A DNA stretch of 64,000 bases from Narcine bancroftii. Taxonomy: Eukaryota. Position 1 is the first letter of the stretch. Every line of letters begins with the position of its first letter. Location of the stretch: NCBI RefSeq assembly GCF_036971445.1, contig NC_091476.1, positions 108,500,001 to 108,564,000 of the forward strand. The letters run 5' to 3'. Below the pieces are notes generated by a model. The model was not told where the DNA came from. It saw nothing but the letters and a program-made list of their open reading frames with translations, and did no database searches. Positions 1 through 64,000 of the stretch are shown here, in pieces. Made by a program: the position numbers and the translations under genes.

Positions 1-277
1 TTAACCAAGGACATTTTATCATGAACTGGGTGAACAATCCATTTATCATTGTACCGCGTGAACAGAGGAATTCTCAATATCTGACTGTATATGATGTTCA
101 TTCAGCTGAAGGAACAATCAAGCTATCAAACCAGGTATCTGTCACTTGGTCTTCACTCACTTAAGTGGTTGCTGGATTCAGTAATCCACCCCACTCTATC
201 ACAGCAATTAAGGCACCAATGCTTACAGTTCAGCTCTTTTGAATTAAACATTGAACCACAAAAGACAGAACACTTAC

Positions 278-444
278 TAGATCTTCTGTGCAGTTATCAC
301 ATTCCTGATAGGTCCAGTTTAAGCTGAAGTGCTTATGGTCGACATCGTAACATGAGTTGAAGGTGCAGGTCAATTTGGCTGATGTCCCATTCAGCGTGAC
401 GACATGGGGCATGACCATGACCTCCATACCAGAGCCAAGCCCAA
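278..444 (-). CDS. SCN2B: Sodium channel beta-2 subunit, exon 2 (first half of Ig V domain); gene continues off the left edge
   Basis: 167-nt exon with tag| acceptor and |gtaagt donor. It encodes GLGSGMEVMVMPHVVTLNGTSAKLTCTFNSCYDVDHKHFSLNWTYQECDNCTEDL, matching human MEVTVP..LNGSDARLPCTFNSCY..KQFSLNWTYQECNNCSEEM, including the FNSCY cysteine. Confidence 0.95.
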
Positions 445-485
445 CTATACAGAGGAAAAGGAAGACAAGCTATCACAAACCAGAT

Positions 486-715
486 ATCTCTCCCCTTTAG
501 AACCAAGATGAGGAGAAATTTCTTCAATCAGAGGCTTGTGAATCTGTGAAACTCTTTAACCCAGTCAGCTGTGGAGGCCACATCATTGGGTATATTTAAT
601 GCAGAGATTGGTTAGTAAGAATGTTAAAGGTTATGGGGAGAAGGCAGGAGAATGGGATTGAAAGGGAAAAAAAACACATCAGCCATGATTTAAATGGTTG
701 AGCAGACTCAATGAA
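486..715 (+). mobile_element. CR1 3' tail fragment
   Basis: TTTAGAACCAAGATGAGGAGAAATTTCTTC...TCAGCCATGAT matches the CR1 end at ~20200-20400. Confidence 0.75.
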
Positions 716-3700
716 TTTCAGAATGAAATTAGATTTCTCAACCAATAGGAGATCTGAGGAACAGTTTTCTTATGAAGTTGTTAATATCCTTTCAAATGAT
801 TTGAAGCTGAAAAGTGTAAATTATCTTAAGTTAACAAAGCCATAAAATCTGGCAACAACCAAAAATAGGTTGTTGATCTCGCAGGTCTTGATTTTTTAAA
901 CATTTCAAATTAGGTTGAGAAACCTATTTTCATTCTGAGGTTAGGAGCGCAGCTCATCAAGTCTGCACCACCATTCAATTTATTCACAATGAAAAAAAAC
1001 TACACAGAGTAAGGTCTTTTCCATTCCATGCAAAGGAAAAACAGTGCAAAGTGCTTTTTTAGCATTCAAAGTGTCATGTTCATATTTACATTTTGGTGCT
1101 GTCCATTGTGGTGTTAACCACTTATATTATCATTGCACGAATGTGCCACCAACCCCCCCCACCCAGGGTTATTCCCCCACTCTTGGGACTAGAGTTGACA
1201 GAAATATTCCTAACTCTCATCACATGCTCAAAATAATTAATTAGAATTTTCCCACCCTCATGCATGAGAACCCACATTATAGCTTAGCCTAGTGATGGGA
1301 ATCCTTTCAAAGTCGATCCCTATGGCAAGGAAGAATAATTTTCATTTAAATGTTCTCTAAATATCTCCAAAGTATTTCTTTTGGGGAAAATTCTGAGTCA
1401 TATATCGAGATGATTATGCTTGGTGACAAAGTTGGTTCACGCTTACAGGAAGGGGAGGGAAGCAGAGATGATTGGAGAGATCAGCTGCTTCATGGGGTCT
1501 GGAAGAAGACCACGCTTCTTGGAACGGCAGCCTGCGTCATTAGTGGTGACAGTGCAGGTTTCCAGCAGCTGTCTGAACTGCACCAGTTTCTCTGCTCCTG
1601 TCATCTTGCAGTTGTGCCTTTTCCCTTTGCAGCTCTATTTGCATTTTGCTGCACTTAAAAAAAAATCAGTATCTCCTTACACTGCATCAATCAGAGGCCA
1701 ATGCAGCGAGCTGGATTGCTGACGTTACACATCTCCTACTGAATAATGCTAAGTTAGGCCTATCCCAGGGGATACTGCAATAGAACAAGATCCACTCTTC
1801 ACAAAATATTTAAAGGAATCGCAACCCGTCTTTCAGCTACTACTACAGTATTTCATTTCTAATTCCTTGATGACCAGGTCTTCAGAAAAGAGTTGTTTTC
1901 CTCCCCCTCCCCCCTCCCCCTCCCCCCCCCCCCCACCCCACCCCACCCCTGGAGATATTAAGAAGAAATTCTGTCAATATTCATGCTTTTATGAAGTAGA
2001 AATAATGAAAGATCACGGACTTTGGATGAACGGGGGTCAAGTCATCTGTAAAGCAACTCTTTAAGCAGTAGGAATGTCCTTAACCAGCATGTTAAGTATT
2101 GGAACCTGGTTTTCACACAACCTGAGAAGTTATGGATGCACTTTATAGACGATTCATTGTATTCTCCCAGGAAAGTATGGATAAATAAAAGACAGAAGGG
2201 AAAATAAAGGACAGGTAATGGATTACCCGTAACTGGGAGAATGGAGATGGTCGAGAGTCAAGAGCAACTCTGTATAGAAACATGCAGGCTGTTTTCAACA
2301 CTCAGATTCAAAAATGAATGCGCAGTAAGGAAACCACAAGAAACGACTTGAATGATGAAATGCTGCCACGATTCATCTCCATGTTTGCTGAACAATGGAC
2401 CAGTCGACAGAGTTAAGTGACAGTGAAGCAGAAAGCGTCCTCTAAGGAAATTATGTCTCTATTGAAAGCTGACTCACGGAACAAATGGTCTTACTTTCCT
2501 CTCATCTTCCCTTCTGGTGTTCCCAGCCCAGTCACAGCTGACTGTGGAAACTCAAGTAAGTCAAAAGAATCCATTGCTGATGTGTGTGTCTTTAAATAAG
2601 TGGCGGTAGAGCAGGAATGCCAAGGTATGTGTGATATTGCCGTAAAGGCTAAAGAGTCATTTATAATAATAAAGAGTTATTAAGTTTTGTTATTAGTGAT
2701 CTCTTAACCAATGGTCTGCCTAGTTACTCTCCCACTCACTACTCATTAACTTGTTTTTACTGAATATCCTGACAGAGACTTGAACTCATAACCAACTGAG
2801 TTTCTGGGATAATCAAGGACTGTAGCATAATTAGAGTGAATACTGAGAAGATTGAGGAGCTTTACAGGAAGGATATTACAGAGTCAATTCTGACCTCTAG
2901 TGCTGTCTGTGTGGAGTTTGCACATTCTCTTTTATGATCATGCAAGTTTCCTCTGGTAATTCCAGCTTCCTCCACATCCCAGAAATGATCAGGTTGGGAG
3001 TTTAATTGCCTCTAGTGTGTAGGTTAGTAATGAAATCAAGGGAGAGTTGATTGGAATGTGAAGAGAATGAAAATAGGTTGGGGTAGGACTGGCACAAATA
3101 CATGGTTGGTCATCTGTGGAGCCTCAGTGGGCAGAAGGGCCAGTTTCTTGTATCACTCTATTTGCTGTATTCTGTGTCTAGCGAAGCATTAACTAGTATC
3201 ATCAGGGACATAGAAATTTGTCCAATATGTCGTTCCTGATATCATTCTTCCTTTTACGCTGTCTACCTTTTTTTTTCTTCAAGAAGTTGTCAACTTTTAT
3301 TTGCAAACAAAAACTGTGGCAATCAAAGAACTAGTCACTGACTGCCCACACAACTCAGCACAGAGCCTTTTTTTATGTTATAGTCCTGACTTGATCACAT
3401 TTCTGCACCCAATCATTCATAACCACATATCTTAGCAGTATGCCATCCCTTGGCTTGCCACAATTATTAACGCTGTCTACCTTCAAGTGGTGATTTGCAC
3501 TTTTCCCCCACCCTCTGAGTAATGGAATTTCTCCACAATTTTGCTTGGGAATTAGTAATGCTCATCTTATCTTAATCCCCACTAATTCTGATTTCCATCG
3601 CAATGAAAAACCACTGGGTCCCCTTTATCATGCTTTAAGGTGATAGGAAAGTAAATTAAGGAGAAAGAACAAGATGATAGTATGAGTTATCAAAGTGAGT

Positions 3701-4974
3701 TATGATAACCAGGACAGAGTGGGCAGACATAAAATTGCACCTAAAAACAGTGTTAAAGTTGGAGAACAAAGTCAAAAGCTCTTCATCTGAATGCATGCAG
3801 AATTCGAAACATGTCTGAATATTTCTGTAAATGGGAATAATGATAGAGGTGTGGTTATAAGGTTAAGAAATCGGATGGCTAAATACATGGCATTTCAGAA
3901 TATGCAGCATTTTCCAAGAATAGATTGACTGGGAAAGATATGGTTAATAAAGGAAATGGCCAGCATAGTGGTGGAGCAAGATCAAGATGTCAAAATAATT
4001 TTGGTTAAGATAAGAAATATCAAGAAGGCAGCCCATGGCTTCCTAACAATAACAAAGTTGTGGGATAGCATATAAATTAAGCAAAAGTTAAGATTTGTAG
4101 AAATGAAATGCAGTAATGGTACATGACTTTAACCCTGGTAAAGATTGAATAAATGTAATTGGCAAAGGAAAGGATGATTTCAGTCTATTCAGGACCACTT
4201 ATTAGACCAATATAAACCAGGGTACTGGCATTTTCTTACAATAAATAGAGTGAATTGACAACAAAGTAAAAATAAACAGCAGGAAAATGATCAGAAGCAC
4301 TGAAGCTGGCCTTTAAAAGCCGACAATAAAGTGAGCTATCAAATTCCAGGTACAAACATGTACACAGCAGTGACTGGGAAAGTCTCCTTGTGCTGCCGCT
4401 ACTGGGTTTACTCTGCACGTTTAACAATCTTCTCCTGATTCCATAATCATCTGAATTAATTTTTGTGGGAGAAAGTTTCATATTCTCATCATTCACAGGT
4501 TAGAGAATTGTTCCTAAGTATATTTAGGTTCTTTAGATTTGCTGGAAACATTGTCTATAAGCAGATGAAGGCACCTTGCAGATTGGTGGAGCAGATTGGC
4601 CACTGTCCTGGAATTGATCTTCAGATACCAATTGAAACCTCTGACCTATTGGCCTCAAGCACAGGCTTCAGGACAAGTCAGATGTCAAGTTACCTGGATA
4701 TCACAGAAAGACTGTCAGGGACTTTCAAAGATTACACAGACTCCAGGACAAACCCAGACGCATCCCAGTTAAACCCATCAATCTGTATTCCCCAATATGT
4801 TGAAACATCTCAAAGTCAGCTCTCCCCAATTTGTTTGATCTCTCTCAAGTCAACCACTAGTTTTACACAAGGTTGTTGTGGGCAACAATGTAGAGATCCA
4901 GTCTGCATATCATCCTAGTATAGGGAAGGAAGGAGTAGATCTGGAGTAAAGGACTATGATGGGGTGAACTTTTA

Positions 4975-5300
4975 TGGCAGCATGGTAGCAAGGCTAATAG
5001 AGCTACTGCTTTAAAGCTCCAGAGACCCAGGTTCAATCCCAACCTCAGGTGTTCTCTATGTGTTGTACATTCTCCATGTGGGTGCTTTGCTTTCCTCTTG
5101 CATCCCAAAGATGTGGGTTGATAGGTTAATTAGCACTGTAAATTGCTGCTGGTGTTTAGATGAGTACTGGCATCTGCAGAGAGATGATGAGAATGTGAAA
5201 TAAATTTTTAAAATTAGATTAATGTAGGATTAGTATAAATGGGTGTGCTATGGCTGGCACAGACTCAGTGGCTGAAGGACCTGTTTTCATGCTGCAGGTT
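4975..5300 (+). mobile_element. HE1-like V-SINE (similar copies at ~2880-3160, 33225-33430, 44780-45070, 48480-48665 and 49660-49810)
   Basis: tRNA head (GACCCAGGTTCAATCC), V-domain remnant and CR1-like tail (GGCTGAAGGACCTGTTT). Confidence 0.7.
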
Positions 5301-6714
5301 TATGTGAGGGGGGGAGGGGGAAATACACAAGAGATTTAGATGGAGGGAGCGAGTCTGAGAGAGAGGTAAACAAAATCTAGTGCAATCAGAGGGGATGCAA
5401 GGAGTTAGCAAAAGAGGAAATGTGAGGTAGATAGATTGCAGTGAAGATTTGGGGTAAGGATGGGGGAGTGAATGTGAGAAAAGTGGTGAGATGGAGGGAG
5501 AGAACCTGGGGCAGGAACAGGGGAGAACATGGGGGGAATGAAATTGAGGGAGGTGAGGCTGAAAGTTGGGTGCAATCTATTTTGGAGTGAGTGAGAGGAA
5601 GAGACGGAGGCCAAAGTAACTTCCCTTGATTCTGTGGCTAGACTCCAATGTGTATTCACTTTTTGATTCCAGTATTGGACTAATTATAGTCTGTATCCTG
5701 TTTATGTAATAAAATTAGCAACACATGTTTCATTTGAGAAAGGCTTGGGCGGGGACAGGAAGTTCAACATGGAGCAAGTGAATTCCTTGTCCAATGGGTC
5801 TCTAATATGAAGGATATCATGCTTTAAATATAGACATTTTGATGAATTTATGGGACCTACAAGTGTGTAAAAAGAATAGGACATAACTGTAATCTCCATT
5901 GAGCTAGAGTTTTAAAATCCTGGAGTAAAGCAATAACACCAGTTTCACTAACTGCGGTCTATTATCCTTATGTAATGAAGTTCCCCTTGTGTCAGTGTAG
6001 TTGGGTCATCCTTTGACATACTGTATTCTGGTAATTGTCCCATCCCCTCCCCATTGCATCACTATAACTGGGCTTCCCTCTTTGTCATACCCAGATCCTT
6101 CATCTCTATAGCCACTTTCAGGTGACCACAATACCTGACTGTAAAGCAGCCGATTGTACTCCTATGCGGCTGTCAGGTGGCCACCTGAAAGTGGACAATC
6201 CGGCCAGGAGGTTTACCTACCCAACCCTTCTCCTGTAGGTATAATATCCTACTCCAAGAATCCCCCCTGTTGACCCCTGTATGCCTCACAATATTAGATC
6301 CCTCTGTTCCTCTGTAACTGGGAAACCACACATCACTATAACATACAGTAATATGTCTGTAAAAATTGCACTGCCTTCTGAAAAAGCATCAGTAAACATT
6401 TAGCATTTCCAGGAAATGGGATTTTGCCATGATGGAAGATGGCCACAGAGTAGGATCCAGAGCAGATGAGTAAAAAATCTTATAACATGATGTTAGTTAC
6501 CCTTTGTCTCTTTGGATGATCTGCTGAGTTTCTCCAGCACTTTTATGCATTGCACTCAACCCTAGCATCTGCCAACTTTCTTGTAAAACTTTTAATATGA
6601 TTCAGCAAGTAACTACAGAATGTGACAAGGATATACCATAGCTTTTTGAGAGCTGTTGCAATTCAGATAAGTGGAGAGTATCCCATTGCAAACACACACG
6701 TTTGTGCGTATATA

Positions 6715-6715
<1 letters not shown>

Positions 6716-6795
<80 letters not shown>
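6716..6795. repeat. (CA)n microsatellite
   Basis: Directly visible. Confidence 0.97.
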
Positions 6796-6796
<1 letters not shown>

Positions 6797-9112
6797 CATA
6801 TTTATGAAGCTGGTATCCCTAGTTGACCCACACACCAGTTGATGCTGATGAACTCAGTGACTATAATAGAAATGTGGGTGAATGTTTGAGATGACCATTG
6901 TTACTTGCCATGTATCAGCCCACTACTGCTATTGGCTGGACTTTGATTCCCACAATCATGGACATACTTTTGCTGAGGAATTGTGAATGAAATTTGACAT
7001 TGCGCATTCAACAGTGAACATCCATCCTTGCAATATAAAAGGCCAATACTAAAGGACAATCATTTATGTAGCAGCTGAAACTGGTTGGATGAAGGGCCTG
7101 AAGTGGTTCTGTAACAATATCCTGTGGAGGTAGGACAATTAACCGCATCCTTCAGTTGTGCAATCTATGGCTCTAACCATGGGATTGTTTTCACTTTTGT
7201 GGCCATTGCCTATTATCCAGGCTGCATGATGACAAGGTTAGCTCCTCCCACCTCACCTATGGTCTCCAGCTTCTTGATTCATGTTTTGGTGAAGGCTGTG
7301 AGCGGTCTGGAGTTCTGAAGGTCAAGTGAAACCCAAACTGGGTATTGGTGAGAGGGTTCTGGTGAGTTAGCGCTGTCAACATCTTCCATTAAGGATGATT
7401 GGTGTTGGTTGTGTGGACTGATTGAGGTATTGCTAGTAATGATTGGCTGCTATATGTGGAACTGGATCCTTCATCTTTGAGACTGTGATCCCCTGTATGC
7501 CTCACAAAATTAGGGTGATTGAAAATGATGAGCTATGGAGTGCAAATGCTCCCCGCCCACCGTTGCATGGTCTTGTTTCTTCCTTTCTGTAGGCCCATAT
7601 CTCATACTCTAAATCTCTTTATTTATGATTTCTGGATTAATTTTAATGATTGCAGCTTTTATTTGTCATGGAATATTCCATGCTCTGGAATATTTTCCTA
7701 AAGTTTTCTCCCTCACTTTTTTCTCTCTACTCTTTAAAACCTGATTAAAAATCGACCACTTTGACTGCATTCTATCTTTTTCCACTGGTCGCAGACGCCA
7801 CTAACATGGCCTGTGTTTAATGCTTATCCTTAACTTTCTTTGAGAAGTTGATGATGATTTCTCTTCCTGCATCCTGGGTACTTGGATCTTGACAATTATC
7901 CCACAGGTGGGACAAAAGGAGTTTCATATTTGGACACAGTGCCAATAAAGGGTTGACAATTTATTTCCAAATGATGATGATGGATCACTGGGGGATCATT
8001 CCCATGAGCTTGAGGCTCTTCAGGTGAAGGTTACAGGTTTGGGATGTAGTGTTAAAAGAGACTTGGGAAGTAACCGGAATGAAACAGGGAAGTCTGTAGA
8101 TGCTATGATTGTTGGGTAAAACACAAAAGTGCTGTAGAAACTCAGGCAGGTCATGCAGTGTCTATTGGAGGCAAAGGGATTTAATCAATGTTTGGAGCCT
8201 GAACTATGAGCAAAAAGTAGGCAGTAACAGGAATGCACTTTTTAGATTCTACACACGCTGTCCGTAGCAGATACAAATAATATTCAAGATGTTGGTTGGG
8301 CTGGCAGTCAAACAGACTTTTTTCTGAATTGTAACAATTTTCTTGAATGTGTTTGGAAATGGACTGAATGAGACAAGTAGAGAGTTTTCTCACACATCCC
8401 TGACTTACCTCTCATACATGGTTGAAAGTCTCTATAGGAGTGTGGAGTTGTATTACTCATAAGTCATACCTGCTCTTGTAACTGTTTATCTTTCCAATGG
8501 AATTAATCTCTTTATCCAATTTCATTCTTGTAAAGTAGCTTTGTGCATTTTATGACATCAAAGGTGGTTTATAAATGTAAATTGATAAATGGAAGAAATT
8601 GTTGCCATGTTATTCTTCAAGAGGTCTTTTAAATGAAGAATTTGATTGGTACAAGTGATTGGAGTTGAATAGAAAAATAACACAGCCAGCAATCTCTGCA
8701 GTCCATGATAAGGACTTCTTCCAAGCAAGGATGAATAAATCCTGGCAGGGTTTACTTATTGCGTGTAAGTGCATTAAATGGATTGTCAGAAAACAAAAAA
8801 AAAAGAGCATCAGGAAATGGAGAAAAGAAACAGATAATTGAGTATTATCAATTAAATAGAAAGGTTTTGAAGTGGTAGGTAACTGAGGTTTGGAGTGACA
8901 TCAACATAATTGCTTGAAGGGAATGACCAGAAATCATTCTTTCACAAACCTGAAACATAAACTCAGTTGGGAAGGTTGGGGGGTGGGGGGGGGGGGGGGG
9001 GAGACAGCTCCCATTGAGAATGGCTACAGTATGAAGTCTTCCCAGCATTTTATGATTTTATGTTTCTATTTTAGATTGTTGCTGTATTTTGTATTGATAT
9101 ATTTCATGAATT

Positions 9113-10025
9113 CAGGCTGACTTCATGGAAGTCAGCCTGAAGAAAACTGAGGTCCTCCATCAGCCAGCTCCCCACCTTTAATACCAGCCCCCCCACATCT
9201 CCATCGGGCACACAAAACTCAAAACGGTCAACCAGTTTACCTATCTCGGCTGCACCATTTCATCAGATGCAAGGATCGACAATGAGATAGACAACAGACT
9301 CGCCAAGGCAAATAGCGCCTTTGGAAGACTACACAAAAGAGTCTGGAAAAACAACCAACTGAAAAACCTCACAAAGATAAGCGTATACAGAGCCGTTGTC
9401 ATACCCACACTCCTGTTCGGCTCCGAATCATGGGTCCTCTACCGGCACCACCTACGGCTCCTAGAACGCTTCCACCAGCGTTGTCTCCGCTCCATCCTCA
9501 ACATCCATTGGAGCGCTTACATCCCTAACGTCGAAGTACTCGAGATGGCAGAGGTCGACAGCATCGAGTCCACGCTGCTGAAGATCCAGCTGCGCTGGAT
9601 GGGTCACGTCTCCAGAATGGAGGACCATCGCCTTCCCAAGATCGTGTTATATGGCGAGCTCTCCACTGGCCACCGTGACAGAGGTGCACCAAAGAAAAGG
9701 TACAAGGACTGCCTAAAGAAATCTCTTGGTGCCTGCCACATTGACCACCGCCAGTGGGCTGATATCACCTCAAACCGTGCATCTTGGCGCCTCACAGTTT
9801 GGCGGGCAGCAACCTCCTTTGAAGAAGACCGCAGAGCCTACCTCACTGACAAAAGACAAAGGAGGAAAAACCCAACACCCAACCCCAACCAACCAATTTT
9901 CCCCTGCAACCGCTGCAATCGTGTCTGCCTGTCCCGCATCGGACTTGTCAGCCACAAACGAGTCTGCAGCTGACGTGGACTTTTTACCCCCTCCATAAAT
10001 CTTCGTCCGCGAAGCCAAGCCAAAG
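9113..10025 (+). mobile_element. 5'-truncated RTE (BovB-like) LINE, copy 1
   Basis: Encodes the RTE ORF C-terminus (QLRWMGHVSRM..RLPK..LYGEL). 12-bp TSD ATTTCATGAATT at 9101-9112 and 10026-10037. Confidence 0.93.
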
Positions 10026-10255
10026 ATTTCATGAATTACTAGATTGGGGTTCAGGGAGATAAATGAGACAGAGAGATGCCAATAGATCATAAAAGTTATA
10101 GAGGGTCCAAGAGAAATCAATATATTAGATTACTTCTGGAAGGGAATGATAGTGTCATGGAGGCATCAAAGAGATTAGATTAGTCCCTGGAAGGGAATTA
10201 TTGCAAGTTAGAAAGAGATCAAAAGATCAATTATTTTCCATTCTTGATAAGAGTG

Positions 10256-10258
<3 letters not shown>

Positions 10259-10290
<32 letters not shown>
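10259..10290. repeat. (GA)n microsatellite
   Basis: Directly visible. Confidence 0.95.
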
Positions 10291-10293
<3 letters not shown>

Positions 10294-10420
10294 AAGAGGT
10301 TTGATTATTTCTGGGAGAGAAAGGTTTCAAGAGATATAATTTACTGGTTAATGAATAATTGCAGCCAATTCACATGGACCGAGGAAAGGATTTGAATTAA
10401 TGGTAATGCAGAGCTTTCAT

Positions 10421-12048
10421 GCCACCATCATCACCCTGTACAAAAACAAAGGCGAGAAATCAGACTGCTCAAACTACAGGGGAATCACGTTGCTCTCCAT
10501 TGCAGGCAAAATCTTCGCTAGGATTCTACTAAATAGAATAATACCTAGTGTCGCTGAGAATATTCTCCCAGAATCACAGTGCGGCTTTCGCGCTAACAGA
10601 GGAACCACTGACATGGTCTTTGCCCTCAGACAGCTCCAAGAAAAGTGTAGAGAACAAAACATAGGACTCTACATCACCTTTGTTGACCTCACCAAAGCCT
10701 TCGACACCGTGAGCAGGAAAGGGCTTTGGCAAATACTAGAGCGCATCGGATGTCCCCCAAAGTTCCTCAACATGATTATCCAACTGCACGAAAACCAACA
10801 AGGTCGGGTCAGATACAGCAATGAGCTCTCTGAACCCTTCTCCATTAACAATGGCGTGAAGCAAGGCTGTGTTCTCGCACCAACCCTCTTTTCAATCTTC
10901 TTCAGCATGATGCTGAACCAAGCCATGAAAGACCCCAACAATGAAGACGCTGTTTACATCCGGTACCGCACGGATGGCAGTCTCTTCAATCTGAGGCGCC
11001 TGCAAGCTCACACCAAGACACAAGAGAAACTTGTCCGTGAACTACTCTTTGCAGATGATGCCGCTTTAGTTGCCCATTCAGAGCCAGCTCTTCAGCGCTT
11101 GACGTCCTGCTTTGCGGAAACTGCCAAAATGTTTGGCCTGGAAGTCAGCCTGAAGAAAACTGAGGTCCTCCATCAGCCAGCTCCCCACCATGACTACCAG
11201 CCCCCCCACATCTCCATCGGGCACACAAAACTCAAAACGGTCAACCAGTTTACCTATCTCGGCTGCACCATTTCATCAGATGCAAGGATCGACAATGAGA
11301 TAGACAACAGACTCGCCAAGGCAAATAGCGCCTTTGGAAGACTACACAAAAGAGTCTGGAAAAACAACCAACTGAAAAACCTCACAAAGATAAGCGTATA
11401 CAGAGCCGTTGTCATACCCACACTCCTGTTCGGCTCCGAATCATGGGTCCTCTACCGGCACCACCTACGGCTCCTAGAACGCTTCCACCAGCGTTGTCTC
11501 CGCTCCATCCTCAACATCCATTGGAGCGCTCACACCCCTAACGTCGAGGTACTCGAGATGGCAGAGGTCGACAGCATCGAGTCCACGCTGCTGAAGATCC
11601 AGCTGCGCTGGATGGGTCACGTCTCCAGAATGGAGGACCATCGCCTTCCCAAGATCGTATTATATGGCGAGCTCTCCACTGGCCACCGTGACAGAGGTGC
11701 ACCAAAGAAAAGGTACAAGGACTGCCTAAAGAAATCTCTTGGTGCCTGCCACATTGACCACCGCCAGTGGGCTGATAACGCCTCAAACCGTGCATCTTGG
11801 CGCCTCACAGTTTGGCGGGCAGCAGCCTCCTTTGAAGAAGACCGCAGAGCCCACCTCACTGACAAAAGGCAAAGGAGGAAAAACCCAACACCCAACCCCA
11901 ACCAACCAATTTTCCCTTGCAACCGCTGCAATCGTGTCTGCCTGTCCCGCATCGGACTGGTCAGCCACAAACGAGCCTGCAGCTGACGTGGACTTTTTAC
12001 CCCCTCCATAAATCTTCGTCCGCGAAGCCAAGCCAAAGAAAAAAAAAA
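10421..12048 (+). mobile_element. 5'-truncated RTE (BovB-like) LINE, copy 2, with open RT frame
   Basis: 528-aa ORF with RT motifs (NYRGITLL, QCGFR, FVDLTKAFD, GVKQGC, LFADD) and a C-terminal CxxC..H motif. A-rich tail. TSD AATGCAGAGCTTTCAT at 10405-10420 and 12049-12064. Confidence 0.96.
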
Positions 12049-14269
12049 AATGCAGAGCTTTCATAAAGCATTCATAGATTTGCCAATGAATAATCGAATC
12101 AGATTCTTCAATTATAATCTGTACAACATAATGAAAATATGCACTAAATTTAGTATTTTTTACACAAATTTGCATCTGCTTATTGAATTATTGAAAGCTG
12201 AAATAGGAACAACATTCAATGGAAAATTGCATTGCAACTTTCTGTTGAAACACAGTTTTGAAAAAAGGCACTAGACAAAAGTGCTGGAGAAACTCAGCAG
12301 GTCATGCAGCATTCATGGGAAAAAAAAGGTGTATAACCAACATTTTGGGTCTGAGCACTTTATCAAGTTGTGAACAGAAACCAGACAGGCACCTGAATAA
12401 TTACAATGCATAACAATAGAGGCAGACTTTGCTGTTTAACTTTGTATTTCCTGTGGATAGTGCCTGAGAAGGCAGGTGTTGGTCTCAGAGTTCCCACTGA
12501 AATGTACAACCCCATGACAGTTTTAGGTTGGTTGACCTAAAAGTTCTTGATCAACTTAGAGCACATTAGGAATTTTTGAATCCAATTAATAGAAAAAGAA
12601 AAAAAAAACAATCGTTCTGGAAATCTGAGCACCATCAACCTGAAATGTTATATTTCTCTCTCCACAGATACTGAATATCTTCAACAGGTGGAGCTGCTAT
12701 CAACTTCTGGGAAGGATCAACATTTTTATAGCACTTTCTGTGACAGCAGGAGATTCCAGAATGGTTTACTCCTTACAATGTAATTTATGGAGAAAAGAAA
12801 GCAGCCAATTTGCTCACAGCAAGGTTACACAGACATGAGTGTGATAAATGACAAACAGTTGCCTAGAAACTATAATATTTTCATATTACCAGAACAACAT
12901 GACAGTGAGTAGCTTTTCTTTGCTCAAGTCAATGGGTGTCATTTATAAGAGTTTATTTGTGGACTAATTGATCACTTGGGCAGTCAGACAAACCTAGTCA
13001 CAAGATGCCTGTTATCAGGCCTGATAGATTTTAGCAGCAATGCATTCGCATTCTTAATCCATTCCTAGGAATAATATTAAACATTTAACATCATTAATGA
13101 GATACAATGGCAATTGACCAAAAGCTGAGTCAAAGAGGAGGGAAAGTTTAGGGTAACTGCTGCAGGCTACGGCTAAGCTGGGGTGATGAAAATTGATCTT
13201 GCTATAAGAGCCCAGATCTGCTGGCAGCACTGCTCCTTGTTGACCCCTCCCAAGTTTGGAAGGAATCAACCATATGGAATAAGATAGAATTTCAGCTGGT
13301 CCACAGTCTTCAGTGTTAAATCCTCCCAGTAAAATTAAGGTCTTAGCAGGACCTGATGTAATAACTCCACAACCAAAAAGAGAGCTACAGATTATGAAAC
13401 ATCATAAATTCCCCAGAAGACATAAAAACAGTTAGTCCCTTTGAAGAATGGACTACAGGAATCCCTGTAAAATCGACGACCCTTAGAGTGGATGAGCCAA
13501 GGAAGAGCCCATGAACAGGATAGCCCCAGGTTTAGTTCCACTCTGGTTTCCCAAAGATAGAAAAATTGGGGAAGGAAGGGAATGATGGAGAGGAGGTAAG
13601 GTACAATTCATATCTGCTTTAAAATCTCTTTATTTCAGATGTCAGCTTTGACAGGAATTCATGTTTAATTCCTTCTTTAGAGACTTTGTTAAGGCATACA
13701 ATGATTATCTCTCACTCAGGAGAAGATATTAATTCAGGGAGAACAATTGGTATATTTATTTGAATTGTAGCCCTTGGTAGCTTTCCTGGAGGAAGGATGG
13801 TGACCAGAGATGAAGACATTTTCTCATATAGGCTGAGCCAGGGCTGGCATTTCATTTCACCCTCTGTCTGAGCATCAGAGTACTGAAAGAGTTCACACCA
13901 ACAATCTCTCGCAGAACACAGCACACAAATATTTTATGTGCAATGATCGCCATAGTCTAAAAATAATAAATATGTAAACCATGGAAATTGGGAAGCAATG
14001 AAGGTATTGCAATCTGAATAGAACATTCAAATGTTCCAAGATTAGATGCAACCCTTTTTAATTGTTTTGCAATAAGATTGAGAGACATCTATTTTGTGGT
14101 ACGTTTTCATTGTGTTGAAGCTATTTCAGACTCTTCCTTTCCCCCCCCCCCCCCCCCCCCTACACTTCCTCCCCAGTCTATTCACCCCTCTTCCCCCCTC
14201 CCCTTCGTTGATTCTGTGCGTATTTTCGCTAGAACGCTTATAAAATGTAATGAATGGTTTGCAACTTAC

Positions 14270-14339
14270 CCCAGTCGCCGGACAGCAACATCAGCCCAAT
14301 CAAGCCGAAATGAAGAGCCGGGGTGGCTGTTCGTTTCAT
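14270..14339 (-). CDS. SCN2B: Sodium channel beta-2 subunit, coding exon 1 (signal peptide MKRTATPALHFGLIGLMLLSGDW)
   Basis: ATG at 14339, 70 coding nt, then a G|gtaagt donor (phase 1). The size matches human SCN2B exon 1 as I recall it. It splices in frame to 278-444 and lies in CpG-richer sequence. Confidence 0.85.
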
Positions 14340-14700
14340 TGTGAATTTCCCAAAGATGGAGACCCTGGATGGTGATGGAGAAGGAAGGAGCGGTGCTGAA
14401 GCGAGGTACGGACCTCTCAGCTCGGCAGAGGATTTGGGGGTGGGGGGGGGGGGGATTTGGGTCCGAGTGTTCAATATGGCTGGATGTGTGTAGGCACGGG
14501 TGGAAAGGGGTTCATTCTGAGCTGTGGAGGAGGCGAGAGGCAAGAACAATTCTATTTACTGAGCAATGAAATGCAGTGCGGGGCGCAGGCTGGAAAAACC
14601 TGGTAGAAAGCAACACGTCTGCAAACTGGGTCCGTTTGCGAACGGGCTATGCTGTGTCCGGGAGCTCCCATTGTTTAACTCTGCACATATTGCATCTCCA
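14340..14700 (-). promoter_or_regulatory. Putative SCN2B 5'UTR/proximal promoter
   Basis: CpG-enriched relative to the AT-rich flanks, directly upstream of the ATG, with a GGGCG motif near 14580. Confidence 0.45.
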
Positions 14701-17551
14701 TATTTGGGCTCTTGACCTGATTTGAAAAATAACCATTGAAACCGTACCAATATTGATATTGATGTCCATATTCATACATAGAAAGGTTATGTTGATGGGG
14801 TTAAATGCAGGGTGTGGGTAAAGAGATCATTTGTCGTGTCGTATTTTATACATTTTGAAATGAATATAAGCGAACTAATTATTTTCCTTTCCATTGAGAA
14901 TTATTCTTTGTATATTCGTTTATGAAGCCCTTCTCTCAACGTATGGAGCATAGCTGGTCCCTTTTGTCCGGGATCTTAATTCCATACAGTATTTGGAATG
15001 TTCTTCCTCCCACTCTACATTGGTCACGTTCCCCCCCTTCCATAGTCTTCACCTGCTTATTCCACCAACCCCACTCATCAGTAGAGCCAACTCCGCTTCT
15101 TTGCGGGTATGTAAATCATTGCAGAAGTGGATACATCCAAGTACCATCCTGTGCATTCTGTATGGCTCGTTCTATAATTGATACTAAAGTGACTGACTGT
15201 GCCTTTGTACAGATTTAACCTCATTGACTTTATGTGGCCCATTTATTAGAATTGGCCATTTTAATGATTACCAACAGTTTTGTACAGTATAAGAACTCAT
15301 GATAATCCATGCCATTTCCCTCCACTGTCTAATTCCGATCACTTGTTTTTCTTCCCCAAATGTCTTGTGTCCCATGACAATTTCCATTTCCCTCCTATCT
15401 GCAATTTCGGTAATGTCAGTCTCCTCACAGTTGAAATCCACCTGCTTCCCACAAAAGATCATTCAATTCAATGCTCTTTATTCCTAAATCAAGTCCAGAG
15501 CAATAGAAAGATACAGCTTCCATCATACAAAGCTAACTGACAACTCAGTCCCATTTGTGATGGTCAGAGATGCAAAACACCAACTGTTGTCCTTTCCACT
15601 GTCGCTACTGTCTTGCTGAATTTTGTGAACATTTTTTAAAAACCTGTAATATATTGAAATTGTTTGGCTTTGATTTGACTCTTTAAGTTGATGGTCATTA
15701 CAGTTCAATTCTCATTAATAATGGATTTGGCCAAAATCATTTGGGTCCTCTTCCAAAATATAGTGTAAATAATTAATAGTTCTCCCCAGCCTTTTCCATT
15801 CACATGGTCAGACCTCAGTAACCTGCCCACCATGTTTCCCAATAATTATTTACAGAATCATTTCCTTTTCGATAATTATAACCTTATTGTTCTCGATATG
15901 CCCTTGCTCTCACTCCAGCCATTATCTATAAACCAGAAATTCTGATTGCTGAGATACATTGATTTATCTAAACCAGAAATCTGACAGCAACAAATGGCAT
16001 CAGTATCAATGTACTTGAAAGACAGAGATACTGCCTTTGATTGCTGTCCAGTTAGAAAGTTATTGGAAAGGAAGGTATCCAGAAAAGTTATTTATGGTGC
16101 AGCAGAGAGCAGTCTCAGACAAGAGGTTTGCATTCATCCTGTTCTAGAGATGAGGAAAAACACTTCCAGTGTTATTGTGAGGTGGTGCTACACTATCAGG
16201 CATGTCATCTTGTAGACCCAATTATAAAATTAGGACATTTCCTACACATTCATGTGAACATAAATGATGTCAAGACCCAACAGGCAGGGAAATGGGCTTT
16301 TCCCTTTCATGTAAACCCCTTGCTTATTAACCTTTGTTGACTTCTGTTTAAAGAAAGTCTTGATTTTAACATCTTAACTCTTGTCATTAAATTCTTATAC
16401 GACTGCAAAGCTTCCTATTTTTTTCATATGTGCAATCTCTACCTGCCAAGAATCTTCTAAGATAACTGCAGTTCACTGGAATTCCGAATACTTGGTGCCT
16501 GGCAAAACCATTTTCTCCCCAATTAAAAAATAGAACATTACAGATCAGGCCCTTCAGCCCACAATGTTGTGCTGACCTATATATTCCTACCTAAAAGCAA
16601 TTAAAATGCAACTTGTCTCTTTAACCAAACTTTTGGCATGAAACATGGCAGTTCATGTTTTACTTTGATAGATAGTGTTCATGTGAAAAGCTTTGATATA
16701 TTTTAAAGCATGTCACAGTTTTTGTGTCCTAGCCAATACCTATGGTGGATTCAGAATTATTGAGGTGTAGATTATTTGACCTTATCACAGACAGTTTTTT
16801 GTACAGAAAGTTTATATATCACAGCAATGCATAAATTTCAAATGTTCTTCTTTGATGATCAAATAGATTAAATGAAGCAAGGTTAAAATGAGTGTCACAT
16901 AACAGGAAGTATTTCCCTTCTGGTAGGAGAGACATCTAAAGACAAATGGCTATAAACCAGCCCTGACATTAATAAAAACCTTTCCTCTTTGAGGTCTACA
17001 CTCACAATCCACATAGGTTGAGACAACAATGGAAAAACTATATCACAAAACAATTTTAATGAGTGCCAGCAGGATACCGTTACTTGTTTTAAAATGCCCA
17101 ATGGAATAGGAAGTGGATTGGAAAATGTTATTGTAATATATACAAACTTGAGTTAACTTGCTCTCTCTCCAAATTCTACACAATAAAATAACTATTTTTG
17201 ACACTTTTTAGAGATGAAAATCACTCTAAAGAAATAGATGAAACACAAAGCATTAATTCATCCATAATTATTTCTTTGCAAATACCATCATAAATGTTTG
17301 TAAAAATTGCCCCCAAAAGTGCTTGAATTTTTTTTAAAGCAGTAAAACAGAACTGGTCTGACTCAAAGTGACGAAAATGAAATACAAAAGTTTGAGGAAC
17401 TAGGGTTTAGAACTAGACCTGACAGGTGTATTCTTGAAAAATTGTTGGTACGTTTCCTCAGAGACAAAAATAATTAATGAATAACACCTCAAAGATCCAA
17501 CAATCAACAAGAAAATGTAAGGATGAAACACTAGACTTGATAGGCATATTC

Positions 17552-18143
17552 TTTTTTTTTAAATTTTTTTTATTTTTCACACTATGAACCATACTGACCA
17601 AAATACACACAAACATTTCCCTCTTGAATATACAGTGTCATTTTCTCCCCTTTTCCCCCCTCCCTCCTTCACCCCCCTCCACACCCACTCAACGTTCAAC
17701 ATATATGATACATTAAACCCATTAAACAATGTCATCACACAATGAAAATAAACAAAAAATTTGTGTCTTCTACTTTTACATACTGGGTCAGTTCATTTCT
17801 TCTCCTTCTGTCATTTTAGGTGGTGGAGGTCTGCGGTACGGTTCCCAAATTTGTTCGAATACTGTGGTGTTATTTCTTAAATTATATGTTATTTTTTTCC
17901 AATGGAATATATTTATTTATTTCTATGCACCATTGCTGTATTCTCAGGCTATCTTCTAATTTCCAGGTTGACATAATACATTTTTTTGCTACAGCTAGGG
18001 CTATCATAATAAATCTTTTTTGTGCTCCGTCCATCGCTGGGTTTTTTGGTATGTTGCTTTTTGTGATTTTATTTAATACCTGGTTTAGGCATATTCTTGA
18101 TGTATTATTGTTGTATGATCGGATTAGGAAGCTGGTTGTCTGA
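17552..18143 (-). mobile_element. L1/Tx1-like LINE 3' fragment, internally deleted
   Basis: Poly-T at the left end (A tail on minus) and remnants of the ORF2 C-terminus (AQKRFIMIALAVAKKCIMSTWK...WEP). Confidence 0.7.
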
Positions 18144-18589
18144 TTTCTTGGTTCCTAAGAATGCATGCTAGAGACAAAGGAAGATAATGTATGAAATAAG
18201 ATAAGGCCAGTGATAATAGAATCAAATCAACTCTATCTTAAATGATGTTTGGGTTAATTATTGTTAATCACAATAAATGATCATGCACTTCCAAGACATA
18301 AATTATGAATAAATTCCAAATGACCTTGAGTAAGAAAATTGTGGAATTTTCAATTGCTACACAACTTTAGCATTGTGTGTACACTTTGAACTACAAATTA
18401 CATGATCTAAGTAGTAATCCAAGGAGCCATTTCACATTCCATTGACATCACACTATATCAATGGGAATGTGTGTAAATTGCTGCCACAAATAAATGGCTA
18501 AATTAAAAACAAACCAATTAAACTGAACAAAAAGTGAGAAACCCTTTGGTTCTGGTGATTAGATAAAGGAAGTGCAAGGACTGAAGAGT

Positions 18590-18990
18590 ATGTGTATGGT
18601 ATTATATGGCTGTTACTGGAATGTTATCCAGAGGATTGGATTATTGATGGAGACATTAATTTGATTCCCACCACATAAGTCAGTGAATTTAATTCCAAGT
18701 GCTTAAACAAATATGAAGTAAAAAAGTTAGTATTGGTAACGGGGGCAATGAAACTACTGGATTATTGTAAAAATCCACTCTGTTTATCAGCTTCCTTCAG
18801 GGAAGAAATTCCAGCATCCTTACTTGGTCTGGACCTACCTCCCTCTGAATGGCTGAGCGTGCCTTGATGTTGTGTGAAGCCATGTACATACTCTGACAAT
18901 AAAATTGAACTTTCAAGCCACTCAAAATGTGGCAGTTAGGCATGGATAGTCCTAAGTGTAATGACTACATACCAGGAATGAATGTTTTTA
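18590..18990 (+). mobile_element. Old elasmobranch tRNA-SINE remnant
   Basis: Recalled motifs CCTTCAGGGAAGAAATTCC..CCTTACTTGGTCTGGACCTAC. Confidence 0.5.
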
Positions 18991-19222
18991 AAACATATAC
19001 CCAATTGTGCATCAAGATAGAGCTACTGTACAAAGCATGAATTTCAGTGAGACAAGCTAAGTCAGAGAAAGTTAAGTGGAATTAGCTGCCATCATAAATC
19101 CACCAGCTCTGAGTCTCTGTCCAACAATTAGAGGGTAAGAAATGTAAATTACTGCATAATCAGTTACAAGAGAATAAATGTCTCTAATTCAATAAAGCTG
19201 TTCTAACTCCACTTGTATCAAA

Positions 19223-19270
19223 TCAAATCGTTGTCACGCTATCCTTAGAAGTTTGTGGATGAGTGTTATA
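19223..19270 (-). CDS. JAML: JAML-like gene, candidate terminal coding exon (YNTHPQTSKDSVTTI*)
   Basis: ttcttcctcaag acceptor, phase 0, 15 codons plus TGA. It is the best acceptor I found downstream of the YVTM exon. Confidence 0.5.
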   Translation of the reverse strand, partial: YNTHPQTSKDSVTTI

Positions 19271-19714
19271 CTTGAGGAAGAATTCAAAATTCAGGCCAGA
19301 ACTCCAGTTCATTTTGCGGGAGTGCCTTCTTCTGCCTGAGGTGTTAAAATGATGCCCCAATTACCTTTCATTAGGGAAGAATCATTCTGAAAAGCAAGAA
19401 TTGTCTTTGGTGTTTACCTATGTATCCTCAGAATGGACAAATAAATTATTCCTCACACCTGAAATTGCAATCCCTTTTGGATGGTTCTGGAGTATCTATG
19501 ATTTAAATATTAACCACTTTGAGGAACATCTTGATTTTGCAGAAAAAAAAAGCTTTGAGGTAATTTCAATGAAATGCTTAAGATGACAGAGGTATGTAAA
19601 AAGAAAAGAAAAGCTGATCTGCATAAATTGTTGTTTAAATTCCAGAGAACATAAAGATAAGGGAGCTGAGGAATAAAAAGATACAGCATAGGAAACTTGT
19701 ATAAATTGTAATTA

Positions 19715-20464
19715 AATGGAGACAAGCTAGGGAGTGGGGAAGTGCAAATGGATCTGGGTGTACTTGTTCACCGGTCACTGAAGGCTAGCATGCAGGTTCA
19801 GAAAGCTGTGAAGAAGCCAAATGGAATGTTGGCTTTCATAAAGAGGGGATTGGAGTATAGGAACAGAGACGCCCTTCTGCAGTTATTCAGGGCCCTGGTG
19901 AGACCCCACCTGGAGTATTGCGTCCAGTTCTGGTCTCCAAACTTGAGGAAGGACATACTAGCTATAGAGGGTGTGCAGCGCAGATTTACAAGGTTAGTTC
20001 CAGGGATGGCAGGGTTGTCATATGCAGCAAGGCTAGAAAAACTGGACTTGTATCCATTGGAGTTTAGAAGGATGAGGGGGGACATGATTGAGGTATATAA
20101 AATCATCAGGGGGATAGACAAGGTGAAGTCTGATTACTTGTTCCCAATGATGGGGGAGACGAGGACTAGAGGGCATAGTTTAAGAATACAGGGTAGGCCC
20201 TTTAGGACGGAGATGAGAAAGCATTTTTTTACCCAAAGAAGTGTGAATCTGTGGAATGCTCTGCCACAGAGGGTGGTAGAGGCGGATTTGCTGACTATGT
20301 TCAAAAGAGAGTTAGATAAGACTCTTGTGGGTAACGGAGTTAAGGGTTATGGGGATAAGGCTGGAAAGGGGTACTGATGGTAATGATCAGCCATGATCTA
20401 AAATGGCGGTGCTGGCCCAACGGGCCAAATGGCCTACTCCAGCTCCTATTGTCTATTGTCTATT
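19715..20464 (+). mobile_element. CR1 LINE 3' end
   Basis: 211-aa open ORF2 C-terminus (LVRPHLEYCVQFWSP, TRGHSLR, FFTQR..NLWNALP) and a (CTATTGT)n tail. Confidence 0.92.
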
Positions 20465-20821
20465 AATGTTCATTCAACCTATTAGGCTTTTGGATTGCAC
20501 AATATAAATAATTTTGAAGAAACCTCAAGTCCATTTTGGAGAAGGAAATTTGAAGGACTCGATTGAGGTGCTAAATTTGATTGAATGAGATGGGTGAGAT
20601 TGTAAGAAAATGTACCATGGGTGAGTATGATCCATAGATAAAGTGGGTAGGTGACGTTGTGAGTCTCAGTAGGAAGGTGGGATGAGAAATATGATGGCAA
20701 TATGAGGAAATGGAATTGGAATCGTCTAATGGTCAGCATCTTTTACCAAAGTATCTACACACTGGGTGCACCCAATGGATGGATAACATCAAAGCCACCC
20801 CTGTATGTTTAACGACCTTAC

Positions 20822-20944
20822 CATTGTTACATAGATTTCATTATCATCTTTTGGTTCTTTCATTTTCTTCTCCTCCATGGGTGCATTTTCTCTGTCGCTC
20901 TGAAGTGCTAATTGGCTGGATACAGTGAAGTAACAGTCCTTTTC
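20822..20944 (-). CDS. JAML: JAML-like gene, cytoplasmic exon ending in a YxxM motif
   Basis: 123 nt, phase 0/0, encoding EKDCYFTVSSQLALQSDRENAPMEEKKMKEPKDDNEIYVTM then |gtaagg. Parallels human EKHIYSPI...EATYMTM. Confidence 0.75.
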
Positions 20945-21449
20945 CTATGAATAGATTTGATTAATTAACTGTTTTTCCTTCCTTCAAATTCTATTTTCTT
21001 CTGGCCCTGACTTGATTTGCTTCTTGAGTGAAGGCAGCAGGGGACTTGTTAGTGTGGGCCAGGGCGGTGCTGGGTCCTATCAGTAGCTTCTCCTTATGGC
21101 AGCTGGGGTCAAATTAGATGCGCACATTTGATTTATGATTATTGTGAAAACACAATGCTGGAGAAATACAGCAAATCAAACAGTTTATATAGCAAGAATA
21201 AAGATATGTACCCTTCATCAAGGTAAGAGCAAAAATAAAGTACCTGTGCACAGTTTGACCTGCTGAGTTTCTCCAGCATTGTGTTTTTACTTCAATCACA
21301 GTGTCTGCAGACGTTCATGTTTTACTCCTGTTTAAATAGATTGTAAATACAATATATAACCTCTGTTATTATTCTGATTTATATTTGAAGTATTGTCATG
21401 GGCTCATCCATACCACTTAATATTTATTCATTGAATGGCAGTCACTTGA

Positions 21450-22640
21450 ACAGAGAAACCTTGGGGTATAAGTAGATACTTCCCTGAAAACTAGAACACC
21501 GGTAGTTGCACTTTCCTTCATGAGCCATGGTATTGAACGGACACATCATGCTACAGCTGTATAAAAGTTTGGTCAGGCTGGACTTGGAAAATTATGTGTA
21601 TTATCTGGTCACCACACTGCACAAAGGTCATGGTTAAGTAGAGAGGGTGCAGAAAAGATTCACGTGGCCTGAGTTGGAGGGCTTGAGTTATTGGGAGAGT
21701 TTGGATGGAATACTATAGCACAGAAACAGGTCCTTCAGCCTAGCCCCACTAACCTGCACCCAGTCCACAGCCCTCCATACCCCTGCCATCCATGTACCTG
21801 CCCAAATTCTTCTGAAATGTTAAAATTGAGCCTGCAATCATCACTTCACCTGGCAGCTTGTTCCATACTCCCTCCACTCTCTGTGTGAAGACGACCCCTC
21901 ATGTTCCCCTTAAACTTCTCCCTTTCACCTTTAACCCATGTGCTTTGGATGGTATATCACCAATACTCAGTGGAAAAAGCCTACCTACTTTTATTCTGTA
22001 AATACCCCTCATAATTTCAAATACCTCTAACAAATCTCCCCTCATTCTCCTATGCTGCAGGGAATAAAATCCTAACCTGTTTAATCTTTCCCTGTAACTC
22101 AGTTCCTGAAGTCCCAGCAACATCCTAGTAAATCTTCTCTGCACTCCTTCAAACTTATTGACATCTTTTGTGTAGTTACGTGACCAAAACTGCACACAGT
22201 ACTCCAAATTGGGCCTCACCATGTCTTGTACAACCTTATCTACCTGTGATGCCACTTTCAGGGATGAGTTTGGGTCTATTTTTCTCTAGAGTGTTGAGGG
22301 CAGATGTGATAGACAAGTAAAATTATGAAAGACCTAGATCGGGCATATAATTAATGTCTATTGTCCAGGGAAGGGTGTCTAAATTTTCAGGACATGGGTC
22401 GAAGATGAGTGGAAGAAGGTTTAAAGGGGACAAGAGGGGTAAATTTTTCACTTGGAGTAGTTGATTTCTGGAATGAGCAGCCAGAGGAGCCGGTGGAGGC
22501 AAGAACCATATTAACATTTAAGAGGCATCTGAATGGGTACTGAGCATAGAGGGCTATGGAATTATTGCAATCAGGTGGGACTAGTATAGAGAGGCATGAT
22601 GGTCAGCAATGATGCAGTGGGCTGAAAGGCCTGTTTCTAC
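21450..22640 (+). mobile_element. Old CR1 (+) interrupted by an antisense CR1 (~21710-22260, -)
   Basis: ORF 21899-22255 (-) is a CR1 ORF2 C-terminus. The flanking + strand CR1 sequence resumes after it. Confidence 0.75.
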
Positions 22641-23621
22641 ATGAAGTAGAACTGTTGTGTTTTCTGTAGAAATTAACCATGAAGTCGCTGAATTGTTGTG
22701 GATTGGTGGATGGTGAGGCTTCAGTGAACATATGTCAAGAACACTCAAGCTTTGTTCAGATGTTGGTCAAACTTTCAGAATCTGAGAATGTGACAGGGTA
22801 TTTAATGGACCAGATTTTATGCTGAAAACCCAAAGGATCTGTTGGCTTTTACTCACTTAACTGGGTGGAAGTTTGGAACTTTTAAATTAATCTGGTCGAT
22901 TTATACCGACATCTGAATTTGTGCAGTTAAATTTGTTTACAGTTCTTTCTTTCTTTGAGTACTGTTTATAGTTAGGCCAACAAAAAAAGAATCTCAGGGC
23001 TGTATGTGATGTCATATGTACTCTGACAATAAATTTGGATTTTGACATTGAATGTTGACTTTAATTGCTGGTGAACTTCTCAGAGATCTAACAGGTCACT
23101 GGAAATTTCTCAACATTCTGCTCTTGAGGCCAGGACTTCTCCGTGTCCTGTCCCAGGTAGTCTATCAGGTTGACTGAATTCAATGGAAAGAAGTGGGTGC
23201 AGAAGAATGGTATGTAATTTCTATTAAATTTGATTTAAATTGTTTAATTTAAATTTTAAAATTTAATTAACATTTTAAAATTAGACAAACAGCATGGTAA
23301 CAGGCCCTTCTGGCCCACGAGCCTGTGCTGCCCAAGAACAGCAATGAACCTACAACCCCAGTACATTTTGAGTTAGCTGAGTATGCTTATTTACTTTTTA
23401 ATTGGTCTCTAAAGTTTTTGAATGTGACTGCTGAATACATCGACAAACATTCAATTGTAATGGCATCTTTGGCGACTAGTAGGCTTGAGGTGACAAAATC
23501 ATAGAAAGTTGGCTTGACTGGATGATGACTTACAAATGATGGTAGCTTGCCAACCATTGGAAGATCCCTCTGCATGATAATAAATCTGGGCCTAATTGAT
23601 ATGTGTTAAAACAGCCCTTAC

Positions 23622-23676
23622 CTCAATGTTTTCAAGAGTTCCAGGATCATTCCTTCTAGGTGGATCACAGTGATCA
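23622..23676 (-). CDS. JAML: JAML-like gene, first cytoplasmic exon
   Basis: 55 nt, phase 2/0, with a strong ttttttcttccag acceptor and GAG|gtaagg donor. Encodes SDHCDPPRRNDPGTLENIE. Confidence 0.7.
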
Positions 23677-23763
23677 CTGGAAGAAAAAAGTTCAGCTTTG
23701 TACATTGTTTAAAAAGGTGGAATTATGCAATTGTGTTAAAATTTCTCTCCTGAAGGAGTATAC

Positions 23764-23917
23764 CTCTGACACTTTGGTGAATATTTCCAAATGAATACAA
23801 GGATTATAGATAATGCAATGAAGAAGGTGCAAATTCCGGCTGTTGTATACATGATAATATTCTTTGGTATCGCATCCTTGGACTCAGGAATCTGTAGGGC
23901 TCGCGAGCGATTGCTAT
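23764..23917 (-). CDS. JAML: JAML-like gene, stalk plus transmembrane exon
   Basis: 154 nt, phase 1/2 (ccctacag| ... AG|gtatac), encoding DSNRSRALQIPESKDAIPKNIIMYTTAGICTFFIALSIILVFIWKYSPKCQ. Confidence 0.8.
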
Positions 23918-24239
23918 CTGTAGGGATAAGAACTGCCAGTAATCAAAAATCCTTGAAATTTATCACATGGAGGAGCTATTGAGCCAATCATATTGACGGT
24001 GCCCAAGATACTTGGATGTAAAAGGAGCAAAAGTCCTCCAGAGGAAACCAGTGATTCAAGCTGCGCTGTGTAAATGTGAGCCTGCATTTTCCAATGTCAC
24101 TTCATTATAACATGGAGGAACCACTGTACATTCATGATTCCTGTAATTTGGAGACTTTAACCTAAGGATCTTTAATTGCCCGAGGGAATGTGTAAAATGA
24201 TGCAAGCCATCCTGGATGACACCCCAACCACTTTATTCA

Positions 24240-25860
24240 TCTGGCAGAATGCTCCTCCTGTCATAGGTGGGAACTTAGAAATCGGATGGTTTCCCTGATG
24301 ACTACACCTGCAAGAAGTGTAATCAGCTCCTGAAAGACTGTATAAAGGAATTGGAACTGAGGATCTACTGGGAGGCTGAGCATGTCATAGATAAGGCTTT
24401 TGAGTAGGCAGTTACACCAAAGAGTGCATGATTCATTTAGTAGATGGATGAACACCAAGAGAAGAAAGGGGAAAAAGAAGGCAGTTCAATCTCACCCTGT
24501 GGCCATTCCCATCAGCAACAAATATATCCCTTTGGTTACTGCTGAGAGGAGATGTCCTATCTGGTTAGCTATGAGCCTTTGAAGAGAAGAATTAAGTTAG
24601 GTAGACGAATAGTCATGGGGGTCTCAATAGTTCAGGGAAAAGATAGATTCTGCAGCCACAAAAGAGACACCAAGATAGTGTGTTGCCTCCTGGATGTTCA
24701 GGTCCAAGATATCTCTGAGTGGTTGCAGAATGTTCTTAAAGGGGAGGATGAGCAGCCAAAGGTCATGGAAGATTTTGGTAAGAATGATATATGCAAGAGT
24801 GGGGTAGAGGTCCTGCAAAATAATTTTAGAAAGTTAGGAAAGAGGCTGAAGACCAGGACCTCTAAGGTAATAATCTCTGGATTACTCCCAGTGCCACGAG
24901 CTGGGAAGGTCAGAACAGGAAAATGTTGCAGACAAATGAATGGCTGAGGAGATGATGATGGGGGAAAACCAGGTTAGGACTGGATCTCAAGAGAGAGAAT
25001 TTGTAGAATGCCTACAAGATGGCTTTTTAGAGCAACTTGTTGATGAACCCACTAAGGGGTCGACTGAACTGGATTGGGTGTTGTGTAATGCACTAGAGGT
25101 GAATAGAGAGCTTAGAGTAAAGGGACCATTAGGGGGCAGTTATCACAATATGATTGAGTTCAATTTAAGATTTATCAAGGAGAAATGAAGGTCAGATGAA
25201 TCGATATTTCAATACAGTAAAGGGTATTACAGTGGCCAAAGTGGATTGAAAGAGATAACAAGTAGGGAAGATGGCAGAACAGTAATGAGGAAGGTCCAGA
25301 AGAAATACATAGCAAAAAAGAGGAAATATTCAAATAGAAAAACGTTACAACTGTGGCTGTCAAGGGAAGTCAAAGCTGATGACAAAGCAAAAGAGAGCAC
25401 ATGACAAGATAGGCCAACACCAGAATGGTTTCCTTAAGGGAAAATTTTGTTTGACAAGCCTCTTGGAATTTTTTTAAGAAGAACCAAGTGGGCTTGGTGG
25501 TTGTGATGCAGTGGATGTTATGTATTTGGATTTTCAGAAGGCCTTTGACAAGCTGCCACAGATGAGACTACTTAACAAGAGAAGAGTCCATGGTTTTACA
25601 GGAAACATTCTAGCGTGAGAAGAGCATTGGCTGATTGACAGGAAGCAGAGAGTCCAAATACAGGGATCATATTCTGGTTGGCTGCCAGTGCTATTCCACA
25701 TATGTCAATATTGGGGGTGCTTCTTTTTACCTTGTATATCAATGACTTAAATATTTTGAATGTTGAAAGGCATGGACAGAGTAGATGTAGAAAAGTTGGT
25801 GGGAGAGGAGGACAAGAAGACACAAATTCATGGTTGGAGTCCACTTAGAACAGACATACG
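24240..25860 (+). mobile_element. Internally deleted CR1 with ORF1 SGNH-esterase, endonuclease and RT remnants
   Basis: ORF 24552-24947 resembles CR1 ORF1 esterase. ORF 24940-25188 is endonuclease (PTKGSTELDWVL..LGGSYHNMIEF). VDVMYLDFQKAFDK occurs at ~25510. Confidence 0.8.
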
Positions 25861-27016
25861 GAGGAATTGCCTTTTTTTTTCAAATGGCATCGTTTCATAT
25901 GCCTTGAATTTGGAAACACAAAGGTAGCTTAAGGAGGTAGATGAATTACACAAATGTATTTTTTTAAATATTTAACATAATTTTGAGATAGCAGTCTTAT
26001 GAATAAAAAAGATTTTATGATCTTCAAACGTTGATGGAAGACCATTAATATATATGTCAGGAAGTTGTGCAAATCTTTTCCCATTCATTTCATTGAACAG
26101 AATCCCAATTGCATAATCTCTTCTGATGTAGCTTCCTTTTTTGGAATTTCAATCATCCATACCATTCTGACCTTTAAATTGGTTCTTCTTCATCCAGTTG
26201 GATCTCACTTACTTTCTTTGGAACCCCAGTCACACAATTCTATATCATTCACTCTCATGTGCTAGATTTCCAATAGACTAAAACCTTCAAATATTTGAGT
26301 GCATAACTTTAAGAGAGTGGGAAAGTTTACAGGCTATTTATGACACATTTCTTTTTTATGCAGGCGAGTAGAATGTGTTTCCAGGAGGTGGTGGAAGCAG
26401 ATGCAATGGGAAGCATTTAGACAGACAGGGAATGGAAGGATAGATGTGCAGTTTAAATTGGCATTATGGTCAGCACAGACTTTGTGGGCCAAAGAGCCTA
26501 GTCCTGTGTTTTATTGCTCTATGCTCCTGTGTTACTATTTGCATATGATGTACAGGCTCTCAATGATCTGCATACACTTCCCACTCACTCCCACTCTACA
26601 TTTTCCCAATGGACCAATTTTATCTCACTCATTTATATTGAATACAAAAATAATCTCTTCCTGTTCACTTCCACTAACAAAAATTATTGGATTGATTCCT
26701 TCCCATTCACCCCCATTGTACAGAATCCCAATGGCCCAAAGTACGTTTTCATTGCCTTACGATTTGTATTGTAGAATTTCCCAGAAACAAATTTGTTTGA
26801 TTTTATTCTCGTTGCTTCCAGTAGATTAATTCCTTCCCATTCACTTATTGTATGGACTCCCAAAAGACCTATTCCTCCCCATTGAGTTTGTTTGTATTGA
26901 ATTGTTAGACAACAATCACTGCTTTGCACTTGGGTCCTACAATAGAGAATTCAAAAGCATTGAGCTACTTTATATTCACTCCAACTGTTTAGAATTTCCA
27001 TGGTTGTGTTTATTAC

Positions 27017-27233
27017 CTTCACACCAAACCATGAGAAGGGTCTTGTTTTTGTGGACTTTGTTCCACAATCTAGGGATTCGCAAATCGCAGATGAAGTTCC
27101 CACTGTCGGTGCATTTCACATTGGTTATGAGAATGGAGCCATTGTTTCTCTGGATGTCACCTACCCACTTCAACCTTTGGGCAAACTTGCTGTCCTCTAC
27201 CACCACACTGAGGTTTCGGTAGTAAAAGAAAAT
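27017..27233 (-). CDS. JAML: JAML-like gene, Ig V domain second half
   Basis: 217-nt exon, phase 0/1, encoding IFFYYRNLSV..FAQRLKWVGDIQRNNGSILITNVKCTDSGNFICDLRIP..VHKNKTLLMVWCE. Compare human JAML VLYYYSNLSV..FQNRVHLMGDILCNDGSLLLQDVQEADQGTYICEIRL. The gene is next to SCN2B, as in human 11q23. Confidence 0.85.
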
Positions 27234-27749
27234 CTGTTGGGGGGAATAAAAGAATAAAAAGAATTTAAAGGGAACAGTTAAACAAAAAGTATTTCTGTAT
27301 TTTCCCGATGGATACTCCATTCTTTGGATGTAGAGTTGAATCCTCCCTACCCTATCCTTTAAAAAATTTCCTGATAATGTTCTTGTTTAATGTGCAATCC
27401 TGCAGGTGCTCTATGTATTGTTAATTTTTAATATCCTTTAAGATGTTGGTGAGCAGCATCAGTGGTACACGGCACAGTCTTCCAGAATTTAGACCCTGCA
27501 ATTCTGTAGGATGGAGATGTACTGCCAAATCAGGATCATGTTTGACTTGGAAGGGAACATGGAGGTGATGGCAAACCCTTGCTCCTGCTATGATTTCTTC
27601 CTTGATGGTAGATGTTGGAGGGTATTATGGAAGCAACCCTAGTAAGTTGCACGAGCAATCCCATGGCTGATGTACACAGGTGGTTATAGAAGTTGCGTGT
27701 TTTCCTGCAAACTTGCTAACTCATTCCTCCACTTCCTTATTTGTATTTT

Positions 27750-28060
27750 GAGATTTTTTTTTAGATGAGATGTTAAAGCAATATGGGCTCTCTGAGGTGG
27801 ATGAGGATATCTTAGTAGCAACTGAAGAAGGAAAAGTGGAGTGTTGTTGGTATCCTAGTCAATATTAATCTCTCATTCAATTTTACTAAAAATGAAGCAT
27901 TTGGTCATTACAAAGTTACTGCTTTTATAAGCTTGCTGCTTGCAAACTGGTGCACTTCCTATATTACAACCACATCTGCAGATCAGAAGCATTTTGTAGG
28001 CTGTAAAGTGCTTCAGGATGGCTTTAACAGTGTGTGAAAGATCCTGTATAAACACACTTC
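27750..28060 (+). mobile_element. Deu-domain SINE remnant (SacSINE/AmnSINE-like); similar remnant at ~19290-19480
   Basis: GATGAGATGTTAAA core and GGCTGTAAAGTGCTTCAGGATG tail resemble the DeuSINE consensus as I recall it. Confidence 0.5.
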
Positions 28061-28173
28061 TTTATTCAATATCCAGCATTACAAGCTTGTGTGGGGATGG
28101 GGTGGAGGTGGGTTTTGGGGGAAATGTGTCGCCTGAGGATTGGCAGAAAGTATCTGGATATACATACACTCAC

Positions 28174-28343
28174 TGAATTTTCTTCCTTATCATTGTAAGG
28201 GGTGTAGAACCATTCCAGCTTGATGTTGTGCATTTGAATGTGTTCTTGGTAGTCGAACATACAATCCAACCGTAGATCTACTCCCTGTTTCACAACCAAA
28301 TACTCCGGGGTAGAGATACCAACAGGTGAGATTGACCAAATAT
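28174..28343 (-). CDS. JAML: JAML-like gene, Ig V domain first half
   Basis: 170-nt exon (tag| ... |gtgagt) encoding DIWSISPVGISTPEYLVVKQGVDLRLDCMFDYQEHIQMHNIKLEWFYTPYNDKEENS, with B-strand Cys and C-strand Trp. Confidence 0.8.
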
Positions 28344-28789
28344 CTAGAATGTAGAAAGAAACCATCTGAACTTGAACAGTGATAAATATCTCAGTATTTC
28401 AAGTGAGTTGGGTTAATTTCCACCAATGATCTTATTGATATTGCACCAAGTATTGGTTATTATATATATAGTGCACTCAAACTTCCCAATTAGATTTCAA
28501 CTGGTAAATTGATATTGGAACTCTCTGACTCTAAAGTCCAAAACATGGTTAGCTTCCATCTGTTTCCATTTCCAGATACCTGCTTCCCATATTTATGCCT
28601 ATATTCCTGAATTAATGGTCTATAATTTATTCTTAAATATTTTCATTAACTTCTCTATTCAATCTGGTTAGTAATGCAAATCCAGATTATTTGTTAATAT
28701 CAGACTGTTTAATTTAATCTTGTGGATTTTAATATTACTAACATATCTATTATATGGTATTTTGTGAGGCACCTGTGAAAGACCCTAAA

Positions 28790-29285
28790 GACCATGCTGA
28801 TATGCCTGTCCATGGCCTCATGCACTGCCACCCATAAAATGGAGGAGCAACACCAAATATTCCATCTGGGCACTCTCCAATCGAATGGCTTTAACCTCGA
28901 CTTCTCTGGTTTCTGCAACCCCATTCCCCATTCTCCCTCTCTTCTCTGTCCCTGGCTCTCTTTTCCTCCAATTTCCTCCACCCCTTTCCTCTCTAATCAC
29001 AGAGCTAAACTCCCTCCCCCATTTTCTCTTGTGCCCTCCCTCCCTTATCTACCTATTACTTGTTGCCTATGGGACTGTTCTCCTCCCCCTGCCCCTTCAC
29101 CCCAAACACCATTTTATTCAGGTGCTTGCCTACATTTTGCTCGGACCTTGATGAAGGGCTCAAGCTCGAAATATTGGTTACGTATCTTTATAGCTATATA
29201 AAGTACACTATTTGACCTGCTGAGTTTCTCCAGCATTGTGTTTTTAACTTCAATCACGGTGTCTGCAGAGTTTCATGTTTCACTC
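28790..29285 (+). mobile_element. Penelope-like element 3' fragment
   Basis: GIY-YIG C-terminal remnant HKMEEQHQIFHLGTLQSNGFNLDFSGF plus the terminal GACCTGCTGAGTTTCTCCAGCA motif. Confidence 0.7.
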
Positions 29286-31355
29286 TATAATTAACTTCAA
29301 AAATATATCAAGTTAGTTAACATAATATACCATCGACAAGTCAATATTAACTTTGATTTACTTTTTTCTTAATTGAGAATCACTTCAGATTGACCATGCC
29401 AGCAGTATCCGAAATATCAGTAAAGGTAGATTTTGACATCCTTTTCCATAGACTATAAATTTAGTTTCTAAACAAGGCCTCCTTCAAAGAAACATTATCT
29501 CCCATTGATTTTAGTAAGCAAAATCTGGCAGGATATCAAATCAGTTTTGCTTCCAGTCATGTCAGTGTTTCCCCATTATAAGTTCAGTTACATGGATCCC
29601 TGCCATTAAAGAGCACCTGCAATCATTAAGGACCTATACCATCCAGGATATGCTCTTTTCTTGCTGCTACTATTAGGCAAGAGGTATAGGTAACACAAGA
29701 CTTGAACCACCAGGTTCAGGAACAGTTGCTACCCCTCCACCATCAGACTCCTAAACAGCAAATTCAATCAGAGACACATTTAAAGACTCTTGCTTAGTAT
29801 ATTATTTATCATTGAATATCTATTTTCTGTACTGCAGTTTGTTTTACACTCTTCTTGTTACATTTCTCTCATTTCTACACGTACCTTTTCTTGAGTACAG
29901 TTTTTCACTACTGATAAGTAGAAATTCCGCCTCGCCCGCAGGAAAAAGAATCTTAGGTTTGTATGTTCTCTGATAATAAATCTGAATTTTTGTAACTGGA
30001 ATTATGAGTGAGATAGGAAAGGTAGAGGGGGAATAATTTTGTTTTCCAAATTGGTTTATCTTAAACAAGATGCCATATGTTTAAGATGAGAGTAAGTACA
30101 TTTAAAAGGGGATGTTCCCCCCCACAGAGAGAATGGTTGGAAGCTGGATCATCTACCTGAGGAAGAGCTGGGTGCAGATAATCTCACAGCATTTAAGAAG
30201 TATCTAAATAAGTGCTTGAATCAAAACTGTACAGGGTGTAGGTTAATGGGATGTAAATTGGGCAGCACTGACTTGTAGGGCTGCATTGGCCTGTTACAAT
30301 GCTGAATGTCAACATTAAACATTTAAATTTAAAAATCACTAAGGCATGGGACACTATGGCCCTGATACAGATGAATGGAATTGGTATAGATAGATGCAAC
30401 AGTCAGTGGACATGAGGTGGGCCAAACCAGGTGTTTCTGTGCTGTAAGTCTATGATTCTATCAATAACAAAACATTATCTTATCCATTTACTCATTTATA
30501 TGCGGGAACTTGTTGTGCGGAAATAGATTATAACAGTAAATGGATTCTTGGGGTTGTGAGATGTGATACATTAATGCAAGTTCATTCTTTCTTTTACTTT
30601 TGCCTGGGCTGTAATCAGTGCAGACTTGTATATTAAAGCTGAGATTTCTCAGCTCTGCATGGCTTCACCTGCCACGGTCTTGCTAAACTTCCTATTCTCT
30701 TGTGCTTGATAGCACACAGGCAACCCTTTTCTTCAGTTGTTGACCTGAAACATTAACCCTGTTTCTCTTTTTGCAGATATTGCCTGACCCGCTGTGTATT
30801 TCCAGAATTTTCTGTTTTTAATTTCAGATTTCCAATAACTACAGTTTATTTTCCAACCTATTTCTCCCTCTTATTTCTGGGTAGGCTGAATTGGCTACCA
30901 ACCTGTAGCTGAGAGGCTTCATCCCCTTAGCCGGTTATTTGAAACTGGAGGGGGGGGGGGGTGGTTATTGAATCCTTCAATAAAATAAAGAGCTGACGAA
31001 GTTGAGCAAGACATGTTGTTCATTAGGCAGCCCTCCATTACAGTCTGCACTAAACTAAACCCAAAACTAATGAGTGAGTAAAAAATCCTAGAACAATGAT
31101 GAGGAAAAGCTGAAATTGTTGGAATTTCTTGCATGGAAGATGGCTCACAATCATGCAAGACTACATGCAATCATGTTGACTACATGCAAGAATGAGGTTG
31201 ATGATGTTTGAGTATTATGGGACCAAAGGGATGAAGTGCATACGTGGAAAAAGACATGATATTGATTACTGATAATGAGTTTACGATAATATACCTAAAG
31301 TGAATGGTAAAACTGGTCCCTGGAGCCATTGGGCATGCTTCTGTTCCTATTTCAC

Positions 31356-32365
31356 TGATACAGGCCCAGAGGACCCAAACCCCAGCAGCAATAGAAATTC
31401 ACCAAGACAAATGGTTACTGAAGCAAAAATTGCTTTTAATTTTATTTAAACATACAAACAGGATCAAACTTTAACTTATTACTATTAATTTAACCTAACT
31501 TCTAAGTCCATGTGTATGTAATGTGTATATGTTCAGGAAAGTTCTTTTAATTCACAGTCTAACCTCACTTCTCACTCCTCCAAGTTCACCGGTATCAGGC
31601 AATTCTTATACTGTGCACAGAATTTAACATTTATGAATTTTAATCAGACTCTAGTGCTGAAAGTTAAATGGTTACCACTAAGGAAGGTTCTTGTTGGTTT
31701 CAGAGAGAGATTCGTTGCTCGTTGGACACACACACAAACACACAAACTGATTTACTTTCATTGGTCACTTCTGTGCCTTGCCAAAAAAACTTGCCCCAAC
31801 AGGGTTTTCTAAATGATCATCTCTTCTTCTAGGTCACCACAGAGTTTCTCTTGTCTCCCTTATTTCAGGTGAAACACTCTAGCCAACCATTTCCTCTTGT
31901 AAGGACTACAAGGGTTTTTCAACACGCTGAACTCACAACCCGTCTTCAAAATGGGGTTTTCAACCAAGCTTGCCATGTTGCAGACTCAAAACCCACTGCA
32001 GGTCATTTTTTTCTCTCTTTTCAGAGAAGAATCTTGTCTGATCTTTTTTCTCTCTCTCTGCCTGCAAAACCACATGACCTTTCTTAGAACAGCAAACTGC
32101 AAGAAGACAGATTGCTGGCACCGGAATCAGTTTCTGCCTGGTCATCTGTTGCTTTCAAAACAATAATCCATTTACTCCATATCATCAGTCCAATTAACAC
32201 CTACTTGTGAAGTCTCCATAGGCATTCTTCAAAGTTTCTGTAAAGTCACTGTGGACACGATGTCTCTCCTTATGCATTGCTCTTGCGTTTTAAATGAGAT
32301 GTCTTTTGTGAAGTGGTACTGTCTTTCTTTTAAAGACATATTAATATATAATATACCTCATCACA
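31356..32365 (-). mobile_element. Solo LTR of the Gmr1-like Gypsy family
   Basis: TG...CA ends, 4-bp TSD TCAC on both sides, and homology to the LTRs at 33879 and 40914. Confidence 0.88.
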
Positions 32366-32832
32366 TCACCAACTCTTCTCTGCTGTTTTAATGTTAAAAC
32401 TTCCAAAGAATCCCTTGTTTACATGCCAATTCAAATACAACTTGCACGTGTTTCACTATTCAAGACATTCAAATGTTAGATATAACCAAACCTACCTTTA
32501 TGGCATCGCTCAAATGATTAGAGAATGGTGCCATAGAATTGTTTCGAGGAATGTGTCTTGCAGCCTAGTGGTTATCATAACCTCAACTATGTTCCTTACC
32601 AAATTAGGGTTGCTGGTTTCCAAGATTTAAATATTAGTCTTCAGAAAGTACACTTGAAAAAATTAGGTTTCTTTAATTTTTCATTCATTCAAAACTTATA
32701 AAAATGTGGATTTTTATAGTGAAAAGCTGTTTGAGTATGAGGATCAACCAAGCAAATGTTGGCATCTCCACTTCACAGAGCAAACCTAGAATGATCCAAT
32801 GGCTGAATAAAAAGATTAATGCCTGAACCTAC

Positions 32833-32896
32833 CAAGAATATGGTCAAGTATCTGTCCTAACCCAATCACAATGGTCACCTTCAATCTCATCGGCAT
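32833..32896 (-). CDS. JAML: JAML-like gene, candidate signal-peptide exon (MPMRLKVTIVIGLGQILDHIL)
   Basis: ATG-led and moderately hydrophobic. Its G|gtaggt phase-1 donor fits the 28343 acceptor. Loosely similar to human MFCPLKLILLPVLLD. Confidence 0.45.
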
Positions 32897-33878
32897 TATA
32901 CTGCTTGGTCTTGCGGTCCAAGCAGTCACAGATATGTTCATAATTCTTCTTTTAAAGATGTTTGCCTGGTCTCTGTGCCTCCATGCCAAGAACATGGTGA
33001 GAATCCCTGCTCACTGTTGGAGACATTGCAGGAATGAATCACTTGGGGCTTAGTCTGGAGAGTAAGGTCTGGCACTGGACAGGACTGGCCAAGTGGTGTG
33101 GGGCACAGGATGTGACCTCTCATCTCACCTCAGTCAAGCCCACCTCCAGTCCCTAAGGCAACCTCAACTAGGGATGGTTTATTGCTGGTGGTATCCTAGC
33201 AGAAGACATGGAATGCACAGGCCTGCACAATTAGCAGAACACTATTACAGCACCAGTAATTTGGGTTCAAAACCAGTGCTTTCTGAAAGGAGTTTGTACG
33301 TTCTCTATATGACTTGCATGGGCTTTCTCTCGGTGCTGCAGTTTCCTCCCACCCTCCAAGAATGTTCAAGGTTGGGAGGTTAATTGGGTGGCATGAGTTT
33401 CATGGGTCAGAATAGCTGTATCCTTTTTTTAAAAAAACTGGCACAGTAAAGCTGTCAATAACACACTGATGCATCTCCCTAATAATAACATCATAATAAC
33501 CCTATTAATGTTGATTCCATTATTACTCAGGTTCCTGGCAATCCATCGCTAAGCAAGATACCAGTGTTCAGCTCAGCACTCCAATATTCATGTTCTTAAC
33601 AAACAGTTCACATACCATTGAATATGAGAAATATCAGGAGAAAGTGCAGTCTTCTTCCTCTCTTCATTGTCTAGAGATAGCACAAAGAATTGCAGTTAGT
33701 AGTGTTACCATATAACCATATAACCATTTACGGAGCAGAAACAGGCCATGTTGGCCTTTCTAGTCCGCACCGGTTCACTGATTTGTAAAAAGTTCACCAG
33801 GCTTTGGTGTTTGAAAGATAAATGTTTACCGCTCAGGAAGGTTCTTGTAAAGTTTGCAGAGAGTGTATGTTTTGTTTT

Positions 33879-36800
33879 TGTTGCGAGCCAAGAAGACCCA
33901 TAAACTCACAGATATTCATCAAGACAAATGGTTACTTAAAGTTGATTTTAATTATCGTTAAACATGAAAACAGAATCACATTTTAACTTATCACTATTGA
34001 CTTAACTAACCTAATTAACCCACTTCTAATTCTAAGCACATGTGTATGTAATGTGTATGTAAGTTCAGAAAAATTATTTGGTTCACAGTCCAATCTCACT
34101 TCTCATTCCTCCAAGTTCACTGGTTGTAGGCAATTCTTATACTGTGGACAGAATTTAACATTTATAAAGTTCACCAGGCTTTGGTGCTTGAAAAGTAAAT
34201 GGTTACAAATCAGGAAGGTTCTTGTCAGTTTTCAGAGAGAGATTTGTTGTTCCTTTTTAATCAGCCACTTCAGTGTCTTGCCGAAGAAACTTTCCCCCTC
34301 AGGGTTCTCCAGATGATAACCTCTTTCTTTCAGGTCACCACAGAGTTCCTTCTTGTTTCACATATTCCAAGTGAAACATTTGGCAGTCAGCCCTCTCCTC
34401 TTGGATGAACCACAAAGGCTTTGACCAGGCTGAATTAAGAACTCACAACCCATCTTCCAAATGGGGCTCTCCACAAGCTTGCCAGCTTGTCCTGTTCCAG
34501 TCTCAGCTGCTGTTGCTGACTGCTGTAGAAGTGATCTCTCTCTCTCTGAGATAAAACCTGTCTCTTTATGTTTGCAAGACCACATGACCCTCTTAGAACA
34601 GTTCATCTTTTTGTAAACAACAATCCATTAGTGAAGTCTTTTGGGCACTCTCCAAAGCTCTTGCAAAGGCTGTGGGGCCGATGTGTCTAGCATTAGCAGA
34701 GCTCCAGTATTTCAAATAAGATCTGTTCTAAAGTGTTTGTATGTGACCTACCTTATCAAACCTTTCCCAATTTATCTCCACAAAACATATCTATATACTC
34801 TGTCATACTTTCCCCCTTTAAAGGAATTTTAACTCAAGTTAAAATTCAATCATAACTAAACTCTTTAAAATCACTAAAAAGATAACAATACACAATATAT
34901 AAGATATTATAATAAAGTAACCCAATGTTGAGAGTATTTCTATACGTGATCAATTTTAACATCTTAACAATCTGCTATCACATTATTTGTACCTCTGATT
35001 ATTAATTTGAAGATTATATTCTTGTAATATTAAACTCCAGTTTAACCATCTTCTGTTTTTATTCTTAATTTTATTCAAAAACACCAGAGGATTATGGTCA
35101 GTAAATATCACATTTGGTTCATAAGAGCTACTGAGATGTACATCAAAATTATGCAGAGCAAATATTATAGATAACAGTTCTTTCTCAATAGTGGAATAGT
35201 TCCTTTGATGAACATTGAATATTTTTGAAAAGTAGGCAACTAGTTGGTCAATTTCATTTTGTTTTTGCAATAAAACTGCACCTGCTGCTCCCTCACTGGC
35301 ATCCACTGCTGAAGAAAATGGTCTGTGAAAATCAGGAGATTTCTAAAGCTGTCTGACAAACATTAGTCCATACAAATTTCTCCCCTTTCTTCAAAAGATT
35401 GGCTAAAGGAAGAGCAACCTCAGCAAAATTTCTTATAATATCCTGTCATTCATAAAAATCTTCTGACTGCTTTCTTGCCATTGGGAATAGGAAACTATGA
35501 AATTCCATTCACCTTAGCTTGAATAGGTCCACCTTTGCCATGACCAACTACAAAATCCAAGTATGTTACAGTGACATTTGCAAATTGACTTTTTGCTGTT
35601 AACAGTTAAGTTTTCTTTGGATAATCTTGCAAACAATTTGTTCAATTCCCTTAGATGTTCTTCCTATGTATCACTGTTTGTGACCAAGTCATCAATATAA
35701 GCATCTGTATGTGTTAACCCTTGGATTATCAATTAATCATCCTTTGAAATGTTACAGGGGCATTTTTCATGCCAAAAGGTAACACATTATACTTATAAAC
35801 CAGATGGAGTTACAAAAGCCGAAAACATTTTTTCCTCTCTCAGTTAGAGGTACACACCAATAACCCTTCAACAAATCCAACTTAGTAAAAAATTTAGCTT
35901 TTCCAATTTTATCAATACAGTTATCTATTCTAGGAATAGGATAAGCATCTGTTTTAGTTACTGAATTAACCTTCCTGTAATCTGCACAGAACCTAACAGT
36001 TCCATCTAGTTTCGGTACCAGAATACAAGGAGAACTTCAATCTGAGTTCGACAGGTGCACAAGAACCACAGTTTCTTTAAGGTTACCCTCACAAGATTCT
36101 GTTTTCATAACCTTATGATCCATAACTTCCTCAACCCTGCCAACAACTAACACCTCTGATACAGGTTGTTCTCCACTACCTTTTTCCTCTAAATAAGGTT
36201 TCATCAACAATTCACCCTTGGAGTCATATTCACAAGTCATTTCTTTAATCTGTTCAGTTACTGCTTTGTCCCTTAAGTCAACAAGATCTGTGTCTATTTT
36301 CTGTTGCTGAATTCACTCTTTCCTTGACAAAGAGAAATCCTCACTCTGACGGTTACCCTTCTCTTTCAAAACTATTTCAGAAGCACTGGGCAAGTCTGTA
36401 TCAACTGGATCTTCCTCTGCTCTCATCATTTCCTTAGACAAAGACCTCGTTACAGCACATGCAGGATATATCTCACAATCCTCTTCAACCTTAATCTCAA
36501 AACTGACCCAACTTTATCCTCTGCCAAATCATTCCCTAATAAAAACGAGACACCCTGCATGGGTAACTTTGAAATTGCTCCTACAACAACAGGTCCTTTA
36601 ACTAATTCTGAATTCAGCACAATGTTGTGAAGAGATATTGACTCAACATCACCTCCAACACCTTTAATCAAAGTTGTCTCCCCTGTATCAGTCCTTTGAT
36701 CAAGAGTCATTTTCCAACAATAGTGACTGAGCAGCTCCAGTATCTCTAAGAGTTTTGACTGGAACCTGTGATTCTCCCTCCTTTACTGAAACCAAGCCCT

Positions 36801-39800
36801 CTGACGCAAAAGATTTTGAAACATCCATGACATCCTTACCACGTTTGGAACATATGCTCTCCTTTAATTCAAATGTCTGAATACATGTTTCCGGTAAAAC
36901 CTCCTTTTCTTTTCTCTTTTTCAATACTAGACAATTTGCAATAACATGACCAGGTTTCTTACAAAAATGACATACAAATCCAGAGTTCTGTCCTTTCCCA
37001 ACTTACCTTCATCTTTTCTCTTAACATTCTCCCCAGACTTAATTTCAGAGTTATTTGTCTGCTCCACATTCACCTTCTGAATAGGTTTATTAATCTGCCG
37101 CCACGTCCCCACATCTCTCTCATCCAGGTATAATTTAATCTCATTTGGAACACACTTTTTAATTTCCTCAATTAATATAAATTCTCTCAATCTGTCAAAA
37201 TCATTATTTATTCATTCTGAGGTGCACCAAATGGTCAAAGCATATAGATTCTTTCAGAGCAAATTCCATATAAGATTGATTCCATGATTTCACCAAACAT
37301 CTAAATTTTTGTCTATATGTTTCTGGAACCAACTCATAAGTTTTCAATACTGCTTGTTTAACAGTATCATAATTTGCCACTTGCTCTGTAGTCAAACTAG
37401 AGTTATCAATTTGTGCTTTTCCTTTCAACACTTTGGAGCATAAGAGGCCATTTTTCTTTTGTCTCAGCAACCTTTTCAAAAAGTTGAAGATATGTATATA
37501 CATCTCCCTCATCAAAAGGAGGCACTAGATTTACTTCTCTACTAGCCAAAAACCTCTCCCCAGGAGTTACAGCCTCAATTCTCTTACCTCCCTCCATCTC
37601 AACTTTTAACTTCTCTAATTGAAACCATCTATCCCTTTCAACCTTTTACGTCATATTTTCTTTGACTTTCATCATCTTCTCTCCATTTTTAAGCCACCTC
37701 TAACTTGTATTTCCTCTGTTTTTCAGCCTCTTTGTTTTTCAGCTTGGTCTGCCTCACATCTGCCTCCAACACCTTCCATTTTTCTCTTTCTTTTTCCACC
37801 CTTAATTTCTCCAATTCCAATTGCAACTCAACAGATCTATCCTCTGGAAAATCTTCTTAAGTCTTTCTTTTTTTTTAAACTTTATAAAAAATTTTATGAC
37901 ATGAATAAAATAAAAATTACATTTAAAGAAATAATAAAAAATAAGATAATAAAAATTAGAATACTACATAATTAAACTACACAAATGAACCCCCCCAATA
38001 ATTATAACACAACATTAATCATCTAATTTAAAATTAGTCCAACCCTCCCCCCCAAAATAAAGAGTGAAGAATTAATTAACAATGTTGTAAATAAAATAGA
38101 AAAAAACCCACTTACAAAAAAAAGGATAAAACTTAACAACAACAAAAATTACTAACAACAAAAAAATATCAATACTAAAATAATACCCTTAAACATATAT
38201 TTAAATCAAACATAATACATGTATTTAACAAATGAAATCCACTTTAAAACTAAGTTCAAATATTAAAATCATATATCAACCACATATCTGTTATACAAAA
38301 AATCATAATTAATAATACATAAATACAGAATTTCCATTAATACTAAGTTTCCTTTATAATTCATCGAGAGAACAAAAACATCCCTTAGAAAAACAATCAG
38401 ATAAACTTTTTATTCCCTTCCCCTCCCCTTGTATAAAAAAGAAAAAAGTTCAAACTCATAAAATTCTCCATATTCTTCATTTATAACATCTTCAAAATTC
38501 TCTATCGAAATTAACTTAATTTTATTAAACTCTTCTCCCTCAATGTATTTGTACTTAATTTTCTCCTTTTTCTTCTTATCACCTTTCCCCTCAACTTCCT
38601 CTTCATCTAATTCAACAGCCCCAATTTTTGACTTATTATCTTCTGTGACAGAGAAAAAAAAACCGGAAAAAGAGAAAAAAAGGAGAGAAAAAAAACCTCC
38701 TAATTCCCTCTCAATTACAATCAGAAAACAAAAAGAGTTAAAAAAAAAAATTATTTATTTAAAAAAAATAATTAAAAAAAACCTTCACTTCTTAACTCAA
38801 AAATTAAAAAGAAAAAAAAGACAGGTCGGAGGTCACAACTACCTCCTCCTGTTTAAACCGCCCAAAGCGGTAACTCCCCCAAAATATTGGGTGTGAGATA
38901 ACTCACAGGTAGCTGATGACTTCTGGAAACTAGTGCCCACCCAGTTCCCTCTCCCAACTCCCATTTCATTAAACTATCATCATTATTTAAACTCTTCTCA
39001 AAAAAAAAGATTAAAAAATTATTTTTTTAAATCAATGTTACCACTTCAGTCACCATTGCTTCCATTTCTTTTAAAAAACTGGATCCCACCTTACATCTCT
39101 ACTCTCTTTGGAGACCTTGAAGGACTACATCGTTCCTGAAACTGCATGATTGGTAGAGACTGAGCAAAGTCCATAACCTCTTTAGGATTGTCAAAGAACT
39201 TTGGCTAATTTCCATCCTAAAAAATCTTCAGTACTGCAGAATACCTGAATGTTGCCTTATGTCTTTTTTTCCCACAACCGTTCTTTCACAGAATTAAATT
39301 CGCGTCGTTGAAACATAATTTCTTGACTCAAATCTTGATAGAAGAAAACAGGATTATTCTGAACCATCAAAGGAGATCTATTTTGCTGGGCATTTCTAAT
39401 AGCCGTACGTACAATTGTCTCTCTGTCACAATAGTTTAAACAACGGATCAAAACAGATCTTGGATTCTGTCCTGAAAAAGATTTTCTTCTTAAAATTCTA
39501 TAAGCACATTCCAGTATTAAACCTTCAGGAAATTTATCCTGTCCTAACACTCGTGGAATCCATTCAGTAAAAAATTTTCTTGGATCTGGTCCTTCTATGC
39601 CTTCTGGCAAACCAACAATTTTCACGTTGTTCCGTCTAGATTGATTCTCCAAATAATCAACCTTTTGCTAAATTTTTATTTTGGATCTGCAATGTTTCAA
39701 TTATTCTATTTTCACCTGTGCATCGACTAAACCTTGATCACACATTTCAAATCTTTCAATGGTTTCAAGCTTATAAGCTCCATTAATGACTTCCGCCATC

Positions 39801-41908
39801 GCATTAATCTTGGAAATAAACAGGTTCACAAAATTAGCTAAGTGACTCAATACAGAATATATCTTATCTTCAAGATCCTTAACAGACATTTCAACAGAAG
39901 TAGATTCAGGCATAATGGGGTCTTGCTGTTCCTTAGAGACCATGGGATCTTCTGTCCCTTCCCTTAATTTAGTATCTTTTCTAGCAGTTTGACTTCGTAT
40001 AAAAATCCCTCTCAAAGTCCCCCCAGCAATGCCAGGAGACTGAAGATCAGGGTTATCTTTAAGCCAAATCTCTTTAATCATCTTCACTGAATCAATGTCT
40101 GGAAAAACCGTTGTAATTGAAGATGCATTTTTCAGCGCCACCACTGTAGCAGTCGAATGACAGCTCTTTATCTCTCCAGCTGGTGGCGCCCCAGCTGATT
40201 CAACTGTCAAAGCCTCTGCAACAGCACCTGCAGTGGCCACCGTGCGAAACACTGGCACCCGTCCAGCCCCTTGTTCTGAAAGCTGTTGAGTGCGACCTTC
40301 AGAGAGCCTCACCGGCTTAAAACGGAGCTTCAATGCCGAACTCTGCACGTCCTCCTCTGGATCCATTCTACGCTGAGTCCTGGCTTCTTGTAAACAAGTA
40401 GGCTCAGACAATTTCGGAAAATGTAATTTTTTAAGTCTGTTGATGTTTTCTTTTACCTTTTTTTTGCATATAAACCATTAGGCACTAATCCAACATCTCT
40501 TATTATTTATAAACTTTTAAAAGAACTTTAACGGGCACTTAAAGACAAAACAATAAATCAGAGTCAGGAGAGGTCTGGAAGGCACGTCTGTTCCCTACGC
40601 CATCTCTTGCCACGCCCCCTTCTTAAGTCTTTCTCAACAAATTTTCCCTCACCTATATCATATTTCACTATAATCCTCTGTATTTGTATTTTCCTCATCC
40701 AATGCTTACTTTAGTCAGTTTTAATGCCTTAGAAATAGCCGTCAGTTTCTCTTGCTCTGCAGCTCTGCAGGTGATGGTTGCAAAAAAAAATATATCAACA
40801 TCCATTGCTGCTGTTTTTCCACACACAAGCTTTAAATTAGCTTAAAAAAATCAATTAACTAATAAATCACAAAAACTGCAATTGTCGATTCAAAAGGTCG
40901 AGGCCCCATAAAATGTTACAAGCCCTTAAACCCAGCAGCAATAGATATTCACCCAGACAAATGGTTACTTAAACTGAAGTTGCTTTTAATTATCTTTAAA
41001 CATGAAAACAGAATTGCACTTAATCACTATTGACTTAACTAACCTAACTTAACCCCCTTCTAATTCTAAGCACATGTGTGTGTAAGTTCAGAAAAGTTCT
41101 TTGATTCACAGTCCAATCTCACTTCTCATTCCTCCAAGTTCACTGGTTGCAGGCAATTCTTATACTGTGCACAGAATTTAACATTTATAATGTTCACCAG
41201 GCTTTGGTGCTTGAAAAGTAAATGGGGGTTACTGCTCAGGAAGGTTCTTGTCAGTTTTCAGAGAGAGATTTGTTGTTCCTTTTTAATCAGCTACTTCAGT
41301 GTCTTGCTGATGAAACTTGCCCCCTCAGGGTTCTCCAGATGATGACCTCCTTCTTTCAGGTCACCACAGAGTTCCTTCTTGTTTCTCATATTCCAAGTGA
41401 AACATTTGGCAGCCAACCCTCTCCTCTTAGATGAACCACAAAGGCTTTGACCAGGCTGAATTAAGAACTCACAACCCATCTTCCAAATGGGGCTTTCCGC
41501 AAGCTTGCCAGCTTGTCCTGTTCCAGTCTCAGCTGCTGTTGCTGACTGCTGTAGATGTGTTCTCCCTCTCTCTCCCCCTCTCTCTCTCTCTCTCCCTCTG
41601 AGAGAAGGCCTGTTTGACTTCTCTGCTTGCAAATCACATGACCCTCTTAGAACAGCAAGTTCTCTTCCAGAAAGAAAGTGGCTCCGACAAGCTCTTTCAC
41701 CTGTTCCCTTTTTGTAAACAACAATCCATTAGTGAAGTCTCTTGGGCACTCTCCAAAGCTTCTGCAAAGGTTCTGGGGCTGATATGTCTAGCATTAGCAG
41801 AGCTCCCGAATTTCAAATAAGATCTGTTTTAAAGTGTTTGTATATGATCTACTCTATCAAACCTTTCCCAATTTATCTCCTAAAAACATATCTATATACT
41901 CTGTCATA
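33879..41908 (-). mobile_element. Degenerate Gypsy (Gmr1-like) LTR retrotransposon; 3' LTR 33879-34807, 5' LTR 40914-41908
   Basis: Paired ~1-kb LTRs, PPT (AAAGGGGGAAAG) at 34808-34819 and a tRNA-Pro-like PBS (TGGGGCCTCGACC) next to the 5' LTR. Internal remnants: SCAN-like gag (YELVPETYRQKFR), zinc knuckle CHFCKKPGHVIANC, protease LRDTGA, RT (LDLLKGYW, YIDD) and RNase H (DAS..YSTIEKELL..TDHNPL). Many stops and frameshifts. Confidence 0.92.
37869..40618 (-). mobile_element. ORF1-only L1-like (HAL1-like) non-autonomous LINE nested in the Gypsy gag
   Basis: ~16-bp TSD CTTCTTAAGTCTTTCT (37853-37868 and 40619-40634), GC-rich 5' end (GGGGCGTGGCAAGAGATGGCG), L1 ORF1 motif ENQSRRNNVKIVGLPEGIEG and an A tail. 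No EN/RT is recognisable. Confidence 0.85.
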
Positions 41909-41949
41909 GTAGCAGCAACACTTTGTATAATTTTAAGCTTTATAATTCC

Positions 41950-42720
41950 AATCTCTCACTCAGTCACCAAAACCAAGGAGCTGATTGTACACTTTTGGAA
42001 GGGAAAACTAGATGTATGACCCAGTGATCATTGTGGGATCAGAGTTGGAGAGGGTGAACAAATTTAAATTCCCTGAGAGTCACTATCTTGGAAGATCTTT
42101 CCTGGACCCATTATGTTAATGCCATTATGAAGATTGCATGACATCATCTCCACTTTCTCAGGAATTTGAGGAGGTTTGGTATAATATCAGAAATGTTGGC
42201 AAACTCCTACTGACTTGCTGGCCAGCTGCATCATGGTCTGGTATAAGAACACAAATACCTCTGAGTGGAAAGCCCTCCAAAATGTAGTGGACACAGCCCA
42301 GGACATCACAGGCAAAACTCTCCCTACTACTGAGAACATCTACAGGGAACGTTGCCATTGGAGAGCAAGAGCAATCATCAAGGATCCACACTACCCAGCA
42401 AACACTCTGATCTTGCTGCCACATGACTAGATTCAGGAACAGCTGCTCCCCCTTCACCAGCAGAATCCTCAACTTCACTCAATCAGACACATTTAAGGAT
42501 GCTTTGCACGTTATTTATTGTTGAATATTTTTTTCTGTTTTTGCGCAGTCAGTTTGCTTAAATTTCTTTGTTCACACTTTTCTTCTGTTGTAGACTTTTT
42601 CTTGGGTACAGTTTGCACAACTAACAAGTAGAAATTCTGCTTGGCCCACAGGAAAAAGAATCTCAGGGTTGTATGCCAAGTCATGTACAGTATGTACTCT
42701 GACAATAAATCTGAAATTTG
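41950..42720 (+). mobile_element. Rex1/Babar-like LINE 3' fragment (related pieces at ~29620-29990 + and ~46130-46440 -)
   Basis: KTKELIVHF..ERVNKFKF, CIMVWY..LQNVVDTAQDITG..IIKDPHYP and a shared GTACTCTGACAATAAA tail. Confidence 0.7.
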
Positions 42721-44281
42721 AAGGTGCTTTACAGAGTTTTTCACTTATGGAGATGTCAGGAGAGGTAACCAGAAGATTGGTCAAAGTAGGTTGAAAACCT
42801 CTGCAAGCAAAGGGTAGAGGGGTGGAGAGATCTGGGAGAGCATTGCAGGGCTTCAAGCTGAAGAAATAAACACTGATAAAGGTGGGTGCAAAGGGAATTG
42901 GGGATTTGCATGAACTTTGAATCCAGGAATGCATGGATCAAAGAATGTTGTTAGATAAGATTACAGAGACAGAGAGGGTAAAGCCTTAGTGGGGACAGAA
43001 AGCAAGGATATAAAATGTTTAAAGTGAAATGATCTTTTAACTGAATTTAGTCTGCTCTCATTCTGTCCATGTAATTGTTACAAAAATCCAGTTCACCATT
43101 AAGCAAACACAAGAGCATCATCAGACACTCAGGGGAGGTGGTTACTTTTTAGAGGGGAGGTGGGCAAGTTCTCAATTAATAGCCTCTGGAAAACTAGAGT
43201 AGCCGGTGATCCTTCAGTTCATCATATCACTGGTTAATTTTGGGTGGTGATTAGCTCAGTTTATATACAGGTATAATTTTTTTCCCCCATTTTGAAGAGT
43301 CTTTAACTAAGTACAGCTTTGCATTAAGAGAGTTTGTAATCATCTTCATTCTTCGGTTTTGACCATTGTCCCAGTGTTGTGTTGTTTATTTATAGTTGAC
43401 ATGATAAAGGTCAAGGATCCATTATCGTCACAAAATACTACATTTAGAATGTAACATACATGAAATTCTTTAACTTTATCTACTGTAAGGAAGATACAGT
43501 CACCACTTTATCCAGTGCCCCTCATAGAAATGAGACCCCAGCAAGGAACAAACTCACAACCCCTGGTTTACAAGACCAGTGCTCTAACCACTAAGCTATT
43601 GGAGAACCTGTTCTGCTCAACTTGTTTAATTGCTCTCCTGGCCATTCTCACACCTACTGCCTTCTGTAAACTCACCTGACACTCCTGTCAACATCACAGT
43701 TGATCGAGCCTCTTCCTTCATTTCTTATTCCAGTGCCCATTGCTCCTCATTGGCTCACAGTCTGACAACTTCTGAATTTTTAATATGTTTATCCCTGTTT
43801 CCCTGCAGCCTTTCCTTCCACATTTCTGGAAACCTTACAATCTGCAACTTTTCTACTCTGGATTAATAAATAAAACCACTTCATTTACCCACCATCAGAG
43901 TTGGTGCTTTAAACTTTCTAGGCCCTTAGTTCTGTAACATATTTTCAAATCATTTTGGCTTTCTGTTTTTTCTTAAAATCCACTAATGTTCTGGCCTTCT
44001 GTCCAATCAGGCTGTCAATCATTAAATTTAGTTTGATAACAAACATCTGAACTTCCCCAGAAAATTTTACTATGAAGCTAATATTATAAATGTGAATTAT
44101 TGCTAGTGTCAGAGGAAATACATCAATATTTGGAGCGTTCCCACTCAAAATTCCACCACACTATATTTTAACTCTGATACCTTTAAATACAAACCTATTA
44201 CATTAGAAACACAATCAAAACAGAAGTATTTGGCCATAAGGTTGTTTTGTTGTTTTTGTTTCAGAGCAAGGAGGAACTTAC

Positions 44282-44530
44282 AAGAGGTTGATCTCGCCAC
44301 CAAAAATCCTGCTGCGAAATTGCCACAATCTTAACGCGCCCAATGCTTTGTGTCCAGCTGAAGCCGCTCTTCTTCAGGGCAGAGACCTGCTATGTTTTAC
44401 TCAGAATATTAATTTGCCATCTGCAAGGTAGTCTGTTGAACTTCTGTACTTCTGTTACTGGTTCTTGCGTCCAGGAAACCACACCAGAAGTGAAGAAAAT
44501 GGTTTCAGTTACGTTTTACTCCTTTTTAAA
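44282..44530 (-). promoter_or_regulatory. Candidate non-coding first exon/promoter of the JAML-like gene
   Basis: |gtaagt donor at 44281 in unique CpG-containing sequence. Upstream are clustered RUNX (AACCACA), ETS/IRF-like (GAAGTGAA) and GGTTTCAGTT motifs at ~44473-44510. Confidence 0.35.
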
Positions 44531-47500
44531 CAAGCCTCTTTTCTGAAAAGTGGAGGTGTTTGGGGATAAATCTTCCTTTTAATTAAGAGAAAAACATTTC
44601 AATAAATTTAAAGCTAATATTTACATGGTGCCTTTCACAGTTTTTACAGGTGGTGGAAAATTTTTGATGTTTTATGATATCAGACACATTACAGACACCA
44701 GAGAGAGAAAACATCAGGGCAGTTGACATCCATTGAAAGTACTTTCAAAATCAGTTATTGTAATAATGAAAGACACACAATTCAGCAGTGGTGTTAAATT
44801 CTTACACCTTCAAGGCCCAATCCTGATCTCTGGTGATGTCTGTGTGGAGTTTGCATGTTTCCAGAGGACTGTGAGTGTTCCAGAGGTGCTGCATTTACTC
44901 CACACATTCCAACAACATGCTGATCATTAGATTGGCCACTAGAAATTATCTGTTAATGAAGGTGGCTGGTGAGGGAATGAGGTGGTATTAATATGTAACC
45001 AAAGGGAAACAACTGGGAGAACAAGGCTGATTGGAATGGTCTGAGAGGTGGTGTGTACAGGCAGAACTATTGTCTCTCCCTGTTACAAGAAAATAGGAAA
45101 ATTTGGCCAGGGGATCCTCCCATTGCAACAATATGCTCCTTAGGCCAAGATTACAATGGCTCTTCTTTGAAATAGTGCCTTGTGATTATTTGTGTTTATC
45201 TGATGGAGTAGAAGATCTCCCACAAGGTAATAATTCCCCCTCAATATTCACCATAGAACATCAGCCTAGATTTTTGAGCTTGTCTTGGACCTGATCATAT
45301 AACTCAGGCAAAAATGATACACTGAGCCATATCTGATGCTTATATGTATTTTTTGGTGCAGTTTAGTACAGAACTGACATGGCAAAGTTATGCCTTAGGC
45401 CATTTTAATCAGTGAAATGTACTTTCAGATGCTAAACAAAGATCTCAGTGATCCTCTACTGTGGTCATGGTATCAGAAAATGATGATAGGATGGAATTAG
45501 CCCAGCTAAAGACTTGCTGCAATAAAAAGACTTCCTCATTTTACTTCTGATCCTTTGGTCAAAGTTCTTGACCTCCACCAACAGTTGTTATTATTTCTTC
45601 TCTGTCTACACCCTACACCTTTCATGACTTGCATCTCAACCAGATCACCTTGTAACCTTCTCTCCTCCAAAGAGAATTATTCCAATCGATCCATATAATC
45701 GGAGACCCTCCTCTCTTCCATCATTCAAATAAGCTTCTGCACCCTCCCTAAAGCCTTTACATTTCCTAAATGTGGTTTCAGTTGTGGCTGGACCAGTGTT
45801 TTAGAAAGATTCATCCTGATTTCCTTGCTCTTGTATTTTGTGCTTTTCTTTATAGAGTCTGGATGCTCTTTTCTATTACCTCCTTAACCTACCCTGCCAT
45901 TTTCAACAAACAATGCATGTATACCCTAGATCTATCTGTTCTTGTGTCCTCACGATTAGGTAGCCCCTTCTCATCCTTCCTACCAAAGTGTAATGCCTTT
46001 TCTTCCTCAGCATTACATTCGATCTGCTATCTATCGACTCATTCCTCTTAGTTCATTTCCAAGATATTGTTATTTACAAATTTGGAAATTGTAGCCTGGA
46101 TGCTCAATTTTAATGTTCAAATTTCAGATTTATTAACATACAAAAAAAAAACTGTACTCAAGATGCATGTACCAATGAGAGAAATGTAAACGAAGAAAGA
46201 AATGTAAACAAGCTGTATTATTCAGTAATAAATAATTTGCAAAGTAAGAGTCCTTCAATGTGTCTGAGTTTACTATTGAGGAGTCTGATGGCGGAGGGGT
46301 AGCAACAATTCCTGAACTTGGTGGTCCGAGTCTTGTGGCACCCTACACCCCTTTCATCATGGCAGCACTGGGAACAAAGTGTGCTGGGTGGTGTGGATCC
46401 TCGATGACTATTGCTGTTCTTCGACAGCAGCGCTCCATGTTATTAAATTATTAATGTGGCTGTTACTTATTATCAATTTAAAATTGCATATTTGAAGTGC
46501 CAGTAAGTGCTTGACACTTGACAATTCAACTTGCTTTGACCATTAAATTTGGTCACCAAGCCAACATAGAACTTCTCTAAGAAGAATAGGACAAGTTTAG
46601 AGGGATGCATACCGAAAATGGGCAAATAAGACTAGCTTGAGACAACTTGGTCTGCATGGATAAGTTGGGCCAAAGAGCCTGTTTCTGTGGTGTAAGACTA
46701 TGAATGACTGGATTTCTTTGATCAAAAAGCCCATTTTTAGAACAATTCTGCCAGCCCACACCTCATTACAACCCCCTTTTCCACTAGCACCTGGTCCCAG
46801 GAATTAACAAGGAGTTAACAGGTTAAGGGGCCAGTGAAAAAGGAAAATAATCAACACACCGGCATCAAAATGATATCAAATCATACCAGGGATAGAGACC
46901 TCAACCCCAACTCATATCCCCAATGACAGTGGATCCTAACATGCTGATTAAACCAGTGGAAAAAGAACAACTTCCATCCATTCCATTCGAATGTAGACTC
47001 TTCAATCCCCAGGGATGAGTAAAAAAAGTAGCCCAGTGGAAGCAGCAAAAACTGCTTCCTATCCTGGGACACTGAACGGCCAATTAAAAGGGGATGCCAG
47101 TGGAAAAAGAGCTAAAGAAATCAGTTTGGAACTACCAGCGGGGGAAATTACAGGTAGACCACAGGAGTCTGTTTCTGCTGGCTTTGGGTACACCAGTACT
47201 GCTTTCAGCTATATTGCAACTCACTAAAGTAAAAGTACATCACAAGCGCATGATACATCACCTCATACATCACAAAAAGGAAACCGAACAAAGGAAAATT
47301 TAAAAGATGCTTAATTAGGAACATGGTTAAATTGCAATAGATCTGTAGATATCCAGGTTAAAGAAGGTACCAATATCCAACTTGGTGCTTATCTTTAATC
47401 CAGTCTCCTGCAGATCAACATAATTTACAGTAGGTATTCTAAAGCATTTTTCTGACTTATTCATGAGATCAAGAGGTTGTCTTCAAAGAGTGATGAGGTA

Positions 47501-47654
47501 TTTCTTGAACTGCTGTTGTTCAGTCTCAGGATGAGTTGCTAGCCATTTAGAACCAAGGTGAAGGAAAGTACATACGTGGGAAAATGTTTTGTGTCTATGT
47601 ACAAGGTAGTATGCCCACTAATTCTCACAGAGCAGAGACTGGTCTCCACTTGTC

Positions 47655-48470
47655 TTAATGAAACACAAAAGTTTGCAGATGCTGCAATTGTAGTAAAAGC
47701 ACAGGAATGCTGGGGGAGCTCAGGAGGTCTCACAGCGTCCATAGAAGATAGATATATTACCGATGTTTTTGACCCGAGCCCTTCTTCAAGAGCAGGCAGT
47801 GTCTGGGGCAAAAAAAGAAATGACAGGGGGAGGAGTATGGAGTAACAGACAAAAGGTGTTAATTGGATATGGAAGCCAGGAGAAAGGAAAGTTGACAATT
47901 GATGGGGGAACAATTGGATCTGTGAATGAGGAGCAGAGTTAAAGGAGACAGAGGGAAAAGGGAAGAGAGGGATAGAGCTACAGAAAAGGATTCGTGGGGG
48001 GTGAGGGGGAGGGGGCGTTTTGGCTAATGGAAACCAGAGAAGTCTAACTTAATGCCATCTAGTTGGAGGGTGCCCAGATAGAAGATGTGGTGTTGTTCTT
48101 CTAATTTGTGGGTGGTCTCAGTCTGGTAGTGCATGAGACCATGGACAGACATGTCAGCAAGGAAATGGGATGGGGAATTGAAATGGGTGGCCACTGGGAG
48201 ATTCCCACTATTGAGGCAGTGAGAGCCCAGTCTGAGTTCAGTTCCCCGATGTCGAGGAGGCCACGACGTGAGCACCAGATACAGAAGATAGATTCACATG
48301 AAGTGTTGATTTACTTGGAAGGACTGTTTGGGTGCCTGAATGGTGGTGAGGGAAGAGGTGTGAGTGGAAGTGGAGTATCACCTGCAGTCACAGGGGTAGG
48401 TGCCAAGGGGGCAGTGGGTGGGAAGAGTGGATGAGGGAGTCACAAAGGGAGTGCTCCCTGTAGAAGGTGG
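47655..48470 (-). mobile_element. Penelope-like element fragment
   Basis: LPVATHFNSPSH..MSVHGLMH..HKLEEQHHIFYLGTLQLDGIKLDFSGF. Confidence 0.75.
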
Positions 48471-48972
48471 ATGGGGGAAAACCCGCACTGCTGTAAGGAA
48501 TTTGTACCTTCTCCCTGCACCTGTGTGGGTTTTTCCTGGGGGCTCTGGTTTCTTTCCACCATTCAAAACATACTGGTGGTATAGTTTAATTGAGTGTAAA
48601 TTGGGCAGCATGGACTCATGGGCTGAAATGACCTGTTATTGTGCTGTATATCTAAAATATCTTAAAATGTGTCTGGTAGTGGGATCCACTTATTGTAGCC
48701 CCTTTTCCGTTTTCTCTGAGAAGTTTGTATGATAGCTGGTGTAACTGCACCTGAACAGCACTAGCAACTTCCACTCTTTAATATGAAATTTGGGACTGGG
48801 AATGTCACGATCCCTGTAGACAATCTCAACAGTCCCATACTGGAATTCCACTCTACGTCATATGTCAGATACTCCAGTGCTTTAGTCTGTGGTTCATAAA
48901 ACTGGAATGCAAATAATTCCTCCTCAAAACTAAAGAAAAAAAAAGTCAAAAGGCAGTATAGTTTGTGTAGGA

Positions 48973-49654
48973 CAACGTTTTCCAAACTGGGTTCTGCGGA
49001 AAAAATGGGTAGTGATAATTAAAACTTGTAATAACTGTTTTTATTTAATTTAAATTACTTTTTACCTATATTTCTAAACAGTTGCCTCAATGCTAACAAA
49101 ATGGAGTCCTGAAGACGGATTTTAGCAGCGAAGACTGTCAGGTCTCAAGATGCTATATTCAATCAGCACCTGGTTGGTGGGGATGGGGGTTAGTGATGGA
49201 GGTGTCAGAAGCTTGGGCCTGTGGGCATCAGGAGCCAGGATGCAAACCCATATCTGAGGGATCAGGAACTCCACATGCAGGATCAAACTTTAACTTACTA
49301 CCTGCATCAGAGGCATTCTGAGATCCAGCCTGTGGGCAGCTGGGAACGGGTTGGAAACCTGCTTCTGGAAGGACGGTGATGGTGGGCATTTGGGGTCTGG
49401 GACGTCGGTGATATTTGTATTTGCAATTTGGTTAATATTCAGTTGAAACAAAATAATCAAATTCTGAAGAAATGGGATCTTGCAAGCTCTGGCTCAGATT
49501 GCTTACTGTTTAAGAAAAATAATTTAAATTAGACACAACCACGCTTGAACTGTAAGTTGATGTCATTCTACTTTTGGTCAGTAACTACAGGGTTCCGCGA
49601 TATCCAAGTGCTTCCCAAAAGGGTTCCATGAGTTAAAAAGTTTGGGAAGCCCTG
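48973..49654. mobile_element. hAT-like non-autonomous DNA transposon
   Basis: Termini CAACGTTTTCCAAACT / AGTTTGGGAAGCCCTG with subterminal GGGTTC(C/T)GCG repeats. No TSD is evident. Confidence 0.45.
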
Positions 49655-51201
49655 GTACTATTACAGTACTGTTTGTATGTTCTCTCTGTATTTGTATGGG
49701 TTTATTCCCACCCTTTAAAATGTACAGGGATTGTAGGCCAATTGTGATATTTGAGCATCATAGCCTCATGGGCCAGAAAAGCCTGTTACCATACTGTATG
49801 TCTAAACTCGGGAGAAAAAAATATTAAAAAGGCATATAAAAACTAAAATGCTTGATAAAGAAAATCTGAAATAAACCAGAAAATATTGGAAATACTCAGA
49901 ATATCCGACAGTAGCTGTGGAGAGAGGTTTCCAGTTAATCATCTTCCATGGACTTGAAACTCCTATCTTTGTTTCTTTCCACAGATACTTCCTTACCTGC
50001 TGAGAATTTCTAGCATTTTCTATTTCATTATATTCATAAAGTTTACACATGCCATGCAAGGTAATAATATTGCCTAATATCAAATCAGTAACATTTCTAT
50101 CATCAATCTATGTGTTCCAGGCTGTGAATGCTCTAGGCGTGCATTCATTTTGGGCCCCACATTCAGCACAACATTGTGGCCAAAGGGCCTGTACTGCATT
50201 GTAATGTTCTAATCCAATTTGTCTTTAACCAGGCTGATTCCAGCCTCTGCATTTTAATTAGTAACTTGAGGCTCACAGTTGCCCCCAACTGGTCAGTGAT
50301 GAAATGAAATTGTGTTCTGCAAAATCATTTCAAAAGCATTCTTTGTGATTTTTACAAAGCACATATTGCAGCTGATTTTAAAATCACTGGAGGGGTTCTA
50401 TAAAAAAATTGGATAGATACATGATAGGAGTGGACTGGAGGGTTATGGAATGGGTGCAGGTCAGTGGGACTAGAGGAATGAAGTTCCAGCACTGACTAGA
50501 AGGGCCAAATGGCCTGTTTTCTGTGCTGCAGTTTTCTATGGTTTTAGGGTATATTTAAAAAATATGGCCAAAATATTTCAAAAGTTTATGGTGCAATAAC
50601 CCATGATTCAATTAAGTGGGACTTTTGTTTTCAAGTTGGATATCACTGGAGAATAGCTTTTTTCCTTGCATACACAAGGTAAAGACAGCAAAATGGAAAC
50701 AAGAGACAGCAGACACCAGAATCTCCAGCACAAAAAAAAATTGCTGGAAGAACTCAGTAGCTCAGGCAGGGAAATGAGCAGTCAATATTTGGGGTTGTTA
50801 CCCTGTTTCAGATTAAGTGCTGCAGTTTGTGTACAGTATGCATCCTCCTTCTGCATCCATAGGTTTTCCTAACAAACTTCACTTTCCTCCCACATGCCAG
50901 TGAAGTGTAGGTTACTTCACTAATGTAATTTGCTTTTAGTACTGGAGAAAAGTTTTTGTTCAAACACAAGCTATTTCACTCCTTGGATGATGCCCAAGAT
51001 ATTTTCAACAGTTTGTAAACATAGCATACCCAAGGCCAAGATTTTCTGATGAAGAAAACTATTTTATACTCATTCACAATTCTGTTAAGTTTCCCCTACA
51101 ACCTTCAATGTCAAGGTCAGCATGAACATTATAGTGGTGGGTTGAAGGACCCCTTTCCTGTGCTGTACAACATTGACTTCATAGCATTTGTAAAGCAAGT
51201 A

Positions 51202-51401
51202 CAGGTACACGATCCTTTATCCAGAACCCTTGGGGGATAGTGTGTTCCGAATTTCAGATAGCCCACCCGAATTGTGCTGCCGTATCCACCCCCAGTCGCC
51301 CGGCCGCCTCCTCCAAGCGCTGGCTGCCCGGCCGCCTCTCTCCCCACTTACCGGATTTTGGAGCTTTCTGGATTTTAGATGTCCAGCTCAAGGATTACTT
51401 G
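51202..51401. mobile_element. Tc1/pogo-type MITE
   Basis: TA-flanked, with imperfect inverted ends (CAGGTA..ATCCTT / AAGGATTACTTG) and a GC-rich core. Confidence 0.5.
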
Positions 51402-51480
51402 TAAAGGAAATACTGCACTGGATTTGAAGCCAACTTTCAGTGCTGAATAATACATCATTAAATATGGCCAATGGGCCTGA

Positions 51481-52453
51481 TGTGATGGGCCCACAGGACC
51501 CCAAAACCCAGCAGCAATAAAAATTCACCAAGACAAATTGTTACTTAAACAAAATGCAATTTTAATTTTCTTTAAACGTAAAAACAGGATCAAACTTTTA
51601 ACTTACTACTATTAACTTAACCTAACTTAAGCCCCTCCTAATTCTAAGTGCATGTGTACGTAATGTGTGTGCAAGTTTAGAAAAATTCTTTGATTCACAG
51701 TCCAATCTCACTTCTCCAAGTTCACCAGTATCAGGCAATCCTTATACTGTGCACAGAATTTAACATTTATGAATCTTCATCAGGCTTTGGTGCTTGAAAG
51801 GTAAATTGTTACCGCTCAGGAAGGTTCTTGTTGGTTTTCGGAGAGATTTGTTGCTCGTTGGACACATACAAACTTATTCCTTCTGATCAGCCATTTCAGT
51901 GTCTTGCCCGAAGAAACTTGCACCATTAGGGTTTTCCAGATGATTACCTTTTTCTTTCAGGTCACCACAGAGTTCCTTCTCTGCTCATCTTATCTCAGGT
52001 GAAACATTATGCAGCCTCTTGTATGGACCACAAGGGCTTTGAACAGGCTGAACTCAGATTTCACAACCCGTCTTCAAAATGGGGTTTCAAACAAGCTTTC
52101 CAAAGTAACTGCAGGAAAACATCAGTCTCTTTCTCACACACTTAGATAAAAAACCTGTTTGACTCTCTCTGTTTGCAAAACCACCAAAACAGCTTGCTGA
52201 CCCCCAAAATCAATTCATGAGAGATCTTATCAGTTTCCTGAGATGGGCCCTTCCATTTGTGAAAAATCGCCAACACAGGAGTCTATTGTCTTTGCAGACT
52301 TGTAGGCACCACCTTATGCATAACTCTTGCATTTTAAAATGAGATCTGTTTTGAAGTGTTTGTATCTGTTTGTGACCTAACTAAAACCCCACAATTTACC
52401 TTTCAAAAACATATCTATACATAATATAAAATATAAAAAAATACTGTGTCATA
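51481..52453 (-). mobile_element. Solo LTR, same family
   Basis: TG...TA ends, 4-bp TSD CTGA (51477-51480 and 52454-52457), and homology to the other LTRs. Confidence 0.88.
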
Positions 52454-52553
52454 CTGAAAAATCCTGATTTCGTCCGAGCTCGGAAACAAAGCATACTCAA
52501 GCTTGGTCAGTACTTGAATGGAAGACCACCTGGGAATACCAGGTGCCGTAGCT
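52454..52553 (+). pseudogene. 5S rRNA pseudogene (3' ~100 nt; the 5' ~20 nt lie at 51461-51480)
   Basis: ..CCTGATTTCGTCCGAGCTCGGAAACAAAGCA..TGGTCAGTACTTGAATGGAAGACCACCTGGGAATACCAGGTGCCGTAG aligns with vertebrate 5S, with many substitutions. Confidence 0.88.
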
Positions 52554-52555
52554 AA

Positions 52556-52776
52556 GGGGCAGCATGGTTAAAGTAGTGGATAGCTCAAGGCTGTTACAGT
52601 GCCAGTGACCCAGGTTCAAATCTGGCACTGTCTCCCCCAAGTCTATGTGGGTTTCCTCTGGTTTCCTCCCATCGTTCAAAAATATAGGTGTAGGCCTATC
52701 AGGTGTAATTGGGCACATGAACTTGTGGGCGAAAAGTGTCTATTACTGCGCTGAATGATTAAATGGAAAAAAAAAA
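52556..52776 (+). mobile_element. tRNA-derived V-SINE (HE1-like)
   Basis: B box GGTTCAAATC, V-domain-like TGTGGGTTTCCTCTGGTTTCCTCCCA, and an A-rich end. Confidence 0.75.
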
Positions 52777-52942
52777 TTTGTAATACAGGGACATTTTGGG
52801 ATATACAATCAAAAAAAAGGCAAAATAATTTCAATCCAAGTAGCATGATATTTTACTATACAATTCATTACAAGCACAGAACATAATGATAATACCAAGC
52901 ATGTCAAAGCAAGATGGTTTGGGACCCAATAATTAACAATAT

Positions 52943-52948
52943 TTTATT
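52943..52948 (-). terminator. Candidate SC5D polyadenylation signal AATAAA
   Basis: tttatt on the + strand, ~520 nt past the stop in an AT-rich 3'UTR. Confidence 0.4.
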
Positions 52949-53465
52949 TCACATGTAATGCTATTCATCACTGAACAGCAACAGTACATTTCCAAGACAT
53001 TTGAAATGCAAGGCCAATTTTATAGCATAGTTTCTTTTAATGTATAATTACAGTCACAATAATCCAGATATTTCATCAACCACTATTCTTATTATGACAT
53101 CTTTCATAATTAAAAATAGACAACCTAGAATCACCTGTACCCAAAAGGAGAAGTGCAGAGCAATACTAAAGCACTTGTTTCAATAGTACATCAAAGGAAT
53201 GATACACAAGAGTTCCAGATACTTTGTGCTACATTTAATATGTAGCCAACTTCATACTTTCTAGAAAACTATATCCAATCAGAAAAGCGATATGGATCCA
53301 CACCACATCTCACAAGTTTATTCTCTTCATTTCAAATTGGTCTGTTGCAATAATGCAGAAAATATTAGCAAATGACTGGGTAGATTGTGTGTCAGAATTG
53401 TTCTGGGCTCAGTAAATGGGCACCACTGGTATTTAGCATGGGTAGCAATGGAGAAATAGAGCTAC

Positions 53466-53915
53466 TCATTCTTCTTTCTGGGCTCTCTTGTTGGAAGAGT
53501 GAGCATCAGTGGAAGCTCCATCAAACAGCTTTCCCTTGGTCTTCAGGATCCTCAGGTAATCCTGTGGCCCTTTGCCTTCCAAGCCTGAGGGGTACTTGTA
53601 GGAGCCTCCAATGCGGTCCCACAATGTGAAGTACTGTCCATAGTTATAGTCAAAGTACAGATGGTGATCTGTGTGATGAGCTGAGCCATTAATGACATTC
53701 TCGAGAACTCTGGGCACTCTGTAGTCACCGTCATGAATGGACACAGTCCAGATGTTGACAAAGATGTAGAGTCCCAGGTAGACCACCTTGTGCAGTGGGA
53801 AGAGGAATGGATAGATGTGATAAGGGATGCTCTGTAGGAAACCGTCCACTGGGTGAAAAGCATGACTTGCAAATGGTGTCGGAATCTTCCAAATATGATG
53901 AGGTTTGTGTAAGTG
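53466..53915 (-). CDS. SC5D: SC5D last coding exon
   Basis: HLHKPHH...[14 protein letters not shown]...[28 protein letters not shown], containing His boxes 2 and 3. Total CDS is 894 nt = 297 aa. Confidence 0.96.
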
Positions 53916-54261
53916 CTGCAAACAATACCAGTTGTTACAAGAATTCACACATTAAATGCTCACAATAAAAAATGTGTTTCTTGTGACACTCTTAAAGTCT
54001 ACCCTCCAGACCATTAATCACTTGTAGTAAAGCAAAGTTAGTTGAAATAATAAAATGACACCCTGGTGTTTTATTATTTAAACAGAATGTACAAGGGACA
54101 TGAAGTCAAGAATATCCTTTCAGGCATGCATTCAATGATAATTTTCAAAAAGGGAACTGGCTTTATAGATAGATAAAAGTCAGAATTTGGAGTCCAGAGG
54201 GTAGCAGCAGCATTTGGAGGTTTGAAAGCAACTGAAAAGCCTATAAAGCATAGGCAAAAGA

Positions 54262-54350
54262 GAAATATGCTGGACTATGTAATGAGATAGCAACTAGCCA
54301 AATCGGAAATGTGCTGGACTATGTAATGAGATAGCAACTAGCCAAATCGG
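54262..54350. repeat. 44-bp tandem duplication in an SC5D intron
   Basis: GAAAT(A/G)TGCTGGACTATGTAATGAGATAGCAACTAGCCAAATCG occurs twice. Confidence 0.9.
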
Positions 54351-54389
54351 ATTACTTTGATTCCAATGACAAACCTCTGAAATGTACAT

Positions 54390-54965
54390 AGAGTATAAAA
54401 GTGAGGAAGTCACCCTGCTGCTATACAAAGCTTTGGTTGTACCACACTAGGAGTACTGAGAGTTTAGAATACTCCAAATGTAGTCATCCTTACTTGGAAA
54501 GTGTAGAAAAGAGATTTAGCAGGATTTGCCTGGATTAGAGGGTGTTAGCAATGGGGAGAGACTGGACAAACTAAGGTTGTTTTCTCTGAAGTGGAAGCCG
54601 AGGTGAGACCTGATAGCTTTATAGAATTATGAGAGCCATTGATAGGGTAGGCAGTTGGAAAATTTTTGCCCAGGGCAAGTTATGTCACATACTCAAGGAC
54701 ATACATTTAAAGTAGGGAGGGGATAGTTTAAAGAAGATTTTGGGGCAATTTTTTTTTTACAACATAAGAGTGGCAGGTACTCCAAATGGCCTGTCAGGCG
54801 TAGTGTGCAAGCACAAAAGCAGTACCATTTAAGCAGCCTCTAGACAGATACATGAATATGCAGGGAATAAAGGGATATGTATCATATGCAAGCAGCAGAG
54901 AATTTATTTAACATGCATCAAGTTTGGGGCAAAGATATGGGCCGAAGAGTCTGTTTCTGTCCTAT
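54390..54965 (+). mobile_element. Decayed CR1 3' fragment in an SC5D intron
   Basis: LYKALVVPH*EY remnant and GGGCCGAAGAGTCTGTTTCTGT tail. Confidence 0.65.
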
Positions 54966-55036
54966 AAATCAACCAATGGCCATCCCAAGATCTATTCAAC
55001 TAAATAAAACTAGTCATCTAAAGCCAATATTCTTAC

Positions 55037-55137
55037 TTTATAGATGAGCCTATGATGAAGAATCCGATGGATCCAGTAGATACACATGTCTGTGAAGAAG
55101 AGGAAGGAGATCATACTGAGCACCACTCCAAACCAAC
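55037..55137 (-). CDS. SC5D: SC5D coding exon 3
   Basis: 101 nt, GWFGVVLSMISFLFFTDMCIYWIHRILHHRLIYK, containing the first His box. Confidence 0.95.
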
Positions 55138-56003
55138 CTGAAAAGAAAGGTTGTAGGCTCAGTATACATTTTACTCAACCGTGGTCCATCATTACATAAC
55201 ATCAGTGTCTTGGACTCAGATTTGGCAAGTGAGTGGGCGTTAAGAACTTTCCTTATGGATGAAAGTCTCCTTTTTGATACCCATAGCCATTTTAACTTAT
55301 TCCTTGCAGTTACACTAACTTGCATTTTAACAATGCAGTATTCATTCTCAAACATTCAAGGATGCTTTCAAGACCATGATAAAACAGAGTTTGACAGAAG
55401 CAGGAAAGGTAACATGTTCTAACATTTCAACAAGAAGGCAGGGTTATTTTGAACATTAAACAGAGTGGCTTAAAGAAAATCCAGATCTCAGAGCATTCAC
55501 AGGTCGAATCAAATCTAACTCAGGGTCATACAAGAAAATAGGAGCAGGAGTAGATCATCTGATCTTTCAACATGATCATACCTGACATTCTCCTGTTCTC
55601 CACTCCTCTTCAGTGTCAGTTCCCCATAGTCTTTAATTACCCAATTTTTAACAATTTATCTACATCCTCTTGAAATACCTCTAATCTCCACAACTTGTGA
55701 GAGTAGAGCTCTGTCATCCTTTGTGTGGATGAAATCCATACATCTCAGTTCGAAAACTGTTGCTATGCCTTGTACCCCATCCCCTTATTTGATGCTCTGC
55801 CCCTGATGAAAAACTAGCCCCTCAACTAAACCAACAAGCTCAGCATTGTAACTGTCAACTTTTGCCTTGCTGTTAAAGGATGAATTTCAACAGTGCAACG
55901 AGATGAAGTAAAAGTGGTAAACATCCAGCTCCAAGTGGAAAATCCTCTAGATTAGCCCATATCCCAGTTCTGTTGCAGGCTTTTTCTAAAACCACAAACT
56001 TAC

Positions 56004-56136
56004 CATAAGGAGAATCCTCGATATTATCATACAGTTTGCTGTAGCCACGGATTTCTGCAAAGAAAAGTCCAACTGTTGGAATACTTATCCATGGAAGTGA
56101 TTGCATCGCATACTTTATTTCCCGTTGCACTTGATT
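56004..56136 (-). CDS. SC5D: SC5D coding exon 2
   Basis: 133 nt, NQVQREIKYAMQSLPWISIPTVGLFFAEIRGYSKLYDNIEDSPY, canonical splice sites. Confidence 0.95.
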
Positions 56137-57050
56137 CTACAGGAGAGAGAAAACAAGTTCATCACAGGCTGCTCCCATATTACTGCAATTGGGTAATGGA
56201 TATTTTCCCTTAGAGAAATCATTACCCAATAATTTGAGAGATGAAATAACATTCACTTTCATAGAATTTATGGGTAAAAAGTAAATAAAATGACAACTTT
56301 TTTACCCAACAGATAATCATACACAGTTAATGCACCTTCAGTAATGTAAAATTGCAATGTAGACCATTTTCTAGGAATGCAAGCCCTCCATAATGCAGGA
56401 ATTGCCCATCATTGTTTCAATAACCACACTAAACCTACTTAAGTTGACAGCTTCCAAAAAATTCACAATGACCCAAGCAATTCAAAAATATTTTCAAATT
56501 GTGGGTCAGGGTAAGGTTCTCTCTCTCTATGGAATTAGGTATGGTCTCATCCTGTTTCAACAATTAGGAACAGTCTTTTCACATTTAAATTTGATTCTCA
56601 GGTTTACTTTCTATATTTTTGCACATCTTTGCAACTACAGAAACTATTAATACACTAATTAATCTGCAGATGGATCTTTACACCTATTAATCTTCAAATA
56701 AGCAAAACCATAACTTTTAATATCTCAACTTATGTCCTATAACACTCACAAAATAAAGATAGACAAATTTAAATAGCATCACAGGTGAGGTAACACAGAC
56801 AAAAGGTTAGAAATTTGCTGGAGCAAGGAGTGGAAGAATTGCTCCACGTTTTCAAATCACATTTGAAATGAGAAAGAGACCCCTTAAAGCACAACTTAGA
56901 CAGCAAATTACACTGGATCAGAAAATATAATTGAGGGACATGGGTGGTCTAACACCCACACACAGTGTGGACAATACCCAGTAGTCTGAAATCAAATCTC
57001 CATTTCCTGCACAAAAATTTTCATGTAACTTTCATGAATATAACACTTAC

Positions 57051-57260
57051 CGGCAAATATTGTGGGTGGTTCTTCAGTGCATGATCAAAAATAAAATAAT
57101 AGCTCAATGTTCCAAAACAGAAATATATAGCTGTAGCTCCAAGATTAGTTACAACCAGGAGGCTAATTAGCTGGCGTAGAGTGTCCTGCTCTGGCCAGGA
57201 GCTGGGGTATACATATGGTGTGAAAATGTAGTAGTCTGCATAATGTAATACGATGTCCAT
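57051..57260 (-). CDS. SC5D: Lathosterol oxidase (sterol C5-desaturase), first coding exon
   Basis: 210 nt, MDIVLHYADYYIFTPYVYPSSWPEQDTLRQLISLL...HPQYLP|gtaagt, with Kozak GCCATGG and an acceptor at 57269-57270. Confidence 0.95.
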
Positions 57261-58627
57261 GGCATTACCTGCAAATCAAAAGAAGGTCTCAGTAGTTAAT
57301 TAGGTACTGAGTCAATCCACAATGGAGATTCCAGGTATCACACCTGTTTCAGAACGTTGACCATGGTTTACTCAAATGACTTGATCGGAATACTGTATAA
57401 CATACCCTCTGCATTTCAACTCAATTACTTGTTCATTTCAGACACACTCATCCACATCGGTTTTGATAAAGACTGTGACTTTATCATTTACAGTTTCCTT
57501 GTATAAAATGACAAAAGAAAATTCAGACCAAAGAGTTTAAGCTAACTGTGAACAATTCCATTACTTTACCAAAACTTGCAAAATTTACAACTGTCAAGAG
57601 GCATTTTTTGCCTGGAAGCTGTTAATAAAACACTGCAGAATGTCACACATGCACAATAGCAAGATTGATCTTATCTGTAGGATTTCACTTAAGGTTAGCA
57701 ATTTAAAAAGAATGGAAGCTATGTCTCAATTACAGCTCATGCAGGTTACCCAAGTTTTTCTCACAATGAAAAATGCAGTAAGGACAATTCTACTAAATGA
57801 CAATTTTTAAATTATGATGGGTGATCTACATTGACTATCATGCAAATTAACGATATTACTTTGCACAATAGATTGCACTGTCCTGATGGCAACACTTTTT
57901 AAATAACTAGTAATCCAGACATATTAATTCAAATCCTGAATAGATGTGATACATATATTTATTTAATCACATCATCTGAAAAAAAAGTCTTGCATTTGCA
58001 ACCATTGCACTAATGTCATTGACTTTTAAAAACTTTCCAAAAAGGGTTTTAAACAATAACTTTTAACATGCACCACTTGGATTCCTGCACGACAGTTCAT
58101 CTTGCAAACCCTCCTCACGAGGGCAGAGAACATGAGTGCTTATAATTGACTGAAACATTGCCTCTGACTGAGCTGGTCAAGTCATGAGAAATAGCTGTCA
58201 GATTGGGCCAGAGGTAAACCAACGAGGTAAACTTCATTCTCATCAATGCATCTAGTGCAGATATAGTCCTCCTTTTCAACACTGGTAGGAACAATAACCA
58301 GTCTTTATAGACATCATAGTGAAGACATCTTTCAGCACATAGGACTGGACTGATCAGATCTAGCAGATAAAAACTAGACATCCATTAGATGCCGTGAGCC
58401 ATCAGCAGCAAAGTTTAGTCAATCATAATCTTCACTATTACAATCAAGTCAAGGACCCACCCTGGAGTACAGAAGGACATGTTTGATGCAGCACTTCACA
58501 ATGTTGTAAATGAGGACTACCTAGTAAAAATTGCATCCAAGAGAGATACACAACTTCTCCTTGGTGCAAAACAGACACACAAACAGACATAACACACATA
58601 CAGACGAAAAATACATGCAGGGCACAT

Positions 58628-58867
58628 GCAGATGAGCACCCATACCCGCAGATGAGCACCCATACCCGCAGATGAGCACCCATACCCGCAGATGAGCACC
58701 CATACCCGCAGATGAGCACCCATACCCGCAGATGAGCACCCATACCCGCAGATGAGCACCCATACCCGCAGATGAGCACCCATACCCGCAGATGAGCACC
58801 CATACCCGCAGATGAGCACCCATACCCGCAGATGAGCACCCATACCCGCAGATGAGCACCCATACAC
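58628..58867. repeat. Minisatellite, 12 x 20 bp (GCAGATGAGCACCCATACCC)
   Basis: 11 perfect units plus one with a single mismatch. Confidence 0.97.
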
Positions 58868-59079
58868 GCGCACACGTAGAATAGAAGGGTGTCTGTAACC
58901 ACGGTTAGAACGGCAGGCTCCTCACGAATGGCTTGATCGCAACGACACAAAAAGCTCTGCACCCTCACTTGCACACACATTGCCTCCCGATATGGGAGAA
59001 GGGAGTTCGGCTCATCGGGTCGAAGCTTGTTCACACATTCCCTACAACCCACTTCCATCCACGCTCGCCAAACACCCAC

Positions 59080-59520
59080 CTTCCCACAGGCAACTTCGGA
59101 CCTTGCGGATCAAAGGGCTGCGTCCTTGTCACTGAACCGAGCACCAAATTCCCAACCTCCCACGAGCACCCCGAAGCTGACAATAAGACCCGCCCTCCCG
59201 GTCCCAAATTGACAGCTGGAAGCAGCCAATCGAAATACGCCATTCCAAGCCTCTCACTGATTGTTCGGTTGGACCGCACCGCCTGCTCAAGAGGGTCGGA
59301 AGTAGCCAATGATAGAAGGAGGGTGGGAACAAATCGGACGAATCAGATCTGACAAGGTCGAGCTCGGTGGCACGCACATGACGTTTGTTCAGCTTCGGCT
59401 GTGATTGGCTGAGCAGTCGCCTGACCAATTACATCACGAATAGAACCACCAGCCGCTCTCTCTGCAAGAACAGTAAACCTTAGAATTAAAGGGCCGGATC
59501 CTGGACCACAGCGCTCGCTG
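59080..59520 (-). promoter_or_regulatory. SC5D non-coding exon 1 and promoter
   Basis: CpG-rich, with an AAG|gtgggt donor at 59079, a GC box (CCCGCCC ~59189), four CCAAT/ATTGG boxes (~59226, 59306, 59404, 59425) and ETS CGGAAG (~59297). This NF-Y/Sp1 layout is typical of sterol-regulated promoters. Confidence 0.7.
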
Positions 59521-60499
59521 ATAGCACTGAGAATTACCATAATCTGTGAATATTTATTTATCCATCATTTTATATTTATTACTTATTTTGTCTCATGACA
59601 CATTATGAAAATTAAGTTAATAATTTTGTTGTTGGTGTATTTTGTGTGGCTGCAGCAAGAATGTTGGTGAATCTGTACCTATGTATATGACAATAAAATC
59701 TCATACTGATCTGCACCATTGAGTCACTCAGAGATTGCAGTTTCTGGGATCTGAAACGAAACAGTTCCTCTGCAGGAGGAACTAAGTGGGTCGAGCACCA
59801 TCATTGGGAGATAAAAGAATGGTTGACTTTTCAAGGCCTCTATATCGAGATTGGGAAGACGTAGAGGAGGAGCCAGTGGAAAGAGAACAGGGTAGGAGGG
59901 GTGAGGGGTCCCAAGTGGGGTTGTTGAATCAGGGATGGACAGAGGCAGAAGATTGGCAGATGTCAGGCAAGAGAGAGGGAAGGGGTCACGTCAGGCGGAG
60001 GAAGATGAGTCGTATAGGGTGGAATGAGTGAATAGATAGATAAAGGTTGCCTATGTTGAAATCTGATAAGAAGAGAAAGTGAGAATAATGGTATAAAGCC
60101 ATTCTCGATGGGGGTTGTACACCCCCACCCCCAACCCCTTGGCACATTTAAAGGGGATAGGGACCAAAATCATTAAATATTATTATGTAGAGAGAAGTAT
60201 GGAAGAAACTAACTAAACACTGCTTCACAGGGAAGGGGGGCGGGAGTGGAGCATAAACTTTGAGAAGAGTCCTAAGGGGTCCATAGCCAAATTAAAGTTG
60301 AAAAATGCTGATCTAAAGAGAGGCCAGATGGAATGGGTGGGGGGGGGGGGGGGGTAGAGTTGGGAGAAGAAAGCAGAAGAGTCAAGATGGGAAATGGTGG
60401 TGGATGGAGATGGAATTAAAGCAAAGGGGGTGAGAAAGGACAGGAGATTGGTTGGGAAAAGAGATTTTAAAAAATGGGGAAAGGCAACCACAGGAATTG

Positions 60500-60815
60500 T
60501 AACACTTTCTCTTCCCTTGCCACCATCCAGGATCCAAAACAGCCTTACATGTGAGGCAAAGATTCATGTTCACCTTCTCTAACCTCGTCCACTTCATTCA
60601 ATGTTCTCGATGTAGTCTCCTCCCTGAATGAAATAGTAATCCTCAGGTCCTTGTTGGGTGCCATTTCAGCTCCTTTCCCATTCCCACACCAACCTGTCTG
60701 TTCTCCACTGTCAAAGTGAATCCCAATGTCTACTAGAGGAACAACACCTCATCTTTCGCCTGGGCACTCTGAATCCCTATGTTATGAACATGGAATTTTC
60801 TAATTTTGAGTAATG
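60500..60815 (+). mobile_element. Penelope-like element fragment
   Basis: LEEQHLIFRLGTLNPYVMNMEFSNF remnant. Confidence 0.6.
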
Positions 60816-61079
60816 AGTCCCCTCTCTCTTCTTCTGTATCCATCTGCTCTTCCCATCCCTTTTAATTTGTTACAGTTGAATTAAATATTTTTCTGTAAAA
60901 TTCTTAACAATCGCTAATGTATTTTTAATAGTCTTGGAGAAATGCTATCTCATCTTTATTGTGCAAATATGGTATAAACGATAAAGAAAGGTGACTTGAC
61001 TTGGCTTATCTTGAGTGGAGGAAGAAAAGATTATGTGAAAATTGCATGCATTGTTAGAAGTCAATGATCTGTACATGGT

Positions 61080-62715
61080 GGAAAGTTTCTAAATTGCATT
61101 TATTTCAATGAAAGGAGTATTGTAGGAAAGGCAGACAAGCTTAGAGCACAGATTGACACATGGAATTATGACATTGTGGCCATTAGTGAAACTTGGTTGC
61201 AGGGACAGGACTGGTAGCTCAGTTTTCTGGACTTCTGTTGCTTTAGACATGATAGAACGGGGTTGGGTGTGTGGGCGGTGGGGGGTGGGGGAGTTGGGGG
61301 GGCGAATGAAAGGGGAAGGAGTGGCATTGCTCACCAGGTAATATATCACAGCTGTGGTCGGGCAGGTCAGACAGAGGGCTTGTCCACTGAGGCTATATGG
61401 GTGGAGCTGAGGAATGGGAAAGATATGGCCACACTCATGAGGTTGTATTATAGACCAACCAATATCAACAAGAATTGGAGGAGCAAATCTGTAGAGAGAT
61501 AGCAGACAGCTGCAGGAAACTTGTGATAGTAGGGGATTTTAATTTTCCACATATTGACTGGGACTACCATATTGTAAAGGGACTGGACAGCTTGGAGTTT
61601 GTCAAATGTGTTTAGAAAAGTTTTCTAAATTAATATATGGAAGTATCAACTAGAGAGAATGCAATACTGGATCTCCTTTCAGGGAATGAGGCAGGATAGG
61701 TGACAGAAGTATGATCTAGGGGAACATTTTGGGTCCAGTGATCATAATGTCTTCAGTTTCAAGTTAATTATGGAGAAGAATAGGTCTGGGCCTCAGGTTG
61801 AGTTTATAAATTGGACAAAGACTAATTTTGAGGAAATGAGAAAGCACCTAGAATGGATTAGGATAAGTTGTTTTCCAGGCAAGGATGTGAAAGGTAATTG
61901 GAAGACCTTCAAAGGTGAAATTTTGAGAATATGGAGTTTGTATGTTCCTGTCAAGATTAAAGGCAAGGTTAGCAGGCATAGGGAACCTTGGTTTTTGATG
62001 GATATTGTGGATCAGATTTGGAAGAAGAAAGAGGTGTATAGCAGGTAAAGGCAGCATAGAGCAAATGAGGTACTTGAGGTGTATAAAAAATGCAAGAAAA
62101 ACCTCAAGAAAGACATCAGAAAGGCTACATAAAGACATATGGTTGCTTTGGCAGACAATGTGAAGGAAAATCCTAAGGGTTTCTTGAGATATTTTAAGAG
62201 CAAAATGATAGTAAGGGACAAAATTGATCCCCTTGAAGATCAGAGTGGTCGGCTTTATATGGAGCCAAAAGAGATGGGGGAGATCTTAAATAATTTTTTT
62301 TTAAAACAGTATTCACTTAGGAAACAGGCACATATTTGTGGGAAGTAAGGAAAACAAGCAGTGAGGTCATGGAACCCATACAGATTAAAGAGGAGGAAGT
62401 GCTTGCCAGGGCCTGAGAAGACCTTGAGGGAGGTTAGTGTAGAAATTGCAGGAGCTCTGGCATAAATACTGTATTAAAAAATGTCCTTAGCCACAGTTGT
62501 GCTGCCAGAGGATTGGAGGGTAGCTCAAGTTGTTCTGTTTTATAAAAAAGGCTCCAAAAGTAACCCTGGAAATTATAAGCTGACGAGCTTGACGTCAGTA
62601 GATGGCAAATTATTGGAAGGCATTCGAAGAGATTGGGTGTACAATTATTTGGATAGCCAGAAACTGCGTAGGGATAGTCAATATTGCTTTGTTATGGTAG
62701 GTCATGTACATATTT
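61080..62715 (+). mobile_element. Decayed CR1 ORF2 (endonuclease to start of RT)
   Basis: TEAIWVELRN..YYRP, GDFNFPHIDW, KENPKGF, PEDWRVAQVV..KKGSKSNPGNY. Confidence 0.85.
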
Positions 62716-62784
62716 GATATGATCTTGCGGGCCAAATATAATTATATCACGGGCCAAATTTGGCCCACGGGCCTGAGTTTGATA

Positions 62785-64000
62785 TGTGTGCTGTAAGGCA
62801 TTGGAGGCATTACCTGGCTGGTAGAAGATTTACGCTCCTCATGGACCAACACTCTGTCACATTCATGTTCAGCAATGCTAAGAAGGGCAAAATCAAGAAT
62901 GACAAAATTGCCAGGTGGAGGATCAAACTCTACAGTTTTGACATCACCTAACAGCCAGGGGCCCTTAATGACCCCCCAGATGCCTTATCCAGGGGATGCT
63001 GTGCCTCTGCACACACTGGTCAATTGCGGACCATACACAATGAGCTTTGCCATCCAGGGGTCACCCGTATGGCTCATTTTGTCAAGTCCCGCTATTTGCC
63101 CTACTCAATAGAAGACGTCAGGGAAATGACCAGGTCATTGCAGGTCTGTGCCGAGTGCAAGCTGCACAATTTTCATCCCGCGAAAGCACACCTCATTAAA
63201 TCATCCAGGCCCTTTGAATGGCTCAGTGTCGATTTTAAGGGAACACCTACTTTCATCAATGAGTACTCCTGCTTCCCATTCGCCATCCCATGCCCAGACA
63301 CATCTGCCCCATCTGTTATGAAGGCCCTAGGCTCTATTTTCAGCCTGTTCGCATATCTAGCTATATTCACAGCAACCGGGGCTCAGCCTTTATGAGTGAT
63401 GAGATGCGTCAGTACTTGTTGGTGAAGGGCATCGCATCCAGCAGGACTACCAGTTACAACTTTGGGGGAATGGGCAGATTGATAAAGAGAATGCCATGAT
63501 TTGGAAGGCTGTCAAACTTGCCCTGAAACAAAAAGGCCTTCCAGACTCATGCTGACAGGATGTCCTCCCCATCGGGCCCTACTCAATTCGGTCGCTAGTC
63601 TGCACTGCAACCAATGCTACTCCTCATGAGCTCATGTTTACATTCTACAGAAGGTCGGCATCGGGGACTACACTCCCAGCCTGGCTAACTCATCCTGGTC
63701 CAGTCCTTCTCAAGAAGCATGTGAGGAGAAGCAAGACCGACCCATTGGTGGAAAGGGTGAAATTGCTCCATGCCAACCCCACGTAGGACTAGAAGGAGTA
63801 CCTGAATGGCAGGGAGGATACTGTCTCTATCAGGGACCTGGCACCCACCGGAACTGAGTATCCGTTGCCTCAGGTGCTCCACAAGCTACCTAGCTCTTTT
63901 TCCCCACCCTGCCCAGGGCCTCAGTGGACCCAGTTCAGGAGGAGGATGAACCCCCCTTTCTCGTCAAATCGGAGCCACAGCCCACTACCCTTCCATCACA
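62785..64000 (+). mobile_element. Decayed Gypsy-type RNase H-integrase fragment from a different family
   Basis: AVRHWRHYLAGRRFTLLMD, HHCC zinc finger (HNELCHPG..CAEC), PFEWLSVDFKG and YIHSNRGSAFMS. Confidence 0.85.

Follow-up and report, generated by a model that had tools for sequence, protein, structure and literature searches.

Two questions are raised by this locus of the ray Narcine bancroftii: whether a JAML-like receptor with only one Ig domain is an ancestral or a reduced form, and how far back its YxxM signalling tail can be traced. The window that we analysed is a stretch of 64,000 nucleotides (contig NC_091476.1, positions 108,500,001 to 108,564,000 of the forward strand), and all positions below are counted from its first letter. 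Within it lies a JAML gene of seven coding exons on the minus strand (33667-18105), with intron phases 1,0,1,2,0,0. The product of the spliced exons equals RefSeq XP_069752197/6, named 'junctional adhesion molecule-like', and the gene was therefore not missed by annotation; the original prediction had feared that exons might be overlooked, yet an NCBI protein already bearing that name matches the V exon at 100% identity. The features of the gene and its neighbours are as follows.

33616..33667, minus strand: exon 1, coding part (start codon, signal peptide), 52 nt, ends in phase 1
28168..28343 (28343-28174 with the inner donor), minus strand: exon 2, first half of the V domain, GT-AG
28210..28221, minus strand: codons K59-L-E-W62 on the C strand of the V domain, at the position of human JAML K54
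27017..27233, minus strand: exon 3, second half of the V domain, with JAML-type FYYxNLSV and without NPPD
23764..23917, minus strand: exon 4, stalk and transmembrane helix, ends in phase 2, joined from exon 3 in contigs
23622..23676, minus strand: exon 5, juxtamembrane tail, 55 nt
20822..20944, minus strand: exon 6, signalling cassette, covered by spliced contigs
18105..18167, minus strand: exon 7, coding part up to the stop, opens with H directly after YVTM
230..469, minus strand: frame holding the first V exon of SCN2B (E 3e-19), directly downstream of JAML
53466..57275, minus strand: sterol desaturase-type gene upstream of JAML (Pfam FA_hydroxylase E 1.4e-19, last exon)

All five inner exons have GT-AG ends and correct phases. 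Exon 1, which has a GT donor, exactly matches amino acids 1-17 of the RefSeq proteins (P0001/P0008), exon 7 exactly matches amino acids 258-277 (P0001), and exon 5 fits a 56-letter piece sitting between exons 4 and 6 in three contigs. Exon 2 carries tandem donors, that at 28174 giving isoform X2 (277 aa) and that at 28168 giving isoform X1 (279 aa); the latter was used in contigs listed from all four sequencing runs. A structure model places the transmembrane helix at residues 165-191, and in exon 6 a Y221-x-T-V motif lies close to the start while YVTM (20833-20822) closes the exon. The prediction had spanned 19223..32896 with seven exons and about 276 aa, and exons 1 and 7 of the RefSeq model fall beyond this span. 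A model running from ATG 32896 to TGA 19223 is exactly 276 aa, and we infer that this was the model meant. Its five inner exons stand; both of its end exons are probably wrong, because the RefSeq-matched exons are 33667-33616 and 18167-18105 and the RefSeq C-terminal exon is kept in shark and ray orthologues, whereas the one proposed earlier is found in none.

Transcript evidence came from four runs of one study, for which the RNA library type is the tool's guess and the junction table was filled by repeats. Contigs from two of the four runs (X3 record 17, X4 record 23) join V exon 3 straight to transmembrane exon 4, and the remaining two runs gave joins 2-3 and 4-6. Junctions 1-2 and 6-7 were not seen directly in own-species reads. 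As a weak hint, the bin of the previously proposed last exon (19000-19473) had no cover in three of the four runs, with contigs running past exon 6, and that of the proposed first exon (32746-33200) had none in all four, with contigs running past exon 2. Since the contigs join the V exon straight to the transmembrane exon, there is no second Ig domain. Likewise, no V half-exon turned up when the interval from 27017 to 23917 was scanned with profiles, stops being read as X; the same profiles recovered the V exons of MPZL2 (E 5e-4, 1e-8) and SCN2B (0.027) and the second half of that of MPZL3 (9e-7; first half only 6.7). The tandem V domains typical of placental JAML are absent, and the ray protein has, as had been proposed, a signal peptide, one V domain, a transmembrane helix and a YVTM tail. 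Its single V-set domain also rules out the classical JAM-A, -B and -C, for which the available text of PMC2600739 and PMC12237671 gives V and C2 domains and a C-terminal PDZ-binding motif.

The ray gene is the JAML orthologue, as gene structure, synteny and a V-domain tree agree. Human JAML intron phases are 1,0,1,[0,1],2,0,0; human MPZ, MPZL1 and MPZL3 lack one of the tail exons, and still fewer are present in MPZL2 and SCN2B (PMC10506104 supplements). The ray phases equal those of human JAML minus the D2 exon pair, and the JAML layout of three tail exons is found in the ray, with the last intron directly behind the YMTM of human and the YVTM of ray, and with a penultimate exon that starts with YxxV/I in both. 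The gene order is SCN4B, SCN2B, JAML, all on the minus strand, with the next SCN2B exon and then SCN4B lying below the window. The sterol desaturase-type neighbour is presumably SC5D, and the human order is SCN4B-SCN2B-JAML-MPZL3-MPZL2. Ray MPZL2 and MPZL3 are separate genes 6 Mb from JAML, a difference from human and mouse; MPZL3 is not adjacent, and no JAML-like V exon was found in the 140 kb below it.

The tree (IQ-TREE) comprised 66 V domains and 123 columns, with no rows labelled SCN1B/3B. It was cut from a quick 133-row tree, rooted on a CAR-like domain, in which the ray-finned fish rows fell to the base; the CAR-like outgroup and 66 redundant rows (65 paralogue domains and one bird JAML fragment) were removed. 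A JAML clade including the elasmobranchs received support of 100/98, separate ray genes occupied the MPZ, MPZL2, MPZL3 and SCN2B places, and an AU test rejected a grouping of the ray V domain with MPZ/MPZL (p 0.008). Inside this clade the ray-finned fish fell outside a group formed by sharks and sarcopterygians (94/86), which conflicts with the species tree, and the deep branches are therefore unreliable or hide paralogy. With human and mouse JAML (AMICA1; NP_001091996, PDB 3MJ6/3MJ7) the ray gene has in common its intron phases, the last intron after YxTM, the K-x-D/E-W C strand, FYYxNLSV, the SCN2B neighbour and the tree clade; it differs in having one V domain rather than two, no PxxP following YVTM and two extra invariant cysteines (C115, C145). 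MPZ (P0), MPZL1-3 and SCN2B/4B share with it the V-set subfamily, the phase 1-0-1 V exon pair and the closest predicted fold, but most of them differ in carrying NPPD after the second cysteine, in having fewer tail exons and in lacking YxxM; MPZ, MPZL2, MPZL3, SCN2B and SCN4B are each a separate ray gene.

The seven-exon gene with its single V domain, its orthology to JAML and its conserved tail tyrosines are shown here. Ray JAML, in the one-V form that most jawed vertebrates keep, likely acts as a receptor in leukocyte adhesion and costimulation, with a YVTM tail that, once phosphorylated, is predicted to recruit PI3K. By analogy with mammals, ligand binding via the C-strand face (K59-x-E61) would cluster the receptor, a kinase would phosphorylate Y254, and p85 SH2 domains would bind pYVTM and switch PI3K-AKT on, a chain of events that we favour with somewhat less confidence. 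The second conserved tyrosine, Y221-x-T-V, would serve as a site for a different SH2 protein or for a sorting adaptor. The best candidate for the ligand, at about an even chance, would be a CAR-family protein: a CAR-family V+C2 gene is present in the ray genome, in which a pattern search with a CAR tail motif gave no match.

Rather less probable is that this JAML orthologue acts like myelin P0, with a homophilic or non-CAR ligand, CAR binding having come with the mammalian two-domain form. The V domain by itself, whether by single-domain scores or fold searches, cannot separate JAML from MPZ: the per-domain score was 49.1 bits for MPZ and 42.1 for mouse JAML D1, the profile scores tied at 66.1, and the predicted fold gave Z 20.1 (rmsd 2.0, 121 aligned) with MPZ and Z 15.8 (rmsd 2.1, 111 aligned) with JAML. 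ESM Atlas, which placed a JAML-named cluster first (0.98) and MPZL2 and P0 at 0.97, did not discriminate, and a homodimer prediction for the V domain (score 0.01) carries no weight either way. In predicted fold and in loop lengths the domain comes nearest to MPZ and MPZL1, and the V exon sizes of 170/217 are near those of MPZ (167/214) and unlike those of human JAML D1 (155/226). The available text of PMC2600739 cites CAR binding to the membrane-proximal domain (D2) of human JAML, and also reports that K54D abolishes dimerisation and CAR adhesion. The K-x-E/D motif thus required in human JAML is nevertheless kept, as [KR][VIL][DE]W on the C strand, in all 17 elasmobranch species, although ray-finned fish, lungfish and coelacanth lack the lysine; JAML D1 also has the highest identity (31%) among the structural matches listed, and, as noted, a CAR-family gene exists in the ray.

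It was further proposed that PI3K coupling may date to early jawed vertebrates; the YxxM motif, as sequence, does go back that far. YxxM is present in 17/17 elasmobranch species and in 23 of 26 proteins checked, the three misses being partial records, so that all 23 full tails from rays to mammals have it, and exon 6 contains all 7 tail columns that are invariant in the 17-sequence alignment. Judged on sequence, the YxTM motif dates to the last common ancestor of jawed vertebrates. In some shark gene models the exon 6 cassette is duplicated or skipped. The mammalian p85 site is described as YMxMxPxxP, and the JAML tail motif as binding p85, in the available parts of PMC7982423 and PMC8404475; PxxP directly after YxxM is absent in 17/17 elasmobranchs and in the other one-domain forms. 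YVTM and YxTV both match YxxPhi, and it is conceivable, if improbable, that they are mainly sorting signals for clathrin adaptors, or phosphatase docking sites, and not a PI3K switch. The CTLA-4 motif YVKM binds AP-2 as well as p85, which, with the missing PxxP, speaks for such a role; but YxxPhi would allow L, I, F or V where methionine at +3 is kept in all 23 full tails, and acidic residues precede the tyrosine in every one of them.

A single V domain was found in 17/17 shark and ray species, all with YxxM, and also in paddlefish, bowfin, gar, char, lungfish, turtle, crocodilians, birds and platypus; among proteins checked, 21/21 non-placental ones had one V domain and 5/5 placental or placental-like ones had two. 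Chicken (XP_015153742), turtle, crocodile, lungfish and platypus (XP_007655660) proteins follow the ray plan of signal peptide, one V domain, transmembrane helix and two-tyrosine YxTM tail, except that sauropsid tails run further beyond YxTM and the lungfish has two YxTM copies. As these are already named JAML by NCBI, the one-domain ray form is not the oddity that had been implied, and the two-domain placental form is the exception. 'Uncharacterized' paddlefish, bowfin, gar and salmonid proteins (P0137, P0079, P0154, P0087) have one V domain, fall in the JAML clade and carry ray-like DCYVTL- and IYxTMH-type tail motifs; they lack the C-strand lysine and the JAML name, and the V domain of paddlefish, bowfin and gar is shorter than that of the ray. 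Word-based homologue searches (<=557 aa; one <=2000 aa), which miss distant relatives, returned elasmobranchs only, with no two-domain form among them. No chimaera, amphibian, squamate or marsupial JAML was identified among 150 matches listed, 20 of which were checked by name, and this is to be read as a gap in coverage and not as absence of the gene. The score of a two-V lamprey protein (P0143) was too low for it to be placed.

In the 66-row tree placental D1 and D2 group together (99/96) as sister to platypus (96/82), and the doubling was therefore likely late. AU tests rejected earlier duplication (p 0.0005, 0.004, 0.014), the first of these values also standing against an ancient loss of D2. 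We conclude, with strong confidence, that one V domain is ancestral and that the placental pair goes back to a duplication of the phase 1-0-1 exon pair within the gene, once the platypus lineage had split off, so that the evidence favours 'ancestral' over 'reduced'. A ray JAML that lost D2 from a two-domain ancestor is very improbable: the ray domain does score higher with D1 than D2 (42.1 and 32.0 bits; 66.1 and 45.3 with the profile), and D1-D2 gene conversion could make an old duplication seem young, but besides the AU results this would require separate losses in elasmobranchs, ray-finned fish, lungfish, sauropsids and platypus, and the intron holds no exon remnant. That the gene is instead a shark and ray MPZ/MPZL paralogue with a convergent YxxM tail, as the MPZ score tie and the NCBI names of the 17 elasmobranch orthologues might suggest (3 JAML, 7 P0-like, 4 MPZL2/3, 1 SCN2B-like, 2 uncharacterised), is hardly tenable and already largely refuted by the AU test (p 0.008), the JAML-specific extra tail exon and intron position, and the absence of NPPD from 17/17 orthologues when ray MPZ, MPZL2, MPZL3 and SCN2B all have it.

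The ray gene, identified here as the JAML orthologue, is itself ordinary and annotated, and its value comes from comparison. JAML is usually pictured as a two-Ig, JAM-like protein, and the comparison reverses this view, one domain being the norm among vertebrates and the human form probably the product of a late duplication. The 14 of 17 shark and ray genes that are misnamed, plus unnamed fish genes, can now be identified as JAML, which provides a candidate marker of costimulation for the T and NK cells of sharks and fish. We found no paper on JAML domain evolution, most subscription journals lying outside the search, which is weak evidence of novelty; one survey, in its available part, has no JAML for its 'marine vertebrates' row (PMC7916592). 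Tentatively, JAML may be a costimulatory receptor with one domain, common to all gnathostomes and of the same age as T-cell receptors, with ray-finned fish orthologues unrecognised, exon 6 as a self-contained two-tyrosine signalling cassette whose duplication or skipping would tune PI3K output, and the second Ig domain and PxxP as placental additions. With these two features as placental additions, CAR binding by a single domain becomes testable in chicken, fish or shark, and forms that naturally have one domain offer a clean way to tell which domain binds CAR; if the proposal is true, the second Ig domain and PxxP may have altered ligand or avidity.

The ray JAML gene is a real, spliced, minus-strand gene that is already annotated, since its RefSeq isoforms P0001 and P0008 (XP_069752197/6) are identical, letter for letter, to the joined frames of seven exons with GT-AG at every intron. 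The suspicion that annotation might have missed it therefore falls away.

Exons of the ray JAML gene, from P0001 and P0008 mapped back
33667-33616, minus strand, exon 1 (coding)
28343-28174 (or 28168), minus strand, exon 2
27233-27017, minus strand, exon 3
23917-23764, minus strand, exon 4
23676-23622, minus strand, exon 5
20944-20822, minus strand, exon 6
18167-18105, minus strand, exon 7 (coding)

Joining the same five inner exons to an ATG at 32896 and a TGA at 19223 gives exactly 276 aa, and we take this to be the original prediction. Its five inner exons are those of P0001 and P0008, but both end exons are probably wrong, because neither matches any orthologue in the orthologue alignment. 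The two ends of exon 2 reflect tandem GT donors 6 nt apart (28168-28174), which add two residues in the C-C' region; the longer form is used by the contigs listed.

Introns were skipped in contigs from four public runs of one study, which are presumed to be RNA. In one contig each from runs X3 and X4, exon 2 is followed by exon 3, exon 3 is joined straight to exon 4, and 56 letters compatible with exon 5 lead on to exon 6. Neither junction 1-2 nor junction 6-7 was seen in the Narcine bancroftii reads. When two V-half profiles were run on six frames, with stops read as X, no V half-exon was found between 27017 and 23917, and the same profiles did pick up paralogue exons elsewhere. Pfam finds a single V-set domain, AlphaFold models one domain with confidence, along with a TM helix and a disordered tail, and the whole one-domain frame is present in four skate proteins (Logan contigs <1.9 kb). 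We conclude that the gene, as predicted, has no second Ig domain. Two extra cysteines, C115 and C145 of P0001 (27017-27233), are invariant in 17 aligned elasmobranch sequences, with no cysteine there in human JAML or MPZ, and could pair as a further disulfide at the V-domain base.

V-domain similarity alone does not settle JAML identity; four other lines do. Per domain, the ray V scores 49.1 bits against MPZ, 42.1 against JAML D1 and 32.0 against D2 in the PDB, and mouse JAML leads in the summed score only through having two domains to count. With a 17-sequence profile D1 and MPZ are equal at 66.1, and fold searches rank MPZ top. The ray intron phases, 1,0,1,2,0,0, are the human JAML pattern (1,0,1,0,1,2,0,0) minus the D2 pair, whereas human MPZ, MPZL1 and MPZL3 have 1,0,1,2,0, MPZL2 1,0,1,2 and SCN2B 1,0,1 (relevant supplements of PMC10506104, a paper that, in the part concerned, counts JAML within the beta-subunit/MPZ subfamily). 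Human JAML and the ray gene both place the last intron directly after the M of YxTM, begin the next exon with H and open the penultimate exon with YxxV/I. The NPPD of MPZ, MPZL and SCN2B was found in none of 17 elasmobranch species, and all 17 have K/R-x-D/E-W, where K54 of human JAML lies (PMC2600739).

Bony-vertebrate relatives were taken from a full profile search (names looked up for 20), and an IQ-TREE phylogeny of 66 of 133 V domains (123 columns) was rooted, by our choice, on SCN2B/4B. One clade (100/98) holds 12 elasmobranch, five ray-finned fish and eight one-domain sarcopterygian rows with eight placental domains, and 33 MPZ/MPZL/SCNB rows lie outside it. Forcing the elasmobranchs with MPZ/MPZL was rejected (p-AU 0.008), so the predicted grouping with JAML rather than MPZL holds. 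Deep order within the clade is unreliable, because sharks and sarcopterygians group to the exclusion of ray-finned fish, contrary to the species tree. The 'uncharacterized' paddlefish, bowfin, gar and salmonid proteins P0137, P0079, P0154 and P0087 are probable JAML orthologues; the P0137 accession is consecutive with that of MPZL3, and the contigs of the two have equal lengths, a hint of kept synteny. The MPZL1-like P0029 and P0033 each carry two near-identical V domains, which are either internal duplications that arose independently within this family or artefacts of assembly.

SCN4B, SCN2B and ray JAML are consecutive on the same strand. MPZL3, MPZL2 and a CD3E-type Ig exon lie 6 Mb away (C17:102.54-102.60 Mb against 108.50-108.56 Mb for the window), and no JAML-like exon was found in the 140 kb below MPZL3. 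This split of the beta-subunit/MPZL cluster in the ray points to a rearrangement between JAML and MPZL3. A Vps10-domain exon is found between the two parts at 106.6 Mb, and a sterol desaturase gene lies upstream of JAML. Retroelement pieces lie at 9182-11986 (+), 19712-20377 (+), 21899-22285 (-), 34983-37645 (-), 39257-40477 (-) and 62952-63786 (+), two being near-identical reverse-transcriptase 3' ends (RVT_1 E 7e-35). By class the pieces are LINE RT ends, CR1-like intron fragments, gag/pol of LTR elements in broken form and parts of L1-like ORF1. Cluster synteny is treated without JAML in the relevant part of PMC1971062.

The form had been called ancestral or reduced. All 21 non-placental proteins tested, isoforms counted, have a single V domain (ray, shark, paddlefish, bowfin, gar, char, coelacanth fragment, lungfish, turtle, crocodile, gharial, chicken, turkey, zebra finch and platypus), and all five placental or placental-like proteins have two. 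In the tree D1 and D2 group together (99/96), with platypus as their sister (96/82). AU tests rejected three alternatives in which D2 branches earlier: outside all jawed-vertebrate rows (p 0.0005), outside amniotes (p 0.004) and outside platypus plus D1 (p 0.014). These groupings were chosen after a quick tree had been seen. Gene conversion could mimic a young D1/D2 duplication. Reduction, by loss of D2 from a two-domain ancestor, would need repeats in at least five lineages. Given these losses and the AU rejections, the ancestral reading is likely the right one, the V domain having probably doubled in mammals after monotremes, in a sampling of platypus and placentals. No paper on JAML domain evolution turned up in the literature searched; the relevant part of PMC12237671 describes JAML as two-domain without the word 'evolution', and that of PMC7916592 has no JAML entry for marine vertebrates.

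The predicted conserved YxxM tail is well borne out: the 17-sequence alignment has only seven invariant columns among the 86 of the tail (Y221, V224, E252 and YVTM), all in exon 6. Of 26 vertebrate proteins, 23 have YxxM, and the three that lack it are partial records. Among the forms examined, PxxP follows YxxM only in two-domain forms. In automated models (P0006, P0015, P0023, P0017, P0098) Heptranchias and Mustelus seem to have two copies of the phase 0-0 exon 6 (20822-20944), the one with both tyrosine motifs, and a Cetorhinus isoform seems to skip it; two copies of YxTM are present in lungfish. The p85 SH2 domain tolerates V in pY-V-x-M. The ray tail fits the YxxM preference of p85 given, with the mammalian motif YMxMxPxxP, in PMC7982423.

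In mammals, gamma-delta T cells respond with PI3K signalling when CAR binds JAML (PMC8404475), and by analogy we infer that this wiring may also exist in the ray: the receptor would cluster by way of its C-strand face, with phosphorylation of Y254 and recruitment of p85. A candidate ligand gene, L028 (G000:C16:21785230-21789171), is of the CAR-family V+C2 type, with a V exon pair plus a C2 exon; its best PDB match is CAR (E 1e-8), and it is probably CXADR or a paralogue. The 3MJ7 structure reportedly has a D1-D1 contact. PMC2600739 cites D2 of JAML as the place where CAR binds. As a one-domain JAML the ray gene is ordinary, and the use of the analysis lies in the polarity that it gives to the evolution of the family and in the age of the YxTM motif.
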